Shown here: positions 1 through 64,000 of the stretch, piece by piece
Layout of the letters: every line of letters starts with the position of its first letter
Numbering within the stretch: position 1 is the stretch's first letter
Origin: Escherichia coli
Lineage (GTDB): Bacteria > Pseudomonadota > Gammaproteobacteria > Enterobacterales > Enterobacteriaceae
Direction: 5' to 3' (one strand)
Length of the DNA stretch: 64,000 nt
Assembly (NCBI RefSeq): GCF_041248615.1
Contig: NZ_CP158426.1
Notes under the pieces: model-generated
The model's database searches: none
The model's input: the letters and a program-made list of their open reading frames with translations, nothing else
Told to the model about the DNA's origin: nothing
Translations under genes and position numbers: made by a program

Positions 1-77
1 GCATGGCTATGGATTGATAAATGATATCAAAACGTATCAGCTAGTTTCCACGGTTAGAGAAGATGGCTATTATACTT

Positions 78-107
78 CAGAAACGGAACAACAGCGTTCC
101 GTTTCTG
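78..107. repeat. Perfect 12-bp inverted repeat with 6-nt loop (CAGAAACGGAAC-N6-GTTCCGTTTCTG)
   Basis: Read directly from sequence; lies upstream of the first operon; no clear T-run so not a classical terminator. Confidence 0.5.
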
Positions 108-389
108 ACGGACTGATTCTTCCGTAAATTCAGGTGTAAATCGTGGTGTGCCCATACGCTCCTCCTATGCTCAAACTATAGGGCAGGATCGTCTACCGGG
201 GTGGGGTCAGTCCACCAATGACTGAGAGGTGTCTGTTAAACCCGTGGCGATTCAGACATTACTCTTCCTATGTACACTGGAGTAGATTGAATAATCATAT
301 AATAATCAATCGGTTGAAATCATTTAGGGCTTTTGTATTAATAGTATTGAGATGGTTTGGTCATGGTTCCAGTTCATAAGGAAATAGTT

Positions 390-1442
390 ATGGGAATTAG
401 TGTTCGAGTCTTGCAAGCAAATCATGGTGATTGTTTCTTAGTTAGTTATAAGAGCTCAGATAGTGTTTACAACTTGCTAATTGATGGTGGTAATAGCGCC
501 ACATTTATGTTTGGGGCTCAAGGGCGCTACAGTGGTGAGCTTAAATGTGTACTCGATGATTTGAAAAAAGAAGGTCAGAAAATTGACTTGGTTATCTTAA
601 CCCATATAGATGATGATCATATCGGTGGTTTGCTTAGGGCTTTTGAAACACCAGGTTATCTATGCCAAATGGCTTCTTCTATCTGGTTTAATTCTTCAAG
701 ATTTATCACCAAACATTTTAAGGTTGATGAAATTTCAGACAATGATGTCTGTCTTCAAAGTAACTCAACGCAGACAAGTGCTAGGCAAGGGAAGAAACTG
801 GAAAACTTACTTGATGAAATCAATTGCGAACGGCAACCCATAGTTATTGCGGGGCAGAAGTTTACAAGGGGTCCGTTCACATTCACGATCTTATCCCCTG
901 AAGAAGATAATCTACGTAGCCTTCTTCATAAGTGGCCAGATGAGCCAGATCCGGTTACGACATCCGGTGCTTCAAGGGATTATGGAATGAAATTTGAGGA
1001 TATTTTGTCTAATGATAAATTCCAGAGTGATCAATCTGTTTATAATGGTAGCTCAATTGCTTTCATCCTTGAAGCTGATGGTAAGGCTATGCTCTTTTTG
1101 GGCGATTCACATGATGAAAATATTGTCCGTAATTTACGATCTCTTGGTTTTAATGAAGGTAACAAGCTCAAACTCGACCTCGTGAAAATTTCTCATCATG
1201 GTAGCCAGTATAATACTAGCCCTGAATTTTTGTCGCTCATAGATGCGCAAAACTTCATTATATCCACTAATGGGAGTAAGCACGGACTTCCTGATAAGAG
1301 AACTATTGCACGGATTTTATCTTCAGGAGAAGGCAAAATCGGCTTCAATTATTCGCACATTATCCAGGAGATGCTTCACGAAAATGAGGTTCCATTGTAC
1401 TCTTCTCGCCTGGTAGCATTAAATGGAGAAATTAGGCTATAA
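390..1442 (+). CDS. Metallo-beta-lactamase-fold hydrolase (ComEC/Rec2-like MBL family)
   Basis: ORF track 357..1442; ATG at 390 preceded by AGGAAA; motifs LVILTHIDDDHIGG (variant of HxHxDH) and KISHHGSQYNTS typical of MBL-fold enzymes; AT-rich. Confidence 0.7.
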   Translation: MGISVRVLQANHGDCFLVSYKSSDSVYNLLIDGGNSATFMFGAQGRYSGELKCVLDDLKKEGQKIDLVILTHIDDDHIGGLLRAFETPGYLCQMASSIWFNSSRFITKHFKVDEISDNDVCLQSNSTQTSARQGKKLENLLDEINCERQPIVIAGQKFTRGPFTFTILSPEEDNLRSLLHKWPDEPDPVTTSGASRDYGMKFEDILSNDKFQSDQSVYNGSSIAFILEADGKAMLFLGDSHDENIVRNLRSLGFNEGNKLKLDLVKISHHGSQYNTSPEFLSLIDAQNFIISTNGSKHGLPDKRTIARILSSGEGKIGFNYSHIIQEMLHENEVPLYSSRLVALNGEIRL

Positions 1443-1443
1443 A

Positions 1444-2727
1444 ATGACCGCTTCAAATTTGATGGCTTCTAACGCAGTGATCGTGAACGAGGGCAGTGGT
1501 GTTCTTGTTAATGCGATGACTCAAGATTATTCATACGTACTCACAGCAAAACATGTGTTAGCGAAATCAGGTAGTCAAAATATCGTTACTAATCAATATG
1601 GTAACAGTCTTAGAGTGCTTGATGTATTGGTGGGTCAGGAAGAGCATTGCGACTGTGCTGTAATCAAAATTGAATATGTACCAACTGTTGCTCAGCAGTC
1701 CTTCCCTGCAATAGCATTACCCAATTCGGCTTTGCTAAAGTTTGTTGGTTTTCCGGGAACCGAGAGACTAAGCGCTACCCCGCTGAAAATCTATGATGGG
1801 CATGTAACAGATGTAAGGGAGGGGCTGATTAGCTTCACGATAGAAGGCAGTCCCTCAAAAACCGCAATCGATGGAATGTCTGGCGGTGGAATGTATTACA
1901 TAGTTAATGAACATCCCCTCCTTGTTGGTGTAGAATTTGGGATGGACAGTATTCGTCAAGATCTACAATATGGACGTATACAATGTAAAAGTTTAATTGT
2001 TTTTGAAGAGATAATTAATTTAAACAGTGCTGCTCCAATGGTTCCCGCTTATTTGGAGTGTTTTTCACGCTTAAAAGAATATATCTTCGATTTTAATGTT
2101 GTTGATAAAAATAGAGTTCTGAATCTGAAAAACGCATTAAATATTTTTGCAGATGAACTTATAGACAAAGGTATGCCACCACCATTTGAATTAATGTCCA
2201 AATACAAAACTGATTTGTTAGTAGGTCCATATCAAGTTGACGATGTTAAAAATAAAGAATTATGGGTTGCATATTTTGAATTTCTGATAATTTGCGCAAT
2301 TCTTGATAATGTAAGTATTGCCAATAGTTCTTATATAGAAAGTTTAGAGCGGCGTAGGAGAATTCTTTATACTCCGGATGGAAGTAATTGGGTCGGAAAG
2401 CTTGATGTAATCTTAAAAGTTGCTCGAAAGTTATTAGATAAAGATGGCATAGTAATTGTGGCATCTCCAGAAAATGGAGCCGAATTATTACCGGATGATT
2501 TTGAAGTCGATAGGGTTATAAGGAATATTGCGCGAATCGCTAATTCAGGTCCACTTGCTCCTATCGATCAAGTTGAAAAAGAGATGTATAAGAGTTTTGT
2601 ATTAACGCATCTTGAAGGGCTGAGAAAAAAATGTGTTATAAACAAAGAGAGAATGTATGCAGAAGTTGAAGCTGGCTTAGACCAACTTCAGACGTTTAAG
2701 GAAAGCTTTAATGAATTTATTAAATAA
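1444..2727 (+). CDS. Trypsin-like serine peptidase with uncharacterised C-terminal domain
   Basis: ORF track 1423..2727; ATG at 1444 directly after upstream stop (TAA 1440-1442); candidate triad His (LTAKHV), Asp (CDCAVIKI), Ser (GMSGGGMYY); about 240 aa C-terminal extension of unknown fold. Confidence 0.7.
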   Translation: MTASNLMASNAVIVNEGSGVLVNAMTQDYSYVLTAKHVLAKSGSQNIVTNQYGNSLRVLDVLVGQEEHCDCAVIKIEYVPTVAQQSFPAIALPNSALLKFVGFPGTERLSATPLKIYDGHVTDVREGLISFTIEGSPSKTAIDGMSGGGMYYIVNEHPLLVGVEFGMDSIRQDLQYGRIQCKSLIVFEEIINLNSAAPMVPAYLECFSRLKEYIFDFNVVDKNRVLNLKNALNIFADELIDKGMPPPFELMSKYKTDLLVGPYQVDDVKNKELWVAYFEFLIICAILDNVSIANSSYIESLERRRRILYTPDGSNWVGKLDVILKVARKLLDKDGIVIVASPENGAELLPDDFEVDRVIRNIARIANSGPLAPIDQVEKEMYKSFVLTHLEGLRKKCVINKERMYAEVEAGLDQLQTFKESFNEFIK

Positions 2728-3262
2728 AGAATTTGATTTGGAATTTCTTAAATCTAGATTTTCTGATGCAGATTTCTATTTTTTTGTTTCTAATGATGAC
2801 TCATCTTATATTTCATGCGTAGCATGCTATTGTGAGAGCGCTAATTACGTGGTTGCGAATTGGACAGCGATTCAGAATTATTTATCTGCTTACTACCAAC
2901 CGAAGGATGAATTAGCTCTTTGGAATATATATTTAGTTTTCTTTTGTTCCGAAAAATTACCGATTTGGGATAAGTACCTTATAGATAATGATAAGTATTC
3001 TGTCAGAAAATTAATTATTGACGGGTTAACTACTCTGCCAAGTATTTCCGAAACTGTAACTTTTCTGAACAATCATCTGCTAGGCGCAGACCTAGAATTA
3101 ACTGAAATAGAGGAGAAGAAGGAGATAGAGTTATCATTAATTGAGTATATAAGTGGAACTCCTTTAGATTCAAAGGTTGAGTCGAGAGATGAGCGTATGA
3201 GCAGAATTGATAAAATTATTAATCTAGTGAGTTCAAATAAAAATGAAAATAAAAAAAGTTGA
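2711..3262 (+). CDS. Hypothetical protein, 183 aa, middle gene of candidate operon
   Basis: ORF overlaps upstream gene by 17 nt and downstream gene by 20 nt (translational coupling); no recognisable motif. Confidence 0.5.
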   Translation: MNLLNKEFDLEFLKSRFSDADFYFFVSNDDSSYISCVACYCESANYVVANWTAIQNYLSAYYQPKDELALWNIYLVFFCSEKLPIWDKYLIDNDKYSVRKLIIDGLTTLPSISETVTFLNNHLLGADLELTEIEEKKEIELSLIEYISGTPLDSKVESRDERMSRIDKIINLVSSNKNENKKS

Positions 3263-6200
3263 AATAGAAGGCTTTCGAGCATACAGATTCAAGGAAGATG
3301 GTACTTTCGATTTTACAAATAAAGATGATACGCCATCCAATTTTGTAGCGATCTATGCACCCAATGGCTTTGGAAAAAGTTCATTCTATGATGCGGTTGA
3401 ATGGGCTATTACTCATAATTTAGATAGATTTGCGGGTGAATATAATAAAAAAAATTATGAGCAAGCTGCCAGGAGCACGAAAGAGGACGGTGTTGCACAA
3501 AAAATACTACGTAATAAAGATGTACCAGACAATATTCCTACTCGTGTAACAGTTTTCACTACTTTACCAACTCCATTCGAACAAAGTTTAGGAACAGTTC
3601 GTTCTGATTCTAGAGATATAAGAATCGGCGAGAATAAAAATAAAATCAATGGCTATTTTAGAAAAGTGGTTCTTAGTCAAGATGAAATAGACCGTTTTTT
3701 AAAAGAAGCAAAGCCGCAAGATCGTTATAAGATGTTTATGGAGAGTTTTGGAGGTGAATGGGAAAAGGCGAGACAAGAGCTAACTATACTATTGAATGAC
3801 AATAAGGCGGTTTTGTTAAATCTCGAAAAAAACAAAAATGAACTTCAGGAACAACTAGATCAGCCTGTTGATGCGTCAACATTCATACAATTTAATAAAA
3901 TAGCATCTGAACTTGTAGCAGAAGGTGAAAGTTTACCATTAGTAGATGAAACAACTATAGTTAATACACAGCATGAGCTTTTGGAAAAAATAATCACAAG
4001 AAGTCACGAAATAAATTTTTCCTTAAACAAGAAAAAAATATTGAGAGATTCGATTTCTGAGTATATTTTAAAATTTCCTGATATCAGTTTTCGTACAACC
4101 CAGATTATCGAGAAAAAGAATAGACTAGAAAAAATAAATAAAGGGATAGAAGATGTCGGTCGTTATAAGACATTTCAGTCTACTCTTGAAAAACTGACTA
4201 TCGAAAAGAAAAAGATAAGTCAGAGCTTAAATTTTATAGAAGAATTAGATGGTTTATCCCAAGAGTTTTTAAGCTTGGAATTTAACTTGGAATCAGCTCG
4301 AAAGAAACATAGAGAGATTTCATATAATTATGAAAATGAAAAAACTCTCCTTGATAATTTATTCCAAACAAGAAACCAAAATGATGCTGATTTATCTTCA
4401 ATTGACAAGCGATGCTTATCTATACGTTCTACGTTAGAAAACGCTACGGTTACTTATTCTAATATATCTAATATACAAAATAAAATTTTAAATATAGTTT
4501 CTACGCAAACAGAATTAGAGCACAAACTTAATCAAGTTAGATCCGAATACCAAAAAAACAAATCCGAATTAAACAAAGTATCAGATTTAACAATAACCGC
4601 CAAATCATTACTTTCATCAGACTTAAGTCTAATTGATTTATCTTCAGATTTATTAAAAGAACTAAACAACTTATCGCAAGAACTAAATATATTGGTCCTA
4701 CATGATCAATCAATTCATAACACACAAGAATCTCTTTCTGCACAAATGGGAGTTCACGAACGTCTAATTGCATCGGGCCTTGAGTACTTAAGTTTATGGC
4801 CGACTAATATATGTCCTTTATGTCACAAGCCGCATGACTCTGAGTCCTCTCTTAGAGAACAAGTAACAAATACTGACGTAATATCCATGCTTAGTAAAGA
4901 GAATGCAGCTAAGCTCGAGATATCCTCAAAACGGCGGTCAGAGTTAAATGGCAAGATAGAATCCATCGTACAGAAAGCCCTTGAAATTAAAATGAGTAAA
5001 CTTGAGGTATTAAGTAAAAAGGTCAATCAACAAGGAAATGAGATACATCGAGAAGAACAGCACTATACAGCTCTTTTAGCAGAAAAACAGTCTGTCCAAA
5101 ATCAGTTAAACGAGTTGCAGAAGGCTGTAGCTGGACTAACTAAAGATGAATTATTAGCTCGCTTAGATGCTGAACTTAAAGAATTAGAGGCCAAGAAAAA
5201 TGAAGTGATAAAAAACAAGCTGACCTTGACGAAAAATATTAACGTTAAAAGAACGTTGATTACAGAGTTAAGTGGGGCGATCAATTTACTTAATACGCAA
5301 ATTCATGAAATGATGTCATCATCTAACTATTTAAAAACAAAAGCTTACTCTGAAGAAAATGGCTTGTCATCGGAGTTTTTGAAAGAACATTATGATGATA
5401 AACGCCATTTTTACCTTAAAAATATAAATGGACTCAATTTTGAGATTAATAATATTACCAGCCAATTAAATGATCTTCAGAAAGCTATGATAGCCGATGA
5501 AATGTGGCTGGATTATGAAGAAATGATTTCTGAAAAAGAGAATTTCGAGGATTATATTTCTAAATCAGAAGCGGTTTTACAATCTTATTCATCATTATTA
5601 AAGCAGCATTTTGAACTACCAAAATATGAATCTTTAGTTGAATTGAAAGATTTCCTGATAAGCTCACTTGATAAAGAAACTAGGCTTTATAATGGTCTAG
5701 AGGAACGGCTTGGAAAATATAATTTATTATCAGAACTTTTGAAAACAGCAGAGTCGTTTGTAAAAAGTATTAAGTTGCAGAATGATATTAATGAAACCTT
5801 AGGTCTTATAGAAATAAGAAAAGAAGTTGATTTAGCTCTGACTAAGGAACGAAATCAAGTAATAGAGGAACTTAGAAACTTGATAAAATCTTTCTTTTAT
5901 GAGGAACTCATTAATTCTATTTATAAGAGAATAGATCCACATCCATCACTTAAGAAAGTGGTGTTTCGCCCAGATTTTGACTCATCAGATAAACCTGGTC
6001 TTAATATAGTTGTCAGTGATGAAAAAGGTGATATGGTATCTCCAATATTATTCTTTAGTGCAGCGCAATTAAATATTCTAAGCCTTAGTGTCTTTTTAGC
6101 AAGTGCTTTGCATGCAAAAGATGATAATGGAAATGTAATTGATGTGATTATGATTGATGATCCAATTCAATCAATGGATTCAATTAATATCCTATCCACA

Positions 6201-6380
6201 ATTGATCTTCTTAGAAGTATTACCGTTAGATTCAACAAACAAATAATAATATCAACACATGACGACAATTTCTTTGGCTTGCTCCAACGTAAAATCCCTT
6301 CGGAAATATTGGGTGCCAAGTTTCTTAAATTGGAGAAATTTGGGGTTGTAGTGCCTGTTGATGATTTAAATAATACATGA
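3243..6380 (+). CDS. SMC/Rad50/RecF-like ABC ATPase with long coiled coil and central CxxC motif
   Basis: N-terminal Walker A YAPNGFGKSSFYDAVEWAI; long K/E/L/Q-rich coiled-coil middle; CPLCHKP near centre; C-terminal signature-like FSAAQLNILSLS, Walker B VIMIDDP, His-switch ISTHD. Confidence 0.8.
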   Translation: MKIKKVEIEGFRAYRFKEDGTFDFTNKDDTPSNFVAIYAPNGFGKSSFYDAVEWAITHNLDRFAGEYNKKNYEQAARSTKEDGVAQKILRNKDVPDNIPTRVTVFTTLPTPFEQSLGTVRSDSRDIRIGENKNKINGYFRKVVLSQDEIDRFLKEAKPQDRYKMFMESFGGEWEKARQELTILLNDNKAVLLNLEKNKNELQEQLDQPVDASTFIQFNKIASELVAEGESLPLVDETTIVNTQHELLEKIITRSHEINFSLNKKKILRDSISEYILKFPDISFRTTQIIEKKNRLEKINKGIEDVGRYKTFQSTLEKLTIEKKKISQSLNFIEELDGLSQEFLSLEFNLESARKKHREISYNYENEKTLLDNLFQTRNQNDADLSSIDKRCLSIRSTLENATVTYSNISNIQNKILNIVSTQTELEHKLNQVRSEYQKNKSELNKVSDLTITAKSLLSSDLSLIDLSSDLLKELNNLSQELNILVLHDQSIHNTQESLSAQMGVHERLIASGLEYLSLWPTNICPLCHKPHDSESSLREQVTNTDVISMLSKENAAKLEISSKRRSELNGKIESIVQKALEIKMSKLEVLSKKVNQQGNEIHREEQHYTALLAEKQSVQNQLNELQKAVAGLTKDELLARLDAELKELEAKKNEVIKNKLTLTKNINVKRTLITELSGAINLLNTQIHEMMSSSNYLKTKAYSEENGLSSEFLKEHYDDKRHFYLKNINGLNFEINNITSQLNDLQKAMIADEMWLDYEEMISEKENFEDYISKSEAVLQSYSSLLKQHFELPKYESLVELKDFLISSLDKETRLYNGLEERLGKYNLLSELLKTAESFVKSIKLQNDINETLGLIEIRKEVDLALTKERNQVIEELRNLIKSFFYEELINSIYKRIDPHPSLKKVVFRPDFDSSDKPGLNIVVSDEKGDMVSPILFFSAAQLNILSLSVFLASALHAKDDNGNVIDVIMIDDPIQSMDSINILSTIDLLRSITVRFNKQIIISTHDDNFFGLLQRKIPSEILGAKFLKLEKFGVVVPVDDLNNT

Positions 6381-6406
6381 TTTATTTAGTGTGTTAACCA
6401 TAAAAT

Positions 6407-6440
6407 AAGAACTGGGCCAGTGACGACCCAGTTCTTATTT
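6407..6440 (+). terminator. Hairpin terminator after ATPase gene
   Basis: AAGAACTGGG-N10-CCCAGTTCTT followed by ATTT, 27 nt after stop at 6380. Confidence 0.5.
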
Positions 6441-7696
6441 ATAGGGGAACCTATTTTTATCGCAATAAATTAAGAGCGAAGATATGGTGAAAATTGTTAA
6501 AATATGAATTTTTTTAATTTTTTATCTAAAGCCCCTGTTTTCATTATCGTATAAATCAATCTGGACGATTTGTTCTTCAGGTGCAAGGGTATCCGCAAAC
6601 TAGCGCAGGCTATCACCGCCTATAAGCTCCAGAATATGATCAAGTCCATGCCCTCCTGACAACCCAATCGCCTGTAATGACCATTCAGGAATGATTTGCT
6701 CTTTTGATGACTCAACCACAAATGTATCGAGCTCAGTCTTTGCTTAGAGCAGAATTTGAGCCCAAGACTTCCACTCGTATCATCGTAGGTCAGCGTTTCT
6801 CAGAAAATAACCCATGTAACCACGGCATCCGTCTCCGAATGTTATCCTAGAAACAATATTGAGGGGGGAATGTAGAATCATAACCTCTGAATTAACGTAG
6901 ATTAAATCATTCGATCTAAATCAGAGCATTCATAGTGATGGTACACTCAGCACCAGACAAAGATCTCTAGGGGTTTGTTCTAATAAACATGGCCCTCATT
7001 CCTTCTGGTGAAATTCGGAATCTGATTGCGTAGGATAATTACATCCAGGAATCGGGCTAGCATTACAGCCCCCTAAGGGTGTTGTTTGCAACGGTTCATG
7101 TTTGTCTGAGTAACTATATTCCTGAATGTGTTGCTCCGAATTTACGGATTGCCTTGCAGAAAAGGGCTGTTCTGGCGTTGTGCTTTGAAAGGCGTACACC
7201 TGAGGAGCACAGAGCCACAGGAAGGGCAGTAGGGTGCAGCGGGCGAGTACATTCATATATTCTCCAGACAGAATTCATACCAATTATATGATATGCCAGA
7301 TTGACTCAATAAAGCGTTAACGAAGAACGAAAATATAAGACCAGGTATAGAACTCGACATGCCGATAGTCGCCGGGAAATATCGTGGCCAGATTTTTTGT
7401 TAATGCTCATAGTCAGGCAACAAGGGTCGCTGCAGTAATGACTTCTGAACCTTATAACAAATTTCGGCACGACACTTTTATCATCTTTTTCATAATAAAA
7501 CCTCCGTTTTTGTTTTAATCGTCCTCCGGATGTTTCGGACATTGGATGCCCGTAACATCCGGAGGCTGCGGGTGCGGGCGGCAAAGAGCCCGTGAAGATG
7601 CCCGGAATGAATGGCAAACCCCCTCAGGAATGAAGAAAATACGCAATCAATGCTGGGGTGCTTTGTTGATCACTTTTACTGAAGTACTTTTCTATC

Positions 7697-8416
7697 TCAG
7701 AAGTAGGTTGTCCAGAAAGAGGAAACTGGCATCGCCAGTACCAATGCAGGAAGCATACTGGCTACCGGGAAGACCTTGATACCGGAAATACGCAGGCCGG
7801 TCGCCACCATTAGAACGCCACCCACAGCTGAAAAGTCGGCCTGCATGGCAGGCGTGGTCAGGGGCAATATATATATCGCGCTGTAGGCGAGTGCTAACTG
7901 AATGATAAGCTGGGGGAAAGCGACTAATGCCACGGCGTAACCCAGGGTTGTGGCAAAAATGAGGGCGGTCAGCAAATCCAGGAACGCTTTCGCGATAAGG
8001 ATACTCGAGTCCCCGGTCATGCCTTCGTGCATCGCACCAAAAATACCGGTGCCACTGGCACAAAAAAGGACGATGATCGCCACATAGTTTTGTAAAAACT
8101 GCGCCTGTGAGTCTTTGTCTCCGGGATCGCTTTTCACGACGAGCTCCACCAACCCACGGGCTTGTCCGCCCAGGTGGCTTATCCCTTTTTCCAGATAGCA
8201 GAGCTCGCCCACCAGTGTGCCGAGAAGGACCGATAGAACCATGACGGGCATATGGCTGACACTTGTCACAAGGACGATCCCCATACACAGGGAGGCAGCA
8301 CCAAAAATGAGCGGCATTGAGGTACGTAACCTTTCAGGTAGACGTGAGCTAATGATGGCTCCTGCCATCCCGCCGATCACGACGGCAGAGCCGTTGAACC
8401 ATGGGCCTGTAATCAT
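7697..8416 (-). CDS. DUF554 family inner-membrane protein (YqgA-like)
   Basis: Hydrophobic 239-aa ORF; recalled similarity to E. coli YqgA including NYVAIIVLFCASGTGIFG and ILPLTTP; overlaps UbiX-like stop by 4 nt. Confidence 0.7.
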   Translation of the reverse strand: MITGPWFNGSAVVIGGMAGAIISSRLPERLRTSMPLIFGAASLCMGIVLVTSVSHMPVMVLSVLLGTLVGELCYLEKGISHLGGQARGLVELVVKSDPGDKDSQAQFLQNYVAIIVLFCASGTGIFGAMHEGMTGDSSILIAKAFLDLLTALIFATTLGYAVALVAFPQLIIQLALAYSAIYILPLTTPAMQADFSAVGGVLMVATGLRISGIKVFPVASMLPALVLAMPVSSFWTTYF

Positions 8417-9027
8417 AGCGATTTACTCCTGTTATTCAGGTTGGGAGTTTCACCCCAGCGCGGCAATGTGTCGCAATCAAGGTCGAGTAAACTCAGCGCC
8501 CGCGCAACACTATGAGCGAAGATGTTCTCAGTACTTGCAGGGCGTGCATACCAGGCAGGTACGGGTGGAAAAATGATGCCGCCGGTTTCGGTAACCTGAA
8601 GCATGTTACGAAGGTGCCCGGTATGCAGCGGCGTTTCCCGTACCATCAGAACCAGCCTCCGGCGCTCTTTCAGGGTCACATCGGCTGCCCGCACCAGCAA
8701 ACTGTTGGTTAAGCCCGCCGCAACAGCGGCGAGGGTGTTCATAGAGCAGGGGACAATCAACATCCCGGATGCCCTGAACGAACCGCTGGCGATGTCGGCT
8801 GCAATATCATCAAAGGGATAAATTACATCAGCCAGCTTATGAACGTCGTCTTCTGACAAAGTGGTTTCCAGACTGCGGGTCAGATGAGCGGCAGGAGAAA
8901 TCACAACGTGACTTTCCACGTTAAGTTGTCGCAGATAACGCAGGGCCTGCACTCCATATAAAAAACCGGATGCACCACTGATCCCAATGATGACGCGCTT
9001 GCGAGGAGAACATTCAGATGTCGACAT
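8413..9027 (-). CDS. UbiX/Pad1-family flavin prenyltransferase
   Basis: N-terminal VIIGISGASGFLYG motif typical of UbiX; 204 aa; directly downstream of UbiD-like gene. Confidence 0.85.
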   Translation of the reverse strand: MSTSECSPRKRVIIGISGASGFLYGVQALRYLRQLNVESHVVISPAAHLTRSLETTLSEDDVHKLADVIYPFDDIAADIASGSFRASGMLIVPCSMNTLAAVAAGLTNSLLVRAADVTLKERRRLVLMVRETPLHTGHLRNMLQVTETGGIIFPPVPAWYARPASTENIFAHSVARALSLLDLDCDTLPRWGETPNLNNRSKSL

Positions 9028-9037
9028 TATGGCGTCC

Positions 9038-10522
9038 TCAGTACTTGAAGTTATCCGGGAGGAAACGACTGATCTCGACCTCCATGAATTCGCTGCGGCG
9101 AAACTGGCCTTTCATCGTGAACGGAACGGTACAGTCGAAAATAGTTTTACAGGCGATCCCGTGGTCGCGGACGGAGTAACTAAAAGCCGGGTCAGAGGAC
9201 GGATCGAGGGGATGGCACCTTACGCCGGGTATGAACACCGTGCTGATATCCCCCTGATAGCGTGTCGTCATTGCCCATATCACGTCATTGAGATCGAAAA
9301 TATCCACATCGTCATCAACCAGAATCACATGCTTGAGTTCCGAGAATGCGGAGAAGGCCAGAAGAGCCGCCTGGCGCTGACGACCTTCATCGTTTGGCAG
9401 ACGTTTTTTCACCTGCAATACGGCAAGATATTTTCCGGTCCCGGGTGACGGGCAGTGAACATTTTGCACAAAGCCGGGAAGGGCGCGCTCCACCAGTTGC
9501 AGAATACTGGCCTCGGTGGGGATCCCTGCCATATTGGTATGCTCGTCACTTGGACCAATGCAGGTCTGTAGAATTGGGTGACGGCGGTGGGTGATGGCTT
9601 TCACTTTTATCACTGGCACCATTTGCTGTGCCTGTCCGGTATAGCCGGGGAATTCCGGCATGGCTTTACCACTGTTGGTATTTTGATCCTCCCTGACCCG
9701 ATAGTTAGGAATGAGTTCCCCCTCGATAACGACTTCGGCGTTCGCAATGGCCCGGGCATTCACGGTCAGACACTGGCACAGCTCAACAGGCTGTTTACGC
9801 AAGCTCCCTGCCACTGACAGTTCGTCAAAACCAAGTGGAGTTGTGGGCGGTTCGAAGCAGGCACCGATTTCAATGGCTGGGTCAACACCAATGCTGATCG
9901 AGATGGGAAGTGGGGCCCCATCTTCCTCTGCTTTCTGACGGAACAAATCCAGATGCCGACCGGGAACGAAGTACATGGATATTTCATCCCTGTTTTGCAC
10001 GCACAGTCGGTGAATAGTGATGTCATGCTCGCCGGTATGTGGATCGGCGGCGTAGCACATACCGAGAGTGAAGTAAGGACCGGCATCCTCCGGCGTATTC
10101 GTGGGTGCTGGCAGGATATTGAGGATACTGAAATCCGGATCGGATGCCAGATGGACTACTTCCTGACAGACGGCATTTTCCTGCGGAATAACGACAGGAC
10201 TTATCGGGGTGCTTACCGCGTCTTTCAGTAAAAAGGCCAGCTTATCGGGTGTGGTATCCAGTAGCCGGGCCACGCGTTTTCGCGAGGCGAGAAGACCTAT
10301 CAGCACTCGCATATCGGTATAGCCTTTAATCCGGTTAAAGAGCATGGCTGGACCGATACGAGTCGGACGCATGACCGTACCGTGTGCCCCAATGTAGCGG
10401 TACACCCCTGACAGTTCTGCACTTGGATCAACGGGTTCATCGGTTTCGATAAGCTCATCATCAAACTTGCGCAGTACGGCCAGCGCACTGCGTAGGTCAG
10501 TCACTTTTTGTGTTTGAGACAT
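9038..10522 (-). CDS. UbiD-family (prFMN-dependent) decarboxylase
   Basis: 494-aa ORF with UbiD-like size and sequence character; paired with UbiX-like gene as in non-oxidative aromatic acid decarboxylase operons. Confidence 0.8.
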   Translation of the reverse strand: MSQTQKVTDLRSALAVLRKFDDELIETDEPVDPSAELSGVYRYIGAHGTVMRPTRIGPAMLFNRIKGYTDMRVLIGLLASRKRVARLLDTTPDKLAFLLKDAVSTPISPVVIPQENAVCQEVVHLASDPDFSILNILPAPTNTPEDAGPYFTLGMCYAADPHTGEHDITIHRLCVQNRDEISMYFVPGRHLDLFRQKAEEDGAPLPISISIGVDPAIEIGACFEPPTTPLGFDELSVAGSLRKQPVELCQCLTVNARAIANAEVVIEGELIPNYRVREDQNTNSGKAMPEFPGYTGQAQQMVPVIKVKAITHRRHPILQTCIGPSDEHTNMAGIPTEASILQLVERALPGFVQNVHCPSPGTGKYLAVLQVKKRLPNDEGRQRQAALLAFSAFSELKHVILVDDDVDIFDLNDVIWAMTTRYQGDISTVFIPGVRCHPLDPSSDPAFSYSVRDHGIACKTIFDCTVPFTMKGQFRRSEFMEVEISRFLPDNFKY

Positions 10523-10651
10523 TACGTTTTCCTCAGTAAGTCGCCGGGAGACAGCATGCCCGGTGTGCTTTTATCTTCATCCTGCAGGCAATCACAGGAC
10601 GAGCCGTTACATCACTGACAGTATGTGAGGCAACATAAATCCCCGTCTAAT

Positions 10652-10675
10652 CACATTAACGACGTTTTTAATGTG
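10652..10675. promoter_or_regulatory. Interrupted palindrome CACATTAA-N8-TTAATGTG, candidate LysR-type regulator binding site
   Basis: Located in divergent intergenic region between the UbiD-like operon and the LysR gene; dyad of the kind used by LTTRs. Confidence 0.4.
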
Positions 10676-10710
10676 GGATTGTTATCGAAAAATAGTGATT
10701 GGAGGAACGT

Positions 10711-11592
10711 GTGGACTATCGGTATTTGCATGCATTTGTGGTGCTTGCCAGAGAACTGCATTTTGGAAAAGCCGCACTGCGGCTCAACATCACGCAGCCA
10801 GCCTTAAGCCGTCAGATTAGAGTGCTGGAAGATCAGCTTGGCATGGTGCTATTTACGCGTGATCGTCGTCATGTGGCGCTGACTGTGGAAGGAACTCAGC
10901 TTGCAGCGGAGGCGCGGAGCGCCGTCAGTCATTACGAAAAAATGCTGAGCCGTGCGAGTAGCCTTCGAAAAGGCTATAAAGGACAACTCATACTGGGTTA
11001 TGTCGGATCTTCCATTCTTGATCCCGCCCTGACACGGTTAATCACCTGTTTTCGCGAGACTAAACCGGATGTTGAGATTGTTATTGAGGAGCACAACGTT
11101 GACGAACAGCTCACCCTCCTGCTCGACCATCAACTGGATATGGGGCTGCTCCGATCGCCTGTTCCGCATTTTGCCAACCTGGACTACGTGGATATCGCCA
11201 CCAGGTCACTCATCGCCGCAGTACCGCACACGCATCCGCAGGCAGGAGTCGGTAAAATAGAGCTGGAGACGTTGTCCGGGGATACATTTATGATCCAGAA
11301 AGATCCGCCCGGGGTCGGGCTAGGCTGGTCTGCATTACATGCCTGTGAGATGGCCAGTTTTGTCCCACCCAAAATCTATTTTACTCGCGATGTTGCGGTG
11401 GCTATTGGCATGGTGTCGATGGGAATAGGAGTTACGCTGGTGCCAGAAACCCAGCGTTCTGTAACGTTGCCTAATGTCTGCTACTGCCTGCTGCACGATC
11501 CCGAGGTCACAACGACCTTAACGCTTTGCTGGCCGAAATTCAGGAAAAGCAGGGAATTGATAGAGTTTGTACGCTCTTTAACGCTTGGTTGA
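10711..11592 (+). CDS. LysR-family transcriptional regulator
   Basis: N-terminal HTH LHFGKAALRLNITQPALSRQIRVLEDQLG; GTG at 10711 with GGAGG 5 nt upstream (ORF track starts at TTG 10699); divergent from decarboxylase operon. Confidence 0.85.
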   Translation: MDYRYLHAFVVLARELHFGKAALRLNITQPALSRQIRVLEDQLGMVLFTRDRRHVALTVEGTQLAAEARSAVSHYEKMLSRASSLRKGYKGQLILGYVGSSILDPALTRLITCFRETKPDVEIVIEEHNVDEQLTLLLDHQLDMGLLRSPVPHFANLDYVDIATRSLIAAVPHTHPQAGVGKIELETLSGDTFMIQKDPPGVGLGWSALHACEMASFVPPKIYFTRDVAVAIGMVSMGIGVTLVPETQRSVTLPNVCYCLLHDPEVTTTLTLCWPKFRKSRELIEFVRSLTLG

Positions 11593-12133
11593 ATCTTAAG
11601 AAGCTGCAGTTGAGTCATAGCCAGCGATCAAAATTGAGAAGACAAAACCGGGGAGAGGTGCCCGCAGTTTCTGCCCCAGCTCCCATCTTCAGGAAGATGT
11701 GTTTCAGGAATGCATTCGTGATGCTGGGGATAGCGGCAAGACGATTTTCTCATCGGGTAACTCTGCGGTATCGGAACAGTTGACGACGGCAGGGTGGTGA
11801 ATGGGAACCTCAGGATGAAGCGCTCGGGCAAGAGGGATGGACTGTGCTGAAGAGAACACTGACAGAACGAGCATGATGCTTGCAAAAAGGGGACTCTGGA
11901 TATTCATTGTTTATCTCCTGATGATATTCATCGCTCCAGAGAATACGCTTGCCACTCTTTTTATTTGTTTTCCTGAATTAAAAATGCCCGGTTTTATGTG
12001 GTTCTTCCGTAAACGTTATTACATTAATTAACATCTAGTTTCTATCTCCGAAATGAGGTAAAAAAATAATTGTCGTGGTTTTTATCAAACAAATTTACCG
12101 GCAGCTCAGATCCGAACTAATACCTGGAAATTC

Positions 12134-12182
12134 AAACCCCAAACCCCAAACCCCAAACCCCAAACACCAAACCCCAAACACC
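12134..12182. repeat. Tandem heptanucleotide repeat (AAACCCC/AAACACC) x7
   Basis: Read directly: four AAACCCC, then AAACACC, AAACCCC, AAACACC; complementary strand is (GGGGTTT)n. Confidence 0.9.
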
Positions 12183-12412
12183 ATTTCACCGCTGGCGTGT
12201 AAGGGGCTCTATATCTGTTTATTCAGGGATAGTTTTTTCTCCCGTGTGATTTCCGTTCATGTATCTGCTTCCGGTTAATCGTTTCCCAGCACAACCCGTC
12301 CCGCAAGGGTAAATGGCACGCCTGCTGCGCCCTTGCGGGATGGAACGATGCCGGGAAAGCGAACCGTCAGGCGATACGAAGACGAAAATCACACCACTGA
12401 CGGAGAAAAAAA

Positions 12413-13357
12413 ATGACTATGTCCCTGCATACCAAGATAAGTGCCCCTAACACGACAGCGGCGACCAGCGTATCCTCGCTGGATCTGTCAGGCTCCTCAA
12501 AAACGAAATGTTCAACAGCCAGAACCGATATTTATCAGACTGTTACCGACAGCATAATTGCGGCGCTGGAAACCGGAGTAAAACCTTGGGTGTGTCCTTG
12601 GCAGCGAGCTCCCGGTATGTCCGGTTTACCGTCCAATTACGCCACTGGTAAGGCTTACAGCGGAATGAATATCATGTTGCTTTGGTGCAGCGCGTCAAAA
12701 CAGGGATTCTGTGATTCACGCTGGATGACCTACAAACAGGCAAAAGCGGTAGGTGGGCAGGTGCGCAAGGGAGAACACGGCACTACCGCGATTTTCTATA
12801 CCACGCTGGAAAAGGAAAATGATAACGGAGAAACTGACTATATTCCTATGCTGAAAGCATTCACTGTGTTTAATGTTGAACAAATTGACGGTTTACTCCT
12901 GAGTGATGATGCCGTTTTTCCGGCAGAGATCTTTGAGCCATTACCACGTGCAGAAGCACTTTTTCGTAGTAGCGGTGCAACCATTATTGAAAAAGGACAG
13001 AATGCTTTTTTTACACCATCAACCGACGAAATTCGCTTACCTGAACGGTATCTTTTTATTGATGCTGCTAATTTCTACGCAACCGGCCTGCATGAGCTCG
13101 TTCACTGGAGTGGGGCAAAAAGTCGGCTGAACCGTGAAATGAAAGGGAAATTTGGCAGCGAGGGGTATGCGTTTGAAGAGTTGATCGCTGAGCTGGGGAG
13201 CGCATTCCTGATGGCGGATCTGGGGATAGTTGGAGAAGTTCTGCATGACAGTTATATCGCTTCCTGGCTTAAAGCACTGAGGAATGATAAACGCTATATT
13301 TTCAAGGCCGCCAGCGCGGCATCGAAAGCACATCGCTATTTGATGGATAAAAGCTGA
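12413..13357 (+). CDS. ardC: ArdC-like antirestriction protein (ssDNA-binding N-domain plus zincin-like metallopeptidase C-domain)
   Basis: DIYQTVTDSIIAALETGVKPW N-terminal ArdC-type motif; HExxH motif GLHELVHWSG in C-terminal half; hairpin after stop. Confidence 0.75.
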   Translation: MTMSLHTKISAPNTTAATSVSSLDLSGSSKTKCSTARTDIYQTVTDSIIAALETGVKPWVCPWQRAPGMSGLPSNYATGKAYSGMNIMLLWCSASKQGFCDSRWMTYKQAKAVGGQVRKGEHGTTAIFYTTLEKENDNGETDYIPMLKAFTVFNVEQIDGLLLSDDAVFPAEIFEPLPRAEALFRSSGATIIEKGQNAFFTPSTDEIRLPERYLFIDAANFYATGLHELVHWSGAKSRLNREMKGKFGSEGYAFEELIAELGSAFLMADLGIVGEVLHDSYIASWLKALRNDKRYIFKAASAASKAHRYLMDKS

Positions 13358-13651
13358 GTAGCAAAAAGCCGCAAAGGAATGCGGCTTAATGGGCTGGGGG
13401 TACTAAACCAGTAAAGGTTTAGTCAGTAATATTAGTGAAGCAGAGCAAGTATCGAACAGTCATATTCCTGTAGTGGTATTAAGACAACCTTAAGAAGGGA
13501 CTGATGTATAGCTACTCTTGTATACCCATCCATGGAAAATTCGGTTGTATTGCCGGGTTGATATGTGCAGGTTGGTCCCGACCCAAGAAGTTTTTACTGT
13601 GAAAATTGTCAAACTATATCAATGTGGTAACAGCTTCTCTTGTCCCTTTGG

Positions 13652-14002
13652 TTATTTCAAATTGGACCGGGCTATCTGTTGCAACACGGTTGCTCTGCTT
13701 GAAACAGAGTTAACATATGCAACATCAGATACTTTGAGTTTGATCAGATCATAGCCTCGTAGCTTACTGTCCAAGGTCATATTGAACAGAGTTAAATCGC
13801 GCATTTTACCTTCCATTTCAAGCCTGATTCGGATCCCCCCTGATATGAGATATCTGAAGTGGTCTTTTTGGTCAGTGATACTTACAATACGGTCTTTGTC
13901 CCACGGTGACGTGTTCATACTCAAAGCTCCTGTAATGTTGGAGATTTGAGCATGGTTATCCCTCATGAGCGAGGAACGGACAATGTCCCTTGCGCGATCC
14001 AA
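13652..14002 (-). CDS. Hypothetical protein, possible recombinase-like remnant
   Basis: 116-aa ORF; weak resemblance (LRGYDLIKLKVSDV) to tyrosine recombinase core motif; no clear start context. Confidence 0.25.
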   Translation of the reverse strand: MDRARDIVRSSLMRDNHAQISNITGALSMNTSPWDKDRIVSITDQKDHFRYLISGGIRIRLEMEGKMRDLTLFNMTLDSKLRGYDLIKLKVSDVAYVNSVSSRATVLQQIARSNLK

Positions 14003-14200
14003 GATTGATTTTTCTTATTAAATTAAGCTATGGCTGACCTACGAACGATAGGCAAAATGCTCCTAAAGCTACGGCTTATGACAGTAAAAAACATATTGAT
14101 AAAAATCTGAGCTGGTTTAGAATGCTATAATGGAATAATTATTTATTTTCGGCCTTCAGTTTGATCATTTTTAGAAATCACCCTTTTGAAGGAATCTACA

Positions 14201-14995
14201 ATGGAATCAGAAGAAACGAAAGAAGAGAGTTATCAACAGCGTTCGGAGTTTATCAGAAAAATAATTCAACAGCCTGTTGAGGGTGTCATATCTTCATGCA
14301 CTATACCAAAAAAAATAATTCAATTTTGGGATTCATCCAATACTATCCCTAATGATGTCAGACATTGCATGAAATCATGGCGTATCTTAGAACCTTTTGG
14401 GTATGAGTATTTACTATATGATTTCGTTAGCGCCCAAGAATTTATTAAACATAATTTGGGTGAAACATACAGTGAAGCTTTTGCCAAGTGTACTCATCCT
14501 GCTATGCAATCAGATTATTTCCGATTATGTTATATCTCGGTAAACGGGGGATTTTATGTTGACACTGATGATGTTTATCTGGGTAGTGAGATAAGTAGTT
14601 TTTTCACGGATGATAAGTTAAAAATACAACCTTTATGCTACGATATTTCCACCGATTCTATGATTCCACCAGAAATTTTTACAAAGGAAAATACTTATGA
14701 AGAATCTTGGATTTTTTATTTCAACAACAACCCGTTAATTGCTCCGCCTCATCATGTTATCATTGATAAGGCACTAGAGCAATCCACATACTTACTTAAT
14801 AAATCAAGCTATCCTCTCACAGATATTCAGTCAACAACTGGTCCTGGTAATCTATCTAAATCTATTTTCTCGTGTCGCGAGGAAATAGATTTATTATCCC
14901 AGATTACGGTAGTATCAAACTGGCAAGATATTGCAGAAACTAAGTGGGATTTAGAATACAGAGCTGATTCTAGAAATTGGCGCTTGATGAATTAA
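14201..14995 (+). CDS. Glycosyltransferase with DXD motif (Gly_transf_sug-like)
   Basis: IIQFWDSSN...CMKSW and GGFYVDTDDVY motifs; ATG 14201 with GAAGGA upstream (track start is TTG 14186); AT-rich. Confidence 0.65.
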   Translation: MESEETKEESYQQRSEFIRKIIQQPVEGVISSCTIPKKIIQFWDSSNTIPNDVRHCMKSWRILEPFGYEYLLYDFVSAQEFIKHNLGETYSEAFAKCTHPAMQSDYFRLCYISVNGGFYVDTDDVYLGSEISSFFTDDKLKIQPLCYDISTDSMIPPEIFTKENTYEESWIFYFNNNPLIAPPHHVIIDKALEQSTYLLNKSSYPLTDIQSTTGPGNLSKSIFSCREEIDLLSQITVVSNWQDIAETKWDLEYRADSRNWRLMN

Positions 14996-15010
14996 CATGG
15001 ATTTTTAATA

Positions 15011-17212
15011 ATGAACATTAAAAATAATTTGAAAGGTATTAGCCGTTTTTTTTATTCTTTTTACTTACGCTCTCGGTTACTTCTCCCAGCGCAAAAATCA
15101 TCGACCTTTAATACATTAAATCAGAATGAAGGCGTTATTAGCAGGATTTACGCTATAAACTTAGAACGGGAAGCGATTAGATGGGCAGATTTAAATAAAG
15201 AACTGGGTAAAATACTAGATAAATCTAATAAAAAATTAACGAGCCAATTAACCAGATTCTCTGCTATAAACGCCAAAGAAATGTCAGACATTCTCAATGA
15301 GGAAGAGGTTATTCCTTATTATACTTTAGCAGACCAGTTGTACGTTGACCCTCAACCAAAAATCTTACCCGATAAATTTGATCTCGATGTCCCTATAAAA
15401 ATGAGTAAAGCGGAAATTGCTGTAGCATTATCGCATCTAAATGTTATTAGGCTTGTTGCAGAAGGTTCTGATGCATATGCTTTAGTGCTTGAGGATGACG
15501 TGTATTTTGAAAGAGATTTTGCCAAAACCTTAGATGCTGCTTGGTCTGAAATGATTCAAGCTGACAGATCTTCACCTGGTTTTGATATCTTATATTTGTC
15601 ATTTAAAGAGGTTATGAATGGCGCGAAAAAGAAAATTATTTCGAAAAGCATATTTAAACCAGAGCGAGGGTTATGGTATTTTTCAGGATATGTATTATCT
15701 AAGAAAGGAGCAAATAAAATCCTCTCACTCCTCCCAACTTATGGACCAATTGACTTATGGATAAATCATCAATTTGAGAAACTCGATGTGAGGGCAGTAT
15801 ATAAGTCGATCATTTCTCAGAGGTTGGATTTTAACTCTTCAAATTCCTATTCAATATTACCTACCTTAGTGAAGATTGGTATTATTGACAATGAAAAAGC
15901 TTCCAGTTTTAATGAACTTCCAAATTATTGGCCTGTTTTTGCATTTGGTGTAAGTGGTTCGGGTATTTCTTCTTTGGGTATGGCACTATCAATGCTTGGC
16001 TATAAGTGTTGTAGTGATATTGATAGACTTCCCAATGCAGACTTAAAAAATCTATTAAGTAATTCAGAGCAGAATGAATTCAATGCTTATGTAAATGTTG
16101 GCTGTCTCAGTAAGTATATCGGCATATTAAAAAAACAATATCCAAAAGCAAAATTTATAATTACCACGAGTGAATCAAAAGAAATCGAAGATGTTATTTT
16201 TAATATAATTGAGGAGATCGTTGATACTGACTATGTTGTATTGCATTCAGATGAAAAAAACAAATGGAAGGTTATATGTGAATACCTTCAATGCCCACCA
16301 CCTATTTCAGCGTACCCAGAAATGGCTGACATTATTCCTAGGCAGATTATAGATATCACCAGTGCAGCACAAATCAATAATTCAGAAATTAACATGATAC
16401 ATGACATTTCCCCTTGGATATTAGAAAGAAAGAATTTTTCAGGAAATGGTTTTTTTATAAAAGATAATCCGAAGAGAATTGAAAAAGAGCTTGCTGATTT
16501 CTTCATTAATGATTCACTACAAAATATTAATAATAACTATTGGGAAATTCGCGATGATACTTTCCCTGGAAATCTTGGACTGTTTCGACCTCAAAATGTG
16601 ATTCAAAATGATATTAGTGGTTTAGGTCTTGTAGTTAAGGAGGAACAGTTAGGCGTTAGAGAGTTTAGTGCTGCTGCGATTTCAAGTAGAATGAAGTTCC
16701 TATATGGCCGATTTGAAGTGTCCCTACGAGCGGCAAATGTTGCAGGGATAGTAACCGGCTTCTTTTTACATAGAGATTCGCCTCGTCAAGAAATCGATAT
16801 TGAGTTTGTTGGAAATCGATCTGATCATATGTTGATCAATGTTTTTTATAATCCTGGTGATGAAGGTGCAAAGTTTGATTATGGATATCGTGGTACACCA
16901 ACTCTTATTCCTTTAGGTTTTGATGCTTCTGAAGAGTTTCATGATTACATGATTGAATGGAGTCCTGATGAGATAAAATGGTTTGTGGATGGAGTTATGG
17001 TTTATCGTAGAGGAGTTTGGGGGCCTACACCTATACCTCATTTACCCATGACCCTTCATGCTAACACTTGGCCAACCCGTTCCAAGGAACTGGCGGGACG
17101 TCTCCACACGCGTTCCTTACCCTGTATCACTTATATTAGGAAAATATGTATTGATGCAACAATGGATGTTAATAATCCAAAATTAAATGACCAGACAGTA
17201 GTGGCTGGTTAA
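15011..17212 (+). CDS. Multidomain protein: GT25-like glycosyltransferase N-domain, central region, GH16-like C-terminal domain
   Basis: N-terminal RIYAINLEREAIRW and LVLEDDVYFE resemble family 25 glycosyltransferases; C-terminal EIDIEF matches the GH16 ExDxxE catalytic motif; 733 aa; AT-rich. Confidence 0.65.
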   Translation: MNIKNNLKGISRFFYSFYLRSRLLLPAQKSSTFNTLNQNEGVISRIYAINLEREAIRWADLNKELGKILDKSNKKLTSQLTRFSAINAKEMSDILNEEEVIPYYTLADQLYVDPQPKILPDKFDLDVPIKMSKAEIAVALSHLNVIRLVAEGSDAYALVLEDDVYFERDFAKTLDAAWSEMIQADRSSPGFDILYLSFKEVMNGAKKKIISKSIFKPERGLWYFSGYVLSKKGANKILSLLPTYGPIDLWINHQFEKLDVRAVYKSIISQRLDFNSSNSYSILPTLVKIGIIDNEKASSFNELPNYWPVFAFGVSGSGISSLGMALSMLGYKCCSDIDRLPNADLKNLLSNSEQNEFNAYVNVGCLSKYIGILKKQYPKAKFIITTSESKEIEDVIFNIIEEIVDTDYVVLHSDEKNKWKVICEYLQCPPPISAYPEMADIIPRQIIDITSAAQINNSEINMIHDISPWILERKNFSGNGFFIKDNPKRIEKELADFFINDSLQNINNNYWEIRDDTFPGNLGLFRPQNVIQNDISGLGLVVKEEQLGVREFSAAAISSRMKFLYGRFEVSLRAANVAGIVTGFFLHRDSPRQEIDIEFVGNRSDHMLINVFYNPGDEGAKFDYGYRGTPTLIPLGFDASEEFHDYMIEWSPDEIKWFVDGVMVYRRGVWGPTPIPHLPMTLHANTWPTRSKELAGRLHTRSLPCITYIRKICIDATMDVNNPKLNDQTVVAG

Positions 17213-17490
17213 TCATTAGAGTGAAAAGTAAATATTAGTAAGGCACTGGTAAAAATGTAGACACTATCAGTGCCTTAGTAGTTATCCCTCTGGATGGTTT
17301 TTTGACAATAATTTCCGTTTCTGGCACGGAACGGACAGAAAGCAGGGCCACCAAATCTCTCACGAGCCAAAAACCTAAATTATGATCTGACAGATACATG
17401 TATCAATGAAACTGTCGCTGTCAGATCAATTACGCCTTACTATCTGAAAATTATTTGATTTTCTGCATCGTGCATTCAAATTAACAATGT

Positions 17491-18342
17491 TCAGGAGGCA
17501 TAAACTGAAAGGAGTTCTTTAGCTGCCAATTGACCAAGTGCGTTGGCTGCAAAAGGACTGTCACCTGTCAGTACCTTACGATCTTTGTATACGCTTCCTT
17601 TAATATCATCATTAACAATATTCATCCCCATTTGCTTAAGTGCATCGCCAAAATACCATGTGAGATGGCCCGGCATATAACCAATGTCAGGCGTCTGCTT
17701 ATCAGCTGAATCAGGGAAAGCGCAAATAGAATACTCTTTTAGAGGGTTTTCACCATTGCGCAGCGAAAGGAATGCTGCTGGGCCATGGCAAAGGGATATG
17801 ACGAAGCGGTCATTGTCCATGAACCAGCGAAGAGTATCGGCTACTGCGCTGCTTTCTGGCAGCCCAATCAGTGCGCCGTGGCCACCAGGAATAAACACGG
17901 CAGCATATTCACTTTGCTTGTTCAGGCTATTCAATACATCAGACAATTTTTCAGGATTTTGGAACTTGTCTCTATACCGGCTGAAAAATGGCATAACTTT
18001 CTCATCCTTGTGCGGCATGGCCCAGTATTCGAACTTTGTCATGTAACCTGAGATTGTCGCAATGTCAAAATCAAAACCAGCAGCATGCAGGTGATACATT
18101 GGAATAAGCGTTTCAACAGGATGGTTTCCCGTTGAGAACAGAGCCCCGCTATCAGTCATCAGGTAACGCTCATCCGCAGCGATGACCAGCACCTTCTTCC
18201 CTCCCATGCACTGTTTGGGATAGTCGTAGTCACTAAGGTCAGATACGGGGCTGGTAAACTGACTAAGGGAATAGTCAGAGGGGAAAAATGCGTTTTCTTC
18301 AGCATGATCCACTTTCGGATGTTTACTTTTATCATTTGTCAT
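17491..18342 (-). CDS. hchA: Hsp31 / glyoxalase III (DJ-1/PfpI family), divergent HchA homologue
   Basis: 283-aa product from MTNDKSKHPKVDHAEENAFFPSDYSLSQ; strong but not identical similarity to recalled E. coli HchA (KFEYWAMPHKDEKVMPFF, FVISLCHGPAAFL, TGDSPFAANALG); track ORF 17491..18504 extends upstream into the IS2 flank. Confidence 0.85.
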   Translation of the reverse strand: MTNDKSKHPKVDHAEENAFFPSDYSLSQFTSPVSDLSDYDYPKQCMGGKKVLVIAADERYLMTDSGALFSTGNHPVETLIPMYHLHAAGFDFDIATISGYMTKFEYWAMPHKDEKVMPFFSRYRDKFQNPEKLSDVLNSLNKQSEYAAVFIPGGHGALIGLPESSAVADTLRWFMDNDRFVISLCHGPAAFLSLRNGENPLKEYSICAFPDSADKQTPDIGYMPGHLTWYFGDALKQMGMNIVNDDIKGSVYKDRKVLTGDSPFAANALGQLAAKELLSVYAS

Positions 18343-18514
18343 TACGTATTCCTCGTTGATTGGTGTTAACTCTCTTTCTCGGGCCTGAATTCGCCTGTTA
18401 TATGGGCGACCAGGATAGCCTGATAGACTGGCCCCATGAATCTCCAGACAACCAATATCACTTAAATAAGTGATAGTCTTAATACTAGTTTTTAGACTAG
18501 TCATTGGAGAGCAG

Positions 18515-18880
18515 ATGATTGATGTCTTAGGACCGGAGAAACGCAGACGGCGTACTACACAGGAAAAGATCGCTATTGTTCAGCAGAGTTTTGAACCGGG
18601 AATGAAGGTCTCCCTTGTTGCCCGGCAACACGGTGTGGCAGCCAGCCAGTTATTTCTCTGGCGCAAGCAATACCAGGAGGGAAGTCTTACTGCTGTGGCC
18701 GCAGGAGAGCAGGTCGTTCCTGCCTCTGAACTTGCTGCTGCCATGAAGCAGATTAAAGAACTCCAGCGCCTGCTCGGCAAAAAAACGATGGAAAATGAAC
18801 TCCTTAAAGAAGCCGTTGAATACGGGCGTGCAAAAAAGTGGATAGCGCACGCGCCCTTATTGCCCGGGGATGGGGAGTAA
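18515..18880 (+). CDS. insC: IS2 transposase OrfA (InsC)
   Basis: [29 protein letters not shown]... matches recalled IS2 InsC; ATG at 18515 inside track ORF 18470..18880. Confidence 0.9.
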
Positions 18881-19743
18881 GCTTAGTCAGCCGTTGTCTC
18901 CGGGTGTCGCGTGCGCAGTTGCACGTAATTCTCAGACGAACCGATGACTGGAAAGATGGTCGCCGCAGCCGTCACTCAGATGATACGGATGTGCTTCTCC
19001 GTATACACCATGTTATCGGAGAGCTGCCCACGTATGGTTATCGTCGGGTATGGGCGCTGCTTCGCAGACAGGCCGAACTTGATGGTACGCCTGCGATCAA
19101 TGCCAAACGTGTTTACCGGATCATGCGCCAGAATGCGCTGTTGCTTGAGCGAAAAACCGCTGTACCGCCATCGAAACGGGCACATACTGGCAAAGTGGCC
19201 GTGAAAGAAAGCAATCAACGATGGTGCTCTGACGGGTTCGAGTTCCGCTGTGATAACGGAGAAAAACTGCGAGTCACGTTCGCGCTGGACTGCTGTGACC
19301 GTGAGGCACTGCACTGGGCAGTCACTACGGGCGGCTTCGACAGTGAAACAGTACAGGACGTCATGCTGGGAGCGGTGGAACGCCGCTTCGGCAACGAGCT
19401 TCCGGCGTCTCCAGTAGAGTGGCTGACGGATAATGGTTCATGCTACCGGGCTAATGAAACACGGCAGTTTGCCCGGATATTGGGGCTTGAACCGAAGAAC
19501 ACGGCGGTGCGGAGTCCGGAGAGTAACGGCATAGCAGAGAGCTTCGTGAAAACGATAAAGCGTGACTACATCAGTATCATGCCTAAACCAGACGGGTTAA
19601 CGGCAGCAAAGAACCTTGCAGAGGCGTTCGAGCATTATAACGAATGGCATCCGCATAGTGCACTGGGTTATCGCTCGCCACGGGAATATCTGCGGCAGCA
19701 GGCCAGTAATGGGTTAAGTGATAACAGGTGTCTGGAAATATAG
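18838..19743 (+). CDS. insD: IS2 transposase OrfB (InsD), DDE integrase domain
   Basis: Overlaps insC 3' end in a different frame as expected for IS3-family frameshifting; sequence matches recalled IS2 OrfB. Confidence 0.9.
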
Positions 19744-20342
19744 GGGCAAATCCACCTGAGTAGTGGTAGTCTCTTCCATACGGTTGCGTACGTATCTCAG
19801 GTGGTTTGCTACAGCATGCGGAGATAGTCCCAGTAAACCAAGAACCACTTTAGCTTTTGATGACTCATACCCCCAATCTGAACACTCCTTTAATACCCAT
19901 ATTGCCGAATACAGGAATCATAATGTCGTGCAAAATACCACTAACAAAATTATGACAATTTAATAACTTTGAACGTGGCTTTGTGTTCCAGTTTTATGCC
20001 AGGAGAAATCATTCGATATCTTTATAAAATATCGTTCTAACTGTAAGTAATTAATATGATTTTTCTCATAAAAAAACTTAAAATCAGTTAACTTCAGCCC
20101 GGAATATGCGTTCACTGAGCGGCCTCTTCATGAACGAAACCGAGAAAAAATAGGCTACAGTCACAACCACACTGTAGAGCAACTTCTCTCACGTGCTGTT
20201 TCAGAGAATAGATCTTCTTGCATCTGAAGAATGGTATCCAGAGCTATCCTGATCACCCCTGAATGCAATAGTTGCGTATACTAGGCGCATGACAGAATCA
20301 TAAAATGAGAGCTATCCCTTATTATCATGACTTCAGTAAAAT

Positions 20343-21098
20343 TTAAATTTGCATTGAGGTAGCGATATCGAGACGTTGCAGTTCGTCAATCGTGTAGATG
20401 CGGAACACATTCCTGTGGCGGGTTTCCAGTGGGATGTGTTGATGATTCACGATGACGTACTGGATGCTGTCAAACAGCCGTTCAAGACCGAGTTTTTTTT
20501 GCGGGTCTGGCACAATATAAAAAACGTAGATCCAGTCTTTACGCGTTCGGGCCAGTAAATGACTGGCTATGATCGACTGGTAACGGGCTTTGGTTTTCAG
20601 ATGGCGCTCGGTCTCGATGGCGATCACCGTGCCGCTGGGGAGGGCAATTAGCCCGTCCGGGCGGTGACTGACCTGATAACGACTCAGGAAAGTTGTGCGA
20701 TCGCCATGTATCCAGCCGCATGCGCCTTTTTTTTCGAGGATGATCCGCGCCATCTGATTATCAAGGTGATGTTCCAGCGTCCAGCCTGTGAGTTTTGAAG
20801 GCTCAAACCGGGCCGGGAAAATTTCATCATCAGGCTGTATTACGACCGCCAGCCCGTCGTTGGTTATTCCCCACAATGAAATTTTCTTCGTACGTGATAC
20901 CAGGACGTGTTTTTGTATTAACCCCATTCCCTCAACTTTTGAAAGCAGGGAATACAGTGATTTATGATCCCTGAAGCCGAACAGCAGCATCAGTGTTGTA
21001 AAATCACTGTACGTTTCTTCTTTCAGGAAATTCAGCAGTCGTATTATCTTCTCGCGATGTCGGGTCTGGCGCTCGCGGTATGCGGTGATAAGCATCAT
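20343..21098 (-). CDS. Hypothetical mobilization protein, possible MobC-like small relaxase
   Basis: 251-aa ORF 8 nt downstream of coupling-protein gene; function inferred from position only. Confidence 0.35.
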   Translation of the reverse strand: MMLITAYRERQTRHREKIIRLLNFLKEETYSDFTTLMLLFGFRDHKSLYSLLSKVEGMGLIQKHVLVSRTKKISLWGITNDGLAVVIQPDDEIFPARFEPSKLTGWTLEHHLDNQMARIILEKKGACGWIHGDRTTFLSRYQVSHRPDGLIALPSGTVIAIETERHLKTKARYQSIIASHLLARTRKDWIYVFYIVPDPQKKLGLERLFDSIQYVIVNHQHIPLETRHRNVFRIYTIDELQRLDIATSMQI

Positions 21099-21106
21099 TT
21101 CCCCTT

Positions 21107-23032
21107 CTAAAAGTTCAGTAACGAGGGATGATCCTCTTTACCTGCACCTGCACCTGCACCTGCACCTGCACTTGTTGTTGTGTGTTTCTCGTCCGGCTTG
21201 TCAAAAAAGAGATCGGGTTGTGTTGTCGTGATAACTGATGTTGATGACGGTCCGGATGACATTTCTTCCTCGTCAAAATTCAGGGCAATGTTGACTCTTG
21301 CGGCGGTGGCGGCAACAGCGGGCGATACGGCACAGATCGCCAGTTCCCTTTTTTTAACCCTGATGGGAGAAATTAGTGAAGCAGAGGGGAGGGCTTTGGT
21401 GGTGAATATAAAACTGACAAAATCAGGCAGGTTCAGCACCATATTACTGTCGATAAAGAAACGCTCGGCCTGCCTGATGGTGCGTTCACTATCGATAGTC
21501 TCTGTCAGCACCGCATCTGTTTTGGCTTTGCGGACTTCGTCATCGACTAATATGGTGCCTGACATTCTTGCCACCCAGTCAGCGGTATCAGGGTCCATGA
21601 CACGATAAACCAGCTTGAATTTGGCATTCTCCACAACTGCACCCACCACGGCATCGCTTTTCAAATCCGCCGGGCAATCTTTTAAATCGGCAATGGATTG
21701 GTGGTCCATAATAATGTGTACACCTTTATCCCGTGCCGCACCTAAGCCTTCCAGCGCAGGCTTGGATAAATGGTATTTCAGTTCGGAAAGGTAAATAGCA
21801 ATAGGGCGGGGTGTGTGGTTTACCCGATCGCGCCTTTCTGCCAGCTGGTACAGGCGAACCAGCAGCATGCGCTGAGCGGTAATAATTTTGCTGTTGCGCA
21901 TCGAGCCAATCACATAGCAGCAACCACCGTTATCAAATATTGTATTGAGGGAAAATCCTGCCGGTGCATTGATGGCATTGAGTAAGGCCAGCTCCTCAAT
22001 TTTCCCGAAAAAGGCTTTTATCTTATCAGCGATACTTTGGACGTATTCCCCGTTATACACATCCCGAATGGTTGAGGTCGTATTACGGGCGACAAATTGT
22101 GCAGCTATTCGGGCTGCTTTGCGATCGTCAATGCGATAAAAGTCAGACTCTTGTCCTTTCTCTGCCAGACTGAAACCCGCGACAAAAAGTTCTTCCAGTT
22201 CATCAGCGGTGATATCGTTAATCAGGTTTAGCTGGTATGCCTGTTTCCTCAGGTCAATTAGGGCAAAGGATTTCCCTGCATCCTCGCAGGCTTTCCGGTA
22301 AAGGTGTGGGGCCCACTCATCATCTTTGGGGTCCATAACAAATACGCCTTCACCGGCCAAAATACTCTGATAAAGTAATATCCCGGTGGCCACCCCTTTA
22401 CCGGCCCCCGTGGTCCCGATGATATCGGCATGTTGTTTTTGCCAGTCTTTTAACGGCAGGTACATCGGCTGTTTCATTCTGTTCATGCCGATAAAAATAC
22501 CTTTACTCAGGTTAATATAATCCTCCGGGTTATAGTGCAATGTTTCCGGTAGCAGCGATTTCACCGTTCGGACATCAGTACGTAATTCCCTTTCCAGAGT
22601 GGTTTTTCTGACGAACCGACTTTTTACTTTATCGAGTTCAGGTGTTAACACCCTGCGCAGAAGAATATGGAAAACAAAACCGGCTGCGGTAGAGGTAATC
22701 AGTATCAGCCAGGAGAGGACAGTATTGCTGGTGGCTATCTTTATTCGGTATATCCATTGAAATAATTCGTTCACCACGGGCGCTATTGTGCCAAACAAAA
22801 AGCACAGTATGGAAAAAACTATCACCAGCTTTTTCCATAAAGGGGCTTTGAGTCGTTCATCGCTTTTCATCGACGCGAAGAATGGCATGGTCAGCCCTGA
22901 GAATAGCGCCAAAATAGGTTGATGCTGGTGCATAAAAACGAGCAGTCCCAGCATGCCGTCCACTATCGGTGATAGTGAAACGATCAGCTTATTTAACACC
23001 ATAATGCTTCCTTTATCGGCCATTCGCCCCAC
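21107..23032 (-). CDS. Type IV coupling protein (VirD4/TraD/MobB-like)
   Basis: N-terminal TM helices; Walker A GTTGAGKGVATG; 641 aa; C-terminal Gly-Ala repeat. Confidence 0.85.
   Translation of the reverse strand: MGRMADKGSIMVLNKLIVSLSPIVDGMLGLLVFMHQHQPILALFSGLTMPFFASMKSDERLKAPLWKKLVIVFSILCFLFGTIAPVVNELFQWIYRIKIATSNTVLSWLILITSTAAGFVFHILLRRVLTPELDKVKSRFVRKTTLERELRTDVRTVKSLLPETLHYNPEDYINLSKGIFIGMNRMKQPMYLPLKDWQKQHADIIGTTGAGKGVATGILLYQSILAGEGVFVMDPKDDEWAPHLYRKACEDAGKSFALIDLRKQAYQLNLINDITADELEELFVAGFSLAEKGQESDFYRIDDRKAARIAAQFVARNTTSTIRDVYNGEYVQSIADKIKAFFGKIEELALLNAINAPAGFSLNTIFDNGGCCYVIGSMRNSKIITAQRMLLVRLYQLAERRDRVNHTPRPIAIYLSELKYHLSKPALEGLGAARDKGVHIIMDHQSIADLKDCPADLKSDAVVGAVVENAKFKLVYRVMDPDTADWVARMSGTILVDDEVRKAKTDAVLTETIDSERTIRQAERFFIDSNMVLNLPDFVSFIFTTKALPSASLISPIRVKKRELAICAVSPAVAATAARVNIALNFDEEEMSSGPSSTSVITTTQPDLFFDKPDEKHTTTSAGAGAGAGAGKEDHPSLLNF
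21137..21166. repeat. Hexanucleotide tandem repeat (CACCTG)x5 within coupling protein C-terminus
   Basis: Read directly; encodes (Ala-Gly)n on the minus strand; in-frame repeat. Confidence 0.85.
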
Positions 23033-23270
23033 GACATCGCCCCCTCAATTCGCCCCACGGTGTTGGGCGAAAAGCTGGGGTGAAAGCAGGGGCAAACAGA
23101 GGTGGCTGCGGTGCAGCCATGTGCCGGTAGATAGACTTTCCGGCCCGAAACGACGTGCACCAGTTCATGCGGGCTGGACGCCCTTATTGCCTGGCGCATG
23201 GGGGTAATGGCGTGGCTGTACGCCGCGCCAAAACCCCCAGGGTCAACGGCGGCACACCGTCGCCCGCTAC

Positions 23271-23633
23271 GCGCGACCAACCCCTTTAAGACGCGCGTTT
23301 CGCCTGTTTTTTTCTCGCAAGCTCCAAAAAACGGGAACGCTGCTTTAAAGGGGTTGGTCGCGCCTGATTGGTAATATCCCCGCTGGGGCGGGAAATATTA
23401 CCTGGCTTGACGGTGTGCGGGGCAAGCCCCCCACAAAAAACGGCACGTGGGCGTGCCTTTTTGCTCGCTGGGGCGGCAAAATTTTTGCGGCTCCCCCGGC
23501 CTGCTTAATTCGCTGTGGGCGAATGTGCGCAGATGGATGCGGTACCTGAAAATTAACAATTTCTGCGAAATTGAATTTTCTGTCCGCGTTCCACTGGCTT
23601 ATTTCACGGCTTAACAATTTCTCCGAAATTGAA
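23271..23633. other. Candidate oriT / relaxosome assembly region with inverted and direct repeats
   Basis: 20-bp near-perfect inverted repeat (23271-23290 vs 23344-23363); two copies of TTAACAATTTCNCGAAATTGAA (23553-23575, 23611-23633), each containing dyad CAATTTC-N3-GAAATTG; lies between coupling protein gene and T4SS genes. Confidence 0.5.
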
Positions 23634-23709
23634 GCCAGAAATTAGCCAGCCTCAACCCCGCCGTCTGTCAGTCTGTGGCGCTGTGAGGCATAGTGTAATG
23701 TCCGGTGGT

Positions 23710-24015
23710 TCACACCTGTTCGCGATATATTTCAGCCCGGCATTCCTGTTCAGCCTTTAATACCTCCCGGTAGGTTTCATCATCGACTTTCGTTCCCTGA
23801 TTTTCGGCGTATCGTCTGAGTTTGTCAGCATCCTGTTCATTAAGACGCGAAAGATGATGTCGCAATAAACTGATCAGTCTACTTTCATAGATCTCATAGT
23901 AAAGGCCGCATCCCTGATTCGCTTCCTCAGAGAACTTTCTGTACACGGCTCCGACCGATATTCTGTCATGATGCATTGAGTGGATGTTGGAAATAAAAAG
24001 GTTTTCTTTATCCAT
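23710..24015 (-). CDS. Hypothetical protein, 101 aa
   Basis: ORF only; charged and helical in character. Confidence 0.45.
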   Translation of the reverse strand: MDKENLFISNIHSMHHDRISVGAVYRKFSEEANQGCGLYYEIYESRLISLLRHHLSRLNEQDADKLRRYAENQGTKVDDETYREVLKAEQECRAEIYREQV

Positions 24016-24063
24016 ATTTATTTCTCCCCAAAAAAAGGTACTAACATAATGGCCGGGGGGTTA

Positions 24064-24366
24064 TTATCCTCTGAGCCTACCAAATCTGGACAGGATTTTA
24101 TTCACCGCCTCTGGGTCGGCACTGGCACATTCTCCGAGGAAAGCTTTTCTGGCATTCAGTGTATGACCGGGTAAAAATCCGTGTTTATTCTTTTTGACGA
24201 TATTAAAGAAAGTTTTTTCAGCTGAATGGCACTCACTCCCTCCACTGTTTCCGGTCGCTTTCCCGTACATACAAAGCACGACTTCGCATGGGTCAGAGGC
24301 GAAGCAATAAACAGGGAGCACAATGGCAATGCACAGCATTACCGTCGCAATGGAGGCGTATTTCAT
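24064..24366 (-). CDS. Small secreted Cys-containing protein (T4SS-associated)
   Basis: N-terminal signal-peptide-like hydrophobic segment MKYASIATVMLCIAIVLPVYCFA. Confidence 0.5.
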   Translation of the reverse strand: MKYASIATVMLCIAIVLPVYCFASDPCEVVLCMYGKATGNSGGSECHSAEKTFFNIVKKNKHGFLPGHTLNARKAFLGECASADPEAVNKILSRFGRLRG

Positions 24367-24410
24367 GATGAAGTCCTTACCATAATTTCTGTACCAGGAT
24401 ATCGGTATAT

Positions 24411-24806
24411 TTAATGTGAAAAATAAATATAGGTATCGCTACACGTCAGGCACTGAGTTGCAGGTTGATATTCAATAACACCATTTGCGCCATGCTGGCG
24501 AAGCCAGCTTGTTGCAGTAAAGAATGCTGTGCCTGATGGTGCAGCAACAACAATACGCGTCGAATGCGCAACTGCGTAAAATACGTCGGGGGTCCAAAGT
24601 GTCTCGTTAAACTGCGTTGAGTGAACGGACAATAACCACTTCCCATTAACGATTGGGGAAGGATTAATAACGGGGGTGTCATTCCATTGCGATAAATTGA
24701 TATTCACTGACTCGCCCGATTTATCCCATTCAACAGATACCGGTGGGGGTGGTGACGAACAGCCGGTAAGCACCATTAAAAATAACAGTATATTGATGGT
24801 TTTCAT
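24411..24806 (-). CDS. Lipoprotein, 131 aa
   Basis: Signal peptide with lipobox LTGCSS; start overlaps virB11 stop by 1 nt. Confidence 0.6.
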   Translation of the reverse strand: MKTINILLFLMVLTGCSSPPPPVSVEWDKSGESVNINLSQWNDTPVINPSPIVNGKWLLSVHSTQFNETLWTPDVFYAVAHSTRIVVAAPSGTAFFTATSWLRQHGANGVIEYQPATQCLTCSDTYIYFSH

Positions 24807-25849
24807 TATGCTTTCATCTCCTCGAAGAAGGCATTACGGTGCAGTGGCCGGAAATAGATATCATTCATTCGGCGCACGTTGCCGTCTAAATCAATACTGA
24901 CAATAACATCCAGACTGTCCAGCACTTTGCGTAACATAAACGTGTAGGGCAGCCGGGCGCATTGTGGGTTTTCATAACAGCGAGTAATAAAACCGTCTAC
25001 CGCTTCTATTGCTGAACCCGCATGCAGGGAAGTCATACTGCCTTCATGGCCGGAGCCGGTTATTTTGAGAAAATCCCAGGCTTCACCACCGCGCACTTCG
25101 GTTAACAATATACGGTCGGGGTTCATGCGATAATTCCAGCGCAGAAGACTGGCTGGCGTCACAATCGAGCCTTTTTCATCTGCTGATTCGGACGGATAGA
25201 AGAGGTGGACATAGTTTTTATGAACAAAAAAGGTGATTTCCGGATTATCTTCAATGGTCGTAATACGCAAATGGCGAGGAATAAAACCAATCAGCATCTT
25301 CATGTAGGTTGTTTTCCCGGTACCGGTTTCCCCGGCCACCGCGATAGTTTTACCGTACTCCACGCACTTCTCCATAAAGCGCGGGATATCTTTGGCGGTA
25401 TACAGGCTCAACAATTCCTGATCGTGCGTCTGGGTGGTTTCTGAGCCCGTCACCCTGTTATAAAAACCGGCGTCGATATAGCTCTGGTGGGGAATTTGTA
25501 CCTGTGACGGCTTTCGGATAGTAATGGAGACGGTGTTGCGCTCACAGGCCGGAGGGACAATAACCTGACAACGTTCACCGGATTCCAGCGTGGCTGACAG
25601 CCCCGGTTTGATATCTTCAATATTGTCGCAGTGATGCTTTGCCAGGCATCTGGCGAAGTTGTAGCACCCCTCATAATCCAGCGAAACACTGTGCAGCTCC
25701 CAGATACCATTAATTTTGGTAAATAGCTCGCCCGGGCGGTTGACGGCGATTTCTGTTAGTCCAGGATGAGCAATAAAATCGCCAAAAAATCGCTGTGTAT
25801 AGCGATCGAGAGAGATGTTTTTCATGTGATATCCTTGTATCGGATACAT
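24806..25849 (-). CDS. virB11: VirB11-family T4SS ATPase
   Basis: Walker A VAGETGTGKTT; size and position at end of virB operon. Confidence 0.9.
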   Translation of the reverse strand: MYPIQGYHMKNISLDRYTQRFFGDFIAHPGLTEIAVNRPGELFTKINGIWELHSVSLDYEGCYNFARCLAKHHCDNIEDIKPGLSATLESGERCQVIVPPACERNTVSITIRKPSQVQIPHQSYIDAGFYNRVTGSETTQTHDQELLSLYTAKDIPRFMEKCVEYGKTIAVAGETGTGKTTYMKMLIGFIPRHLRITTIEDNPEITFFVHKNYVHLFYPSESADEKGSIVTPASLLRWNYRMNPDRILLTEVRGGEAWDFLKITGSGHEGSMTSLHAGSAIEAVDGFITRCYENPQCARLPYTFMLRKVLDSLDVIVSIDLDGNVRRMNDIYFRPLHRNAFFEEMKA

Positions 25850-25862
25850 TTGTGGAGGGAGT

Positions 25863-26870
25863 ATGTCGAAGACGAAAGTACTGTTCGCTTATTGCCATGA
25901 ACTCGGGCGCTGTTTGTCCATTGATGAAGCGCGAATGGAATTTTTTTCCAGAAAGCCGGAAGAAAGGAAGCGGTTCACTTTTTCATGTAGCGATCGCAAC
26001 TGTGATGTCACCATTAGCGGTGTTAACTATCACGTCAAAGCTGAAGATGGTGAGAAATTCAAGGCTGCGCACTTCCGTTCACCTCATCCTCACAAGTTCG
26101 GATGTGAATGGCTCGAATTCACCGAGGATGCGGATCAGGACCGGCGTCCAGACGAGTCAGAGGCTGATTTCACAGAACGAAAAGCAAAGCAAAAGCTGAC
26201 GGACTATATCAACTGCTTTGACCCTTCAATAGATGATCCTGATGGCGAACCATCCGATCCCGTGAAGCTTGTTACGCCTGTTCACACAAGAAAAACTGTC
26301 GGGGATGATGATAAAACGGGTACAAATGAAGAGCCCCGCTGGAGTCGCTACACGCGAACCAACCAGCTTCAGCGACTTATCGACACATGGCAGGAAGCGA
26401 AAGAAACGCTGCCTCAGGATGAGTTCCGGGCGTTGAGACTCAGGATCATGCACCATGATCAGGTCTATCTACATGAATATATAACGCATATACAGCGTGG
26501 ATTGGCTAATCCGTATTCGGGCGTCATCTATGGTGGTGGGACCCTAATGCATCGGTATGGTCGGGGTTTTCTGATTAATTTCTTTGATAAACATGAGGGG
26601 AAGCCTGTTCGCCTGTATGTCAGTAAAGATCTGATGGCGAAAGGACGGTTTGGTCATTATATCGATGAGATTCTGGACACTAAAAACGTCAGATATTTCC
26701 GTATATTTTTACTCAATCCGGTTGTTTCCGAACGGGAAAACAGCACAGGAAAAAGCGTTATCAACCTTGAAATATCAAAGCTGCGTCAACTGGCTATTTA
26801 CTACGAACTGAACTCCAGCAGAGAAGATGAATCTTCATCGGTGGAGACGGAGGGGGAAAGTCCGGCGTAG
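25863..26870 (+). CDS. Hypothetical protein, 335 aa, Cys/His-rich N-terminus, antisense to T4SS operon
   Basis: Long ORF on opposite strand between virB11 and virB10; N-terminal Cys/His cluster (CHELGRC, CSDRNC, HPHKFGC); acidic C-terminus. Confidence 0.5.
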   Translation: MSKTKVLFAYCHELGRCLSIDEARMEFFSRKPEERKRFTFSCSDRNCDVTISGVNYHVKAEDGEKFKAAHFRSPHPHKFGCEWLEFTEDADQDRRPDESEADFTERKAKQKLTDYINCFDPSIDDPDGEPSDPVKLVTPVHTRKTVGDDDKTGTNEEPRWSRYTRTNQLQRLIDTWQEAKETLPQDEFRALRLRIMHHDQVYLHEYITHIQRGLANPYSGVIYGGGTLMHRYGRGFLINFFDKHEGKPVRLYVSKDLMAKGRFGHYIDEILDTKNVRYFRIFLLNPVVSERENSTGKSVINLEISKLRQLAIYYELNSSREDESSSVETEGESPA

Positions 26871-27187
26871 CGGGCTAATGTTGTCACAAGAATGAGTATA
26901 TCGGTGACGTCAGGCAGCGATATCTGCTTATGTGCCAGCCGGATATCGTCCGGGGAAAAAGGCGGTGCATCCAAAGGGCCTTCACTGATGGTGATACAGA
27001 ACGGTTGCTCTTCTCCTGAGTCAATACTGAGTTCTATCAATGCGCCCCCGGCACGATAGCATGTCATGACTATTCTTCTGATTCCGGTAAGGTGTGACAG
27101 TAAGTCGTTGACGACAGCGTTGCTGAAATCGTCCCTTACGATGACGTCTGTCGCCGTAACACCAAACAAAAACTTTCGATTACTCAC
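26801..27187 (-). CDS. Hypothetical protein, 128 aa, coupled to virB10
   Basis: Start overlaps virB10 stop by 8 nt; 3' end overlaps the convergent 335-aa ORF by 70 nt, so one of the two calls may be wrong. Confidence 0.35.
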   Translation of the reverse strand: MSNRKFLFGVTATDVIVRDDFSNAVVNDLLSHLTGIRRIVMTCYRAGGALIELSIDSGEEQPFCITISEGPLDAPPFSPDDIRLAHKQISLPDVTDILILVTTLARYAGLSPSVSTDEDSSSLLEFSS

Positions 27188-28430
27188 TCTTCATCCTCAG
27201 CGTGTAGATGCCTGAAAAATCAATATCCTGCCCTGTGACCAGGTTGATGATTTCACCCTGATTTTTGTAGAGCGTCGGTGGGATATTAATGCTGTTTTCC
27301 AGCGTGGTACGTGCCATATCCGCCATAGCCTGACGGCTGTTTTCTGTATAGTCGGTATTCCGATCTTTCTGACCGGCGCTGTTGGATGCCCATGCCCCAA
27401 TATCAGGGATCATACCGACCAGTAATGCACCTCCAAATCGCTCCCTGAAATGCGAGTCTATCCAGCCATCAACGCCAGCCTCGCCCAGTTCTCCGGCAGC
27501 ATTCGTATCGACCAGCGGAATATCAAGGAAAGGGGGCTGGCGGGTACGCAGTTTCGTGATGATGATGAATGCGCGTCCCTGTCCATGCGTCATTCCTGTT
27601 TCTGCACCAGTCTGGTACATCCCCGTGGCGGTGGTCCCTTTTTCTATCAGCTTTGTATTACCGCTGGCGCTCCAGATGTCTTCGGCGATCGTGCAGCGGA
27701 TTTTTCCAGCCCGATCTGAGACAAAACGGTAATCCAGTGAGCAGGGAATAGCGGTATTTTCCGGCACGTACAGATCGGGATTATAAGGAATTCGCCGGAC
27801 CGCTGTCGGGGACTGTTCCGGCTGTGGCGACGAGGTGTTTAGCGGCTGACCGGTATCAGAATATTGTGTCTCTGACGGCTGTCTGGCTGAGGATGCCTGC
27901 GTCATTTCCTGATACCGGGTCCGTACCGGATTTCGTACCGCTGAACCTGAACCCTCCCGGCGCACCAGAAAACGGGCTTTATCTAAGTCGGGCAGAGCCT
28001 CCGATCCGTTGGGTGTCGTACTACCAGGGTTGTTGTCCGCCGGTTCTGGTGTTTTCGCGTCGATATAGTGCGTACCCAGATCGGTACGCTGTCGAGAATC
28101 GGTCCGATCTGTCGGGGCCACAGTTTCCTGAGGCTTTTCTTTACCTGGCTGCCAAAGAAGATTGTGGTATATCCAGTTACCCCCCCACGCCAGTGCAATC
28201 AGGGCAACGGCAGCGAATGCCAGAAAAGCGGTGGCTTTCCCCTGCTGGCGCTTTTTCAGTTTATTGACAGCCGGCTGTATTGGATCGTTATTGTCATCAT
28301 CCTGCCAGGTGTGAAGCACAGCTTCACGCTTTGCGCGGGCCTCGCGCTCAAGCGCAGCAATATCATCATCCTTCTGTGTCGGACAGGACCTGGATTCATC
28401 TGGCACAGGATGCAGATGTTCGTCATTCAT
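27180..28430 (-). CDS. virB10: VirB10/TrbI-family T4SS protein
   Basis: N-terminal TM anchor, Pro-rich linker, conserved C-terminal domain; position in operon. Confidence 0.85.
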   Translation of the reverse strand: MNDEHLHPVPDESRSCPTQKDDDIAALEREARAKREAVLHTWQDDDNNDPIQPAVNKLKKRQQGKATAFLAFAAVALIALAWGGNWIYHNLLWQPGKEKPQETVAPTDRTDSRQRTDLGTHYIDAKTPEPADNNPGSTTPNGSEALPDLDKARFLVRREGSGSAVRNPVRTRYQEMTQASSARQPSETQYSDTGQPLNTSSPQPEQSPTAVRRIPYNPDLYVPENTAIPCSLDYRFVSDRAGKIRCTIAEDIWSASGNTKLIEKGTTATGMYQTGAETGMTHGQGRAFIIITKLRTRQPPFLDIPLVDTNAAGELGEAGVDGWIDSHFRERFGGALLVGMIPDIGAWASNSAGQKDRNTDYTENSRQAMADMARTTLENSINIPPTLYKNQGEIINLVTGQDIDFSGIYTLRMKSE

Positions 28431-28449
28431 GTGTACAGTTCCTCAGCTG

Positions 28450-29349
28450 TTAATTGGTTGCGGTTTTTACCACTCGCTCAACTTGCGGGGAGACTGTGGC
28501 ACCATCTGCGACCTGAACCCTGCCGAAACCACGATTTTCCAGGCCGACCACAGCGCCACCGGAACGGAGGACCAGACGGGGGGTAACTTCCTGAATAACC
28601 AGTACGGTGAAGTTGCCTTTCCTGCGGACACTGCTGTTAACCACATGCTCCTGGCCGTTTAGCTCTTTTGTCAAAGAGGGAATGGATTTGGCTGGGGAGA
28701 AGCCCACGAACGTAAAGCGACCATCGTCATAGGCGAAGTCCGGAACGATACGTGTGCTATTGCTCCCCGGATATTTGAGATAGTCCCAGTTTCGTGGCGT
28801 CTGCGCGGCGTTAAGAGCCTGCTGGATATCGGCCTGCTGTTGTTTCTGCTCCCGTTCCCGCGCTTTGGTTGTGACTTCACGGCCCGATTTTTCGTGTGCT
28901 TCATCGGGATAGCGATAACTCACCTGAAAAGCAGGCTGCTGCGATGATTTTTCATCGATGACGTTTAGCTCGACGTTATACAGCCGCCGAGTGGTAACGA
29001 TTAGCATGTTGGTATGCCAGTCGTGACTGTTGGGAGGAATGACCACCTGCGCTGTATTACCGTCCACTCCGGGGGCACCCTGAATCAGGGCTACCGGGCG
29101 GATACTGACCCGGTTTGCGTCTGTTGTGGCTTCCCATGCGTCCTCAAAACCTGGTTTAGCACTGATAACCGCTTCGTCATTGTCAAAGATGAGCGTGGTT
29201 ACGAAACCGGGTCGGGTATTGACGACAGTGACGTTAAACGGGTTATAGACAACCTGCTGGAGACGGGCGTCGTAGCGGCTTGCTTGTGGTATTGCAGCAC
29301 CCCAGGCTATACCGCACATCGCCAGTGCGAAAAGGATGATAATTTTCAT
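28450..29349 (-). CDS. virB9: VirB9/TrbG-family T4SS protein
   Basis: Signal peptide; size and synteny; 1-nt overlap with virB8. Confidence 0.85.
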   Translation of the reverse strand: MKIIILFALAMCGIAWGAAIPQASRYDARLQQVVYNPFNVTVVNTRPGFVTTLIFDNDEAVISAKPGFEDAWEATTDANRVSIRPVALIQGAPGVDGNTAQVVIPPNSHDWHTNMLIVTTRRLYNVELNVIDEKSSQQPAFQVSYRYPDEAHEKSGREVTTKAREREQKQQQADIQQALNAAQTPRNWDYLKYPGSNSTRIVPDFAYDDGRFTFVGFSPAKSIPSLTKELNGQEHVVNSSVRRKGNFTVLVIQEVTPRLVLRSGGAVVGLENRGFGRVQVADGATVSPQVERVVKTATN

Positions 29350-30032
29350 TATTCAACTCCTCTGATTTCACGATCTGCCTGCCAACTTGTCACCGTAAAA
29401 CCGAACGGGTTAACTTCCCGCTCTGTATCGCTCATTTCCTTACTTGGGTCGGAGTGGAATGTCAGGTGGGCATCCCAGTATTCTGTACGCGTACTGCTAT
29501 CAGCGAGGCGGCGGATAGTTTTTTTGTAACGGAGGGTGGCGACTTTATCGGGGGCAGTGCCTTCGGTGATCTGATTAGACAGGATGTCGATATGTACGGT
29601 GTGGGCCTCATTCTGGTACACCTTATCCGGGGCGTCTTTTCCTGAATAAAGTGCCAGATAATCATCATTAACCTGAGGGCTGTTATAGACCTGTACCGTT
29701 GAATAATCGTCCTGTAGGGCAGGGTAAATGTAACGTTCACGCACTCTGACGTAACTTGAGGTCATCGCCTTCTGATAAGCTTCTTCCGCTGTCAGACTCG
29801 TTTGTGACGCTCGGGTGACGTGTTCCAACCGTCCGGTATGATTATCAACAGCATACAGCTCAATAACTGTCTGTTTCAGCGGTAATATCAGCACCACAGT
29901 GGTGAGTGCCAGTATGGCAATGAGTAAGCCCGCGCCACCAACCATAAATCCCGCCTTCGTGGCGCGTTTGTCCCGCTCAATCATTTTCTGCTCAAAGGTG
30001 CGGGAATCAGCAATGATTGACTGTTCACTCAT
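29349..30032 (-). CDS. virB8: VirB8-family T4SS protein
   Basis: Single N-terminal TM segment; size and synteny. Confidence 0.8.
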   Translation of the reverse strand: MSEQSIIADSRTFEQKMIERDKRATKAGFMVGGAGLLIAILALTTVVLILPLKQTVIELYAVDNHTGRLEHVTRASQTSLTAEEAYQKAMTSSYVRVRERYIYPALQDDYSTVQVYNSPQVNDDYLALYSGKDAPDKVYQNEAHTVHIDILSNQITEGTAPDKVATLRYKKTIRRLADSSTRTEYWDAHLTFHSDPSKEMSDTEREVNPFGFTVTSWQADREIRGVE

Positions 30033-30162
30033 GATTGTTTAACTCCGCCATCATCTGAGGCGTGTTTACCGGGATGCCATTCCCACTAAAGGCCAGGGGA
30101 TGGGGTGACTGTGCACAGCCGTAAAGCGCGCACAGTAAAATCAGCGCAATCAAGCGTTTCAT
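30025..30162 (-). CDS. virB7: VirB7-like small lipoprotein, 45 aa (not in ORF track)
   Basis: Hand-translated MKRLIALILLCALYGCAQSPHPLAFSGNGIPVNTPQMMAELNNHE; lipobox LYGC; stop overlaps virB8 start. Confidence 0.5.
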   Translation of the reverse strand: MKRLIALILLCALYGCAQSPHPLAFSGNGIPVNTPQMMAELNNHE

Positions 30163-30245
30163 GGGATGTTTCCTCAGTGGGTTGGATAGAGGGTAGTGTT
30201 AGCGCCGGGGGGATTGACGGAAATAGTATGCAAGGGATGACAAGT

Positions 30246-31310
30246 TTAACGATGAAATTTCTGAACGGTTGTTTCTCTTGATTTTGCCAGCCGTCGGGCC
30301 TCGTTCCTGGCGATCATTTGCTCAATGGCATACTTACGTGCCTGAGCAGCTCTGTATCCCGGGCCGCTGCCGGGTTTATCTGTACTGGCATCTCTCCATC
30401 CCTGAAGATTGTCCTGAATTGCGCGGTTTGTCTGCTTCCCGGCTCCTGCGGCTAATTTCCCTGCACCAAACGCCGCTGCGCCTATACCCACGGCGGACAG
30501 TCCCTGCATGGAGACAGTCGCTCCCGCCCCGGCTAGTGCTCCGGCCAGTTTTGCGGAAAGGTATACCATTATTGCCGCGCAGACCCCGGCGAGACAGACC
30601 TGAGCGCCTAGCTCCACAATATTAGATTGTGCAGATATTTGTGTGGCAATATCTAAGCGGGAGTTTAAATAATTAACGACCACTCGTAGCGACAATGCAG
30701 AAAACAGAACCGTTAATATGGCTGCGAAAATATTTTGCAGCCAGTTGTTAAACATGGGACGTAAAAAGCCATACATGAGACAAAAGATGAAAACGGGGGC
30801 TGTGATGCTGAGCAGCAAAACCATGACCTCTGCGATCATTGCAACAAAGGCTGTAATAGTCATTAAAACGAATATCCCAAGCCACACATAAAATTGAGCT
30901 GTGATGCCCTCGTCTTTTATGTACGTTGAATTATCCATGTCGTGTAACGTTTTGCCTAATACCTTCGCTTTATCCCATAAGCTATCCAGTAGTTGCCATA
31001 TATTATCGTTGCCGGAAAAGCCGTCTTTTAAGCCATTGATAGCGTCAATGACCCCGTCGAGATAACCGCTGACATTGGCCACAAAGGACAGGATGATGGC
31101 CATTCTTATGATGTCCCACATGACGTCCTCCATGGGTGCGGACAACTTACCTGCCAGGCTCTGGTATCCACGCCACATGATATAAAGTGTCGCTGACGTT
31201 GCCGCCAGTCCCAGCATCATGGCGGAGTATGACATCATCAGTCCCTTTGTTGCGTCGGTGACTCCCCCTATCAGGTGTTTTTCAACACCGATAAATACAC
31301 CACCAGGCAT
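30246..31310 (-). CDS. virB6: VirB6/TrbL-family polytopic membrane protein
   Basis: Multiple hydrophobic helices; Gly/Ala-rich C-terminal region; synteny. Confidence 0.8.
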   Translation of the reverse strand: MPGGVFIGVEKHLIGGVTDATKGLMMSYSAMMLGLAATSATLYIMWRGYQSLAGKLSAPMEDVMWDIIRMAIILSFVANVSGYLDGVIDAINGLKDGFSGNDNIWQLLDSLWDKAKVLGKTLHDMDNSTYIKDEGITAQFYVWLGIFVLMTITAFVAMIAEVMVLLLSITAPVFIFCLMYGFLRPMFNNWLQNIFAAILTVLFSALSLRVVVNYLNSRLDIATQISAQSNIVELGAQVCLAGVCAAIMVYLSAKLAGALAGAGATVSMQGLSAVGIGAAAFGAGKLAAGAGKQTNRAIQDNLQGWRDASTDKPGSGPGYRAAQARKYAIEQMIARNEARRLAKSRETTVQKFHR

Positions 31311-31320
31311 ATTAACCTCA

Positions 31321-31548
31321 CTATGAATTCAGGTTGGGAGTGGGGGCATTTAACTGTTGAATCTGAAAATGAGCTTCATTGGCATTTTTACAGTTTTCAG
31401 AGGCATCGCCGGTTTTCAGGCATTTTTCATATACTGTTTTCAGCTCATCGGGATGATCTTTGTACCACTGGGTAGTTTTGGTTTCGTCTCTGCAGCCGCA
31501 AATGATGAGGAATAAAATGGACAGGAACGAAAGGGTTAATAAACGCAT
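31321..31548 (-). CDS. Small lipoprotein, possible entry-exclusion protein
   Basis: MRLLTLSFLSILFLIICGC signal/lipobox; located between virB5 and virB6; internal start of track ORF 31321..31608. Confidence 0.5.
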   Translation of the reverse strand: MRLLTLSFLSILFLIICGCRDETKTTQWYKDHPDELKTVYEKCLKTGDASENCKNANEAHFQIQQLNAPTPNLNS

Positions 31549-31559
31549 GTGAAACTCCT

Positions 31560-32267
31560 TTAACGGTTTAAATCGGAGGTTGGTGCAGTTAACTGCTGCT
31601 GGTTCCACTGTTTGAGACGCTCATCCTCCAGCACTTTCCCGCGTTTTTCTGCCGCCTTCACACTCATTTCCCATTGATCAGTGAGCGTGTTCAGCATCAC
31701 TGATTTCAACTGAATACTGTTGGCAAGGTCCAGCGACTCCTTTGAGTCTTTAGAGAGTGCAATCCGGTTTGAAAGATTATTGATCTCACCCAATGTTTGG
31801 CTGACCTGATCCTGGATCTCGTCAGTCTGCTCAAACTGAATTGCCTTATTGATAACCTGTTGTTTGCAGATATCGGCATAGCTTCCGGACTGCGCCGCGT
31901 TGCACGTATCGAAAACCCGGTACTTTGCGTATAGCGCATCGAACTGCCCGGCGATGCCACCAGAAAGTAGCAGGTCGTTGAGTGTCTGGCCCGGCTTACG
32001 CAGTTTTTCCAGATCTGATTTAAGACTCTTCGCCTGATCAACGAAATCAACAATATTCCGTACACCGGTGGCCGTTGCTAACTGGTCTTTATATGCCTGA
32101 ATTTGGCTCTCATAATGCTGCGCTGTTTGTATCCAGCGTTGTGCCTCTTTCAGCCATTCGAGCTCACGTAGTGGGTCAGCATCCACCAGAACAGGGATAC
32201 CTGCGTGTGCCATCGGGCTGATGATCACACACGCAATAATTAATGCATGAAAACGCCGTTTCATCAT
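31560..32267 (-). CDS. virB5: VirB5/TrbJ-family minor pilus protein
   Basis: Signal peptide MKRRFHALIIACVIISPMAHA; coiled-coil content; synteny; start chosen downstream of virB4 stop. Confidence 0.7.
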   Translation of the reverse strand: MMKRRFHALIIACVIISPMAHAGIPVLVDADPLRELEWLKEAQRWIQTAQHYESQIQAYKDQLATATGVRNIVDFVDQAKSLKSDLEKLRKPGQTLNDLLLSGGIAGQFDALYAKYRVFDTCNAAQSGSYADICKQQVINKAIQFEQTDEIQDQVSQTLGEINNLSNRIALSKDSKESLDLANSIQLKSVMLNTLTDQWEMSVKAAEKRGKVLEDERLKQWNQQQLTAPTSDLNR

Positions 32268-32284
32268 GAATCTCCTGTGGATTT

Positions 32285-35029
32285 TCAGAGTGCCTGAGCC
32301 AGGTAAGTATCCAGCCATTCATGGGGCTGCATTCCTTCCCGGTAGAGAGAGTCGAAGATTTCCAGGTTGTCGGCGCTGCCGCTCATGACTTTTGTGTACC
32401 TGCCGATCCCGGAAAGATCGAGCGTCACACGTGCAGCAAAACGCTTTATGTCGCCACGTCTAAATTGATTTTTTACCACTACGTACTGACGGGCCTGAGG
32501 ATCCAGGGCTTTCACGACGTCGAACACTTCCGGCTCAAACTTCATTCCGTCGACATAGTGTTCCCTGTCAGCACTGGGGTTGGCTGCCAGGATCTGCGTG
32601 CCGCACTGCTCAATCACGGCAGGCGCAATTTCATCCCTGATGATCTCCGCCGGGGACTGTGTTCCAACAACCAGCATCCCGTTTAGCTTGCGGATAGTTT
32701 TCAGTCGGTTATAGGCGAAATCCTTAAAAACCGGATCCCGTAGCCATTTCCAGAACTCATCCATGAAGATAACCAGTCGACGTCCGTCGAGTAGGCTGGT
32801 AATGCGGTACAGCAGATAAAAGGAGATCGGTGCGCAGATATTCGTATCGTCAAGAAACTCTGTGCCGTCAATGCCAAAGTTATCGCAGCGACTGATATCG
32901 AAGGTGTCTGATGCGTTATCAAACACCCAGCCAAACTCGCCACCCTGCGCCCACTGTGACAGGCGAATACTCAGGCCATTCTCCTGGGCTTCTCGGGTCG
33001 CAGGCTCCGGAAGATTCTCCAGTAAACGGGTGATCCCATGAATACGGTACTGTGGTTCATTACCGATCACCGCCAGTATGGCATCATTTAGACGTCGTTC
33101 ATTGCGGGGCGTGATGGTCGCACCGTTACGCGTACACAGCAGTTTCATCAGCTGACTGATAAAACTGATATTGCGTTTCGTGGGCGATAGCGAAAATGGG
33201 TTCCACCCGGTGGGCTCTCCATGTGTAATACGGTAATAACGGCCTTGCAATGCCCGGATATTCATTTCAGCGCCACGATCCTTATCCAGATAAACGGTTG
33301 TCAGTCGTTTGGTTTTTGCGTCGGGAGAAAAACTCTCCGTACGGCTATATTTCTGCTGCATGTTTTCCAGAAACGTCATGAGCATGGTTTTACCCGAACC
33401 GTTGGTACCGAGAATGCAGGTACTGGCTGGATTCTTCTCGTTGAATTCATCCTTATCCGCCAGCGTATTGTGAAGGTTCAGATAGTATCCATCCCCTGAT
33501 GGGGCACGCAGTAAGGCCATCGCATCCCCCCAGGGCGCATTATCGCGCTTGCCGGGATAGAAATTGTGTAGCGAAGCCAGCTCGACAAAATTCTGACTGC
33601 TCAGCTCACCCTTGCGGGGCCGCAAATGATAATTGCCAGGCAGTTGCGCCATATACCCGGCTGAAAGAGAAAGCGCGGCGGGAACCGATATAATGCCGAG
33701 GTTGTTCAGGGCATTGCTGATTTCGCTGGTATCGGCTACCAGACTATCCAGCGTCTGGGAAAACACCATGATGGAAAAATGGTGTTTTCCATACGCAATT
33801 TTTCCCGATGTCAGCAGGTCAAGCGCCACATCCAGATCCAGCCGCTGAGACACCGCATCATCATCTGAACTCATTAACAGACGTCGGGTGCGTTTGATGG
33901 CCTTCCGGGCTTCTTCCCGTGACATGCAGGTGTAGGACTGTGTGATGACATAATCACAGGGGGCATAAAGCAGAGAATCCATCATTCCAGTTGCTGTTTC
34001 TTCAGGGAACTCTTTAACTTCCAGACCCCGGAAATACTGGGTGCCGCCGGTATGGTTTATCTGTCCAGACTCCCCGGAGAAAAACAGCGCCGCCGATCCC
34101 ATGACGGAATATGCAGGAGCACGGGTGACGCGGATCCTGCGCCATTGGTGCGTCAAGAGATACTCGTAAAAGGATAACTGGGAGGAGAATACCGCCTGTT
34201 CTTCGCTGAAAGTACCAAGAGAGTGTGCGGCGTAGCGTGACAGAGCGGTATCGAGGGTACCTTTAATTTCCAGCATCCCCTGCAACACACCGTCAAGCTC
34301 TTTCAGTTTCTGGCCGTCTTTCATACGCCGGTGTCCGGCTTTTTCCAGACTGGCAAAAGGGCGGTAGCAGGCAGTCAGGAACAAGCGGTTACGGCGAAAC
34401 GGGTTAGCCTCCAGCGAGGCATAATACAGACGGCTGACTTCATCAGCGTAAGGGTTGCCGGATACCTTATGTAGCGAATCGGTAAATGGCTCCCTTACGT
34501 TATGGATATAGAAGGTGACCGGCATCCCCTCGAAAGAGCGGATAATTCCGTGCAACTGGTTACGGTCAATATTGAGCGTTTCTTCTGATTCACAATCGAA
34601 CGGAGTGCCCGTCAGTTCCCAGGTACAGTAGAGGTCACTATTGGGTGAGCGGACGACATGTTGATGAATATGCGATGAATACGGAATGTATTTCCTGAGC
34701 GTGGCACTCTGATTCAATTTCATGACGTTGAGAAACTCCGTGATATCAACAGCATCATGCTCAATGGGCATAAATGCTGTTGCGCCAAATAGACGGTTTG
34801 CCGCAGGTTTTCCTCTTGCCCTGAGCCAGACGGCTATCAGGCTGAACCGCATGGGTTCATTCTTGGTAAGCGATTTCATCAGCAGAAATTCAATCGGGAG
34901 TAGGGCGAGGAAAGCGACGGAGGTCCAGACAGCAATGATGATGGTGATACCCGTGACAGCCAGTAGAGGCACCATCGGCACTCCCCATAGTGCCGCCGGA
35001 CGTCTCATTGCCTTAAGCAGCTTTGCCAT
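32285..35029 (-). CDS. virB4: VirB3-VirB4 fusion T4SS ATPase
   Basis: 914 aa; N-terminal TM VirB3-like segment; large ATPase body; synteny. Confidence 0.9.
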   Translation of the reverse strand: MAKLLKAMRRPAALWGVPMVPLLAVTGITIIIAVWTSVAFLALLPIEFLLMKSLTKNEPMRFSLIAVWLRARGKPAANRLFGATAFMPIEHDAVDITEFLNVMKLNQSATLRKYIPYSSHIHQHVVRSPNSDLYCTWELTGTPFDCESEETLNIDRNQLHGIIRSFEGMPVTFYIHNVREPFTDSLHKVSGNPYADEVSRLYYASLEANPFRRNRLFLTACYRPFASLEKAGHRRMKDGQKLKELDGVLQGMLEIKGTLDTALSRYAAHSLGTFSEEQAVFSSQLSFYEYLLTHQWRRIRVTRAPAYSVMGSAALFFSGESGQINHTGGTQYFRGLEVKEFPEETATGMMDSLLYAPCDYVITQSYTCMSREEARKAIKRTRRLLMSSDDDAVSQRLDLDVALDLLTSGKIAYGKHHFSIMVFSQTLDSLVADTSEISNALNNLGIISVPAALSLSAGYMAQLPGNYHLRPRKGELSSQNFVELASLHNFYPGKRDNAPWGDAMALLRAPSGDGYYLNLHNTLADKDEFNEKNPASTCILGTNGSGKTMLMTFLENMQQKYSRTESFSPDAKTKRLTTVYLDKDRGAEMNIRALQGRYYRITHGEPTGWNPFSLSPTKRNISFISQLMKLLCTRNGATITPRNERRLNDAILAVIGNEPQYRIHGITRLLENLPEPATREAQENGLSIRLSQWAQGGEFGWVFDNASDTFDISRCDNFGIDGTEFLDDTNICAPISFYLLYRITSLLDGRRLVIFMDEFWKWLRDPVFKDFAYNRLKTIRKLNGMLVVGTQSPAEIIRDEIAPAVIEQCGTQILAANPSADREHYVDGMKFEPEVFDVVKALDPQARQYVVVKNQFRRGDIKRFAARVTLDLSGIGRYTKVMSGSADNLEIFDSLYREGMQPHEWLDTYLAQAL

Positions 35030-35039
35030 AGATAACCTC

Positions 35040-35333
35040 TCAGCTCATCAGCAGTGCGCCGATTTCACTGCCTCCACCAATCAGGATGCCGCCAATGATG
35101 ATGTAGGCGCACTGGGACAGGCTTTCGCCTTTCCAGAGTGTCTTGTAACCTACCCAGATCACGGCCACGGTAATGGTGATGGCCGCCAGGCCATTAAGGC
35201 CGGTGGCGACTTTTTCCATCACGGTATTTGCGCGTTGAAAGCCATCGGCAAAAACCGGAGGTACAGAACAAACGATGAGTGCAAATGCGGAAACATGACT
35301 GAAAGCGGCCTTAAGTTTGCAGCAAAGTGTCAT
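35040..35333 (-). CDS. virB2: VirB2-family pilin
   Basis: 97 aa with two hydrophobic segments; position after virB1. Confidence 0.7.
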   Translation of the reverse strand: MTLCCKLKAAFSHVSAFALIVCSVPPVFADGFQRANTVMEKVATGLNGLAAITITVAVIWVGYKTLWKGESLSQCAYIIIGGILIGGGSEIGALLMS

Positions 35334-36088
35334 TATTCTTTCTCCTCACGGGGTGACAGGGAGAGGCTCCGGCGCAATGACGGCGTAGAGATCTTTTCTA
35401 TGGCAATTTTCTTCTGGCGGAATTTTGAGGGGACGCCACGAACCACGCCCTTCGGCCAGATCACGCAGGGACGTAACTGGTCACCTGCAGGCGTAGGCTT
35501 CAGGAACGGCGGGGGTGTCAATTTATCCTCGTGGGTTCCGGGTACGGCATAGTGGGGAGCAGCAGCGTAACCGATTCGTTGCACATAGCTGGTTCCGGAA
35601 AAAGCCGCTTCCGGCTGTTCTCCGGTACGGAAATTGCCGGAGTAGTAGCAACTCAGTGCTCTTTTCAGCGAGCCGCCGCGTCGGTAACAGTCGTTGAGGA
35701 TGTGTTCGAAAACAGACAAATTGGTACAGGGATCAAGCAGCTCAGAGGCTGTCACACCGTAATGATGGAAATTGGTGCTGGTAATTTGCATCAGCCCCAC
35801 AGAATAACGGCGGCTCTGCGCCATAAGGCGACCTATGATTCGCTCGGCTCTTTCCCGGCTGGTGGGCTGATGAGAAATGATTTTATTGTGACCGAAGGTG
35901 CCTGAGCCCTTTGGGATAATTTCGGCGATCGCATAAGGGTTAAAATTGGACTCCACCCTTACGACGTCGAGTGCTGTGGACGGATGAATGCTGGTGGCAC
36001 ACTGCATGGCCACCGCCAGAAAGGCAGATGTGGAAAGCATAGTAGCCTCGGGAATGCGGGCAGCGTACATAGCCAAAGAACCATGCAT
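35333..36088 (-). CDS. virB1: VirB1-family lytic transglycosylase (SLT domain)
   Basis: SLT motifs VESNFNPYA and GLMQIT; first gene of operon; exact start uncertain. Confidence 0.8.
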   Translation of the reverse strand: MHGSLAMYAARIPEATMLSTSAFLAVAMQCATSIHPSTALDVVRVESNFNPYAIAEIIPKGSGTFGHNKIISHQPTSRERAERIIGRLMAQSRRYSVGLMQITSTNFHHYGVTASELLDPCTNLSVFEHILNDCYRRGGSLKRALSCYYSGNFRTGEQPEAAFSGTSYVQRIGYAAAPHYAVPGTHEDKLTPPPFLKPTPAGDQLRPCVIWPKGVVRGVPSKFRQKKIAIEKISTPSLRRSLSLSPREEKE

Positions 36089-36677
36089 GCTGAGGGAAAC
36101 TTGAAGGGGTAATGTGTGGTTTCGAGATTGTGAGCACTTTGCGCCGGATTTCCGAAGCCATAATAAAGGGTTTCATGAGATATTCTTTACAGGGCTTTTG
36201 ATTCGGGTAAATGCGGCACTAATGTTTTTGAAGTAGATGTTTTATTTCAGCGTGTCTGTTGAAAATTCAAGACCGACAAAATGATGTCACTTGGTTTTAT
36301 CTGGATAGTCTCTAATCAAAATAATAATTAATGGGTCACATCCCAATTCTGCATTCCGATTTCAACGGGTCAGCGAGAACATTCAGCGGCACACTGAATT
36401 AAGGTTGTGTGATAGCCTGATATAAATTATTAAAGAACGGTGCTCGACCAGGCTGAATAAATGCCTAACTGTCAGGTCGATGAGCAGAAACACTATCAGG
36501 ATGGATTTAATTAATATAAATTGGAATGATAAAGTGAAAATGAAATGATAAGAGTTTTTCGGGGATGAATTTTAGTAGTGTAAGGGGAGGGGGATATAAT
36601 CGATGATTGTGTTTGTACTAATAGTGAAATATAAAGACGTGCGGGGTTTTAATTCCCTGCACGCCTTACTGTTAACA

Positions 36678-36887
36678 TTAGCGTTTACGTCGTTCAAGCA
36701 TTTCCTGGCATTCTCTACACGTTGTTACTCCTGGCAGAGTGTGCCTCCGCTTTTCAGGAATTGGTCTACCGCAGAACTGACAGTGATACAGGGAAGGTGT
36801 TGCTGCTGGTTTGAAACGGCTTTGTTCAATCATTTCCTCCAGACGTTGCTCATTGAATTCCTGGTCGCGATCAACTTCGTCAGGCAT
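36678..36887 (-). CDS. TraR/DksA-family C4 zinc-finger protein
   Basis: CQFCGRPIPEKRR...CRECQ four-Cys motif; start at internal ATG of track ORF 36678..36944. Confidence 0.6.
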   Translation of the reverse strand: MPDEVDRDQEFNEQRLEEMIEQSRFKPAATPSLYHCQFCGRPIPEKRRHTLPGVTTCRECQEMLERRKR

Positions 36888-36888
36888 A

Positions 36889-37461
36889 TCATGTCCTCCT
36901 GTCTGTCCTTCCCTGCTCGCAAAATGTGATTCGGTTACACACAACAGTGAGTGAGGGGGGATTGGGCTCTGAGGCTAACTCTTCGGTGATCTGCATCATG
37001 ATGTTAATTGCTTCATTAGCATCAGGACTTTTCCCTTTTAACGCCTTCCATCGGCACCATATTGTGGCATCCATGGTTTCATCAGGAAGAGGTGAGCGTC
37101 CATACGGTACAGAGATGCCCTGTAATCTGCGGTTGAAACAGACATCGTTGGAAGTAAGACCAAAATAATGCTTTAGTAAGGCTATAGATCCACCTAACCG
37201 GATCGCCCGATTAATTTGCTGATGATGCTGGGTTTCAGTACGTGCTCTTTCCAGCTGTTTGCGTAAAATGTCATGGTGAATTTTGACTGTAATAAATGAT
37301 GCGGGAGAGTGGCAGATGTTCAATAATACATCAAGTGGTAACTGACTGATTTCGTTTATTTCTTCAAGAGTAAATCCAAGTGTTTCACCATAAGATAAGT
37401 CACCATCCTTCAATGCATAAATTACATCCGTGAGTACGTAATAATTCAGCAAGGGAAACAT
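36889..37461 (-). CDS. Hypothetical protein, 190 aa
   Basis: ORF only; between alpA-like gene and traR-like gene. Confidence 0.45.
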   Translation of the reverse strand: MFPLLNYYVLTDVIYALKDGDLSYGETLGFTLEEINEISQLPLDVLLNICHSPASFITVKIHHDILRKQLERARTETQHHQQINRAIRLGGSIALLKHYFGLTSNDVCFNRRLQGISVPYGRSPLPDETMDATIWCRWKALKGKSPDANEAINIMMQITEELASEPNPPSLTVVCNRITFCEQGRTDRRT

Positions 37462-37478
37462 AAGTTATCTCTCTTATC

Positions 37479-37664
37479 TTAGCGGTTAGCTAATTTACAA
37501 TTAATCCATTCGTCAATCTCCGACTCGAGCCAGGCTACGCTGGCTGGGCCGATTTTTATTGAGAGTGGGAAACGCTTGTCTTTCATATACAGATAGATTT
37601 GTGAGCGTTTAAGACCTGTTTTTTGCTCGACCTGTCTGAGGCGTAATAATTGATGAGATGGCAT
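37479..37664 (-). CDS. alpA: AlpA-family phage/ICE regulatory protein (excisionase-like HTH)
   Basis: 61-aa product with LRLRQVEQKTGLKRSQIYLYMKDKRFP typical of AlpA family. Confidence 0.8.
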   Translation of the reverse strand: MPSHQLLRLRQVEQKTGLKRSQIYLYMKDKRFPLSIKIGPASVAWLESEIDEWINCKLANR

Positions 37665-37798
37665 TTGTTCCTCCAGGGGCTTATGGCATTGCTATCATAA
37701 AGGAACACAGAATGATGTTTAGATAAAGACAGTGAACCCGTATTACGACATTATTCACCCGTAATACGGATCTCAGAGCTATATACACGAAGGATGTA

Positions 37799-38752
37799 CT
37801 ACTTCACCGTAGTTTTAAACGATAAAGGGGAGCCACGCTCCAGCGCCGTTTTTAGCGTATCACCGCTGAGATGATCGGTGATACCATCAGAGATTGCCCA
37901 TTCCTCAAATATAGACAAGAGTTTGTAGGGTTGTTTCACCAGAGGGCGTATATCATCATTATGATAACAGGCTAGCCAGAACAGCCGGGATAAGGGCGTA
38001 GATATTCTCGTCGGAGATAACTTGGGGTTTTTGTCACTGGTTAGCTTTTCTATCAATCTCTCAATTTCAACACATTTGATAACGAAAAAAGCATCTTGTG
38101 GCAAGTCATGCATTGGGAAGTAGCATGGATCCGCATAGTCCCGCTTTTCATTCCGCAAGGAAGACTCTTTTATTATAGAGGTGGTTTCATTCGATAAGTA
38201 TTTTATCTTGCTCTGAATTTGTTCTTTCCATGATATTTTATTGAAAAGTAAGAAAAGTTCATTTCCACTCGTAACAGTGATGCCAAAATTAATGGTGTCA
38301 GGATTATCAATAGGTAGTGGCATGCTGAGCGAGTCTGCTAGATATCTTTGTATGATAATGTATTCAAATCCAAATAGGTTTGTGTCCAAAATATTCCTGC
38401 GAGATGAAAAGTAATCTCCTTCAGTAGATATGATAAGGTTCCTATTATTTTTGAAACAATGTTTATCAAGAAAGCAGAGTCTCTTTAGCTCTGAATTGTC
38501 CAAGGTAGATATTTTTACTTTTTCTCCATTTTTAGTTATTTTTCGTAATGTCACCGGAGACTGGAAGTAAATGGATAGATTGATTTGCCCATACAGTGCA
38601 CAGCGATATATTGTACTTTCTGTAATTGAAGTATCGAATGTCTCATTAATCACTTGCACAGCTTCGTGTATTGTTAACCAGTTTTTTGCCATAAGCTTGA
38701 GATTGCTATTCCAGGACATAAGTGATTTTCCTTCATTTATTTTCTTTGGCAA
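37799..38752 (-). CDS. Hypothetical protein, 317 aa, AT-rich cargo
   Basis: ORF only; very AT-rich codon usage distinct from flanking T4SS genes. Confidence 0.5.
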   Translation of the reverse strand: MPKKINEGKSLMSWNSNLKLMAKNWLTIHEAVQVINETFDTSITESTIYRCALYGQINLSIYFQSPVTLRKITKNGEKVKISTLDNSELKRLCFLDKHCFKNNRNLIISTEGDYFSSRRNILDTNLFGFEYIIIQRYLADSLSMPLPIDNPDTINFGITVTSGNELFLLFNKISWKEQIQSKIKYLSNETTSIIKESSLRNEKRDYADPCYFPMHDLPQDAFFVIKCVEIERLIEKLTSDKNPKLSPTRISTPLSRLFWLACYHNDDIRPLVKQPYKLLSIFEEWAISDGITDHLSGDTLKTALERGSPLSFKTTVK

Positions 38753-38987
38753 TTATCTGATGCCATAAGTTAATTGATTGCTATCAATGTGAGAAATACC
38801 TCAGCGTTTATAGACATGCGAGGTTCAGAAAAATAAATTATCTTATTGATATTTCTTCTTTATAGCTTGTAAGTGGTAGTCGCCAATGATGCAAGGGAAA
38901 GGGTCTTTATGGGCATATATCCTATCCGTTAATTTCAACCATGTTCTGTTGTCCAGAGTCAGAATACATCTAACTCTGGATACGTTT

Positions 38988-40037
38988 TCACCAGTGATAA
39001 CTTATCCCTGTATCAAGTTTATCTGCACAGTCAATCCCTGCAGGGCTATTTCTGACGTTATTAAATTTATAATCTAAAAATATCTGCATATTTTTGTTGA
39101 AGTAGTAGCTAAAGCCTATTTCTTCATAATCCAGCACTCGGGTTCGTTGGCCAGCGATTGTTTGCGTCAGGTGAGTGTAACCAATGTTGGGCTGAAATCT
39201 GTCGGTCAGCATATACTTAGCCAGGGCTTCATAGCTGAAGGAGTTGGTATTATTGTTGCGAGGTTGGGGGTTGATAGCATTATTACTCTGCGTGAAAACA
39301 GTGGCCAGATAAAGTTTTTTGCTCTGGTACTTGACCCCCTCTGCGAAAGTTCGAATATTTTTTTTGTAACCGGCATTTTGTTGCTGTGAAAATGTGGTCT
39401 CGGAAGATGACGCAGCAAAAATTGCACTGAGCTTTGGCGTAAAGAACCAGGACAGCGAAGTACCAATACCATTGCCGTTCTGTTGTCTTAAGGTACGATT
39501 CTCGTTGTTACTTTTGAACTGGTATTGCATCGCTAATTTCACTGTCTGTTGAAAGACCGAAAATTTTTTTCGCCACGTAATAAGATCAAGGGCTCGGCCA
39601 CGCATGAAGTTGTCAATGTAGTTATAGGACATTTCCCTGAATAAGGGAGAGCGGTCTGTTATTGAGGTAACGTCGTACAGTACCCCCCAGTTCCGACCGA
39701 TATCAAGGCTTCCCCAGTACGGGTTGTCTACACCCAGAAACGCTAGCCGGGTTGCATTTCTGCTGGCATCTGATGCACTAACCGTATATTCCCAATGAGC
39801 GTAGGTTTGCCAGTTGTGGGTAAGTTCATGCTTCCCAATCAACCCAAAATAGAGATAGCTACGATCGCCATCATCTTTTATGTTATTACTGGTAAAACGT
39901 CTCGCAATAATAGTGCCATAAAAATCGAGACTTTTACCGTCCTGGTTCAGAACGTTGACCGCAAAAGAGTAGGGTGAGAAGAGTAGTGTGATTGATATAA
40001 AATAATAGCGTAAGTAATGCAATGTCATGATAAACAT
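38988..40037 (-). CDS. Outer-membrane beta-barrel porin-like protein
   Basis: N-terminal signal peptide; alternating beta-strand pattern; aromatic C-terminus. Confidence 0.55.
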   Translation of the reverse strand: MFIMTLHYLRYYFISITLLFSPYSFAVNVLNQDGKSLDFYGTIIARRFTSNNIKDDGDRSYLYFGLIGKHELTHNWQTYAHWEYTVSASDASRNATRLAFLGVDNPYWGSLDIGRNWGVLYDVTSITDRSPLFREMSYNYIDNFMRGRALDLITWRKKFSVFQQTVKLAMQYQFKSNNENRTLRQQNGNGIGTSLSWFFTPKLSAIFAASSSETTFSQQQNAGYKKNIRTFAEGVKYQSKKLYLATVFTQSNNAINPQPRNNNTNSFSYEALAKYMLTDRFQPNIGYTHLTQTIAGQRTRVLDYEEIGFSYYFNKNMQIFLDYKFNNVRNSPAGIDCADKLDTGISYHW

Positions 40038-40133
40038 CCCTAAAGATGGCTCAGCATCTGAATGGTGGCAGGGTGGACAATTTACCGCGACATATGCTCA
40101 TTGCTTAAATCCAATGGAATGAGATTATTATCG

Positions 40134-40970
40134 TTATGCTGAAGCGTTTTGTTTATGGCTAAAATAACTGATGATGCCATTAGAAATGGCGGATGCAATT
40201 TTGTTGCGGAATGCTGTTGTGCCTAATAATTTCTCCTCCTGTGGGTTGGTGATAAAAGAGGTTTCAATCAGGACAGATGGGATATAGGGTGATTTAAGTA
40301 CGGCAAAAGCTGCCTGTTCTGTATGGTTTGAATGCATATGGTGGACAGGAGAAATATGGTGAACTATATGTGATCCCAGTAAAAGACTTTCCCTGATGGT
40401 TTCAGTCTGTTCAAGATCGAAGATGATTTTGTCGAGATACTTGTCTCTGTGAATGATTCGTTTTCCTGCAATATTATCAGCAGCATTCTCACTTTTAGAT
40501 AGATACCTTGCCATAGCGCTGCTGGCTCCCCGTGTTGAAAGTGCAAAAACGGAAGCGCCATGGGCTGCAGGACTTGCGAAACCATCGGCGTGAATGGACA
40601 TAAATAGATCGGCTTTGTGTGCGTGAGCAATCTGTACGCGATCGTATAGTGGAATAAATGTGTCATCCGATCGCGTCTGGAGTGCATTAATACCGTGGCT
40701 ATTGAGAATGGCTTTTATCTTAGAGGTAATATCCAGTACTACATGTTTTTCCAGCGATCCTTCACAACCCACTGCGCCGGAATCAATACCCCCGTGTCCA
40801 GGATCTAGCATTATCGTAAATTTGCTACGCCCATTTGTTGGGAGGGAGGAATGCTTATGACTTAGCTGAGGTCGCATATGTGCATATGTCAGCGGTATAG
40901 CCAGTGTATTGGCTGCGAGGGCCGCTAAACCAGTAAGAATAAGTTTTCGCCGGGTAATGTTGGTGTTCAA
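40134..40970 (-). CDS. N-acetylmuramoyl-L-alanine amidase (Amidase_3 family) with Tat-like signal
   Basis: RRKLILTGLAALAA twin-arginine signal; FTIMLDPGHGGIDSGAVG and SIHADG motifs. Confidence 0.85.
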   Translation of the reverse strand: MNTNITRRKLILTGLAALAANTLAIPLTYAHMRPQLSHKHSSLPTNGRSKFTIMLDPGHGGIDSGAVGCEGSLEKHVVLDITSKIKAILNSHGINALQTRSDDTFIPLYDRVQIAHAHKADLFMSIHADGFASPAAHGASVFALSTRGASSAMARYLSKSENAADNIAGKRIIHRDKYLDKIIFDLEQTETIRESLLLGSHIVHHISPVHHMHSNHTEQAAFAVLKSPYIPSVLIETSFITNPQEEKLLGTTAFRNKIASAISNGIISYFSHKQNASA

Positions 40971-41412
40971 TGTTGACGCCTCATGCTGAATGATTTGTTA
41001 TGTTATAACGTTATGAATTATTTAAGGTCGAGGACTTGAATGTTATTTTTTGTTGCTTCGGGTTACTTAATATTAATCATTGGAAAATCACGAGGCTCCC
41101 AATGTATTGATAAATTGGATTTTTAATACCCATCACTACCTCTCATCGCTTGAATCATGATGACATCAGGCGTCCAGGTATGATCGTAATCTGCAAGAGC
41201 ACTGCTGATTAGCCTTTGTCCCATCTGTTTACTTTAAATCCTGAATTATCAAACAGGACAATGGAGTCCTGCTGGAAACATATTGATATAGATCCTTTCA
41301 AAAGATAATTATTCTCATTATTATTGGTTATGTTATAACGTAACAATTGAGGGTGTGCCGAGATTTAGAATGAGTCTATCCATTATTCGATGACTTATTC
41401 TGGGGAGGAATT

Positions 41413-42795
41413 ATGTCAACTGAACATATCAAAGAAGAAAAACTCAACATTGGTGCTGTGCTGGCTGTATCACTTAGTACAGTGATTGCGATGCTGGACA
41501 GCACTATCGCAAATGTTGCCTTACCTGTTATTGGCAAAGATTTTGCCGTCTCAGAAGCTGCATCCATCATGATAATCAATGCTTACCAGTTTGCTGTGGT
41601 CGCTTCATTGCTGGTATTCGCTGCATTGGGAGGCAAAATAGGTAACAAACGTATTTTTATTCTTGGAGTGATTTTTTTTGCGCTTTCCTCGTTAGGATGT
41701 GCACTTTCTGAAACACTGATGATGCTGACGGCTTTTCGCGTCATTCAGGGCTTTGGGGCTGCGGCCATTCTAAGTGTGAATGCGGTGTTGATTAAAGAGA
41801 TCTATCCTGCCCGGTTGTTAGGTCGTGGATTGGGGATTAATGTAATGGTGGTCTCTGTTTCCGCAGCGGCGGGCCCGTCAATTGCTTCAGCTATTATGTC
41901 AGTTGCGAACTGGAACTGGTTGTTTTCTATTAATGTACCGATCGCTTGTATTTCATTGCTGCTCTGTATTGTATCGTTCAAATCGACGCAACGTACCGAA
42001 AACCGGTTTGATAAAGCGGGTGCGTTGCTGGTTTTCCTGACGTTCGCTTCGTTTTCAACGATGATGCTGGGTCTGGCGAGGAACAACGTGTTAGACGTTA
42101 TCCCAAGCTCGATTATTCTTGTCGTGCTGGCAATCACTTTGTATCTGAATCAAAAAAGAAAGATTACTGATGCTTTGATCCCGGTTGCGATATTTCGCAA
42201 CAGGACATTTTCTCTGTCGTTATTAATGTCTTTGTTATCATATAGTACGCAGTTACTGGCATATGTCTCCTTACCATTTTATTTTCATAATGTATTAAAC
42301 CGCAATGTCGTTGAAATTGGCATGCTGTTAACGGCATGGCCGCTGGCGACAATGTTGACGTCATTGGTCGCGGGTGAACTAATCAAAAAGTTCGAGCCCA
42401 ACCTGGTAGCATTTACCGGACTATTACTACTTTTGATAGGCACTCTTTTAATGACATGGCTGCCCGTACAACCCTCGAATCTGCAGATCCTCTGGCGGAT
42501 CGCTATTTGTGGTTTTGGTTTTGGACTATTCCAGTCCCCTAATAATTTTCTCATTATGACTTCGGTCCCACATGAAAATAGCGGTATTGCCAGCGGATTA
42601 TTAGGCAGTTCACGTCTGATTGGGCAGATTATTGGTTCTGTGCTGGTGGCGTTTTTCTTTAATAACTTTGGGCGTAATGTAACAAATATTAGTCTTTTTG
42701 CCGGAGCATTGTTCTCATTTATGTCTCTGGCGGTGAGTTATCTCCGCTATAAATCTGCTTCTCATGACGTTGGTTTTGTTAAGAAAGTAATATAA
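41413..42795 (+). CDS. MFS transporter (DHA2-like, 14-TMS type)
   Basis: 460 aa; multiple TM helices; MFS motifs around LDSTIANVALPVIGKDF. Confidence 0.85.
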   Translation: MSTEHIKEEKLNIGAVLAVSLSTVIAMLDSTIANVALPVIGKDFAVSEAASIMIINAYQFAVVASLLVFAALGGKIGNKRIFILGVIFFALSSLGCALSETLMMLTAFRVIQGFGAAAILSVNAVLIKEIYPARLLGRGLGINVMVVSVSAAAGPSIASAIMSVANWNWLFSINVPIACISLLLCIVSFKSTQRTENRFDKAGALLVFLTFASFSTMMLGLARNNVLDVIPSSIILVVLAITLYLNQKRKITDALIPVAIFRNRTFSLSLLMSLLSYSTQLLAYVSLPFYFHNVLNRNVVEIGMLLTAWPLATMLTSLVAGELIKKFEPNLVAFTGLLLLLIGTLLMTWLPVQPSNLQILWRIAICGFGFGLFQSPNNFLIMTSVPHENSGIASGLLGSSRLIGQIIGSVLVAFFFNNFGRNVTNISLFAGALFSFMSLAVSYLRYKSASHDVGFVKKVI

Positions 42796-42854
42796 GTCTT
42801 TCAATAAAATAATCATGTGATGCTATTAAATTACAATTCATTTAACTCATTGAG

Positions 42855-43943
42855 GTGCTAAGTATGCTTAATGGAAAAATATTATTCTCATTATTCATAT
42901 CATCGATAATATTATTATCAACGGCAAGCTATGCCAATAGTAGTGAGGTGAGTAAGACGATAAATGACCAAAATATGAAAAATACTGAAGAAATACCCAT
43001 AAAATTCAACCGTATTATTATCACCGGCAATTGCCCCTTTGGTGTAATTATGGCAAATGATTTGGCATATAAACATGTTGTGGGCGTAGGACCTTGGGCT
43101 TTTCTGCATTCAAACATGAAACTTCTCAAGGATATGAAGCCAGATATCGACCGTATCACTACTGACTTTATTAATAAAGACTATGTTGTAAATATGGAAT
43201 CCTTACTAAATTTACAACCAGATATTATTTACTATTATGGTAAAAGTCAGAATGATAATCTGCAGCGGGCAGGGATCCCAACTATTAATCTTGATGCTGG
43301 TGGTGACACGAAATTTGAGCCAGTAGTAACGCAAACGTATTGGGAAAACGAATTTAACCAGACGCTTGGTTTACCTCACAGTCACAAATTTTCGGATGCA
43401 TGGAAGAGAAGCCTCAATGAGGCAAAACCATATGCCGAGAAGATCAAATCACAACATATTCGGGCATTATATCTTGAGCAGAGTGATGGGAAAGAGCTCA
43501 AGGTGAGTGGGCCGAAAACATATGGTGATACCTATCTTAAGATGGCGGGGATGGAAAATGTAGCAAGTGATCTGGTGGTAAAAGGGGATGCTGGCAGGTA
43601 CATTAATGTTTCAATGGAGCAAATAATTCAGTGGGATCCCGATGTTGTATTTGTGGTCTTTGGTAGCGCGAAGGATATTCTTAATAATAAAAATCCCGGG
43701 CAAGATTGGCATAATGTTAAAGCATTCAAAGATGGGAAAATATTTTCTACACCCGTAGGACTACATAATTGGGGAGGATTGTCTGCTGAGACTTCGCTAT
43801 TACCATTGTTTATGATTAATAAATTTAACCCTGACTATATAACAGATGCAGAATTGAAAGTTGCAACGCGGTTACACTATAAAAAAGTGTTTGATTATGA
43901 AATTCCGGACGCGCTATTAACCGATGAGTTAAGACAGCGGTAA
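42855..43943 (+). CDS. ABC transporter periplasmic substrate-binding protein (iron-siderophore / B12 / heme type)
   Basis: Signal peptide; followed by FecCD-type permease and ATPase genes. Confidence 0.75.
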   Translation: MLSMLNGKILFSLFISSIILLSTASYANSSEVSKTINDQNMKNTEEIPIKFNRIIITGNCPFGVIMANDLAYKHVVGVGPWAFLHSNMKLLKDMKPDIDRITTDFINKDYVVNMESLLNLQPDIIYYYGKSQNDNLQRAGIPTINLDAGGDTKFEPVVTQTYWENEFNQTLGLPHSHKFSDAWKRSLNEAKPYAEKIKSQHIRALYLEQSDGKELKVSGPKTYGDTYLKMAGMENVASDLVVKGDAGRYINVSMEQIIQWDPDVVFVVFGSAKDILNNKNPGQDWHNVKAFKDGKIFSTPVGLHNWGGLSAETSLLPLFMINKFNPDYITDAELKVATRLHYKKVFDYEIPDALLTDELRQR

Positions 43944-43986
43944 TAAAGTAATTCGGCGAATAGGTTTTTATTTTTAAAGGTTAGTT

Positions 43987-45000
43987 ATGCAGGAAAGACA
44001 AAAATACCGCATGCTGATGTGGATTTCAATCGTATTGTTACTGATTGTGGCTATGATTTCTTTGTTCATAGGTCGCTATACATTATCTATCCCCGAAATA
44101 ATGACGGAGGTATTACATGATAATGGTCACCGTTGTTTGAGCGCAGGATTCTCGGTTATATGCAATCTACGGTTGCCAAGGATTATTGCCGTCATGATGG
44201 TAGGGGCAGGGCTATCAGTAGCAGGCGTGACGTATCAAGCGGTGTTGCGAAATGCACTGGCTAGCCCGGATGTGCTCGGTACATCTTCCGCCGCAGCGTT
44301 CGGCGCAGCACTTGGGATACTGCTAGGTTTTCCACTACAACTCAGCGCTTTTTCCTCTTTCTTCTTTGGCATTGTCAGCCTTTTATGCGTGATGGGACTT
44401 TGCCATTTCAAGAAAAACAATGGGGAGCTCACGACTATCCTGTCGGGCATCATAGTGGCTTCGGTGTTTATGTCTTTTGTATCAATCATTAAATATGTTG
44501 CCGATCCACAGGACGAACTCCCGGCTATCGTCTTCTGGCTTATGGGGAGTTTCGCTTCTCTGGTCAAAGAGCAGGTTTATGGACTCATCCCGCTATACAT
44601 CATTTGTTATCTGGCTATTTACAAACTTCGATGGAAAATCAATGTGTTGTCTTTGGGAAATGATGAGGCCAAAATTGCTGGAATGAACCCACAATTGTTG
44701 AATACAGTTTTGCTAATCACAGCCTCAATTTTGGTGGCAGCATCAGTCACCATCGCTGGCGTGGTGGGCTGGGTTGGTCTGGTTATCCCGCATCTGGTTA
44801 GAACGCTGGTCGGGTACAACCATAGCAAGCTGATCCCGGCTTCGGCTGTATGTGGTGCGTTGTTTTTATTGGTCATCGACAACATTGCCAGGACCCTGAC
44901 TTACGCAGAGATCCCCATTGGAATACTTACTGCTCTGGTTGGTGCGCCTTTATTTGCTGTACTGTTCATCATGAGTAACCGATATGATCGAAGTGAATAA
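43987..45000 (+). CDS. ABC transporter permease, FecCD family
   Basis: 337 aa polytopic; FecCD-like conserved region; overlaps ATPase gene start. Confidence 0.85.
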   Translation: MQERQKYRMLMWISIVLLLIVAMISLFIGRYTLSIPEIMTEVLHDNGHRCLSAGFSVICNLRLPRIIAVMMVGAGLSVAGVTYQAVLRNALASPDVLGTSSAAAFGAALGILLGFPLQLSAFSSFFFGIVSLLCVMGLCHFKKNNGELTTILSGIIVASVFMSFVSIIKYVADPQDELPAIVFWLMGSFASLVKEQVYGLIPLYIICYLAIYKLRWKINVLSLGNDEAKIAGMNPQLLNTVLLITASILVAASVTIAGVVGWVGLVIPHLVRTLVGYNHSKLIPASAVCGALFLLVIDNIARTLTYAEIPIGILTALVGAPLFAVLFIMSNRYDRSE

Positions 45001-45739
45001 TCTGACGTTCGCATTCAAAAAGAGTAAAACTGCCTTTAACAATATCAGCTTCTCCATTGATGAAGGTGAGGTACTGTGCGTATTAGGACCGAATGGTGTT
45101 GGCAAAACAACATTGCTTAAAACGGTTACCGGTCTGTATCAACCGGTTAGTGGCTCATGTCATATTGGCCGAGTGGGAAACCGGAAAGCTCGTATGGCGT
45201 ATGTCCCGCAGGCCAAACGTGTTCACTTTTCTTACAATGTACTCGATTTCATCTCCTTTGGGTGCCCATTACGGGGCGGAATGCTGGCATCTCCTGGGGC
45301 GAGGGACATCGAAAAAGCGGCGCGAATATTGTCGGGACTTGGCGCTTCATATCTTGCAACCAAAGACGTTAACCAGATAAGTGGAGGTGAACTACAGATG
45401 TGCTACATCGCGAAGGCGCTGGTCTCAGAGCCGGACATCCTTGTGCTTGATGAACCTGAATCAAATCTTGATTTTAATAATCAGTCTCTCATTATCAATT
45501 GGTTGCACACGTTGTCGCGAGAGAAAAAAGTTACTATTATCCTGAATACGCACTTCATCAATCATGCAAATAACATTGCAGATAAATGTTTGCTAATGGG
45601 AAAAGATAGTTACTGTTTTGGAACAACACAGAGTGTCTTACAAGAGTCTCTCCTCGCCGATTATTTCCATGTTCCCGTTAAACGCTGTCATTTTGAACAC
45701 AAAGGAATACAGAAAGAATCATTTATTGTTGCAGTGTGA
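44984..45739 (+). CDS. ABC transporter ATP-binding protein
   Basis: Walker A GPNGVGKTT; signature ISGGELQM; Walker B ILVLDEP. Confidence 0.9.
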   Translation: MIEVNNLTFAFKKSKTAFNNISFSIDEGEVLCVLGPNGVGKTTLLKTVTGLYQPVSGSCHIGRVGNRKARMAYVPQAKRVHFSYNVLDFISFGCPLRGGMLASPGARDIEKAARILSGLGASYLATKDVNQISGGELQMCYIAKALVSEPDILVLDEPESNLDFNNQSLIINWLHTLSREKKVTIILNTHFINHANNIADKCLLMGKDSYCFGTTQSVLQESLLADYFHVPVKRCHFEHKGIQKESFIVAV

Positions 45740-45934
45740 TAGGTAGCCAATATCGCAGAGAAAATAAGAATTGAGGAATTGTTTATTGCGAAACCGTGCG
45801 AGTAGATGGTAATTCTGGTAGGAATATCATTTACGATTGATCAATTTTCCCACGGACTATATGCGATAAAATAACTTTGTCGATGCATGAAATAGCAGCT
45901 TCATTTTGTTAAAAGTAATAATAAAGGTGTAATT

Positions 45935-46552
45935 ATGATTAAAAAATTCGTTGAAGAATATCTTAATCAGATCTACATAAAAAAATACTCAATTATTACT
46001 ATTAATTCTCTTGATGAAGCTTCAATTATATCTAATATGCCTCATTGTTGGGAGCGTGATTTTCTGAAAAGAGAGCTGCATCTTCGAAGTGATATTGTAT
46101 TGAAAGCTAGAAGTAAAATAACCCCCTTCAAATGGTCTTCTGTAAATGGTAATAATGAAGATCTTAAGGCTTTATCCAATAGGTATAATATTAGCAATGG
46201 GGTGACTTTTGTTATAAAAATAAAACATGATGTCGTGATCTTCACGATGTACTACAATGAGGATGATGAGGATTTCATAAGATACTACTCTAGAAAGAAA
46301 CATAAAATATTGTATGATGTTATGAGTCTTTTTGAATCCCATTATGAACAAACACCCAAACATGTATTCACTGTACGAGAAAAGGAAGTTATGAATTTGC
46401 TGAAGTTTGGAAAAACTTATATTGAAATAGCATTTATTCTTGGTGTAAGTGAAAGGACCGTCAGATTTCATATCAATAATATTCTTGATAAATTGAATGT
46501 GACATCAGTTCGTTATGCGATCTTTAAAGCAGCTTCCGAAGGTTTGATCTGA
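45935..46552 (+). CDS. LuxR/FixJ-family HTH transcriptional regulator
   Basis: C-terminal LuxR-type HTH REKEVMNLLKFGKTYIEIAFILGVSERTVRFHINNILDKL; AT-rich. Confidence 0.75.
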   Translation: MIKKFVEEYLNQIYIKKYSIITINSLDEASIISNMPHCWERDFLKRELHLRSDIVLKARSKITPFKWSSVNGNNEDLKALSNRYNISNGVTFVIKIKHDVVIFTMYYNEDDEDFIRYYSRKKHKILYDVMSLFESHYEQTPKHVFTVREKEVMNLLKFGKTYIEIAFILGVSERTVRFHINNILDKLNVTSVRYAIFKAASEGLI

Positions 46553-46572
46553 CAAGGTTTTCCTTGTCAGAT
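46545..46572. terminator. Perfect hairpin GATCTGACAAGG-TTTT-CCTTGTCAGATC at luxR-type gene 3' end
   Basis: 12-bp stem, 4-nt loop overlapping the stop codon. Confidence 0.6.
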
Positions 46573-46578
46573 CATCTA

Positions 46579-46836
46579 TCAATGACGATAGAATTCTGAA
46601 AGGCGTAATCTCAAGCCATCGGTATCAAATCCATGCGCCCGAATGTGTTCTTCTGGGGTCCAAAATTGTCTGAGCTCCTTTGGTTTTGCACCAATGGACA
46701 AGATTCTGTGAGGTATATCGGACAATGCCTCACCTATAGCATGAATTGTCGTTCCTTCTAGGTATGGTTAACCTAGCCGGTTTATTACTACATGTCGTGG
46801 CAACTCCAGCGGAGTACATAATAGTCCATTCAGCAT
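46579..46836 (-). pseudogene. Short interrupted ORF (about 85 codons with one in-frame TAA), possible gene remnant
   Basis: Hand translation MLNGLLCTPLELPRHVVINRLG*PYLEGTTIHAIGEALSDIPHRILSIGAKPKELRQFWTPEEHIRAHGFDTDGLRLRLSEFYRH; protein-like but interrupted. Confidence 0.3.
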
Positions 46837-46883
46837 TGTTACTTTTTGTGAACTAGACTGGAAAAGAACTGGGTCAAATCACA

Positions 46884-48158
46884 TTAAATGAAGATACGTA
46901 GGCCGACCGCCGCCAGATGATCTGATACATTATATGACGCATCAGTGTTACCGCTTGCTTTCTCATAACCGTATTCAATATAGGTCACTGCGTTTTTCCC
47001 CAGCCAGTAATCGGTACCCAGCGTGGTGGACTGGAAGTGTTGACCGTCCATCGCATCACCGCCTTCGGTCCAGTCAAAGTTGGCATAGACGCTCCACTCA
47101 GGGGTAATTTTGAACTGTGAGGCATATTCCAGACCCAGAATCGTTTCTTGGTCGTTAGTCTGTTTGCTGGCGCCGCTGGTTGCTGCCTGAACGTCATCAA
47201 CTTTGTTGATATAGTAAGTCGCTTGCGCGCCGTTATACCAGGTGAAACTATCAAAGCTGGTTGTGTACTTAGCGTTCATCCCCATCGAATAGGTATTACC
47301 GTCATATGAAGGGCCGGTCACCGTTGTAACTGGAACAGTACCACCGTGCGGACCTATGGGCACATCCGTGGTTATGGTACCCTGATTGACAGAATAGTTG
47401 TTATAAGCTGCCGTACCGGAAAGTGAGAAACCATTATCGAAGCGATATTGTGCTGCTAACGCAGCGCCGCCGTGAACAGTCGCGGAACCATCGTGGTACG
47501 CATCATGCATATCCGGTCCGTTGCCGTAACCGCTGCCAAAACCAATTTTATCGACATCGTCATTCCCTTGGCCCATTACACCCACCGTGAAGGCCTTGGT
47601 GTTGTAATAATAAATAACAGCCGAGTTAATAATATCGGTCGACATACCAGTGGTATCATGTTTGGCTTTGCCACCGTATGCATAGGTGGTATCAATTCCC
47701 AGCCCCCAGTCGGTTGGGGAATATTGCTTACCGAAAGTCACCACCCCATATTCATCATTACCTATCCCCGCATACGCCTGACGGGTATAAACATCGTTAC
47801 CCTGATTATCAGTTGCGGAATCCAGACCGTGTATGCCAGTTTCATAATAACCTGCTGCGTAATAGCCTTTGTCATTAATATTGTGTCGTAGTGCGACACC
47901 CAGACGTGAGTCGTTGTTTTGTATATTATGTTCTACACTGTGCGCTGAATCGTTCTTTGCCATGAGACGTAAGGATCCCATAACTGAAATGGCTGTATCA
48001 TCATTTTGATAAATCATCTCCCCCTTGGTCTGTGTAGCAGTATATGCTGGAGCCGTATGTTCCCCGCTACTCACCTGTGCACAGGCAGGTGCGACTATTG
48101 CTGCAGTAATAAGCGGAGCAACAATAAATGGTTTAAGTCTTATATATTTTACGTGCAT
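46884..48158 (-). CDS. Outer-membrane porin-like beta-barrel protein
   Basis: Signal peptide MHVKYIRLKPFIVAPLITAAIVAPACAQ; Gly/Tyr/Asn/Thr-rich barrel-like composition; start at internal ATG of track ORF. Confidence 0.7.
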   Translation of the reverse strand: MHVKYIRLKPFIVAPLITAAIVAPACAQVSSGEHTAPAYTATQTKGEMIYQNDDTAISVMGSLRLMAKNDSAHSVEHNIQNNDSRLGVALRHNINDKGYYAAGYYETGIHGLDSATDNQGNDVYTRQAYAGIGNDEYGVVTFGKQYSPTDWGLGIDTTYAYGGKAKHDTTGMSTDIINSAVIYYYNTKAFTVGVMGQGNDDVDKIGFGSGYGNGPDMHDAYHDGSATVHGGAALAAQYRFDNGFSLSGTAAYNNYSVNQGTITTDVPIGPHGGTVPVTTVTGPSYDGNTYSMGMNAKYTTSFDSFTWYNGAQATYYINKVDDVQAATSGASKQTNDQETILGLEYASQFKITPEWSVYANFDWTEGGDAMDGQHFQSTTLGTDYWLGKNAVTYIEYGYEKASGNTDASYNVSDHLAAVGLRIFI

Positions 48159-48422
48159 AGAAACCCCATGATCATTGTTTAAGTTCATTTTTAGAGTGTT
48201 TTTTAAATATGGAGAGTCTATTAAAAGCTTTTGAATATAAAATAAAACTGTCAGTTCTGACAGGAGTGTTTTTTATTTTCAATTAAATTATTAAGCATTT
48301 TTTCGGAGATGTGGGTTTTTTACACGGTATTAGCGAAACGGTTTGCCATGTAGTTTGGACAAAGTAAAAAGCCGCATCAGTCTGCACTGATGCGGCTTTG
48401 ATTTGTCAGGGTGACTAAATCA

Positions 48423-49694
48423 CTAGCCAGCTTGAAGCGTCGTTTTTCCTCTCCCCAGTATGTAGGGCGGTACATAGGATTTGCGGCAAGTATCCAGATA
48501 ATCCGACCACCACTGCATCATTGCCTTTCTTGCTTCCAGATGCTCTGCTCTGTGAATATATGCCTGGCGTACGGAGTTACGTTCCTGGTGGCTCATTTGC
48601 CGTTCAACAGCATCCTGTGACCATATACTGGATTCCATAAGGGCACTGCATGCCATTGTCCTGAAACCGTGACCACAGATTTCCATTTTCGTATCCCAGC
48701 CCATCAGGCGTAGCGCCTTGTTCACCGTATTTTCACACATGGGTTTATACGGATTATGGTCCCCGGGGAACACGAGTGCATTATCTCCTGAGATATCCTT
48801 AATCTTTTTCAAGATCGCGATCGACTGTTGTGAGAGGGGTACGATATGAGGCCTGCGCATTTTGGCACCACGACCAGAGTAACGCACGCCTTCAATAGCT
48901 TCGCGCGTGGCGGGTATTGTCCAGACCTGGTTTCCGAAATCAATTTCATGCCAGCGGGCAAAACGCAATTCACTCGAGCGAATGAACAGATGCAGTGTTA
49001 GCAGGATGGCAAGGCGAGTGAGTTCACGGCACTGCTGAAAACTCTCAATGCTCTCAAGCAGTTCTGGAAGACGCTCCAGTGGTAGAGCGGGGTAGTGTCG
49101 TTTTACTGGTGGAGCCGTCACTCCGTCAAGGTTTGCTGCCGGATTAAAATCGATTAATCCATGATGCACGGCGTAGCGCATGATATTCCGGAGGTGCTGG
49201 CGTGTACGGGATGCAACTTCCAGGAGACCCTTTTCCTCAATTCCTTTTAATAAAGTGATGAAATGGCGGGGTTTCAGTTCTGAAACTGACATGGTGCCAA
49301 TGACTGGGAAGATATGATTATTCATGCTGGCGAGCAAACGGTCGGCGGTGTTCTCTGACCATTTTTTATTGCTCTTGTGCCATGCAAGTGCAACGTTTCT
49401 AAACACTTTCTTTGGCATGCGAGAACTGCGTTCGGCTGCTCGCTGCTCTGCTGGATTGATGTTCAGTACCAGCATTTTGCGAATACCTTCACGTTGACTA
49501 CGGGCGTCTGAGAGGGAGATGACTGGGTAGGCACCGAGTGCAATACGTGATTCTTTACCCTTAATACGGTACTTGAGATACCAGTGACGTGAACCGCCAG
49601 GTTTGACCAAGAGATACAGACCGTGGGAATCGGAAACTTTAAAGGGTTTATCAGATGGTTTGAGACTGCGGATTTTGGTGTCGGTAAGAGACAT
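48423..49694 (-). CDS. int: P4-type tyrosine integrase (tRNA-adjacent)
   Basis: 423 aa; N-terminal arm-binding-like region, C-terminal catalytic domain; 161 nt from tRNA-Asn 3' end. Confidence 0.9.
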   Translation of the reverse strand: MSLTDTKIRSLKPSDKPFKVSDSHGLYLLVKPGGSRHWYLKYRIKGKESRIALGAYPVISLSDARSQREGIRKMLVLNINPAEQRAAERSSRMPKKVFRNVALAWHKSNKKWSENTADRLLASMNNHIFPVIGTMSVSELKPRHFITLLKGIEEKGLLEVASRTRQHLRNIMRYAVHHGLIDFNPAANLDGVTAPPVKRHYPALPLERLPELLESIESFQQCRELTRLAILLTLHLFIRSSELRFARWHEIDFGNQVWTIPATREAIEGVRYSGRGAKMRRPHIVPLSQQSIAILKKIKDISGDNALVFPGDHNPYKPMCENTVNKALRLMGWDTKMEICGHGFRTMACSALMESSIWSQDAVERQMSHQERNSVRQAYIHRAEHLEARKAMMQWWSDYLDTCRKSYVPPYILGRGKTTLQAG

Positions 49695-49855
49695 ATGGGG
49701 TCACTCCATAATAGAACGAACCGGACCCCAGATTTGACCACCAATTTTTCCCGATGCGGAGGATAAAATCAAAATGCATCAGGAGAAGTTTTCACGCTAA
49801 GCTGTTGTATTAAAACCATAGAGGCATTAATGAATGCTGCACGAAAACAAGAATT

Positions 49856-49931
49856 TGGCTCCTCTGACTGGACTCGAACCAGTGACATACGGATTAACAG
49901 TCCGCCGTTCTACCGACTGAACTACAGAGGA
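49856..49931 (-). tRNA. asnT: tRNA-Asn (anticodon GUU)
   Basis: Reverse complement reads TCCTCTGTAGTTCAGTCGGTAGAACGGCGGACTGTTAATCCGTATGTCACTGGTTCGAGTCCAGTCAGAGGAGCCA; matches recalled E. coli tRNA-Asn; next to mtfA as at the E. coli asnT locus. Confidence 0.95.
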
Positions 49932-50031
49932 ATCGTGTGAACGGGGCGCATATTACTTAGCGGTACCTTGTCTGTCAACACTAAATTTCATAAGCCATTT
50001 CAATTGGTTAATTAATCTGCAAAGTTGTTAA

Positions 50032-50829
50032 TTAATGAACATTCGTCGCCGAAAACGAGTCTGTATCATTAGCGTGATGCAGTCTCTGCAAAGGATCTTG
50101 TTGATAAAATTGGCAGAAACGTTGCCACAATGAAGGGAAACGAGGAGCAAAAAGTTCTGGGGCGCTAAAGAAATATTCAGAAAGTACGGCAAAACACTCA
50201 GCAGGATCACTGGCAGCATAAGCATCGATGCTCGCCGCATTCTCGCCAACTAATTCGATTTCTTCCTGAATGTTGTTCATTGCAGCATGAAGATCGTGTT
50301 CCCAGCTAGCAACCTCACGCAACGGAATAAAGGGAACTCCGCTGGCGCGATCGCCGTTACGGGTGTCCAGCTTATGAGCGACTTCATGAATAATCAGGTT
50401 AAAACCAGAAGCATCAAAAGAATCTTGTATATCCAACCAGTTCAAAACGATAGGCCCTTGCTGCCAGCTCTGACCTGACTGAACAATACGTTGGTTATGC
50501 ACCAGACCGATATCGTCTTCCCATTCGTCATCGACCACAAATGGCGCAGGATAAATTAAGACTTCATGAAAACCATCCAGCCATTCCAGTCCTAACTCCA
50601 GAACGGGCAGGCAAAATAGAAGTGCTATCCGGCAGCTTCTTAATGAATCCAGTTCAAAGCCCTGTAAAGGAACAAGCCGCTTTTGCTGTAAAAAACGTTC
50701 GGCAAGAGTGACTAATTTGCTTTGTTCCTGTTCCGTCAGACACGTTAAAAGGGGGATCGATAGTGCTTCCTGCCAGGGAAGGGCAGTTTGATGTGCTGAT
50801 TCTTGTACTTTCCAGGGCCACTTAATCAT
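50032..50829 (-). CDS. mtfA: Mlc titration factor A (zinc-dependent peptidase MtfA)
   Basis: 265 aa from [13 protein letters not shown]; HEVAH zinc-binding motif; conserved position between serU and asnT. Confidence 0.9.
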
Positions 50830-50922
50830 CGTTTTGCTCGCAAACTCGTCACTTGAACAAAATTGCACGGACAGGGACTGTTAAAATGCCAAATTTCCTG
50901 GCATCATGGCAACCATCTGAAC

Positions 50923-51012
50923 GGAGAGATGCCGGAGCGGCTGAACGGACCGGTCTCGAAAACCGGAGTGGGGGCAACTCCACCGGGGGTTCAAATCCCC
51001 CTCTCTCCGCCA
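50923..51012 (+). tRNA. serU: tRNA-Ser (anticodon CGA)
   Basis: 90-nt GGAGAGATGCCGGAGCGGCTGAACGGACCGGTCTCGAAAACCGG...CCCCCTCTCTCCGCCA with long variable arm. Confidence 0.9.
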
Positions 51013-51064
51013 AAATTCAATCACTTACACATCATTAAGTCAGTGACAAAAATCACACTTGGAA

Positions 51065-52090
51065 TTACTTGGAATATTTTCTTGGAATATTTTCAGGTAA
51101 CGGGACATCAAGTGTTGGTGAAACTTTAACCTTCCTGTCATAGATTAGCACTTGCCCTTCGGTTTTGTGACCAGAGAAAAGTTGCTTATCCCGGCTGCTT
51201 CCTTCATAGTCTGAAATTCCTTTCGCCTTCAGATCATGAAAGGTGAAGTCGGTTAAAATACCTGAAATTTTTCCAGCACGATTTCTTGCATCTACCCACA
51301 TTTCGTTAAAGCCTTTGTACATATATCGGTTGCCGTATTGATTGCTGATCACATAGGCAGATTTTGGTAACTGTTTTGCTTTTTCGATCGCTGCCTGTAA
51401 TCGTGGACTCCATGCTTTTATCTGTTTTTTTCCGGTTTTCCCTTGCTGGATGAATATCCCGTCGTTTCCAATCTGTTCCCATTTCAGCGATAACACATCG
51501 GAAACCCTCGCTGCACACAGATAGGCAATTTCCATTGCGATAAAAACAGGAAGAGGTGCAACGCTTAATACTGCCTGGTATTCTTTGTCGGTTACATATC
51601 GTTCGCGGTTTTTGGCCTTGAATTTACTTACACCTGCACATGGGTTAGCCTTCACGTACCCTCGCTCATACCCCCAACTGTAAACACGGGACATACTGCT
51701 TTTTTCATGGTTGGCTTGCGTTTTACTCTGCTCCCCTCTTTTGTCCATGTATCGACGGATGTGTTCTGGTTTTATGGAATCCGCTGGTACCTTACCGAAT
51801 ACGGCAAGCAACTTTTTTTGATGTTGCAGATAATCTTTTTGTGTTCTTGGACTAAGGTCACTGTAATAGGCGCTGGCGAGGAATTTTTCCCACAAGCGAC
51901 CGAATGTCATTGCACGATCGCGATTATTTACAGTTTCCTCATACTTTTTCCATAAAGCAGCTAAACCATCCTTGATGGCGGTTAGTGTGACAGATTCTCT
52001 GGATGTTGGTTTCCATACATAACTATATTTATTTGGGTATACATTTGGAGGTAATTTTTCGTGTTCAGGATTTTTCCTTCGTCTTCCCAT
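51065..52090 (-). CDS. int: Phage tyrosine integrase (lambdoid prophage, serU-adjacent)
   Basis: 341 aa; 52 nt downstream of serU 3' end; followed by excisionase. Confidence 0.9.
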   Translation of the reverse strand: MGRRRKNPEHEKLPPNVYPNKYSYVWKPTSRESVTLTAIKDGLAALWKKYEETVNNRDRAMTFGRLWEKFLASAYYSDLSPRTQKDYLQHQKKLLAVFGKVPADSIKPEHIRRYMDKRGEQSKTQANHEKSSMSRVYSWGYERGYVKANPCAGVSKFKAKNRERYVTDKEYQAVLSVAPLPVFIAMEIAYLCAARVSDVLSLKWEQIGNDGIFIQQGKTGKKQIKAWSPRLQAAIEKAKQLPKSAYVISNQYGNRYMYKGFNEMWVDARNRAGKISGILTDFTFHDLKAKGISDYEGSSRDKQLFSGHKTEGQVLIYDRKVKVSPTLDVPLPENIPRKYSK

Positions 52091-52293
52091 CAGATCGCAC
52101 CAAAATTCGGCTCTACCTCGCGTGGTGGTAAAGTTTTATTGCAGGTAAATAGATCCCGGCTGACAATCGGTTTGCCACTACGATTGGTATAGAACGGAAG
52201 CCCGTTTTCCATTAACCATTTTCGCTGGTGGCTTGCATATTTGCAGCCCGTTAATATTAGCAATTCATCTTCGGTTAAAAATAAGCTGCTCAT
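52090..52293 (-). CDS. xis: Excisionase-like protein
   Basis: 67 aa; immediately upstream of integrase with 1-nt overlap. Confidence 0.65.
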   Translation of the reverse strand: MSSLFLTEDELLILTGCKYASHQRKWLMENGLPFYTNRSGKPIVSRDLFTCNKTLPPREVEPNFGAI

Positions 52294-52351
52294 AGCTATA
52301 TCTCATAACCGCCGCTAACTATATACGGTTAGCGGCAATTAGGGTTGAACA

Positions 52352-54793
52352 TTAAAAATCAGCCTGACTCGGGATCAGTTTTTGCCAGATAGCTGAAACG
52401 TATTTTGCCTGGTAACGAGCGTCATCAAGTGCATTATGGCGCTCACCTTCGAATGGAATAGCCGTTCTGGCATCGAAGTCTATGGCTTTCCCCAGCTCAA
52501 CGATTGTGCGTACATCGCGATCGTTGTAGTAACGCCACGGGCAGGGGATCCCCTGCCGTTCGTATGAACGGCGCAAAATCGTGTTGTCGAAGTTGGCTCC
52601 ATTTCCCCAAACCTGAACAAAAAATTCACCGGAGTTTTCGTCGATAAATTCCCGCAATTGTAACAGTGCATCATCTAACGGGATTTCATCGGTCATAATG
52701 GCAGATTGCGCTTCGCGTGATTGCTTAAGCCACCATTTAATGGTGTCCCGATCAATGACTCCGCCAGCAGTTTCCAGATCGATAGTCTTACTAAATTCCG
52801 GTCCCATATCTCCGGTTTGCGGATCGAAAAATATTGCACCTATTGAGATGATCGGGGCATCAGGATTTTTTCCCATGGTTTCAAGGTCGATCATTAGATG
52901 GTCACACGTCCTGCTGGTGGATGTGATTTCGTGATGACCGTTCACCTTAATTGGGTGATCTGCCGTCTCGCCAGTTTTATTATCGCTGGCGTGATGCTGA
53001 TTGCCGCCAGGGTTCTCCTTGTGTGGATGTTCAGCGCCTTCCATTTCCTCCGGATCATTTTCCTGAACTTCAACCTGATTCTCTTCATCGAATGTTTCCT
53101 GGTATGTTGCGTCGCCCATCACCGCGCCACAATCAGGGCAGTTGCCGCCACCGCTCTGACCGCAGGCGGTGCAGACTTTTTCCGGTTCCTGTTGCGCTAC
53201 TGGTTCGGATTGTTTCGTTTCTGGCTCGTTTTGTAACGCATTTGGGCTGTTTTGTTCCGCTTTTTGGTCGTTCCGTTCCGATTCATGCTGGTTCTGGTTC
53301 ACAGAATCGCGAGTCTGGATCCCCTTGACCCATTTCGGATCATTAGGGTCGCTAATCCCCTCAACAAATTCACCACGCGATACAGCAAGTAACTTATCGG
53401 CGTCAGGCTGGCTGATATTGGCTGCCTGCATAATTTTGTTTACTTCGTCAGCGGTGACTTTTACTTGGTTAGCGGAACTCACCTGCGACTGAGCATCCAG
53501 CGACTGCGCGTTCTGGCCATGTTCAGTTGTATCCGGTTCCATTGTTTCAGTTGTTGCCTGTTCACCTGCCATTGCGTCAGATGGTTGTGGTTTTTCTTCT
53601 TCTGTTTCACGCTCAGTAACCACCTCGCGGTTAATTTCTTCCAGGATATCTTTTTCCGGCGTATGCCGGGCAGCTGTGAGAGTTTCCTTGCTGGGGTTCT
53701 CGTGATCAGTTTCCGTCAAATAGGCGTTGATATACCCCTGAAGGCGTCCCGGGTAGTGATAAAATTCAGGGTGTGCGCTTCGGATAAGTGCAAAAATAGC
53801 GGCGCGGGAATAGTCCAGAATACCCGGGGTTGCACGAAGTGCTGCGGACCATTCTTTGAACGGACTTTCTTTGTTCAGGACTACTTCTTTTGCGCGACGA
53901 TAAACGCTGCCCGGAATTTCATAAATATTAAAATCCATCGGAAGTGTGGCTGCTGCAATCTCCACATCCAGTGTGTCGAGGGTGTGTACTAAATTCGGAT
54001 TGCGATCGGTTTTGTTCCCACCGCCAGCATTAGCACCGGAAGCCGTGCGGGTGATGCGTGAAACACGATTTCCTTTCATCCACTCTTTTGTCAGCAGACC
54101 CCGATCAGTGTAGTCAGCGTCCAGGTATGCTTCGAAAAAAGCAGTTATTAGTCCCAGGTCTGAATTACCAGGATTAGGGAAAACTTTGTCAGTGTCACGA
54201 ACCAGTTTGTGGAGGTCGCGAATCTCCAGCGAGTCGAGCAGACTGGTTTTATGCGAAATAGCCAGGGCAGTAACAGCCGGTAGTTCTTCAGCCCGTGCAA
54301 TGTGTAATGCCTGGAGTTCGTCGCGTGAAACGTGCGTTACTGGTTTTTCGCTGCCGTGTTGAGCAAGCCAACGAATGGGCAGTTCCTGACCGGAGACAGG
54401 CAGAAGCATGCTCTCCTCAATCTCAGTCATGTCTTCGCCGTTGATGTTGGTATTGTCAGTGCTGGCTGGTTTGTCCTGAACAGAGGGGGAAGGGCCGATA
54501 AATGTCATTGTGATGCCATCTTTCCCGCCTTTTTCATAGCGGTTGCAGAATTCAGTATCAAACACGCCTTCTGGCGGAAGGTCGTCAACAACGGGCAAAT
54601 TGACGCGGACGGGTTTTTTAAAGTCGTCTTCATCATAATCGTTGTCATCCATTGCGGTAATGCAGCGGGAGATTGCAACAGATAATTTTTTTGCTGTAGT
54701 CCAGTAAAAACCACCTTTAATTCCCAGGCGTTTTCTTACTTTGTCATTTTTTGCTTCGCAATATAGTGCAAATTCTTCTTTATCAGTGCTCAT
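52352..54793 (-). CDS. Prophage exonuclease with C-terminal DEDD-type 3'-5' exonuclease domain
   Basis: C-terminal motifs [32 protein letters not shown] (DnaQ-like Exo I-III); central zinc-ribbon CTACGQ...CPDCG; 813 aa. Confidence 0.65.
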
Positions 54794-54886
54794 TATTGGT
54801 AAACCTCATCACAGATTTAAGGGTGAACAAATCTCTGCCATTGCTGACATATAAGAATGAAACTGGATATTTATTACGGTGCTGTT

Positions 54887-55078
54887 TTAAAATCCTGCCG
54901 GGATTTCGTTATTATCCTGGTGAATAACTTTATCGACCGGATAACAGTTGCCTGGAATTTTCTGTTCGGTTGCTGCTGCCATACATTCCTGCTTTGTTCT
55001 GTGAACACTGACTGCAATATCAACTGGCCCTCCGGAAACAAGAAAAACCGTCAGAATAAGTGCAAATACTGGATTCAT
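54887..55078 (-). CDS. ydfD: YdfD-like small prophage protein
   Basis: 63-aa product from MNPVFALILTVFLVSGG; ATGA overlap with dicB stop. Confidence 0.6.
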   Translation of the reverse strand: MNPVFALILTVFLVSGGPVDIAVSVHRTKQECMAAATEQKIPGNCYPVDKVIHQDNNEIPAGF

Positions 55079-55263
55079 TGTGCACATCCTTTTGGCATCA
55101 GACGTAAACGGGCCAGCATTGAAACAATGCATACTTTATTTAATAACTCCCGTTCGTGTTTTCTTTTGTTAATGGCATCTTCAGTAAATACAGGATTACT
55201 GATAGTGACACCAATTTCAAAACAACCTTCAGACGTATTAACGTTTGGTAATAACGTTTTCAT
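55075..55263 (-). CDS. dicB: Cell division inhibitor DicB
   Basis: 62-aa product MKTLLPNVNTSEGCFEIGVTISNPVFTEDAINKRK...MLARLRLMPKGCAQ matching recalled DicB. Confidence 0.8.
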   Translation of the reverse strand: MKTLLPNVNTSEGCFEIGVTISNPVFTEDAINKRKHERELLNKVCIVSMLARLRLMPKGCAQ

Positions 55264-55437
55264 TATCGCGCCCTCAACAATGAGTTTTGTGATGCGGTGC
55301 CTGGTGCCTCCAGGTGACGTTAACCAGTTAACAATTAACGCCGGATACAGAGAATCCACCCATAACACTGTTTTTGGTTTTAACTGTTCCGCGTGCGCTT
55401 AGCCGCATTCACCGCATCACAAAATTCACTTTAAAAA

Positions 55438-55490
55438 GGGCGGCAGAGCAGTCACGGAGTAAAACTGATACCGCCAAACGTCACCAGAAA
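55438..55490 (-). ncRNA. dicF: DicF small regulatory RNA
   Basis: Minus-strand sequence TTTCTGGTGACGTTTGGCGGTATCAGTTTTACTCCGTGACTGCTCTGCCGCCC followed by a T-run; matches recalled DicF; lies between ydfC and dicB. Confidence 0.8.
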
Positions 55491-55830
55491 ATTGATAACA
55501 GAGGGCGTTGCAGCGGGGTTGTCACTTAAGCGTATGGTCAACCTGACAACCCGGTGTCCTCAACGGGGAAGGAATAACCCCGCCATACTTACCGCCGCGC
55601 CATTTCGCGGAGTGCCACAACCGGAAGCGCACGGTCGACGAAAATTTAACGACAGGCTATCTATGAACCAGCTACCTCGCCGTGCGCTTTCGCGTTATGG
55701 TCTGACTTTTCAGGGAAATATCCTTTCAGTAAACTGTCAGTGCCGGATGCTCACCCGTGTCCGGCGCACGCACTCCACCTCACCCGTGGAGAACTCCTTA
55801 ATTACCAACCTTAGCTTCGTTGGTTAGCTA

Positions 55831-56049
55831 TTAACGCGGGTATGTAATCATTCTGGCAATGCTTAATGCCGCTGCTTTTTCCAGATTGGTGATATCCTGC
55901 TCCAGAGCGGACAGATTTTCAGCCTGCTTAGCCCTGGCTTCATTAGCCCATTTCAGATCCTGCGCTGCATTAATTTTCTGGCGCATCCACTCATAAAGTT
56001 CATCATCGGTATAGTCTGGCGCGATTATGACGGGTTCTCGTTTCTGCAT
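55831..56049 (-). CDS. ydfC: YdfC-like prophage protein
   Basis: 72-aa ORF upstream of dicF in the dicB operon. Confidence 0.6.
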   Translation of the reverse strand: MQKREPVIIAPDYTDDELYEWMRQKINAAQDLKWANEARAKQAENLSALEQDITNLEKAAALSIARMITYPR

Positions 56050-56078
56050 ACTGATTCCTCGCGGTGCTACTTCGCTTA

Positions 56079-56207
56079 TCAGCCGTTAGATTTTGCCGAG
56101 CTGGAAAGCGCCTGTTTAAACTCACTGAAGCTGAGAGCTTCTTCGCCTTCGGCAAGGTCTTCGAAGTATTCTTCGTAAGCCTTTTCCATGATTGTGTCGA
56201 AATCCAT
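56079..56207 (-). CDS. ydfB: YdfB-like small protein, 42 aa (not in ORF track)
   Basis: Hand-translated MDFDTIMEKAYEEYFEDLAEGEEALSFSEFKQALSSSAKSNG. Confidence 0.5.
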   Translation of the reverse strand: MDFDTIMEKAYEEYFEDLAEGEEALSFSEFKQALSSSAKSNG

Positions 56208-56208
56208 A

Positions 56209-56364
56209 TCACTCACCTGAGTTTCTTTCCAGCCAGCGACGGGCACCATTTTCGGTTTTAAACGTTTTGCTTTTGGTATACGTCATCGCGGTGAACGTGC
56301 CGTCCTGGTTGGGAAACACGCCGTACACCAGAGATTCGTTGTTGCCAAGATCGATAGTATCCAT
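56209..56364 (-). CDS. ydfA: YdfA-like small protein, 51 aa
   Basis: Internal start MDTIDLGNNESLVYGVFPNQDG within track ORF 56209..56445; start choice uncertain. Confidence 0.45.
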   Translation of the reverse strand: MDTIDLGNNESLVYGVFPNQDGTFTAMTYTKSKTFKTENGARRWLERNSGE

Positions 56365-56629
56365 GCTGACCTCATTTCCCCTTAACGCCGGGGTAGCGGA
56401 ACAAAAACCTGCTGCATAGTTATTAAAGTTGAACCCTGCCGTCATGTTCTTACGCCTCGGGCTGGCTACTTAACCCCTGACCACTGCCTGGTAACTCGAA
56501 GTATTGCCCTGCATTCTGTGGGGCGGGGTGGGTTGGTATGAAAAGAAGGATACCCATAGGTATTTAAAAAGTAAATACCCATGGGTAACTTTTTGCGGTG
56601 TCTTAACTGGTGACTAGTTGTTTGGTGAG

Positions 56630-57049
56630 CTATGATGCGTTTTGTGCTTTCTTTTTACGGATTTCTTCGTAGATCATATTGTAATACTGTTTTTTCTCTT
56701 CAAGAGTTTTTAATAAGTTATCCGCTTCACTTTCTGGCAGTTCGTCTAAGAGATCTAAAAAAATACGTTGTCGTGGCGTTAGAACCCTTGTTTCATAACT
56801 GGAGGCTGTGTTCGTTGATGATGAAACGATACCATCCATCCATCCCCGGGGTAACCCAAAGGACTCTTCGATAATCTCCACCATATCATCAGCGATCCGT
56901 TTTTTTCCCTTTTTCCCCTCTGGGTACAACATTCTTGATACATAAGAAGGCTCGCGCCCGATCTTTCTGGCCACGTTAACCGCTTTACCATCGCATTTCT
57001 CATCACGAATTTTGATGAGTTGCTGTCGTCTAAATTCATATTTGTCCAT
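56630..57049 (-). CDS. Prophage repressor-like HTH protein (XRE/CI-like)
   Basis: 139 aa; HTH-like NVARKIGREPSYVSRML; divergent from Cro-like gene. Confidence 0.6.
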   Translation of the reverse strand: MDKYEFRRQQLIKIRDEKCDGKAVNVARKIGREPSYVSRMLYPEGKKGKKRIADDMVEIIEESFGLPRGWMDGIVSSSTNTASSYETRVLTPRQRIFLDLLDELPESEADNLLKTLEEKKQYYNMIYEEIRKKKAQNAS

Positions 57050-57149
57050 AGGTAAATAATAGATGCGATTACCGCAAGGTAAACAACCTGTGGGTATTGA
57101 CTTTTGTTTACCTGCGGGTATTCTTTACTGTGTTTACTAAGGAGTAGCT

Positions 57150-57431
57150 ATGGAAGAATTAAGAATATTTCTCAATTCTCTTTCGTCAGATGAACAGCGT
57201 ATGTTTGCATGCGAGTGTGGTACCAGCATCGGTTATCTAAGAAAGGCATTGAGTAAAGGTCAAGTGTTAGGGGCATCGTTATGTGTCCTTATTGAGCGAG
57301 CCAGTAATGGTGAAGTTACACGTCAGCAACTAAGGCCTTTTGATTGGATGAATATTTGGCCCGAGCTGGAAGATACCAAAACGTTAACACAACCACTTTC
57401 TAGGAGCTTGATTCATGAAAATCAAGCATGA
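57150..57431 (+). CDS. Cro-like / YdaS-family small regulator
   Basis: 93 aa; divergent from repressor; followed by YdaT-like gene, as in Rac-type immunity regions. Confidence 0.55.
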   Translation: MEELRIFLNSLSSDEQRMFACECGTSIGYLRKALSKGQVLGASLCVLIERASNGEVTRQQLRPFDWMNIWPELEDTKTLTQPLSRSLIHENQA

Positions 57432-57840
57432 ACACATCCGCATGGCGATGAATGCCTGGGCGCATCCGGACGGTGAAAAAGTTCCGGCAGCTGAAATAAC
57501 CAGGGCTTATTTTGAACTGGGTATGACGTTCCCAGAACTGTATGACGACAGCCATCCGGAAGCCCTGGCTCGCAATACCCAGAAAATTTTCCGCTGGGTA
57601 GAGAAAGACACCCCTGATGCAGTTGAAAAAATTCAGGCGTTGTTACCAGCGATCGAAAAGGCAATGCCACCTTTGCTGGTGGCCAGAATGCGCAGCCACA
57701 GTTCAGCTTATTTTCGGGAACTGGTGGAGACGCGGGAGCGACTGGTGAGAGACGCTGATGATTTTGTCGCAGTGGCAATCGCCGGTTTCAATCAGATGAA
57801 CCGTGGTGGCCCGGCAGGAAATGCTGTGGCAGTACATTGA
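57415..57840 (+). CDS. YdaT-family prophage protein
   Basis: N-terminus MKIKHEHI resembles recalled YdaT; 141 aa. Confidence 0.6.
   Translation: MKIKHEHIRMAMNAWAHPDGEKVPAAEITRAYFELGMTFPELYDDSHPEALARNTQKIFRWVEKDTPDAVEKIQALLPAIEKAMPPLLVARMRSHSSAYFRELVETRERLVRDADDFVAVAIAGFNQMNRGGPAGNAVAVH

Positions 57841-64000: not shown

Follow-up and report, generated by a model that had tools for sequence, protein, structure and literature searches.

BenM and CatM of Acinetobacter baylyi use a regulatory site of the form ATAC-N7-GTAT together with weaker activation sites. This geometry of the BenM regulatory site has been described (PMC11495319), and a dimer of LysR DNA-binding domains reads a 13-bp site over two adjacent major grooves (PMC11495319). 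In LysR-type transcriptional regulators (LTTRs) generally, the primary site is a palindromic T-N11-A motif near -65, which overlaps the regulator's own promoter; weaker contacts run past the -35 of the target, and LTTR genes nearly always adjoin such a primary site (PMC4834489). In such divergent promoters the primary site serves repression, and a secondary site, for activation, is placed near -35. The lys box of PltR in Pseudomonas aeruginosa M18 is a 22-bp palindrome (9-N4-9) that is bound by its regulator, lies at -74 to -53 and contains T-N11-A (PMC3382589). For the native regulator of aroY-type operons, our literature search found no relevant paper. Similarly, we found no experimental work in the literature on the aroY-linked LysR proteins of K. 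aerogenes or K. pneumoniae.

We analysed a stretch of 64,000 nucleotides of Escherichia coli DNA, hereafter the window. The first-pass annotation of the window had reported an interrupted palindrome in a divergent promoter of about 190 bp between a LysR gene and a decarboxylase gene, and had proposed it as the operator of the LysR protein. The divergent setting was borne out. A regulator with HTH_1 and LysR_substrate domains faces a UbiD-family operon across a gap of 188 bp (10523-10710). The genes are as follows.

7697-8416, minus strand: DUF554 membrane protein (PF04474), the last gene of the cassette, which co-occurs in most orthologous loci
8413-9027, minus strand: UbiX flavin prenyltransferase (NF004685, 241 bits, above the cut-off)
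9038-10522, minus strand: UbiD-family, AroY-like decarboxylase, 494 aa, start codon at 10522, leading gene of the divergent operon
10711-11592, plus strand: LysR-type regulator, 293 aa, GTG start, with HTH_1 and LysR_substrate domains

The GTG start of lysR at 10711 was taken from the RefSeq annotation of an identical E. coli locus and from the alignment of orthologs, all of which start with MDYRYL. A Shine-Dalgarno sequence, GGAGGA, is found at 10701-10706. The recognition helix of LysR (residues 28-37, encoded at 10792-10821) reads TQPALSRQIR. The best named relatives of the protein are AlsR, HcaR and BenM, each far under the family cut-off; of the solved relatives whose function is named, BenM is the closest (full length, E about 2e-28). 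The decarboxylase matches solved structures of the 3,4-dihydroxybenzoate (protocatechuate) decarboxylases AroY (PDB 5o3n, 5ny5 and 5o3m) with E about 1e-204. Its score against NCBIfam VdcC, 455 bits, is under the cut-off of that family. UbiX supplies the prenyl-FMN cofactor to UbiD enzymes.

The four-gene cassette DUF554-UbiX-UbiD/LysR was present in five of 5426 complete E. coli genomes. It is an accessory island among mobile-element and defence-type genes; the region 7697-13357 of the window holds it together with an ArdC gene at 12413-13357. The identical RefSeq locus carries the cassette and its mobile-element neighbours within a span of 1-24601, where ISApl1, an ABC-three-component system, an AAA ATPase, MobC, a type IV coupling protein and TrbM are found near the cassette. 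Plasmids of Enterobacter and Klebsiella carry the cassette at about 73% DNA identity.

The palindrome is present at 10652-10675. Its left arm CACATTAA (10652-10659) and right arm TTAATGTG (10668-10675) flank the 8-bp spacer cgacgttt (10660-10667), and all eight pairs of CACATTAA-N8-TTAATGTG are complementary, making it a perfect 8-N8-8 inverted repeat. A sequence search gave this single match within the 64-kb window. We used first-order Markov resamples as the chance model for inverted repeats (arms of at least 8, spacers of 0-20). The window holds 46 distinct perfect 8-bp repeats of this kind, against 18.8 +/- 4.0 in the resamples, and at least one was found in 4.3% of resampled 188-bp gaps. 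By itself, the palindrome is only modestly unexpected, and its weight comes from its location and from the comparison with other loci.

The first-pass annotation had also argued from the T-N11-A motif of LTTR sites. For the palindrome this argument fails, as twelve bases after T10656 and T10657, its only candidate Ts, come T10668 and T10669 in place of an A. The symmetric T/A pairs of the repeat are T-N12-A and T-N14-A, and the palindrome cannot hold a symmetric T-N11-A because the length of the dyad is even. A smaller, odd palindrome, AACGACGTT at 10658-10666, is nested in the spacer, its centre displaced by 1.5 bp from that of the main dyad. Among the sequences compared, those of E. coli and Citrobacter alone have it; in Yokenella the stretch reads AACAACGTT. 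Two outer inverted repeats, AATCCC/GGGATT and TCTAATCAC/GTGATTGGA, showed no conservation and were dropped. A third copy of ATGTGA, at 10623-10628, was judged a coincidence: Enterobacter has GTGCGA there, and the copy overlaps the predicted -10 of the decarboxylase.

The repeat can fold into a stem of 8 bp capped by a loop of 8 nt, so it might act as an RNA or DNA hairpin, for example as a terminator, an attenuator or a processing site. We regard this as extremely unlikely. With a minimum free energy of -7.6 kcal/mol, the fold is no more stable than those of shuffled sequences (z = 0.07). The repeat lacks a G+C-rich stem and a T run, the terminator scan found no terminator at the palindrome and the Rfam search gave no match for it. 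In addition, it lies upstream of both predicted start sites.

The palindrome might also be the site of another DNA-binding protein, either a global regulator of the host or a factor encoded on the island. The segments TCACAT/ATGTGG resemble CRP half-sites in the opposite order, and the spacer carries the nested AACGACGTT. However, the conserved cassette has no second regulator gene, and the nested palindrome is limited to E. coli and Citrobacter. Extra copies of the palindrome or of the conserved box described below, which could be a sign of a regulon, were not found beyond chance in the 64-kb window. A CRP-like site was rejected, because the order of the arms is the reverse of the TGTGA-N6-TCACA of CRP and the flanking partners match at only 1-2 of 5 positions. 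Recognition by another protein is quite improbable.

For the comparison with related loci, we collected 25 orthologous LysR/decarboxylase intergenic regions, in which LysR is 36-100% identical to that of the window. A DNA-pattern scan of metagenomes gave another 19 loci, which belong to the same clade as the window. A tblastn search for more LysR orthologs on plasmids gave nothing new. The cassette with a divergent LysR gene was found in Citrobacter gillenii and Yokenella regensburgei (LysR identity 98% and 91%), on plasmids of Enterobacter and Klebsiella variicola (about 75%), in Rouxiella, Rahnella, Pantoea and Erwinia (57-66%) and in twelve further loci from public assemblies (46-88%). The classical aroY loci, in K. 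aerogenes (54%) and in K. pneumoniae (36%), likewise have a divergent LysR gene, as does a ubiX-ubiD locus of Pantoea dispersa (37%). In total, the divergent pairing of LysR and UbiD is retained in 24 of the 25 orthologous loci, over the whole range of LysR identity from 36% to 100%. The control region 10523-10710 is very probably the operator of the adjacent LysR, and to this extent the earlier proposal stood. The part of it that assigned this role to the palindrome did not stand, as the palindrome is not conserved as a unit and the T-N11-A box found across the family overlaps only its right arm.

The 25 intergenic regions could be aligned without gaps over 43 positions starting from G10645 (position p is the window coordinate minus 10644), and the information content was computed across 20 non-redundant ortholog sequences. 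Two conserved boxes were identified.

10645-10653: conserved box GTCTAATCA (family consensus GTCCAATAA), to the left of the palindrome and overlapping the start of its left arm
10670-10686: candidate primary LysR site (RBS), AATGT-GGGATTG-TTATC, with T-N11-A, overlapping only the right arm of the palindrome

Full invariance (2 bits) is confined to A5, A6 and T7 (10649-10651), A27 and T28 (10671-10672), and A40 and T41 (10684-10685). Nearly invariant in the 20 non-redundant sequences are G1, T2 and C3, which carry 1.5-1.7 bits in the left box next to its invariant A5, A6 and T7, and T24, T35, T38 and T39. T28 and A40 together form T10672-N11-A10684, which is present in all 25 loci. In most of the distant orthologs, whose LysR is at most 67% identical, the right box is a clean GATAA-N7-TTATC dyad, with 4-5 of 5 pairs complementary in 13 of the 16. 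It is this box, overlapping the palindrome, and not the palindrome itself, that is conserved in the orthologous promoters as an interrupted dyad with T-N11-A. The left box is a candidate for a promoter-proximal (activation-site) contact of LysR, for the -35 of the decarboxylase or for both. The segment ATAA/ATCA (p6-9) in it is 21 bp away from ATAA/ATGT (p27-30) in the right box.

These features can be compared with those of BenM and CatM. Like them, the regulator of the window faces an aromatic-catabolism gene across a divergent promoter, and further half-sites are found one and two helical turns away. The family box GATAA-N7-TTATC shares with the BenM site the 4/5-N7-4/5 arrangement and the T-N11-A geometry. 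On the other hand, the identity of the two proteins is low, the score against NCBIfam BenM (102 bits) is far under the cut-off of 600 bits, and the half-site of the family is ATAA (ATGT in the window), not ATAC. The candidate primary box of the window has also lost most of its symmetry.

Conservation of the palindrome was much more restricted. All eight pairs are complementary in the near-identical loci of E. coli, Citrobacter, Yokenella and P0002. In the rest of clade A, in which LysR is at least 72% identical, 4-7 of 8 pairs are complementary. The remaining 16 orthologs have 2-4 of 8, close to the chance level. The mean information content is 0.71 bits for the left arm and 1.35 bits for the right arm. 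This asymmetry would be expected if the primary site included the right arm only. In clade A the outer arms, CACA/TGTG, are nearly invariant. The arms are not always preserved as a dyad, however. In K. aerogenes an Enterobacter-type left arm (CACAT) and spacer (GTCCAATCACATTTCCCCT) occur together with ATAAG replacing the ATGTG of the right arm. Clade-A variants with an identical recognition helix (ITQPALSRQIRVLE) include two types with ATATG in place of ATGTG (L106/107/118/122 and L117) and one with A15 changed to C in the left arm (L115), and none of these changes is compensated. Most likely, the perfect 8-N8-8 symmetry is specific to this lineage and does not mark the conserved recognition unit.

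These data also bear on the possibility that, in the lineage of the window, the 24-bp palindrome itself is the primary recognition dyad of LysR. A single domain dimer might bind the inner ATTAA-N8-TTAAT (T-N12-A), or the inner domains of a tetramer might bind CACAT and ATGTG. Besides the perfection of the dyad, this possibility draws on the 6-8 of 8 pairs kept in four sub-lineages with LysR at least 72% identical, on a single compensated swap, of pair 13/26, which is T:A in E. coli but A:T in P0003 and P0016, and on the degeneration of the ancestral box in clade A to 2-3 of 5 pairs. Even-length LTTR boxes exist, such as the 22-bp lys box of PltR (PMC3382589), and the dyad TTGATAAG-N6-CTTATCAA upstream of the aroY-linked lysR of K. 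pneumoniae is also of even length. Finally, the helix of clade A has R34/R37, where the others have Q/L34 and K37. Against this possibility, T-N11-A is missing inside the palindrome. The outer pentamers, its best-conserved part, lie 19 bp from each other, centre to centre, which is more than a single LTTR domain dimer could span (PMC11495319), and conservation is lowest at the inner bases, whose geometry would be suitable. The arm changes described above are uncompensated under an identical helix, in K. aerogenes the left arm occurs without its partner, and complementarity is at the level of chance in the 16 more distant orthologs. We consider primary recognition of the palindrome unlikely.

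The recognition helix TQPALSRQIR is found in all orthologs that are at least 75% identical. The 72% ortholog has S-W-H-I-K, and the distant helices read S-(Q/L)-(H/Q/Y)-(I/V/L)-K or T-Q-Q-I-K. The change of the helix parallels that of ATGTG versus ATAAG in the box, but from the aligned sequences this parallel is only suggestive. A co-variation of helix residue 34 with ATGTG/ATAAG was set aside, as it is weakened by the occurrence of ATATG under an identical SRQIR helix and by the unchanged TTAT half-site. A related scenario is a turnover of the operator in the lineage with LysR at least 72% identical. The ancestral GATAA-N7-TTATC at -65 would have decayed to a bare T-N11-A, a new 24-bp dyad, CACA(T/A)(T/A)AA-N8-TT(A/T)(A/T)TGTG, would have arisen 14.5 bp nearer to the target promoter, and the helix would have changed concurrently from Q/L34 to R/W34 and from K37 to R37. 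As a whole, this chain of events is doubtful. If it were true, the regulator would bind in a different register or geometry, possibly with changed regulatory logic.

The palindrome resembles the PltR box in being long, interrupted and of even length, and in lying between a lysR-type gene and its target operon. It differs from that box in its 8-N8-8 structure, its AT-richness, its lack of T-N11-A and its lack of conservation across orthologs. The aroY loci of K. aerogenes and K. pneumoniae share with the window the divergent arrangement of a UbiD/AroY decarboxylase and a LysR gene, although their operons lack UbiX and DUF554. K. aerogenes has the same frame, there GTCCAATCACAT...ATAAG-N6-TTATC, whereas K. 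pneumoniae has TTGATAAG-N6-CTTATCAA at a different spacing (T-N12-A) and position. In the aroY-lysR gap of K. pneumoniae (L090, 3699-3818), this dyad is a perfect 8-bp one and is accompanied by an extra copy of TTATCAAT. Because it precedes a LysR that is merely 36% identical, a GATAA-type half-site appears, by these sequence comparisons, to be common to a wide group of AroY-linked LysR regulators.

A simple consensus scan for promoters found nothing at threshold in the gap. We also ran a weight-matrix (PWM) scan on all 25 orthologs, which gave the following candidates.

10620-10625, minus strand: predicted decarboxylase -10, CATACT (family nAnACT), with an implied start site at about 10613
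10644-10649, minus strand: predicted decarboxylase -35, TAGACG (TGGACn in orthologs)
10680-10685, plus strand: candidate lysR -10, TGTTAT (TATTAT in several orthologs), on the right half of the T-N11-A box
10688-10693, plus strand: alternative candidate lysR -10, AAAAAT (the two lysR -10 candidates overlap or abut the box)

The decarboxylase candidate keeps its aligned position, and ranks third or better by PWM, in 18 of the 25 orthologs, and AGT.T of its -10 is invariant in alignment A3. With the predicted start at about 10613, the centre of the T-N11-A box (10678) is at -65 and that of the palindrome (10663.5) at about -50.5. For lysR, the predicted start would be near 10692 or 10700, and a -10 ending at p41 was obtained in Yokenella, P0002, K. 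variicola, Rahnella and K. aerogenes. The candidate -35 hexamers of lysR, 10656-10661 or 10668-10673, come from the PWM scan and are sub-threshold in the consensus scan. Together, the candidate -10 and -35 hexamers of lysR overlap both the T-N11-A box and the palindrome. Since the candidate -10 coincides with the right half of the box, binding of LysR there would repress lysR. A minus-strand sigma-54 promoter was dropped, because its GG-N10-GC spacing, seen in the window as GGGGATTTATGTTGC, is missing from the Enterobacter orthologs.

The predicted promoters raise the question of whether the boxes are simply overlapping promoter elements of both genes, with no dedicated operator, the palindrome being a chance occurrence in AT-rich DNA. 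The sequence GTCyAAT contains the TGGACn candidate for a -35, and TTGATA (p24-29) and TnTTAT (p36-41) resemble the -35 and -10 of lysR. In addition, chance alone would give an 8-bp inverted repeat in about 4% of such gaps and would account for about 40% of those in the window. Promoter hexamers would not be expected to show the symmetry of GATAA-N7-TTATC in the distant orthologs, however, and the invariance of the positions exceeds their match to the sigma-70 consensus. LTTR genes also nearly always adjoin an operator site (PMC4834489). We find an explanation by promoter elements alone rather unlikely. Against the operator reading, the invariant AT...AT could in part be lysR promoter elements (a TTGATA-like -35 or a TnTTAT -10).

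In the comparison with the canonical LTTR promoter, the gene arrangement and the invariant T-N11-A agree. The predicted position of the box at -65 and its overlap with the lysR promoter candidates would also fit, and conservation extends to the target -35. The palindrome departs from the canonical promoter, being centred at about -50.5 from the predicted start and having no T-N11-A. On balance, we lean slightly towards the reading, drawn from the aligned sequences, that the palindrome sits in the operator/promoter core of a canonical LTTR divergent promoter in which the T-N11-A box anchors LysR. The box of the window is a poor dyad (2 of 5 pairs) while the palindrome is perfect, which counts against anchoring by the box. 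Judging from the alignment, the high-affinity site could have shifted in the lineage of the window.

From the sequences, their conservation and the gene pairing, we infer the start sites, the binding of LysR, the direction of regulation and the effector as follows. LysR would bind as a tetramer across roughly 10639-10686. The T-N11-A box at 10670-10686, about 65 bp upstream of the predicted decarboxylase start, would be the anchoring high-affinity site, and protein bound there would both repress the lysR promoter and be placed to activate the decarboxylase promoter. A second pair of domains may reach promoter-proximal DNA at about 10639-10661, where the left arm and the GTCyAAT box lie. In this arrangement the right arm of the palindrome would serve as the left half of the T-N11-A box, with the left arm beside the GTCyAAT box and the -35. 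An aromatic-acid effector acting with LysR would then activate the decarboxylase-UbiX-DUF554 operon; an aromatic acid such as protocatechuate is the probable inducer.

Biologically, this is a routine LTTR arrangement, and the pair in the window is an uncharacterised regulator and operator of a standard, well-known type. If the model holds, the pair works as the native switch that controls a decarboxylase cassette of the AroY (protocatechuate) type. This cassette travels between Enterobacterales by way of plasmids and an integrative element that is rare in E. coli. AroY enzymes are in wide use for muconate and lignin-valorisation engineering. As no paper on their native regulator was found, a defined LysR/operator pair could find use as a biosensor part that responds to the cognate aromatic acid. 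The case also shows, for the scanning of genomes, that the most striking palindrome in a LysR divergent promoter is not necessarily the conserved recognition box.

Several minor observations were made in the window and at the orthologous loci. In the minus-strand 5′ UTR of the decarboxylase, a hairpin, CCGGG...CCCGG, lies at 10544-10563, about 10-30 nt upstream of the Shine-Dalgarno sequence. Hairpins of other sequences are found at the same place in Enterobacter, K. variicola and P0003 (CCGGAAGA-N4-TCTTCCGG; CGGTAGG-N4-CTACCG). The same location with differing sequences suggests that the decarboxylase leader may hold a conserved structure. RNAalifold gave no consensus structure for this 5′ UTR with 10 diverse orthologs.

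At locus L101 (2431-2500), a LysR ortholog with 60% identity, in a 5.4-Mb genome, directly adjoins DUF2810, with neither the decarboxylase nor the conserved operator block. In the syntenic Pluralibacter locus (L097, 2349-2500), UbiD is still present between DUF2810 and LysR. From this synteny, the L101 regulator looks like an orphan left behind by a deletion. In Erwinia sp. ErVv1 (L015, 2955-3003), the ATG of lysR is about 5-6 nt past the conserved TTAT, compared with about 25 nt elsewhere. This could mean a leaderless mRNA, with TTAT as the -10, or a mis-placed start. On the E. cancerogenus plasmid (L003, 3119-3730), UbiX is missing from the gene table and was recovered by tblastn as two pieces in different frames (residues 1-45 and 45-197), so the gene is probably frameshifted.

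Follow-up and report, generated by a model that had tools for sequence, protein, structure and literature searches.

A length-variable heptanucleotide repeat upstream of an ArdC gene in a tRNA-Asn integrative conjugative element of Escherichia coli

What does a heptanucleotide tandem repeat do in front of the anti-restriction gene of a conjugative element, if it does anything at all? To our knowledge, long and fast-changing simple repeats are unusual in E. coli, and the one considered here sits on a self-transmissible element, beside such a gene. We analysed it within a stretch of 64,000 nucleotides of DNA, called the window in the following, and at the corresponding site of related elements. 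A preliminary description of the locus had proposed a substrate of slipped-strand mispairing, a G-quadruplex-capable strand, a modulator of gene expression in a leading region, and a recombination or structural signal. We report here which of these proposals agree with the data, and which reading of the tract we prefer.

By direct reading, the tract is (AAACCCC)4-AAACACC-AAACCCC-AAACACC, i.e., a contiguous array of seven 7-bp units, the fifth and the seventh of which carry a C-to-A variant, just as first described. Tandem Repeats Finder (TRF) reports it at 12133-12183 with period 7, 7.3 copies, 93% matches and a score of 88, which places it among the two top-scoring arrays of the 64-kb window. 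A three-unit probe with at most two mismatches yields five overlapping matches at the tract and none elsewhere in the window, and again none in 100 dinucleotide-preserving shuffles. The head-to-tail arrangement of short units is thus beyond chance. The window sequence is identical to the chromosome of E. coli NRZ14408 (NZ_LT599825.1), where the tract occupies positions 2095805-2095853. The previously given distance of about 230 bp to an ArdC-like gene also holds: the tract ends 230 bp upstream of the ATG, and RefSeq name and Pfam domains agree on the gene. Other tandem repeats of the window are a perfect (ACCTGC)5.3 array at 21140-21171 and a block at 58299-58394, in which five copies of a 10-mer precede (ACAGAT)8 / four copies of a 12-mer; their TRF scores are 64, 51 and 89. 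The features around the tract are compiled in Table 1.

Table 1. Features of the tract region, in window coordinates.
Feature	Position	Strand	Basis and remarks
67-aa ORF with signal-peptide-like N-terminus and good Shine-Dalgarno (SD) sequence, unannotated in RefSeq	11704..11907	-	Divergent from ArdC
AT-rich left flank, conserved across genera	11908..12127		Alignment; presumed upstream/regulatory region of the 67-aa ORF
AAATTC, left anchor of the repeat site	12128..12133	+	Common to E. coli, Serratia, Pectobacterium, the sister lineage and K. michiganensis p8BG
Heptanucleotide tandem repeat (VNTR)	12134..12182	+ strand AAACCCC type, - strand GGGGTTT type	Direct reading, TRF, allele series
Four consecutive GGGG runs with TTT loops	12137..12161	-	Regular expression (G3+, loops 1-7, both strands); G4Hunter; ViennaRNA fold with G-quadruplexes
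Conserved spacer between tract and hairpin, ATTTCACCGCTG...AAGGGGC...	12183..12232	+	Alignments; wider ArdC-ICE homology starts at its left edge
Conserved imperfect hairpin of ~180 nt directly upstream of ArdC	12233..12411	-	Folding and covariation
ArdC family anti-restriction protein, 314 aa	12413..13357	+	RefSeq name; Pfam ArdcN and MPTase-PolyVal (zincin-like)

The tract is located inside an integrative conjugative element (ICE) of the ICEEc1/ICEKp/pMET1 type, inserted at a tRNA-Asn gene of the E. coli chromosome. The tRNA-Asn gene (49856-49931) adjoins the integrase. The element encodes a VirB-type T4SS, a coupling protein and MobC, and its cargo includes an ABC-three-component defence system as well as a DUF554-UbiX-UbiD-LysR cluster. 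A search of the window for the far att repeat, which would duplicate the 3' end of the tRNA, retrieved only the copy in tRNA-Asn, so that the far end of the ICE lies outside the window or has decayed. The genes follow the layout T4CP(mobB)-mobC-(nuclease)-ardC, with ardC on the opposite strand, as in pMET1, pCRY, HPI-ECOR31 (ICEEc1) and ICEKp1, and in these elements a putative oriT lies upstream of mobB (PMC2262945). In the window, this position, where the family literature puts oriT, corresponds to the 707 bp of intergenic sequence that precede the T4 coupling protein gene (23003-23709) and contain a C-rich patch at 23020-23058 with a G4Hunter score of about -1.6. The distance between ArdC and mobC is approximately 7 kb in the window element, taken up by an integrase pseudogene, GT32 and GH16 genes, hchA and an IS3 (regions 13517-13918 and 12413-23002); it is approximately 200-700 bp in 675SK2-type ICEs and plasmids. 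The assignment of the tract to a leading region is plausible from gene orientation and from the family literature (PMC2262945, PMC11541004), but it presupposes a nick site and a transferred strand that are themselves only presumed; for pMET1, either strand was suggested as a possible nick target (PMC2262945).

How variable is the tract? Only five complete E. coli records, from four strains, share both of its flanks. NRZ14408 has seven units and flanks identical to the window. Both assemblies of 2018-06-4CC have 12 units, with no SNP in 3,234 nt of the left and three in 3,268 nt of the right flank. YF-1 has 20 units, again with no SNP on the left and three on the right, and A38 has 12 units, all of them perfect, between flanks that are approximately 94-95% identical. 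The three closest complete genomes hence carry 7, 12 and 20 units despite 0-3 flank SNPs in 6.5 kb. Further alleles were taken from contigs encoding exactly the two ArdC protein alleles. With P for AAACCCC and a for AAACACC, the spanning alleles have three (PPa), five (PPPPa), seven (PPPPaPa and PPPPPPa), eight (PPPPPPPa and PPPPPPPP) and nine units (PPPPPPPPa). Almost all of them show 0-1 SNP over 1.2 kb of flanking sequence, although small indels inflate two of the comparisons. Among the short-read contigs, at least eight end within the tract. Overall, near-identical elements carry 3, 5, 7, 8, 9, 12 or 20 units, i.e., they differ by whole units as is typical of a VNTR.

The change in length is confined to the pure 5' run, which comprises 4, 9 or 17 units before a constant aPa end. 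Variation of the 5' run with a fixed 3' end is the usual polarity of microsatellites. Instability scales with the pure run here, while short or interrupted parts are stable: the 5' run varies, the aPa or a end is constant, and a lineage with three pure units is invariant. With 3 to 20 units in near-identical elements, the tract behaves as the substrate of slipped-strand mispairing that it had been proposed to be, and its copy number, compared across related elements, is anything but invariant. We regard slippage as the well supported and very probable mechanism of the length change. The MutS-dependent mismatch repair of E. coli does not handle misaligned loops as large as 7 nt, and thus no special mechanism is needed for the tract to be unstable.

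Errors of assembly or sequencing are an extremely improbable source of these differences. Some alleles do stem from short-read or Logan contigs, and one contig ends in a degenerate poly-C. However, the complete long-read genomes alone give 7, 12, 12 and 20 units, the differences are exact multiples of 7 bp between intact flanks, and independent assemblies agree with each other, both for 2018-06-4CC (two with 12 units) and for the NRZ14408 type (two with seven). With the seven-unit allele found again in the second NRZ14408-like assembly, an accident of assembly does not account for the copy number of the window.

More distant copies of the junction were reached via homologues of the 67-aa ORF that have the same length. 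At this site, Serratia grimesii carries (AAACCCC)13 followed by AAACCC. A sister lineage, with an ArdC of 312 aa and different downstream cargo, carries AAACCCC (AACCCCC)n AACTCCT with n = 1, 2, 2, 3 and 4. Both unit types, AACCCCC and AAACCCC, keep the 7-bp period, with G runs of at least four on one strand and no G on the other. A lineage from eight metagenome samples, which may represent one strain, has PPP and AAACCCT throughout, and this invariance of three pure units is expected of a sub-threshold tract. The sites of Pectobacterium parmentieri (AAACCCCAAAAACC), K. michiganensis p8BG (AACCCCAAACCC) and the E. coli 675SK2-type ICE (TTAACCCCCAAACC) read as seed-only states, and in an ICEKp-like lineage (UK_Dog_Liverpool) the site is C/A-rich and non-repetitive. 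Among 203 E. coli genomes that share the right flank, the expanded tract occurs in five; the other approximately 198 have a seed of 1-2 units or non-repetitive sequence. None of the seven plasmid records that match the right flank has the expanded tract (437 plasmid records carry the hairpin), and a metagenome scan for the tract joined to the right flank gave no match. Within complete E. coli genomes, the left flank is restricted to the five tract-carrying records.

The comparison of elements also shows where the site is located with respect to their conserved part: the cargo differs to the left of the tract, and homology between elements begins exactly at its 3' end. From these observations we propose that the tract grew by replication slippage from a short seed, probably CCCCAAACC next to ATTTCACC. 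The seed would form the left edge of the conserved backbone block of hairpin and ArdC in the tRNA-Asn ICE, at which the variable cargo begins. The pure 5' run of AAACCCC would then gain and lose whole units, and the interrupted AAACACC units at the 3' end would stay in place. The suggested recombination signal has a single, circumstantial point in its favour: the tract lies exactly where the homology between elements breaks. Growth from a seed at a pre-existing junction explains this equally well. In the 675SK2-type ICE, an annotated "JAB domain-containing protein" is in fact a piece of RadC, truncated at its 5' end, whose start coincides exactly with the junction seed (2776-3009 of that locus); the junction has thus been a breakpoint more than once. 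This also disposes of the idea that a radC/JAB gene starts at the minus-strand ATG at 12185 and reads into the tract: since the 675SK2 ORF is a truncated fragment beginning at the junction, the tract is not a gene start.

A general association of (AAACCCC)n with ArdC was rejected. The probe (AAACCCC)4 matches at least 120 loci in representative genomes, and none of the loci fetched encodes ArdC. Many of the loci among the matches listed are telomere-like contig ends in MAGs. Contigs of 1-4 kb in bacterial MAGs from horse faeces, a sulfidic cave and other sources begin or end in (CCCCAAA)n and have (TTTGGGG)n at the opposite end, and from their sequence they look like telomere-capped eukaryotic mini-chromosomes of the ciliate type, mis-binned as bacteria. 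In Pantoea sp. IMH, an independent chromosomal (GGGGTTT)7-8 tract lies in the intergenic region between thyA and a prepilin-like gene (2997-3045 of the locus). The AAACCCC heptamer can thus expand in unrelated contexts within the Enterobacterales.

Contiguous 7-bp direct repeats also resemble heptad operator arrays in general, and a protein-binding array, operator- or centromere-like, might be considered. The omega repressor of pSM19035, for instance, binds 7-bp repeats. An array of this kind should be conserved together with its cognate binding protein. Here, elements that are otherwise identical have anything from 1 to 20 copies, lineages differ in the sequence of the unit, the array is missing from most elements that share the backbone genes, and no candidate for a cognate binding protein co-varies with it. 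This reading is extremely unlikely.

The second proposal, a quadruplex-capable opposite strand, is confirmed for the seven-unit allele by the motif rule (G3+, loops 1-7). Taking both strands of the 64-kb window together, a single canonical G-quadruplex motif exists, on the minus strand at 12137-12161, and its G4Hunter score of -2.56 is the most extreme one in the window. Four G runs are present in the window allele, but neither in the three-unit allele nor in the sister-lineage alleles with n = 1-2. The capacity to form a quadruplex is thus not conserved: some alleles fall short of four G runs, and in most relatives there are none at all. Within the seed-growth model, a quadruplex on the G-rich strand may contribute to polymerase stalling and thereby to slippage.

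The neighbourhood of the tract deserves attention of its own. The spacer leads into a long imperfect hairpin, at whose stem base TTCTCC pairs with the ArdC Shine-Dalgarno sequence GGAGAA. As single-stranded DNA it folds with -50.6 kcal/mol (z = -5.6). Its consensus from 14 homologues in seven genera has 44 pairs, six of them with compensatory changes, and an invariant core of approximately 50 nt, CGAACCGTCAGGCGATACGAAGACGAAA. The minus strand folds better than the plus strand, both in the consensus (alifold -52.1 vs -42.2) and in 13 of the 14 single sequences. In MOB_C/MPF_T plasmids and ICEs, the hairpin is present in 2-3 copies per plasmid, before ArdC and neighbouring genes, all of which point to mobC. 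A long conserved hairpin in the template strand of a leading-region gene, as known from Frpo/ssi elements, is thus given, provided that the minus strand is the transferred one, as we infer. Neither sequence similarity nor promoter hexamers link the hairpin to these elements: it has no similarity to the F leading region (NC_002483, 50-68 kb), no clear -35/-10 hexamers were detected with a position weight matrix (PWM), and a search of Rfam returned no family, only two matches at chance level. From its predicted fold, the hairpin is a candidate single-strand (Frpo/ssi-like) element, and it could represent an undescribed single-strand promoter or ssi element, or else a translational leader.

Quadruplex and hairpin may be combined into a functional reading. 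A quadruplex on the transferred minus strand, just 3' of the hairpin, would stall the synthesis of the complementary strand, the single-strand promoter of ArdC would stay active for longer, and the length of the tract would tune this delay. The only canonical motif of 64 kb is indeed on the minus strand, the hairpin is conserved with compensatory changes and folds better on that same strand, and ArdC and other hairpin-led genes face mobC and the putative oriT, as leading-region genes of F do (PMC11541004). Moreover, conversion to double-stranded DNA is reported to end Frpo-driven expression in F (PMC9849209). Against this reading stand the three-unit allele and the sister-lineage alleles with n = 1-2, all with fewer than four G runs, the relatives that mostly have none, and a hairpin that has neither similarity to the F leading region nor recognisable -35/-10 elements. 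In addition, the transferred strand is only presumed, nicking of either strand being allowed for pMET1 (PMC2262945), and the literature that we searched yielded nothing that links G-quadruplexes to conjugative leading regions. We therefore give this explanation a small probability. Smaller still is the one we assign to its extension, in which the tract is a contingency locus for conjugative establishment: a quadruplex in the entering strand beside the ArdC hairpin would delay complementary-strand synthesis and lengthen the anti-restriction burst, and slippage would vary the length of this burst among donors. If true, this would be the first length-variable quadruplex "timer" in a conjugative leading region.

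The main rival of the reading as a by-product of slippage, ahead of the quadruplex on the transferred strand, is a tunable regulatory repeat. Copy number would act as a contingency locus or rheostat and set the expression of ArdC or of the 67-aa gene via spacing, topology or a transcribed leader. The model is hmw1A/hmw2A of H. influenzae, where repeat length inversely sets the level of the adhesin and varies between strains by slipped-strand mispairing (PMC2651432; PMC12721329), the transcribed repeat being one arm of a 5'-UTR hairpin (PMC12721329). Several observations are in agreement with a regulatory role. The tract is intergenic between two divergent genes, its unit length is that of the hmw repeat, whose length inversely tracks expression (PMC2651432; PMC12721329), its allelic diversity is high, and several lineages retain it at the same site, with one or the other of two unit types. 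Strong conservation makes a regulatory nature of the left flank probable. The 67-aa ORF, whose ATG is 227 bp away from the tract, has 11 homologues, all of 67 aa, including those of Serratia grimesii and Pectobacterium parmentieri. They adjoin ArdC, or porin and amidase genes of related elements. Its frame is intact in A38, and gene callers predict it.

The routes that we examined, by which length could act on these genes, gave no sign of such an action. A coding or frameshift switch was rejected, as the stop-to-stop frames across the tract are 17-92 aa long whatever the allele, change with copy number and never join a real gene. The promoter-spacer model found no support: the promoter scan was empty on the relevant strands, and the best sigma-70-like sites beside the tract score 7.3 (+) and 7.8 (-), below the window mean best of 9.45 per 560 nt, in a scan that applied the sigma-70 consensus and has weak, alternative-sigma or single-strand promoters beyond its reach. 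Competition between tract and hairpin was rejected too, since folds with 0-20 units show no length-dependent rearrangement. The minus-strand ssDNA fold of the hairpin is 94-96% unchanged over this range, and no pairing of the tract with the 180-nt hairpin is predicted. In the plus-strand RNA the energy shifts by at most 0.8 kcal/mol, the SD sequence is always sequestered, and at most 10 nt of the tract are paired at any copy number. The hmw system requires the repeat as a hairpin arm with a complementary partner and a structure that depends on length; its mechanism thus does not apply here. Three 7-bp units correspond to two helical turns. The unit counts spread evenly modulo 3 (about 4, 5 and 4 alleles), and thus give no sign of a face-of-helix constraint. 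Both start codons are 227-230 bp away from the tract, with the hairpin between the tract and ArdC, and most relatives with the same ArdC block do without it. The suggestion that it modulates gene expression thus found no backing in the absence of a spanning ORF and of promoters above background, in folds that do not respond to length, and in the rarity of the expanded state among the 203 genomes. Altogether we consider a regulatory repeat unlikely. What the tract does change, by 21 to 140 bp, is how far the ArdC hairpin lies from the upstream region of the small ORF, and no recognisable signal is detectably affected by this.

The plus strand allows a further reading, as an insulator that loads Rho. 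Read-through, e.g., from the lysR-type gene, would produce a G-free, C-rich RNA that recruits Rho in a rut-like manner before the hairpin-ArdC block is reached. The tract region is the most C-rich and G-poor 78-nt plus-strand stretch of the 64 kb (34 C, 3 G; ratio 8.75 vs 3.3 at the 99.9th percentile) and holds the longest G-free run of the window (63 nt). The tract is unpaired in predicted RNA folds, and our scan found no intrinsic terminator between lysR and ArdC. This extreme composition, however, follows trivially from the repeat unit. Transcription of the plus strand across the tract is only presumed, short alleles (21-35 nt) fall under the usual size of rut sites, relatives manage without a tract, and termination might already occur at 12208-12238, where a T-run follows a weak hairpin. 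Such an insulator is highly unlikely.

Implementing all facts, we find it rather probable that the tract is a hypermutable heptanucleotide VNTR, grown from a seed, whose length varies without a dedicated function. Most likely the variation is close to neutral, i.e., a mutational by-product of a slippery junction and not a dedicated switch. Some observations speak against neutrality. An expanded tract persists at this site although the flanks diverge by approximately 6-10%, and it does so in more than one genus (E. coli lineages, Serratia), and AACCCCC was independently expanded at the same site in the sister lineage. Judged from the sequences, both could reflect selection for a variable tract and not only a slippery seed. 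The same side of the balance holds the shared period and strand asymmetry of the two unit types and the rarity of long simple repeats in E. coli. The location of the tract is suggestive, too: it lies between two divergent genes, and the hairpin in front of the anti-restriction gene, with its conserved structure, is 50 bp away.

In practical terms, the tract is a ready-made marker for very fine tracking of the ICE lineage, and it breaks contigs in short-read assemblies. If its length did affect ArdC or the small secreted peptide, the logic of contingency loci would extend from surface genes of pathogens to the establishment of conjugation. From a biological point of view, two neighbours of the repeat may prove more widely interesting than the repeat itself, namely the covarying 180-nt hairpin, found before ArdC and other genes of MOB_C plasmids and ICEs, and the 67-aa ORF, which is unannotated.

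How does the locus relate to known repeat systems? A literature search for the (AAACCCC)n motif in E. coli gave nothing relevant, and the locus is apparently undescribed. The tract sequence resembles the telomeric units C4A2/C4A4 of ciliates, but telomeres are terminal and made by telomerase, whereas the tract is internal to a chromosomal ICE; a telomeric repeat at the end of a linear replicon was thus rejected. With the pilE-associated G-quadruplex of Neisseria and other bacterial quadruplexes it shares G runs with short T loops that can fold into such a structure. The pilE motif is single, non-repeated, invariant and needed for recombination, in contrast to a tract that varies in length and has several alleles without quadruplex capacity. 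In its pattern the tract resembles the bacterial VNTR loci used for MLVA typing, with perfect short units, whole-unit polymorphism among near-identical genomes, and a stable interrupted end beside a variable pure run. Such loci belong to the core genome; the tract is on an ICE and hence would type the element, not the strain.

It is the neighbouring hairpin, not the tract, that is reminiscent of the Frpo/ssi promoters of conjugative leading regions. It is long and imperfect, it immediately precedes anti-defence genes oriented towards the putative oriT (PMC11541004), and it is repeated before successive genes, with covariation. It differs by its lack of similarity to the F leading region and of clear -35/-10 hexamers, and the SD sequence sequestered by its stem base would equally fit an mRNA leader. 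The known systems closest to the tract are found in neuO and in hmw. The poly-psi repeat in neuO of E. coli K1 (CUS-3 prophage) is likewise a heptanucleotide repeat on a mobile element, subject to slipped-strand mispairing (PMC9659370), but it is part of the coding sequence, where frameshifts turn translation on or off, whereas no ORF crosses the tract. The (ATCTTTC)n repeat of H. influenzae hmw1A/hmw2A agrees with the tract in its 7-bp unit, its intergenic position upstream of a gene and its widely varying copy number. It differs in being located approximately 100 bp upstream, transcribed, and part of a 5'-UTR hairpin with a G-rich partner arm that is cleaved by RNase III; the E. coli tract is 230 bp upstream, has neither a pairing partner nor a promoter above background beside it, may or may not have an effect, and sits on a conjugative element of the Enterobacteriaceae. 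Without the structure of hmw and without the coding location of neuO, the tract shares unit length and mutational mechanism with both.

Follow-up and report, generated by a model that had tools for sequence, protein, structure and literature searches.

Analysis of the region around the start of ardC in a 64,000-nt stretch of Escherichia coli DNA (from contig NZ_CP158426.1; hereafter the window) indicates that a short inverted repeat noticed there is the apex of an imperfect palindrome of about 280 nt (12186-12464). This hairpin is probably a single-strand promoter cassette resembling Frpo, of a new sequence class, for early expression of ardC in recipient cells. We favour this reading because the hairpin has the size and folding energy of those of plasmid F, because the strand that folds is the template of the gene, because the start codon keeps its register within the stem, and because repeated copies occur in Shewanella.

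The initial annotation had described a 10-bp inverted repeat (CCCGCAAGGG, 12300-12309; CCCTTGCGGG, 12330-12339) separated by a 20-nt loop, and the repeat was found at exactly these positions. It had also placed this stem-loop immediately upstream of an ArdC-like gene; the repeat is not adjacent to the gene and sits 73 nt 5' of the ardC ATG (12413). The perfect repeat measures 11 bp (12299-12309/12330-12340) and can be followed over 14 nt at 93% complementarity (12296-12309/12330-12343). Perfect inverted repeats of at least 10 bp with a loop of 3-30 nt were found at about 16 separate loci in the window, against about 1.9 expected from first-order Markov simulations, and because comparable repeats are that common the 10-bp repeat alone is weak evidence. 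The anatomy proved larger than described: a 10-bp stem had been reported, whereas the hairpin has about 130 bp per arm and holds the RBS, the ATG and 17 codons of the gene. A repeat finder returned six nested inverted repeats that jointly span the whole palindrome. The coordinates of the features are given in Table 1.

Table 1. Features of the ardC hairpin and of the surrounding element, in window coordinates.
Feature	Position	Strand	Remarks
Whole imperfect hairpin, ~280 nt	12186-12464	-	Nested repeats, folds, conserved geometry, strand bias
Apical stem (11 bp perfect) with 20-nt loop, the stem-loop first noticed	12299-12340	.	
Apical mini-hairpin	12319-12329	-	Family consensus CGCA-GNA-TGCG; window copy CGCAGCAGGCG
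Gene-proximal arm, nearly invariant	12330-12464	-	Alignment A1 and two-row hairpin alignment
Distal arm	12186-12309	-	Upper ~47 nt conserved, lower part variable
CAAACCC microsatellite, 7.3 copies	12133-12183	-	Abuts the distal base of the hairpin
Tentative single-strand-specific promoter	12278-12306	-	Distal (non-template) arm; predicted, score 3+3 of 12
ardC, 314 aa	12413-13357	+	ArdcN ssDNA-binding and zincin-like metallopeptidase domains
mobC (MOBC relaxase)	20343-21095	-	
mobB (coupling protein)	21107-23002	-	
Presumed oriT region, ~0.7 kb non-coding	23000-23700	.	Only other extreme hairpin-forming locus
Tyrosine integrase	48423-49694		
tRNA-Asn	about 49856-49931		Integration site of the ICE

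Folded as DNA, the hairpin forms 101 Watson-Crick and 6 G·T pairs, with an energy of -80.9 kcal/mol for the minus strand and -78.1 kcal/mol for the plus strand. The corresponding z-scores against dinucleotide shuffles are -10.5 and -11.0, and none of the 100 shuffles folded equally well. The whole window was also scanned with a sliding fold of 300 nt using DNA parameters and a cut-off of -75 kcal/mol, copied from the study in which this value was used for mining ssDNA promoters (PMC12672017). The mean over the 64 kb was -34 kcal/mol (sd 10), and only two loci fell below the cut-off, the ardC hairpin and the oriT region upstream of mobB. The hairpin therefore has the folding energy of Frpo-like ssDNA promoters (below about -75 kcal/mol per 300 nt). 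The same scan in a related Citrobacter plasmid and in a Proteus plasmid showed that the equivalent two loci alone stand out there as well.

The part of the hairpin that is best kept out to Shewanella is the apical stem GCAAGGG...CCCTTGC. Within the mini-hairpin at the apex the middle base of the loop varies (C, A or T) while the flanking G and A are fixed, and in Morganella and Shewanella the mini-hairpin consists of a GGA loop on a CGC/GCG stem. GNA trinucleotide loops are typical of DNA mini-hairpins of very high stability, and the one found here is present on the minus strand only. The gene-proximal arm is the complement of the ardC 5' leader, of the RBS (GGAG, 12402-12405), of the ATG and of codons 1-17, and the lower part of the distal arm follows it through C/T and A/G changes. 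The microsatellite next to the distal base reads (GGGGTTT)n on the minus strand and is quadruplex-capable. This telomere-like (T3G4)n tract differs in length between near-identical ICEs, with 20.3 copies in the 99.7%-identical ICE of E. coli YF-1 and 7.3 here.

To describe the strand preference, both strands of 58 distinct copies of the hairpin were folded. In 57 of them the more stable fold is that of the minus strand, the ardC template, and the mean difference between minus and plus is -11.7±4.8 kcal/mol. The 58 minus-strand folds contain 504 G·T pairs and 20 single A·C mismatches, against 137 and 97, respectively, in the plus-strand folds, and the alignment has 652 cells that are G·T when read on the minus strand, compared with 121 when read on the plus. 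Besides these, the minus-strand folds contain chiefly A·G, T·T and G·G mismatches, and the plus-strand folds C·T, A·A and C·C. The folding strand is thus the template of the downstream gene, as in Frpo-like promoters, and we conclude that the minus strand is the one selected to fold, although cytosine deamination could account for part of the G·T excess. Deamination as the source would point to the same strand, as one that is often single-stranded. The leading region of plasmid F, for which the transferred strand is known, was put through the same scan as a positive control. Its four ssDNA-promoter hairpins, located before a methylase gene, klcA, ssb (Frpo2) and ygeA (Frpo1), fold at -82 to -89 kcal/mol, and in each of them the transferred strand is more stable by 6-10.6 kcal/mol.

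This bias bears on the possibility that the palindrome works as double-stranded DNA, either as a regulator-bound operator or as a cruciform, in the manner of the ArdK-bound CUP repeats of IncN plasmids. Operators are typically palindromic, and CUP elements are conserved repeats 5' of leading-region genes (PMC6289460). A site in duplex DNA, however, cannot choose G·T over A·C, yet the bias is 5:1; a length of 280 bp far exceeds the size of an operator, and no regulator gene accompanies the hairpin. We therefore regard a double-strand element as very unlikely.

A scan of one genome per species yielded 79 loci with ArdC relatives of 96-51% identity. The geometry of the hairpin is fixed in about 55 of these 79 loci, with the base at ATG-228 and ATG+52 and the apex at ATG-88, and the carriers span many Enterobacterales. 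DNA outside the base is unrelated from locus to locus. For the study of covariation we aligned 57 sequences on the minus strand (alignment A1) and took the structure from the window copy, since RNAalifold on the MAFFT alignment gave only 52 pairs owing to indels in the distal arm. Over the 102 pairs of this structure 87.9% of cells are paired, against 43-51% when the partners are slid by 1-3 columns. Pairs changed on both sides number 38, compared to 21.5±3 in shuffles (none of 500 shuffles matched this value), and compensatory cells 97, compared to 45±5. Sequence is near-invariant along the gene-proximal arm and in the upper third of the distal arm. ArdC proteins that are more distant align only from residue 30-40 on, so that only the hairpin-bearing clade has the N-terminal extension that the stem encodes.

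The non-coding part of the hairpin was also matched in 452 of 72,556 plasmid records, mostly from Klebsiella, E. coli, Salmonella and Enterobacter. Of 5,426 complete E. coli genomes, 274 have the hairpin, with a median of one place per genome. The IncR/IncFIA plasmid copy that was examined lies again 5' of an ArdC-like gene. We considered whether the plasmid matches could be CUP elements and rejected this identity: they are ardC loci in IncR/IncF plasmids, and CUPs are double-stranded elements. A palindromic mobile element of the MITE or ERIC type that was inserted by chance near ardC, or a chance palindrome with no function, would account for a long imperfect palindrome and for the multiple copies in Shewanella. 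In Enterobacterales, however, copies occur only with ardC, and the inspected plasmid copies are upstream of an ArdC-like gene; moreover, the hairpin diverges in step with ardC, contains the start of the gene and shows compensatory changes. Both readings were rejected on the copy number and on the covariation, and we hold them to be extremely improbable.

A search with the alignment profile uncovered extra copies of the hairpin in Shewanella, three in locus L063, two in L061 and two in L067. All of them have the orientation seen at ardC, and in each the minus-strand fold is the more stable one, by 7.5-17 kcal/mol. The products of the genes behind these copies are ArdC, a ParB_N-like protein of 624 aa and others of unknown function. 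The RBS, the ATG and the first codons come from the module, which is why these proteins share the N-terminus MT.SI..THT (MTNSIQ..THT.. or MTHSITTPASHTK..). The hairpin together with these elements behaves as a portable cassette, for which early expression of the gene behind it is predicted. We also looked in Shewanella for a relaxase from which the polarity of transfer could be read, and this approach was dropped since the neighbouring 1205-aa protein consists of AAA_30 and Toprim domains with no recognisable relaxase domain.

These copies also help to judge whether the hairpin is only a single-strand initiation (ssi) signal, at which RNA polymerase, primase or PriA would be recruited to prime synthesis of the complementary strand and which would have no role in the expression of ardC. 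Frpo itself was first described as a generator of primer RNA (Masai and Arai 1997, as cited in PMC12672017), the strand bias and the energy would suit whatever structure acts in ssDNA, the promoter boxes score low (see below), and the oriT region has hairpins favouring the minus strand with no plus-strand gene downstream. A priming site, however, needs no register with a start codon, and the ATG lies 52 nt inside the stem in every homologue; in addition, each extra copy in Shewanella carries its own RBS and ATG to a different gene. The fixed register argues for a role in gene expression over priming alone, and we consider a pure priming signal unlikely.

A consensus scan for sigma-70 promoters and for terminators gave nothing on the ardC strand, with no sigma-70 site upstream of the gene. 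Since the flanks are also unrelated among loci, the signals for expression must lie inside the module. A strict scan for -35/-10 pairs detected nothing in the hairpin, and is uninformative because it likewise detected nothing in the four hairpins of F. The best candidate combines a -35 box TTGCGG (12306→12301), a spacer of 17 nt and a -10 box AACGAT (12283→12278). Together the boxes retain the positions that matter most (TTG, A-11 and T-7), and the candidate is conserved. Its -10 is broken by the two bulged bases C12281 and A12279 and by a G·T pair. Its double-stranded counterpart, TTGCGG-17-AAAGCG (12333-12361), has no T at -7, so the candidate promoter would be specific to the folded form. 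From these boxes a transcription start at about 12366-12369 and a leader of about 45 nt can be hypothesized. The score of the candidate (Table 1) is not significant alone, and the relaxed scan from which it comes was just as weak on the proven hairpins of F. In the lower half of the stem, conservation is weaker on the non-template arm. A further motif, CATTTACCC(C)T[TG]G, is found directly 3' of the apex here, in Frpo1 and Frpo2, in the klcA-type hairpin and in the candidates of Samuel et al.; in it CATTTA is unpaired, and the CCC(C)T[TG]G that comes after is paired. The suggestion in the initial annotation that the stem-loop might be a single-strand promoter is supported in part, by size and energy, by the folding of the template strand, by the ATG register and by the Shewanella copies; a convincing -35/-10 pair and significant sequence homology to Frpo were not found.

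We propose that the ICE would be transferred as its minus strand, beginning at oriT. In this case mobB, mobC and the body of ardC would reach the recipient first, and the hairpin would come next and snap back to a duplex-like stem. Host RNA polymerase would then start inside the stem and proceed toward its base, so that ardC would be transcribed before the complementary strand is present, in a way analogous to Frpo and other ssDNA promoters of F and IncI plasmids. An mRNA that begins within the stem would be made without the distal arm and would have its RBS and AUG free, and the promoter would be gone once the DNA is double-stranded. A read-through transcript would instead contain both arms, fold at about -140 kcal/mol and have its RBS and AUG buried, leaving ardC silent in established hosts. 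The plus-strand RNA with both arms was calculated to fold at -139.9 kcal/mol, with the RBS and the AUG paired, and from this pairing we infer that read-through RNA would be untranslatable and that only transcripts started in the stem would yield ArdC.

A further alternative is an element acting as RNA, either an ardC mRNA leader that folds to control translation or a folded antisense RNA of the minus sequence. The buried RBS and AUG of the full-length plus RNA, and the z-score of -6.7 of its central part, would suit the former; G·U pairs are good in RNA, so the minus bias would fit the latter (-149.3 kcal/mol). Against the former stands the observation that the mRNA strand is the less well paired in 57 of the 58 copies, a comparison of RNA energies that rests on the window values and on this sign count, and an antisense RNA with two arms would need a promoter within each of the unrelated downstream genes. 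No Rfam family matched the hairpin, the scan giving chance-level microRNA matches only (18-21 bits against gathering scores of 80). Near-perfect dsRNA of about 130 bp is a substrate of RNase III and not a usual regulator, which we also counted against an RNA element. Taken together, we give this explanation a small probability and continue to prefer a single-strand DNA promoter.

The gene behind the hairpin is a genuine member of its family, since its product matches Pfam PF08401 at 3.3e-41 and PF18818 at 3.9e-47 and is named 'ArdC family protein' in RefSeq. ArdC of R388 is required in the recipient and not in the donor (PMC7213743), which fits an early and transient burst of ArdC. The annotation, the nic motif and the synteny, together with a published description (PMC2262945), show that the window holds an ICE of the ICEKp1/ICEEc1 type with a CloDF13-like MobB/MobC module, as in the MOBC modules of pCRY and pMET1. 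The yersiniabactin locus is absent from this ICE, which has other cargo instead, and the element also holds an AlpA-like excisionase and virB1-virB11. In the ICEKp1/HPI-type family no backbone gene other than ardC is oriented against virB and mob (PMC2262945). In about 38 related loci ardC, on the plus strand, is convergent with the mobC and T4CP genes on the other strand, usually at a distance of 0.2-0.6 kb, and ardC usually lies about 4 kb from oriT in related elements. Here 7 kb of cargo (IS3, hchA, GH16, GT32 and an integrase remnant) separate mobC from ardC, a point against the proposed model.

The presumed oriT contains a perfect inverted repeat of 19 bp (23271-23289/23345-23363) with a CloDF13-like nic motif, GG(G/T)TGGTCGCG, on each arm and thus on both strands. 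The nic of CloDF13 is 5'-GGGTG/GTCGGG-3' (PMC5935869), and across the element family 9-11 of its 11 positions are matched on both arms; two nic sites inside an inverted repeat were reported for pMET1 and HPI-ECOR31 (PMC2262945). Because the motif is present on both arms, the nic site leaves the polarity of transfer undecided, in agreement with the remark that either strand of pMET1 may be transferred (PMC2262945). A minus-strand match to TTTTTGTGGG that had been taken as a clue to polarity was a false lead, the real motif being the one on both arms. According to a 2026 preprint, the data needed to define the leading region of MOBC elements are lacking. The strand bias of the hairpin predicts, as a prediction and not a proof, the polarity oriT→mobB→mobC→ardC in MOBC elements of the ICEKp1/pCRY type. 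In 20 of 20 related loci the hairpins of the oriT region favour the minus strand by 2-10 kcal/mol, while in the window itself these hairpins lack such a bias (+0.4 kcal/mol). For CloDF13, the motif of the nicked strand points away from mobB, contrary to what the model requires. Transfer of the minus strand from oriT would give an order of entry in which the gene precedes its hairpin, as in F.

A broader reading joins three proposals: a fourth class of ssDNA promoter in the form of a portable cassette, transfer of the sense strand of mob and virB, and timing by the microsatellite quadruplex. The combination is speculative and we think it rather doubtful. If it is correct, the cassette of hairpin, RBS, start codon and leader peptide could be placed before any early gene. 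In ICEs of the ICEKp1/HPI type and in the pCRY and pMET1 plasmids, the strand entering the recipient would be the sense strand for mob and virB, with the relaxase side as the leading region, contrary to the textbook rule and to CloDF13. The (T3G4)n quadruplex on the same strand could delay conversion to double-stranded DNA, tuning the time during which the promoter is on.

In Klebsiella, E. coli and Yersinia, yersiniabactin and resistance genes are disseminated by ICEKp1/HPI-type elements and by related plasmids. The hairpin offers a mutable handle on survival of restriction at entry and on which end of the element enters first. Two predictions follow from it, namely which strand is transferred and that, among backbone genes, expression from ssDNA is confined to ardC. 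The strand bias of folding, as G·T against A·C and validated on F, is in addition a cheap general test of the transferred strand. As a candidate, the hairpin would extend ssDNA promoters beyond the IncF and IncI plasmids.

In the searchable literature we found no description of the ardC hairpin, the closest being Frpo*2 and Frpo*4, low-certainty 'Frpo*' candidates from an island in an insect-gut metagenome (Samuel et al. 2024). Like the ardC hairpin they precede an ORF and have a related apex (ACAAGGC-CGCCGCAGGCGTGCACTTCA-GCCTTGT, compared to GCAAGGG-CGCAGCATGCGTGCACTTC-ACCCTTGC here), with only about 38 nt aligning, at an E value of 0.0017 in a very small database. Their definition was confined to intergenic DNA, and no connection with ardC, strand bias or MOBC elements was made for them. 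The CUP repeats of the IncN plasmids pKM101 and R46 are likewise conserved repeats 5' of several leading-region and anti-restriction genes (PMC6289460), but by their description they are double-stranded ArdK operator/promoter elements, which sets them apart from the ardC hairpin as read here.

The class 1 promoters, which include Frpo1 and Frpo2 of F and ssi1-3 of ColIb-P9 and pESBL, resemble the ardC hairpin in several respects. They are hairpins of about 300 nt with energies of -80 to -90 kcal/mol, located before early establishment genes, on the side of the gene distal to the oriT, which is a presumed one in our case. Their template strand folds and is 6-12 kcal/mol more stable than its complement, and they have the unpaired CATTTA and the paired CCCT[TG]G just 3' of the apex. 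Copies are repeated before successive establishment genes, as Frpo1/Frpo2 in F and ssi1-3 in ColIb-P9 (PMC9849209, PMC12672017), a feature that the ardC hairpin shares only in Shewanella. Unlike class 1, the ardC hairpin has no canonical -35/-10 pair and no significant sequence homology: nhmmer with the hairpin profile gave no match in the F leading region, comparison of the published Frpo/ssi list with the hairpin matched only short apex motifs of 10-40 nt, and Smith-Waterman scores against known ssDNA-promoter hairpins were within the shuffled range. The hairpins of F stop about 30-100 nt before the ATG, whereas the ardC hairpin contains the start of its gene, and it belongs to a MOBC ICE/plasmid backbone and not to a MOBF or MOBP plasmid.

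Class 2 (ardA/klcA) and class 3 (M.EcoGIX) of pESBL and F are similar to the ardC hairpin in that they are independent of homology, were found with the -75 kcal/mol criterion and precede anti-restriction genes (PMC12672017). Their transcription starts were mapped by 5' RACE (PMC12672017), while that of the ardC hairpin is a predicted one. Pairwise similarity between them and the ardC hairpin did not exceed that of shuffled controls. The klcA hairpin of F carries ACCCTTGCA and a GCGAAGC mini-hairpin at a structural position that matches the ardC hairpin.

The hairpin module, an imperfect palindrome of about 280 nt, reaches into the coding sequence of the anti-restriction gene ardC. The ArdcN domain of the window ArdC starts at residue 39, and the alignment of distant ArdC homologues to this protein begins only at residue 30-40; given these boundaries, the low-complexity N-terminal extension looks like a by-product of the lower stem of the hairpin. 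In Shewanella, each element harbors two or three copies of the module, and the proteins encoded downstream of them are mutually unrelated (a ParB_N-like protein, unknown proteins and ArdC), sharing only their first ~30 residues, because the hairpin module itself encodes them.

Other loci from the one-genome-per-species scan for ArdC relatives showed natural variants of this arrangement. In Brenneria sp. 4F2 the coding start of ardC is kept and unrelated DNA replaces everything 5' of about ATG-10, so this hairpin-less locus could be used as a natural control. Erwinia sp. JUb26 carries a second, partial hairpin copy about 4 kb 3' of ardC.

The distal base of the ardC hairpin immediately adjoins a microsatellite that reads (GGGGTTT)n on the minus strand, the template strand of ardC, and that is telomere-like and quadruplex-capable on this strand. 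The unit is repeated 7.3 times in the window and 20.3 times in an ICE of E. coli YF-1 that is 99.7% identical. Expansions were detected in 7 of the 54 related loci and involve four different units (GGGGTTT, GGGATTT, GGGTTTT and GGGTTT), and in every case the G-rich strand is the minus strand, never the plus strand. Many of the other related loci contain 1-2 seed units.

The interval between ardC and the relaxase gene mobC is occupied in the window ICE by 7 kb of cargo (13517-19743), whereas it spans 0.2-0.6 kb in most relatives. Further cargo lies at the ICE's far end, where a four-gene cluster (390-6380) is a candidate defence system; its annotated products are a ComEC/Rec2-like protein, two proteins of an 'ABC-three component system' type and an AAA ATPase of 1045 aa. 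Past tRNA-Asn and mtfA (~50900-64000), a tRNA-Ser precedes the remnant of a lambdoid (Rac-like) prophage, which includes a frameshifted integrase, exonuclease, dicB, ydfABC, hokD and rusA.

Features in the window and in related loci (L numbers) of the ArdC scan
Feature	Locus	Position	Remarks
Microsatellite, CAAACCC x7.3	window	12133-12183	
ArdC residues 1-38	window	12413-12526	N-terminal extension
Integrase remnant	window	13517-13918	ardC-mobC cargo
GT32 glycosyltransferase	window	14201-14995	ardC-mobC cargo
GH16 hydrolase	window	15011-17212	ardC-mobC cargo
hchA	window	17491-18342	ardC-mobC cargo
IS3	window	18515-19743	ardC-mobC cargo
Perfect 19-bp inverted repeat	window	23271-23289 / 23345-23363	GCGCGACCAACCCCTTTAA / TTAAAGGGGTTGGTCGCGC
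Hairpin module copies	L063, Shewanella	371-635, 4233-4493, 6636-6897	
Hairpin module copies	L061, Shewanella	5-286, 2025-2302	
Hairpin module copies	L067, Shewanella	4293-4457, 6657-6898	
Variant without hairpin	L019, Brenneria sp. 4F2	155-449	
Partial hairpin copy	L029, Erwinia sp. JUb26	11043-11224	positions 1-182 of the minus-strand hairpin profile

The non-coding DNA 5' of the coupling protein gene mobB (23000-23700), the presumed oriT region, is the most hairpin-prone of the window, with a minimum of -101.5 kcal/mol per 300 nt. In all 20 related loci compared, the hairpins upstream of mobB gain 2-10 kcal/mol of stability when folded from the minus strand, which is also the strand favoured by the ardC hairpin; the window's own copy is an exception to this preference. 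Each arm of the 19-bp inverted repeat in this region matches the CloDF13 nic sequence GGGTG/GTCGGG, at 9 of 11 positions in the window and at 10-11 of 11 in the relatives, and for this reason we regard the repeat as providing a candidate nick site on both strands.

Follow-up and report, generated by a model that had tools for sequence, protein, structure and literature searches.

The ardC gene in the window (64,000 nucleotides of the chromosome of E. coli NRZ14408) very probably belongs, as a conserved gene, to the transfer module of a 51.7-kb ICE of the ICEKp1/ICEEc1/pMET1 kind inserted at asnT. This module is composed of a VirB T4SS, oriT, mobB, mobC and ardC. By its predicted product, the open reading frame is a genuine and intact ArdC-type antirestriction gene.

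ArdC and its place in the ICE

RefSeq annotates an "ArdC family protein" (WP_192459694.1) at coordinates identical to those of the open reading frame. The following parts of the gene were distinguished:

12413–13357, plus strand: ardC coding sequence (314 aa, ATG start), defined by RefSeq, Pfam, the PDB match and homolog alignment
12413–12526, plus strand: N-terminal leader (aa 1–38)
12527–12871, plus strand: ArdcN ssDNA-binding domain (aa 39–153; Pfam PF08401, DUF1738)
12947–13315, plus strand: zincin-like MPTase-PolyVal domain (aa 179–301; PF18818)
13091–13105, plus strand: HExxH motif, here HELVH (aa 227–231)
13178–13180, plus strand: third metal ligand, E256, assigned by homology to R388 ArdC and conservation

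The N-terminal ArdC-type motif and the C-terminal HExxH motif reported in the first-pass annotation were borne out by the two Pfam domains, ArdcN (E 3.3e-41; 140.8 bits against a cut-off of 22.6; profile positions 2–123 of 123 covered) and MPTase-PolyVal (E 3.9e-47; 159.9 bits against a cut-off of 27.5), and by the HELVH sequence. The crystallised ArdC of R388 (PDB 6I89/6SNA) matches the predicted protein collinearly (aa 36–311 against 5–285; E 6e-67), with 44.7% identity over 273 positions. The metal ligands of R388 ArdC, H201, H205 and E229 (PMC7213743), align with H227, H231 and E256, and these residues, together with the catalytic E228, are invariant among 70 distinct homologous coding sequences. 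Such agreement is far beyond chance. An NCBIfam search of the protein gave no match. The homology search that had been proposed as a check therefore confirmed ArdC by domain content, collinear similarity to a solved structure and metal ligands, which speaks against a protein unrelated to ArdC. The leader of 38 residues, absent from R388 ArdC, had been missed in the first reading.

The ICE and its transfer module comprise the following features:

1–49871, unstranded: portion of the ICE within the window, continuing about 1.9 kb farther left, delimited by direct repeats and the empty site
20343–21095, minus strand: MobC (MOBC relaxase family; RefSeq annotation)
21107–23002, minus strand: MobB/T4CP (RefSeq annotation; PMC2262945)
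23003–23709, unstranded: candidate oriT upstream of mobB, recognized by similarity and an inverted repeat (PMC2262945, PMC4891358)
23710–36040, minus strand: VirB-type (MPF_T) T4SS (VirB1, B2, B3-4, B5, EexN, B6, B8, B9, B10, B11, Cag12-like, TrbM/KikA)
48423–49694, minus strand: intact tyrosine integrase (Arm-DNA-bind_3, Phage_int_M and Phage_integrase), adjoining tRNA-Asn
49856–49931, minus strand: tRNA-Asn (asnT), with the proximal copy of a 22-bp repeat at 49850–49871
2081780–2081801 of the record, about 1.87–1.89 kb left of window base 1: distal copy of the 22-bp repeat, just past yeeJ

The insertion is bracketed by a 22-bp perfect direct repeat of the tRNA-Asn 3' end, whose copies lie 51,741 bp apart and include the 17-bp core typical of asn-tDNA ICEs, and the intact integrase (422 aa) is located 161 bp from tRNA-Asn. 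In 2665 E. coli genomes the predicted empty site was matched in a single piece, at identities reaching 100%. No tRNA-Asn att repeat (with up to 2 mismatches) occurs between the two terminal repeats, including the stretch from ardC to the T4SS. The ICE carries one IS3 insertion and a second, frameshifted IS3 near its distal end. Within the candidate oriT there is a perfect 19-nt inverted repeat (23271–23289 / 23345–23363), and the region shares 86–87% identity with its equivalent in pCRY and other ICE variants. A Pfam search of the MobC protein gave no match, and its identity is that of the RefSeq annotation.

The T4SS proteins VirB3-4, VirB11 and VirB9 are 85, 88 and 77% identical to those of pCRY; for MobC the identity to the pCRY equivalent is only 49%, and for MobB 53%. 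Since pCRY carries the same transfer module without ardC, this gene is not indispensable for transfer. Where ardC is present, its divergence tracks that of MobB/MobC: the identities of ArdC, MobC and T4CP are 95, 96 and 96% in comparison with strain A38, 81, 77 and 77% with ACN002, 79, 85 and 79% with K71-77, and 71, 64 and 65% with a plasmid. The contiguous order ardC-mobC-T4CP was detected in 165 E. coli genomes, and ArdC and MobC are convergent in all 31 loci examined from other species, with a median of 708 bp between their 3' ends. A larger figure of 1009 genomes refers to matches to any part of 11600–14100 and is not an ArdC count. The assignment of the left part of the window to the same ICE as the T4SS, made in the first-pass annotation, is thus supported by the outer repeats, the empty site, synteny and co-divergence, and no internal att copy marks a boundary between ardC and the T4SS.

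The hairpin and leader module upstream of ardC

The conserved ardC block begins upstream of the gene, and three non-overlapping features were identified there:

12133–12183, plus strand: tandem heptamer repeat (CAAACCC x7.3), located at the left margin of the conserved ardC block
12184–12232, plus strand: conserved non-coding DNA that separates the hairpin from the heptamer repeat
12233–12412, plus strand: long, imperfect, conserved hairpin of about 180 nt, directly upstream of ardC, defined by folding z and covariation

Conservation with the ICE relatives begins at 12170–12184. The hairpin is non-coding, with stops in the ardC frame, and its base, TTTTTTCTCC (from 12233), pairs with the Shine-Dalgarno region GGAGAAAAAA right before the ATG. 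Its folding z is −5.8 as ssDNA and −6.9 as RNA, and the median across 100 hairpin copies is −5.5. In the covariation analysis, in which the window's own fold was projected on the copies and an alignment-free test was applied, 84% of cells were paired against 36–46% when the fold was slid, and 41 pairs had double changes (0/500 shuffles). When 98 copies were aligned with MAFFT, the alignment was rich in gaps, and RNAalifold detected no more than 11 pairs in it. The Rfam search yielded a sub-threshold chance match only (mir-1179, E 0.46).

Matches to the hairpin occur in 795 places in 446 plasmids. The plasmids carry two copies each, one before ardC and one before a 143-aa ORF, and in Vibrio scophthalmi two copies lie 1.5 kb apart. 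In MOBC plasmids the hairpin is repeated before successive genes, all of which are transcribed toward oriT-mobB-mobC. It is accompanied by a leader of about 33 codons in the 5' end of ardC, with nucleotide-level constraint on codons 11–35; about 100 nt of the module lie within the coding region. Elsewhere this module is fused to four unrelated proteins: RadC-JAB, DUF3560/LPD25, a 143-aa and a 196-aa protein. Copies of hairpin-ardC also include pseudogenes and copies without an adjacent T4SS, and ArdC alone is therefore no proof of conjugative DNA.

The hairpin and the nucleotide-constrained leader probably govern the expression of ardC. A scan for consensus promoters and terminators upstream of ardC returned nothing useful, and no promoter-like pair with at least 9/12 matches was found on either strand within 12184–12412 (by eye, only 3/6 + 3/6). 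If ardC has a conventional promoter, it probably lies in the stretch 12184–12232, which has no consensus sigma-70 match. Downstream of the gene, a 6-bp GC-rich stem-loop at 13368–13385, right after the ardC stop, was not flagged by the terminator scan, and we do not call it a terminator.

Two readings of the hairpin were considered. That it is an mRNA 5'-leader, transcribed from a promoter near 12184–12232, and occludes the ribosome-binding site or stabilises the transcript, thereby tuning ardC translation, is a reasonable possibility, short of a probable one. The pairing of the Shine-Dalgarno sequence with the hairpin base agrees with this reading, as do the start of conservation about 50 nt upstream of the hairpin and a precedent in p576, where a 75-bp inverted-repeat 5'UTR raises ardC expression about 2-fold (PMC6294495). 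Less easily reconciled with it are the absence of a recognisable sigma-70 promoter upstream and the better folding of the antisense strand, and an mRNA leader alone leaves the nucleotide-level constraint on codons 11–35 unexplained.

According to the second reading, which seems rather unlikely, the hairpin would form on the transferred strand and serve there as a promoter or priming signal of the single-strand (Frpo/ssi-like) type, allowing transcription of ardC from ssDNA immediately upon entry. A long imperfect hairpin kept by covariation, and repeated before genes that face oriT-mobB-mobC as the leading genes of F face oriT, would suit such a role; but it has no sequence similarity to F Frpo, and neither hairpin strand contains a −35/−10-like hexamer pair at the scan threshold. 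The tests of the folding strand pull in opposite ways. The antisense (template) strand folds more stably than the sense strand in 97–98 of 100 copies, in line with a single-strand promoter, whereas the sense strand has five majority G.U pairs and no majority A.C pair. This pattern favours an RNA or sense-strand fold; the conserved G.U pairs fit an mRNA leader and count against the ssDNA promoter.

We tentatively propose, as a claim that may well fail, that a portable "establishment-gene cassette head" is made up of the hairpin, the ribosome-binding site and the ~33 initial codons of ardC. This head would be specific to ICEs and plasmids of the MOBC type (CloDF13-like) in Enterobacterales and Vibrionales, conserved in its nucleotides even at synonymous sites, joined to at least five unrelated protein bodies (ArdC and the four named above), and unrelated in sequence to Frpo or the IncN CUP. 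The hairpin-plus-leader module may be undescribed. If functional, the cassette head could be the MOBC counterpart of the ssDNA-promoter and CUP systems, enabling early, co-ordinated expression in the recipient and offering a homology handle for the swapping of counter-defence genes. The module suggests how MOBC elements might co-ordinate the expression and exchange of establishment genes, a question left aside in published surveys because the polarity of MOBC transfer is unclear.

Predicted function of ArdC and the cargo around its gene

The ArdC protein of R388 acts in the recipient against HsdRMS, and its protease activity is dispensable for antirestriction (PMC7213743). By homology to this protein, ArdC of the window would be made in the recipient upon arrival of the ICE there as ssDNA, and it would relieve type I (HsdRMS-type) restriction there, probably via ssDNA binding and with no strict need for protease activity. 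Transcription of ardC runs toward oriT, like that of the leading genes of F, and the gene may enter the recipient either early or nearly last. According to Samuel et al., MOBC elements show no leading-region enrichment in anti-defence genes (PMC11541004).

Going by residue conservation, the invariant protease site implies a second, putatively proteolytic role of ArdC. That such a role is the main one, with an IrrE/ImmA-like zincin cleaving a repressor or a host defence/SOS factor in the recipient or donor, and with ssDNA as the activating signal, we regard as unlikely. In its favour, the HExxH + Glu helix is invariant in the 70 homologs although antirestriction does not need the R388 protease; R388 ArdC is similar to IrrE, and an SOS response was set off in recipients by its conjugation (PMC7213743); moreover, the same upstream module drives RadC-JAB and the DUF3560/LPD25 "polyvalent-protein" domains. 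However, relief of type I restriction is the sole phenotype shown experimentally for the family (PMC7213743), there is no known substrate, and no feature of the window points to a cognate repressor.

In the window ardC is separated from mobC by about 7 kb of cargo, with the convergent orientation of the two genes kept. The separation arises because the gap between their convergent ends is a cargo hotspot, which contains the following:

13393–20342, unstranded: the hotspot as a whole, with variable cargo, from the 3' end of ardC to the convergent 3' end of mobC
13517–13918, minus strand: integrase pseudogene (remnant; RefSeq annotation)
14201–14995: GT32
15011–17212: GT25/GH16 fusion
17491–18342, minus strand: hchA paralog
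about 18424–19754: IS3

Among the relatives, either ardC abuts mobC directly, as in ACN002, with a gap of about 200 bp, or other cargo, such as Hachiman, intervenes. Depending on the strain, this gap and the DNA upstream of ardC hold Hachiman, CBASS, retron, ABC-3C/Lamassu, restriction enzymes or metabolic genes. Relative to strain A38, the IS3 of the gap is a simple insertion. Both this IS3 and the integrase pseudogene are insertions at the level of cargo, and the hotspot that received them is variable. The leftmost 20 kb of the ICE are a mosaic of cargo rather than conserved ICE backbone. Because both flanks of the gene are cargo hotspots, the conserved ardC block is a landmark for mining defence cargo.

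It is highly improbable that the island is composite, with ardC and everything to its left forming a second, older, degenerate element that was added by tandem accretion at tRNA-Asn and starts at the integrase pseudogene: this remnant does lie right after ardC, in the orientation of the functional integrase and exactly at the similarity breakpoint with strain A38 (13518), GC content falls sharply at 13–17 kb and asn tDNAs are documented sites of tandem accretion (PMC4891358), but the remnant's 116-aa ORF matches no integrase family in Pfam and is unlike the P4-type int, ArdC co-diverges with MobB/MobC, and tandem accretion was rejected on the grounds of the missing internal att copy (none with up to 2 mismatches), the direct junction of ardC with mobC in ACN002, the comparison with A38 and the intact empty site.

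Comparison with known systems

The upstream module recalls two arrangements from leading regions. With Frpo/ssi of F and ColIb-P9 (Masai and Arai, 1997; Samuel et al., 2024, PMC11541004) it shares a long imperfect hairpin right before establishment/anti-defence genes, repeated per element, with the genes facing oriT. It differs in the length of the hairpin (about 180 nt vs 328 nt for Frpo), in its reach of about 100 nt into the coding sequence and in the lack of a recognisable −35/−10 in the stem; a profile HMM of 98 hairpin copies gave no match at E≤10 to positions 50–68 kb of F. The published survey of leading regions left out MOBC elements (PMC11541004). The CUP (conserved upstream) repeats in the leading region of IncN pKM101/R46 (Delver and Belogurov, 1997; PMC6289460; PMC3490853) are likewise a conserved sequence repeated before several antirestriction/establishment genes of one element, and they too are a substrate for recombination and cargo turnover. 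They are described, however, as ArdK-binding promoter elements, and not as a 180-nt hairpin with a shared N-terminal leader. The comparison of the hairpin with R46 yielded one 21-nt chance match in blastn and none in nhmmer, and no ardK/ardR regulator is annotated within the window. The hairpin has no sequence similarity to F Frpo or the R46 CUP, and its homology to them was rejected.

The ArdC of IncW R388/pSa (Belogurov, 2000; Gonzalez-Montes, 2020, PMC7213743), also borne by a conjugative element, has the same architecture of ArdcN and HExxH gluzincin, with the same metal ligands and catalytic Glu. Compared with it, the window ArdC has the additional S/T/A-rich leader of 38 aa and the 180-nt upstream hairpin, and it belongs to a MOBC/MPF_T ICE instead of a MOBF plasmid.

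Also among the closest known systems are pMET1, p29930, ICEKp1 and HPI-ECOR31 (ICEEc1), whose transfer module is already known to contain ardC (PMC2262945; PMC4891358). For this reason the finding itself is ordinary, being documented for the pMET1/ICEKp1/ICEEc1 element family; what it confirms is a single ICE across the left 50 kb of the window, with ardC as a normal backbone gene. The likeness to this family extends to the order VirB1-11, oriT, mobB, mobC and then ardC on the opposite strand, to integration at asn tRNA and to the conserved 17-bp core repeat. The window element differs in the cargo of about 7 kb between ardC and mobC, and it has neither the endonuclease/PLD gene after mobC nor the yersiniabactin locus. 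No ybt genes are annotated between int and the T4SS, where porins, an HTH regulator, an ABC iron transporter, an MFS transporter and AmiA are present; the cargo carried instead of yersiniabactin comprises porins, an iron ABC transporter, UbiD/UbiX and a Lamassu system. The element therefore shares the transfer backbone of this family, but is not an HPI-ICE/ICEKp in the strict sense.

ArdC and the layout of the element

As the first-pass annotation had proposed, the window carries an ArdC-type gene, encoding a 314-aa protein (ATG start; 12413-13357, + strand) that RefSeq labels 'ArdC family protein' at identical coordinates. The protein contains two Pfam domains: ArdcN (aa 39-153; E 3.3e-41) and a zincin-like MPTase-PolyVal domain (aa 179-301; E 3.9e-47), and matches no NCBIfam model. 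Among solved structures only the R388 ArdC entries 6I89 and 6SNA match it (aa 36-311; E about 6e-67), with 44.7% identity to the R388 protein over 273 positions. The reported HExxH metalloprotease motif is present as HELVH: the metal ligands of R388 ArdC (H201, H205 and E229; PMC7213743) align with H227, H231 and E256, within HELVH and FEELIAE, and these residues, together with the catalytic E228, show no variation in the 70 distinct homologous genes collected. Over its whole length the window matches positions 2083672-2147671 of the E. coli NRZ14408 chromosome (NZ_LT599825.1) at 100% identity. The gene lies in the following setting, listed from right to left:

Right of tRNA-Asn: mtfA, tRNA-Ser, lambdoid prophage
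49856-49931, - strand: tRNA-Asn
48423-49694: intact tyrosine integrase (by its domains), adjoining tRNA-Asn
Left of the integrase: cargo of porins, iron ABC transporter, MFS transporter and AmiA
Between this cargo and the T4SS: regulators AlpA, DUF2857 and TraR
36040 down to 23710: complete VirB-type T4SS
23003-23709: 700-bp intergenic region between the T4SS and mobB
23002-21107, right-to-left: coupling protein MobB/T4CP
21095-20343, right-to-left: MobC
ardC-mobC gap, in leftward order: IS3, hchA paralog, GT25/GH16 fusion, GT32, integrase pseudogene (13918-13517)
12413-13357, + strand: ardC
Left of ardC: LysR, UbiD, UbiX, DUF554
390-6380: four-gene Lamassu system (LmuA, LmuA, LmuC, LmuB; PADLOC, E down to 1e-269)

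The Lamassu-type (ABC-3C) system of the distal ICE cargo has one MBL-fold and one trypsin/CTD4 LmuA, and the block recurs with 90% identity, in other contexts, in other E. coli genomes (H36-H40). The cargo at 7697-11592 (UbiD-family decarboxylase, UbiX prenyltransferase, DUF554 and a divergent LysR regulator) is shared with strain A38, which carries an ICE variant. Between virB11 and virB10 lies an insert (25863-27067) made up of an opposite-strand 335-aa ORF, without Pfam or PADLOC matches, and a small ORF; A38 shares this insert, whereas the two genes overlap directly in ACN002, another strain with an ICE variant, and in pCRY. The lambdoid (Rac/Qin-like) prophage at tRNA-Ser beside the ICE (50923-64000) carries a frameshifted integrase, an exonuclease gene, dicB, ydfABC and hokD.

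One element or two

Since an integrase pseudogene and an IS3 lie between ardC and the T4SS, a boundary there was a real possibility. A single second copy of the tRNA-Asn 3' end lies just past the yeeJ pseudogene, ~1.9 kb beyond the left end of the window. The two copies of this perfect 22-bp direct repeat are 51,741 bp apart, and no further copies were found between them at up to two mismatches. The predicted empty site (outer flanks joined) is matched without interruption by 2665 complete E. coli genomes, with identities reaching 100.0%, so the segment was inserted precisely. In ACN002 mobC and the gene of an ArdC homolog converge with 193 bp between them, and the same T4CP and VirB genes come next. 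A contiguous ardC-mobC-T4CP block occurs in 165 complete genomes, and in other Enterobacterales and Vibrionales ardC and mobC are convergent in 31/31 loci holding both (median of 708 bp between 3' ends). Identities to four relatives (A38, ACN002, K71-77 and one plasmid) are 95, 81, 79 and 71% for ArdC, 96, 77, 85 and 64% for MobC, and 96, 77, 79 and 65% for T4CP; judged from these values, ArdC divergence follows that of MobC and T4CP.

The conserved ardC block stops at 13392-13518 and the mobC block restarts at 20370-20375 in pairwise comparison with the relatives. The gap between the convergent ends (13393-20342) is a cargo hotspot, which holds Hachiman in K71-77, helicase/nuclease genes, LysE and hchA in A38, and no cargo in ACN002 (193 bp). 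Compared with A38, the IS3 (about 18424-19754) represents a simple insertion. Tandem accretion, described together with a conserved 17-bp repeat for K. pneumoniae asn-tDNA islands (PMC4891358), would assign ardC to a second element; it is rejected because five tests (repeats, empty site, synteny, gap variants and co-divergence) show no boundary between ardC and the T4SS. The earlier proposal that the left part of the window belongs to the same ICE as the T4SS is thus borne out, and ardC is a backbone gene with variable cargo on either side.

Within the gap, a low-GC (34%) glyco-enzyme cassette begins exactly at the integrase remnant, and 17491-18342 is a second glyoxalase III gene (hchA) within the ICE, 95.5% conserved with A38, where hchA adjoins mobC. 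An IS3 pseudogene lies just within the distal ICE end (42160-43312 of locus L003). Further upstream of the window, a second island of about 10.5 kb is located at the tRNA-Asn asnW (L003 16870-27498; 2056869-2067497 in NZ_LT599825.1); its ends are the same 17-bp repeat, and it carries a frameshifted integrase and an RHS element.

The hairpin-plus-leader module

Similarity to the relatives begins about 230-240 nt before the ardC ATG, right after a CAAACCC repeat, and this upstream stretch is conserved although non-coding. The repeat (tandem heptamer x7.3, 12133-12183) directly borders the conserved ardC block on its left side; it may be a scar left by recombination or a contingency repeat. The 180-nt region 12233-12412 folds as one long imperfect hairpin (z -5.8 as template-strand ssDNA and -6.9 as RNA), at the base of which the Shine-Dalgarno sequence is paired. 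In 89% of 100 non-redundant copies z is below -3, and the fold is one hairpin about 176 nt long. The projected structure pairs 84% of cells, versus 36-46% with partners slid, and double-sided changes affect 41 pairs (308 cells), versus 19-27 pairs (76-109 cells) in the slid controls; the observed pairing and covariation values were not reached in any of 500 shuffles.

The window holds a single copy. Searched alone, the hairpin hits 795 sites across 446 plasmids, many of which carry two; MOBC/MPF_T plasmids have it in front of ardC and also of an adjacent 143-aa ORF, the two genes being directed toward mobC. The invariant 3'-arm motif was found in 92 stretches from Enterobacterales and Vibrionales in a scan of species-representative genomes. 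In 108 genome-scan copies (L016-L107), at least 17 ardC genes are truncated or frameshifted and 9 copies have no ORF. The hairpin-ardC module often persists as a chromosomal remnant, and ardC alone is therefore no proof of an active conjugative element.

Non-ArdC ORFs behind the hairpin open with the same leader of ~30 residues as ArdC, fused to (i) a RadC-JAB domain, (ii) DUF3560 and LPD25, or (iii) two other bodies (143-aa and 196-aa proteins without Pfam matches). Copies also lie at L008 (4524-4725 and 5969-6170), at L091 (two) and at L074. Hairpin, RBS and ~33-codon leader are one module (12233-12526 in the window), fused to ArdC and four unrelated bodies in MOBC-type plasmids and ICEs. 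Third-codon-position identity among ArdC genes is 0.80 in codons 1-33 (0.8-0.9 at codons 11-30) versus 0.53 in both domains, so the leader is constrained or homogenised as nucleic acid; on folding it shows no strong structure of its own.

Two mechanisms can be offered, because G.U pairs and stability favour opposite strands and no -35/-10 pair is recognisable in the module: the sense strand has five majority G.U pairs and no majority A.C pairs, whereas the antisense strand folds more stably in 97-98 of 100 copies. An mRNA leader acting on translation or transcript stability, for which p576 ardC provides a precedent (PMC6294495), is somewhat more likely. A single-strand promoter or priming signal resembling Frpo is less likely; the module has no similarity to Frpo or CUP, nor does it detectably resemble the F leading region or IncN R46. 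It matches no Rfam family, and no description of it was found in the searchable literature.

Proposed function and comparison with known transfer modules

By homology to R388 ArdC, the protein would bind ssDNA via its N-terminal domain and, when made in the recipient, relieve the incoming element of type I (HsdRMS) restriction. Protease activity of R388 ArdC is dispensable for this relief (PMC7213743); the complete invariance of the protease site points to a further, proteolytic function. The gene reads toward oriT, in the same sense as F leading-region genes. In MOBC systems, however, oriT is flanked by the T4SS operon on one side and the relaxase gene on the other, and ardC may enter the recipient either early or nearly last; Samuel et al. 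left MOBC elements out of their survey as lacking a leading-region signal (PMC11541004).

The intergenic region 23003-23709 is a candidate oriT, since it shares 86-87% identity with the sequence preceding mobB in pCRY and the other ICE variants and includes a perfect inverted repeat whose 19-nt arms are 55 nt apart (23271-23363). Further direct and inverted repeats occur at 23006-23083 and 23553-23633. The VirB/oriT/mobB/mobC/ardC arrangement has already been published (PMC2262945; PMC4891358): the oriT-mobB-mobC structure is common to HPI-ECOR31 (ICEEc1), ICEKp1, pCRY and CloDF13, with two nic sites proposed within an inverted repeat (PMC2262945), and the ICEKp1 oriT adjoins virB, mobB and ardC (PMC4891358). 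Unlike ICEKp/ICEEc1 proper, the window element has no yersiniabactin locus; pCRY, in turn, lacks ardC, and its MobB and MobC are rather divergent from those of the window element (53 and 49% identity, respectively). The ardC gene of the window, already annotated by RefSeq, is ordinary: it adds a new member to a known protein family, and the ICE transfer module that contains it is likewise of a known type. The hairpin-plus-leader module is the only element here with some novelty potential.

Follow-up and report, generated by a model that had tools for sequence, protein, structure and literature searches.

What is the function of a gene pair that couples predicted glycosyltransferases to a glycanase-like domain? 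The pair examined here lies in a 64,000-nucleotide stretch of an Escherichia coli genome, which we refer to as the window. An earlier note had described a DXD-motif glycosyltransferase gene followed by a large ORF combining a GT25-like N-terminus, a central P-loop-like segment and a GH16-type C-terminus, and had proposed a horizontally acquired surface-glycan or target-modifying module. The two adjacent ORFs are present as described, both on the + strand. The first extends from 14186 or 14201 to 14995; the ATG at 14201 is backed by homologues and by RefSeq and gives a protein of 264 aa. The second (15011..17212) starts 16 nt past the last base of the preceding stop codon and encodes a protein of 733 aa. 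The AT-richness of both genes was also borne out, with a GC content of 0.34 over 14–17 kb compared to 0.45–0.53 (about 50%) in the flanks. For a 2.2-kb ORF in DNA of 34% GC, with more than 1700 homologues in databases, an origin by chance is far excluded.

The upstream gene (14201..14995, + strand) encodes a retaining GT-A glycosyltransferase of family GT32, based on a match to Pfam PF04488 (Gly_transf_sug/GT32; 3.3e-8), the presence of a DxD motif, and a GT-A fold nearest to a GT32 structure. RefSeq likewise names the product 'glycosyltransferase family 32 protein'. The DxD motif that had been noticed at the start (D121/D123, within YVDTDD) is invariant in 65 of 65 homologues. In its fold, the AF2 model (pLDDT 87) comes closest to Och1, a GT32 enzyme (1.5e-10), and next to three toxin glycosyltransferases, YeGT, PaToxG, and SetA. 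Fold and DxD motif are thus shared with Och1 and with the toxin glycosyltransferases (YeGT, PaToxG, SetA, Lgt1), but the TM-scores are modest (0.45–0.55) and the delivery domains of the toxins are lacking.

The 733-aa protein (15011..17212, + strand) is organized into three domains, and its AF2 model is confident over all of them (pLDDT 88.8, pTM 0.86). The N-terminal domain (approximately residues 43–295; 15137..15895) belongs to the inverting GT-A family GT25 of CAZy by its profile match and by its acidic motif. Domain prediction supported the GT25-like N-terminus proposed earlier, with a match to Glyco_transf_25 (PF01755) at 2.1e-14 over residues 45–242, and the same Pfam family is matched by 42 of 42 family members. 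Residues S141, H142, E161, D162, and D163 are invariant in these 42 sequences; E161-D162-D163 is the predicted metal/nucleotide-sugar motif. In the AF2 model the domain is a confident alternating beta/alpha domain, in keeping with a GT-A fold. Its nearest solved relative by sequence is the animal procollagen galactosyltransferase 1, COLGALT1 (4e-6).

A fold search with the whole tri-domain model returned mainly GH16 matches and was uninformative on the middle domain (approximately residues 296–460; 15896..16390), so this domain was examined as a sequence profile. The profile matches the schistosome sulfotransferases 5tiz (1.8e-10) and 4mua (2.6e-9), and the oxamniquine-activating sulfotransferase SmSULT-OR and SgdX2 are detectable homologues (profile E from 1.8e-10 to 2.3e-7). 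At the level of Pfam, the Sulfotransfer_4 match over the Gly-rich segment of the E. coli protein is weak (residues 309–353, E 0.93), and 5 of 42 family members match PF17784 at E<=1e-3 (best 1e-13). From these profiles we take the middle domain to be homologous to Sulfotransfer_4. Compared to SmSULT-OR and SgdX2, however, the E. coli protein and most of the family have a G-V-S-G-S-G loop (G313-VSGSG-ISS in E. coli) in place of the P-R-T-G-T loop of the solved enzymes, and an insert of approximately 65 residues is gone. The basic position of the 5'-phosphosulfate-binding loop (P-[KR]-[ST]-G-[ST]-[ST]) is variable across the family, with the canonical K-T-G-T-T loop kept in a few distant members. 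The E. coli protein retains neither this loop nor the 3'-phosphate-binding segment. The only middle-domain positions conserved at 95% or more are L329, G330, Y331, F357, A359, W419, L426, P431, and P436; no polar residue is conserved across the family. Residue conservation and alignment to PDB structures speak against both an active sulfotransferase and a Walker P-loop NTPase. The central segment noted earlier is therefore Gly-rich as described, but it is a decayed PAPS loop and not a Walker motif. The middle domain is a decayed sulfotransferase fold that is probably not an enzyme and most likely has a scaffold role.

The C-terminal domain (approximately residues 461–720, including an N-terminal extension; 16391..17170) is a GH16 domain, as indicated by a match to Glyco_hydro_16 (PF00722; 6.4e-31, residues 544–694), a beta-jelly-roll fold, and the E-x-D-x-(x)-E motif. 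The EIDIEF motif that had been recognized at the outset lies at residues 594–599, and E594, D596, and E598 are invariant across the family. The Foldseek matches to the domain were lichenases (1mac, 3i4i, 1gbg) at TM 0.84–0.88 and then the Crh5 transglycosylase. The Bacillus and Paenibacillus lichenases (BglS, 1,3-1,4-beta-glucanase) share the beta-jelly-roll fold and align residue for residue over the E-I-D-I-E-F catalytic motif; XTH and Crh transglycosylases belong to the same bulge-less ExDxE clade. The domain differs from the lichenases in being fused to a transferase and cytoplasmic rather than secreted, in an identity of 24–30%, and in an extra N-terminal extension of approximately 80 residues with invariant D465, P468, and W469.

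The three catalytic centres, the GT32 DxD, the GT25 EDD, and the GH16 ExDxE, are intact and invariant across the family. Because neither protein has a predicted signal peptide or TM segment, both are predicted to be cytoplasmic. This bears on whether the protein could be an ordinary degradative beta-glucanase that digests environmental beta-glucans, as the names given by RefSeq and UniRef ('family 16 glycosylhydrolase', 'Beta-glucanase') and the best sequence and fold matches to Bacillus lichenases would have it. Such a role is very improbable, given the absent signal peptide, the fusion to an invariant GT25 domain, the GT32 gene found immediately upstream in 69 of 71 loci, and the absence of co-conserved sugar-uptake or PUL genes; nor is the protein a BglS orthologue (106 bits against an NCBIfam equivalog cut-off of 300). 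Outside the family, this GH16 subtype has its closest relatives in fusions with multi-TM GT2 synthases, which we take as support for a biosynthetic use of the subtype.

There is precedent for coupling a transferase to a 'hydrolase' domain. NdvB (GH17-GT2) and Cgs (GT84-GH94) are biosynthetic GT-GH fusions that make cyclic beta-1,3-glucan and cyclic beta-1,2-glucan, respectively. In fungi, Bgs3-Ghs2 is a pair consisting of a synthase and a GH16 remodeller (PMC12933572). In such couplings the 'hydrolase' controls the length of the nascent product or transglycosylates it, and the GT2-GH16 membrane synthases nearest to our GH16 subtype fit the same logic. The protein described here resembles them in concept but draws on other families (GT25, GT32, and GH16) and has no membrane domain. 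Searches of the literature by domain combination, by Pfam and RefSeq names, and for glycosyltransferase-based defence found no description of the GT25-GH16 architecture or of its pairing with GT32, in agreement with the initial impression that a transferase-plus-glycanase fusion of this kind was unfamiliar.

A potential concern with so unusual an architecture is whether separate genes were joined into the 733-aa ORF by a frameshift or an assembly error, a condition that the earlier note had itself raised. Comparative data refute this, and we consider it virtually excluded. The uninterrupted architecture is found in hundreds of independent genomes and metagenomes, both domains are present in 42 of 42 family members, and the AF2 model is confident across the domains. 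Homologues fall into 183 clusters at E<=1e-30, and full-length members at 35–59% identity are spread over more than 15 phyla, among them Firmicutes, Actinobacteria, and Chloroflexi, and are also found in one CPR bacterium; the most distant full-length tri-domain members are at 33–35% identity. The fusion is genuine.

Analysis of neighbouring genes indicates that the module is self-contained. The only conserved partners are the GT32 and tri-domain genes for each other, joined in some loci by a carbamoyltransferase gene, which follows the tri-domain gene in 33 of 54 loci. This third gene is of the NodU/CmcH type (Carbam_trans_N/C positive; 245 bits against the NodU equivalog cut-off of 1000). 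The forms in E. coli, Pseudomonas, and Burkholderia lack it, and tblastn with the carbamoyltransferase family found neither the gene nor a remnant in the window. The ancestral or full form would consist of GT32, the GT25-sulfotransferase-like-GH16 protein, and a NodU-type O-carbamoyltransferase; E. coli carries the two-gene form. No exporter, regulator, precursor-supply, or polysaccharide gene was co-conserved among the module neighbourhoods.

These neighbourhoods also bear on the proposal that the module decorates a surface glycan, with the transferases acting at the cytoplasmic face to add sugars to LPS core, O-antigen, ECA, or capsule precursors and so altering serotype or phage receptors, as do lysogenic-conversion or phase-variable LOS GT25 enzymes. 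The best-known GT25 enzymes are LOS/LPS beta-galactosyl- and beta-glucosyltransferases, as reflected in the Pfam name and in the JGI label of the homologues ('GR25 family glycosyltransferase involved in LPS biosynthesis'). In addition, GT32 and GT25 domains are found together in Acinetobacter outer-core loci according to the literature, and mobile elements commonly carry receptor-masking functions as cargo. The N-terminal domain does have PF01755 in common with the LOS/LPS beta-1,4-galactosyl/glucosyltransferases LgtB/LgtE, Lic2A, and LpsA. Here, however, it is fused to two more domains, and the module is carried by ICEs or plasmids and not in an LPS locus. At 41–52% identity, the module is also present in bacteria that have no LPS (Firmicutes, Actinobacteria, Chloroflexi, and CPR bacteria). 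In about 20 contexts examined, it was never inside a polysaccharide cluster, and none of the contexts provided a flippase, exporter, or priming transferase alongside it. Surface decoration would also leave unexplained a cytoplasmic GH16 domain with an invariant catalytic triad. The lack of export signals and of a polysaccharide synthesis or export cluster thus weakens the surface-glycan interpretation offered earlier, and we now consider it quite unlikely.

The module in E. coli is a discrete 3.4-kb AT-rich cassette (13966..17327, + strand) containing both genes with approximately 235 bp upstream and 115 bp downstream. By blastn, the cassette is 84% identical over 3381 bp to the Klebsiella michiganensis plasmid pKmfe267-2 (L089, 7948-11318), and the homology ends at the cassette edges, 13966 and 17327. 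The module sits inside a tRNA-Asn ICE and was found in only 4 of 5426 complete E. coli genomes, where the tri-domain sequence is 99.9–100% identical; overall it was found on nine plasmids. These data substantiate the horizontal acquisition that had been suggested from base composition. Adjoining the cassette on the − strand is a decayed tyrosine recombinase gene of approximately 200 aa with its upstream region (13517..14002), annotated by RefSeq as 'integrase, frameshifted, internal stop, incomplete'. On the Klebsiella plasmid, the cassette lies between two recombinases of 200 aa, and by tblastn the decayed gene is 58% identical to both. The motif GAGCGAGGAACGGAC lies at the recombinase/cassette boundary (13967-13981); elsewhere in the window it has 3 matches at <=3 mismatches, a number reached by 7 of 100 shuffled sequences and not significant. 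An origin as a phage gene or phage DNA-modification gene was rejected, based on the lack of a tblastn match to the module among 50,697 phage genomes and on a match in PHROGs only to a generic glucosyltransferase moron family (2e-9). Within the cassette, upstream of the GT32 gene, is a candidate promoter (TTGATA-16-TAGAAT; 14096..14123, + strand) that matches the consensus at 10 of 12 positions, in a region where promoter-like sites are not enriched; promoter and terminator scans of the region gave no more sites than shuffled sequence. A scan for regulatory RNA around the cassette gave a single sub-threshold Rfam match (C0719, 20.7 vs 50 bits).

The strongest pattern around the module is its association with defence islands. 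Strong PADLOC matches lie within 6 kb in 7 of 11 loci sampled as every third, and at least 16 of the 33 loci with complete flanks have a named defence component within the same distance, both being raw, uncontrolled counts. The neighbours include SIR2-HerA, Gabija (three loci), a CBASS cyclase, Old, Tiamat, Hma, bSEFIR, dGTPase, Dpd, and type I RM, and on plasmids Lit, Shedu, Abi, DUF262 (twice), multiubiquitin/ThiF, and RES-Xre. An ABC-three-component system is present in the E. coli window itself. About half of the loci have no known defence neighbour, and some adjoin housekeeping genes (alaS, radA, proBA). Accessory genes of any function gather in the same variable islands and plasmids. The link to defence is guilt by association. 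The module may represent a new kind of conflict system. It is not a known one, since no model of PADLOC-DB v2 matches either protein and the literature searched holds no defence system with glycosyltransferase or glycanase chemistry; to our knowledge, glycosyl transfer or hydrolysis has no precedent as an effector chemistry among known defence systems. The module resembles Gabija, Tiamat, and SIR2-HerA in being a small self-contained operon, patchy across phyla and carried on ICEs and plasmids, but lacks their kind of effector, having no nuclease, NTPase, TIR/SIR2, or protease.

We hold, with roughly even confidence, that the genes form a self-contained glycosylation module of the cytoplasm that builds and cuts glycans, is widespread and horizontally mobile, and probably serves in conflict with phages or mobile elements. 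A conflict role is preferred over housekeeping envelope synthesis because the module is found in defence islands and on ICEs and plasmids in about half of loci. From the chemistry of the CAZy families, the inverting GT25 domain would transfer a hexose (Glc or Gal) in beta-linkage from a UDP-sugar onto an acceptor, the retaining GT32 enzyme would attach a sugar in alpha-linkage, and the fused retaining GH16 domain would cleave or transfer the beta-linked product. The bulge-less ExDxE clade of lichenases, XTH, and Crh enzymes includes many transglycosylases. Since GT25 would add a beta-linkage and GH16 would cleave or transfer one, the tri-domain protein is predicted to write and cut the same bond type. 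The outcome would be that a short glycan is released or relocated, or that UDP-sugars are cycled.

A rival reading is the synthesis of a soluble small glycan or glycoside (a signal, osmolyte, or antibiotic-like natural product), in which the transferases would build a di- or oligosaccharide on a primer, GH16 would release or transglycosylate it, and the carbamoyltransferase would decorate it. The self-contained nature of the module and its tailoring enzyme, whose type is familiar from Nod factors and antibiotics, argue for this, as do the existence of GT-GH fusions that make free cyclic glucans and the lack of an acceptor-specific partner among neighbouring genes. We nevertheless think it unlikely, since exporter, regulator, and precursor-supply genes are not co-conserved and the E. 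coli, Pseudomonas, and Burkholderia forms do without the carbamoyltransferase. Small-glycan synthesis overlaps with a role in chemical defence, and the two are compatible.

The more specific form of the conflict role, in which the module (with or without the carbamoyltransferase) represents a novel class of immune system against phages or plasmids with carbohydrate-based effector chemistry, is put forward tentatively, at somewhat less than even confidence. In one version, the write-and-cut cycle would burn UDP-sugars, which phages need for DNA glucosylation and cells for their envelope, and so lead to abortive infection. In another, the module would glycosylate or de-glycosylate part of the phage, for instance its modified DNA or a structural protein; an interplay with glycosylated phage DNA would be consistent with the DUF262/GmrSD-like genes that adjoin the module in three loci. 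A conflict role, if true, would place glycosyl transfer and hydrolysis beside nucleases, NADases, nucleotide depletion, and membrane disruption in the range of known immune effector chemistries. The module spans Gram-negative, Gram-positive, and CPR bacteria and consists of only two genes, making it easy to test. A cytoplasmic GH16 domain with an intact active site, fused to GT25 and paired with GT32, is a CAZyme architecture to which no product has been assigned, and solving the product would define a new glycan or glycoconjugate. For E. coli genomics, this ICE cargo is not simply one more serotype-conversion locus, and the database labels 'beta-glucanase' and 'LPS biosynthesis' are probably misleading.

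Two co-directional ORFs occupy positions 14186/14201–14995 and 15011–17212 of the window, in a region (14–17 kb) with a GC content of 0.34, compared to 0.45–0.53 on either side. The first ORF starts at the ATG at 14201, as in RefSeq, and its homologues (264–290 aa) align from this position. Based on Pfam analysis, the first protein belongs to the Gly_transf_sug/GT32 family (3.3e-8), and the second contains an N-terminal Glyco_transf_25 domain (GT25, residues 45–242, 2.1e-14) and a C-terminal Glyco_hydro_16 domain (GH16, residues 544–694, 6.4e-31). Position by position, the EIDIEF motif of the second protein (594–599) matched the catalytic motif found in Bacillus lichenases. The earlier note had described a glycosyltransferase gene followed by a large ORF combining a GT25-like region, a Gly-rich segment and a GH16-type EIDIEF motif. 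All of these elements were found, with the Gly-rich segment coinciding exactly with a marginal match to Sulfotransfer_4 (residues 309–353, E 0.93). We refer to the second protein as the tri-domain protein.

An AlphaFold2 model of the tri-domain protein, with a 42-sequence alignment as input, confidently predicted three domains (pLDDT 88.8, pTM 0.86). The GH16 part fitted lichenases with TM-scores of 0.84–0.88, followed by the Crh5 chitin-glucan transglycosylase, EG16 and XTH enzymes. A score of 106 bits against the NCBIfam BglS model (cut-off 300) rules out a lichenase orthologue. The domain belongs to the bulge-less ExDxE clade, which contains many transglycosylases. The GT32 model (pLDDT 87) was closest in fold to the GT32 mannosyltransferase Och1 and then to the retaining GT-A toxin glycosyltransferases YeGT, PaToxG, SetA and Lgt1, all with modest TM-scores; judged from this model, the GT32 acceptor may be either a glycan or a protein.

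Conservation was determined across 42 tri-domain sequences with identity down to 33%. Invariant residues included S141, H142 and E161-D162-D163 in GT25 and E594, I595, D596 and E598 in GH16, and in the GT32 partner D121 and D123 were invariant in 65 of 65 sequences. No polar residue was conserved among the 42 sequences in the middle domain (296–460), where only L329, G330, Y331, F357, A359, W419, L426, P431 and P436 reached 95%, and the loop position corresponding to PAPS binding in sulfotransferases was variable across the family. The middle-domain profile matched the solved Sulfotransfer_4 enzymes 5tiz (1.8e-10) and 4mua (2.6e-9), relative to which the alignment lacks the P-R-T-G-T loop and a segment of about 65 residues. 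A Pfam Sulfotransfer_4 match at E≤1e-3 was still seen in 5 of the 42 members. We infer that the middle domain was ancestrally an active sulfotransferase and that in the E. coli protein, as in most of the family, it now probably serves as a scaffold. A few distant members, such as the sequence beginning QISKKLIARKPVFAIGLNKTGTTSL, keep a canonical K-T-G-T-T loop and the longer insert (alignment A2/A5), which suggests that the ancestral tri-domain protein also sulfated its product, an activity lost in most lineages. By these residue patterns the module encodes three intact carbohydrate-active catalytic centers and one decayed domain.

An origin of the fused ORF as an artefact was ruled out, as more than 1700 proteins match and full-length homologues (700–770 aa) occur across many phyla, with identities of 89% in Yersinia and Serratia, 54–59% in Pseudomonas and Burkholderia, and 33–50% in many phyla. 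Searching a single genome from each species yielded 216 relatives and placed the family in roughly 0.2% of species. The hosts of the best 80 of these included Alpha-, Beta-, Gamma-, Delta- and Epsilonproteobacteria, Bacteroidota, Firmicutes, Actinobacteria, Chloroflexi, Planctomycetes, Nitrospirota, Acidobacteria, Verrucomicrobia, Omnitrophota and a CPR Beckwithbacterium. That identity stays high between phyla while the family is so sparsely distributed indicates that horizontal transfer has been frequent.

When every ORF of the 80 loci was clustered, only three families recurred: the tri-domain gene, the GT32 gene and a protein of about 540 aa. By tblastn, 69 of the 71 loci that extended far enough to contain the GT32 gene had it. 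It was located directly upstream in the same orientation, and usually the two genes overlapped by 4 bp or were less than 40 bp apart. The third gene was present in 33 of 54 loci, immediately downstream in 29 of the 33, and encodes a NodU/CmcH-type O-carbamoyltransferase (Carbam_trans_C 4e-54); its score of 245 bits against the NodU equivalog (cut-off 1000) identifies it as a family member rather than NodU itself. There is no carbamoyltransferase gene in the window or in the Pseudomonas, Burkholderia and Serratia forms. The locus represents a genuine module that is mobile and comprises two or three genes. Visual comparison of the carbamoyltransferases from a Desulfosporosinus (Firmicutes) locus (L033) and a Bacteroidetes MAG locus (L041) suggests that they are unusually alike along their whole length, given how distant the hosts are, which points to a recent movement of the three-gene form between phyla.

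No other gene was co-conserved in the 80 clustered loci, with no exporter, flippase, priming transferase or regulator among them, and the module is independent of any envelope-polysaccharide pathway. The earlier note had suggested a surface-glycan or target-modifying module; a role in LPS or capsule is weakened by this lack of export functions and by the phylogenetic spread. Hydrophobic segments are absent from both window proteins (19-residue Kyte-Doolittle maxima of 1.37 and 0.68), so that both are predicted to be cytoplasmic. The nearest relatives of the GH16 subtype outside the family are proteins of 800–930 aa with a GT2 synthase domain and several transmembrane helices followed by GH16, indicating that this GH16 lineage has repeatedly been attached to glycosyltransferases; this points to a role in product processing rather than nutrient degradation. 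A similar product-processing logic is known for NdvB and Cgs. It is also known for the fungal Bgs3-Ghs2 pair (PMC12933572). These membrane fusions (P0201, P0204, P0219, P0224 and P0238, none in the window) form a separate group whose multi-TM GT2 synthase has a processive RRRRW/QxxRW-type motif, and we found no description of such a GT2 synthase-GH16 fusion. From family chemistry, GT25 would form a beta-hexosyl bond and GT32 would attach a sugar in alpha linkage, while the fused GH16, a retaining enzyme, would cut or transfer the beta-linked product, and the carbamoyltransferase, where present, would O-carbamoylate it.

The module was absent from 50,697 phage genomes and found on nine plasmids. 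In single hosts, annotation or Pfam annotation placed it near Bil and RES-Xre (Bradyrhizobium), a PLD-SNF2 helicase and an Eco57I-type enzyme (a metagenome-assembled genome), Lit and Shedu (Aliarcobacter), DUF262 (Citrobacter and Rhizobium), an Abi protein (Rhizorhabdus), and ThiF/multiubiquitin, RES-Xre, VapBC and Fic (Sphingobium). For a systematic sample we turned to the 33 genome loci flanked by 7 kb or more in each direction, selected every third one (n=11) and scanned the largest neighboring ORFs up to 6 kb away against PADLOC. Strong matches to named defence systems were found in 7 of the 11: Bil and RES-Xre (L014, by Pfam), HerA and SIR2 (L025, 1e-155 and 1e-93), HEC-04 (L033, 1e-45), GajA and GajB (L055, 2e-274 and 5e-250), a CBASS cyclase (L065, 3e-74), DpdF and a DUF262-type HEC-06 (L069, 6e-141 and 3e-39), and a dGTPase with a PtuA-like ATPase (L073, 3e-81 and 5e-141). 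The remaining full-flank loci, with one or two ORFs tested in each, added Old (3e-240), Tiamat TmtA (9e-278), HmaB (3e-298), bSEFIR (2e-87), MkoA (3e-43) and two type I methyltransferases; homology to the L055 proteins revealed two further Gabija pairs. A defence neighbor was thus present in at least 16 of 33 loci; in loci lacking a match the neighbors were housekeeping genes (alaS, radA, ClC channel) or recombinases. Roughly 40% of the large neighboring ORFs tested were defence proteins, a density far higher than we would expect around ordinary genes; as counts without a matched control, these figures show an association, not proof. DUF262/GmrSD-like genes adjoin the module in three unrelated loci (Citrobacter L051, Rhizobium L094, and L069 at 13049–14884), Gabija at three further loci (L049, L055 and L072), and RES-Xre at two, in Bradyrhizobium and Sphingobium; such repeated pairings might reflect more than co-residence in islands.

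Its genomic context suggests that the module takes part in conflict with phages or mobile elements. A serious rival is that the module makes a soluble-glycan product, which would also fit a role in chemical defence. Neither module protein was matched in PADLOC-DB v2, database labels give domain names only, and no description of the tri-domain/GT32 architecture was found in the literature searched. As far as we could determine, the parts belong to known families, and their combination, obligate pairing, predicted cytoplasmic location and defence-island habitat are undescribed. The module may be a new type of immune system, a reading that we consider possible but less likely than not.

The window matches the chromosome of E. 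coli NRZ14408 at 100% identity. Among 5426 complete E. coli genomes, the pair is present in only 4. The pair is carried by an integrative conjugative element that encodes a VirB-type T4SS, a coupling protein and MobC; the element is integrated at tRNA-Asn (49856–49931), with its integrase at 48423–49694. The immediate neighbors are ArdC, a decayed tyrosine recombinase of about 200 aa (13517–14002, minus strand), hchA and an IS3 element. Aligning the DNA to the Klebsiella michiganensis plasmid pKmfe267-2 gave 84% identity confined to 13966–17327, and the pair is therefore a discrete 3.4-kb cassette. On the plasmid, recombinase genes (200 aa, 93% identical to each other) lie on both sides of the cassette, and a GFA-gene cassette is interposed (L089, the plasmid locus, 6687–7351, 7880–7960 and 11346–12011); in the window the recombinase-proximal segment and the cassette are contiguous, and the shared motif GAGCGAGGAACGGAC (13967–13981) marks their junction. 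The cassette appears to form part of an integron-like arrangement, and we know of no small-recombinase cassette system of this kind. On the same plasmid, each tyrosine recombinase gene of about 200 aa precedes cargo cassettes (GFA, GT pair, EcsC), with a common junction motif TGAGCG-RRG-ARCGGAC and an inverted-repeat version GTCCGCT-N9-AGCGGAC; the decayed recombinase gene in the window is a copy of this type.

Other features of the element and its surroundings were also observed. About 8 kb upstream of the pair there is an ABC-three-component system, in an AT-rich block (390–6380, GC 0.31–0.36) that encodes a ComEC/Rec2-like protein and then, according to RefSeq for the identical genome, the three genes of this system, including a 1045-aa AAA ATPase; the block is a probable second conflict system on the element. 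Genes for DUF554, a UbiX-family flavin prenyltransferase and a UbiD-family decarboxylase, with a divergent LysR regulator (7697–11592), look like a portable aromatic-acid decarboxylase module. Adjoining the cassette, hchA (glyoxalase III, minus strand) forms a mechanical ORF of 337 aa (17491–18504), compared to 283 aa in RefSeq (17491–18342), so its upstream in-frame extension is probably untranslated. The T4SS coupling protein ORF (21107–23032, minus strand) ends in a short low-complexity Ala-Gly repeat (…SAGAGAGAGAGKEDH…). Within 48423–52090, the element ends at its integrase and tRNA-Asn, and mtfA and tRNA-Ser (50923–51012) come next, followed by a degraded Rac/Qin-like lambdoid prophage that carries dicB, ydfABC, hokD and an integrase gene with a frameshift.
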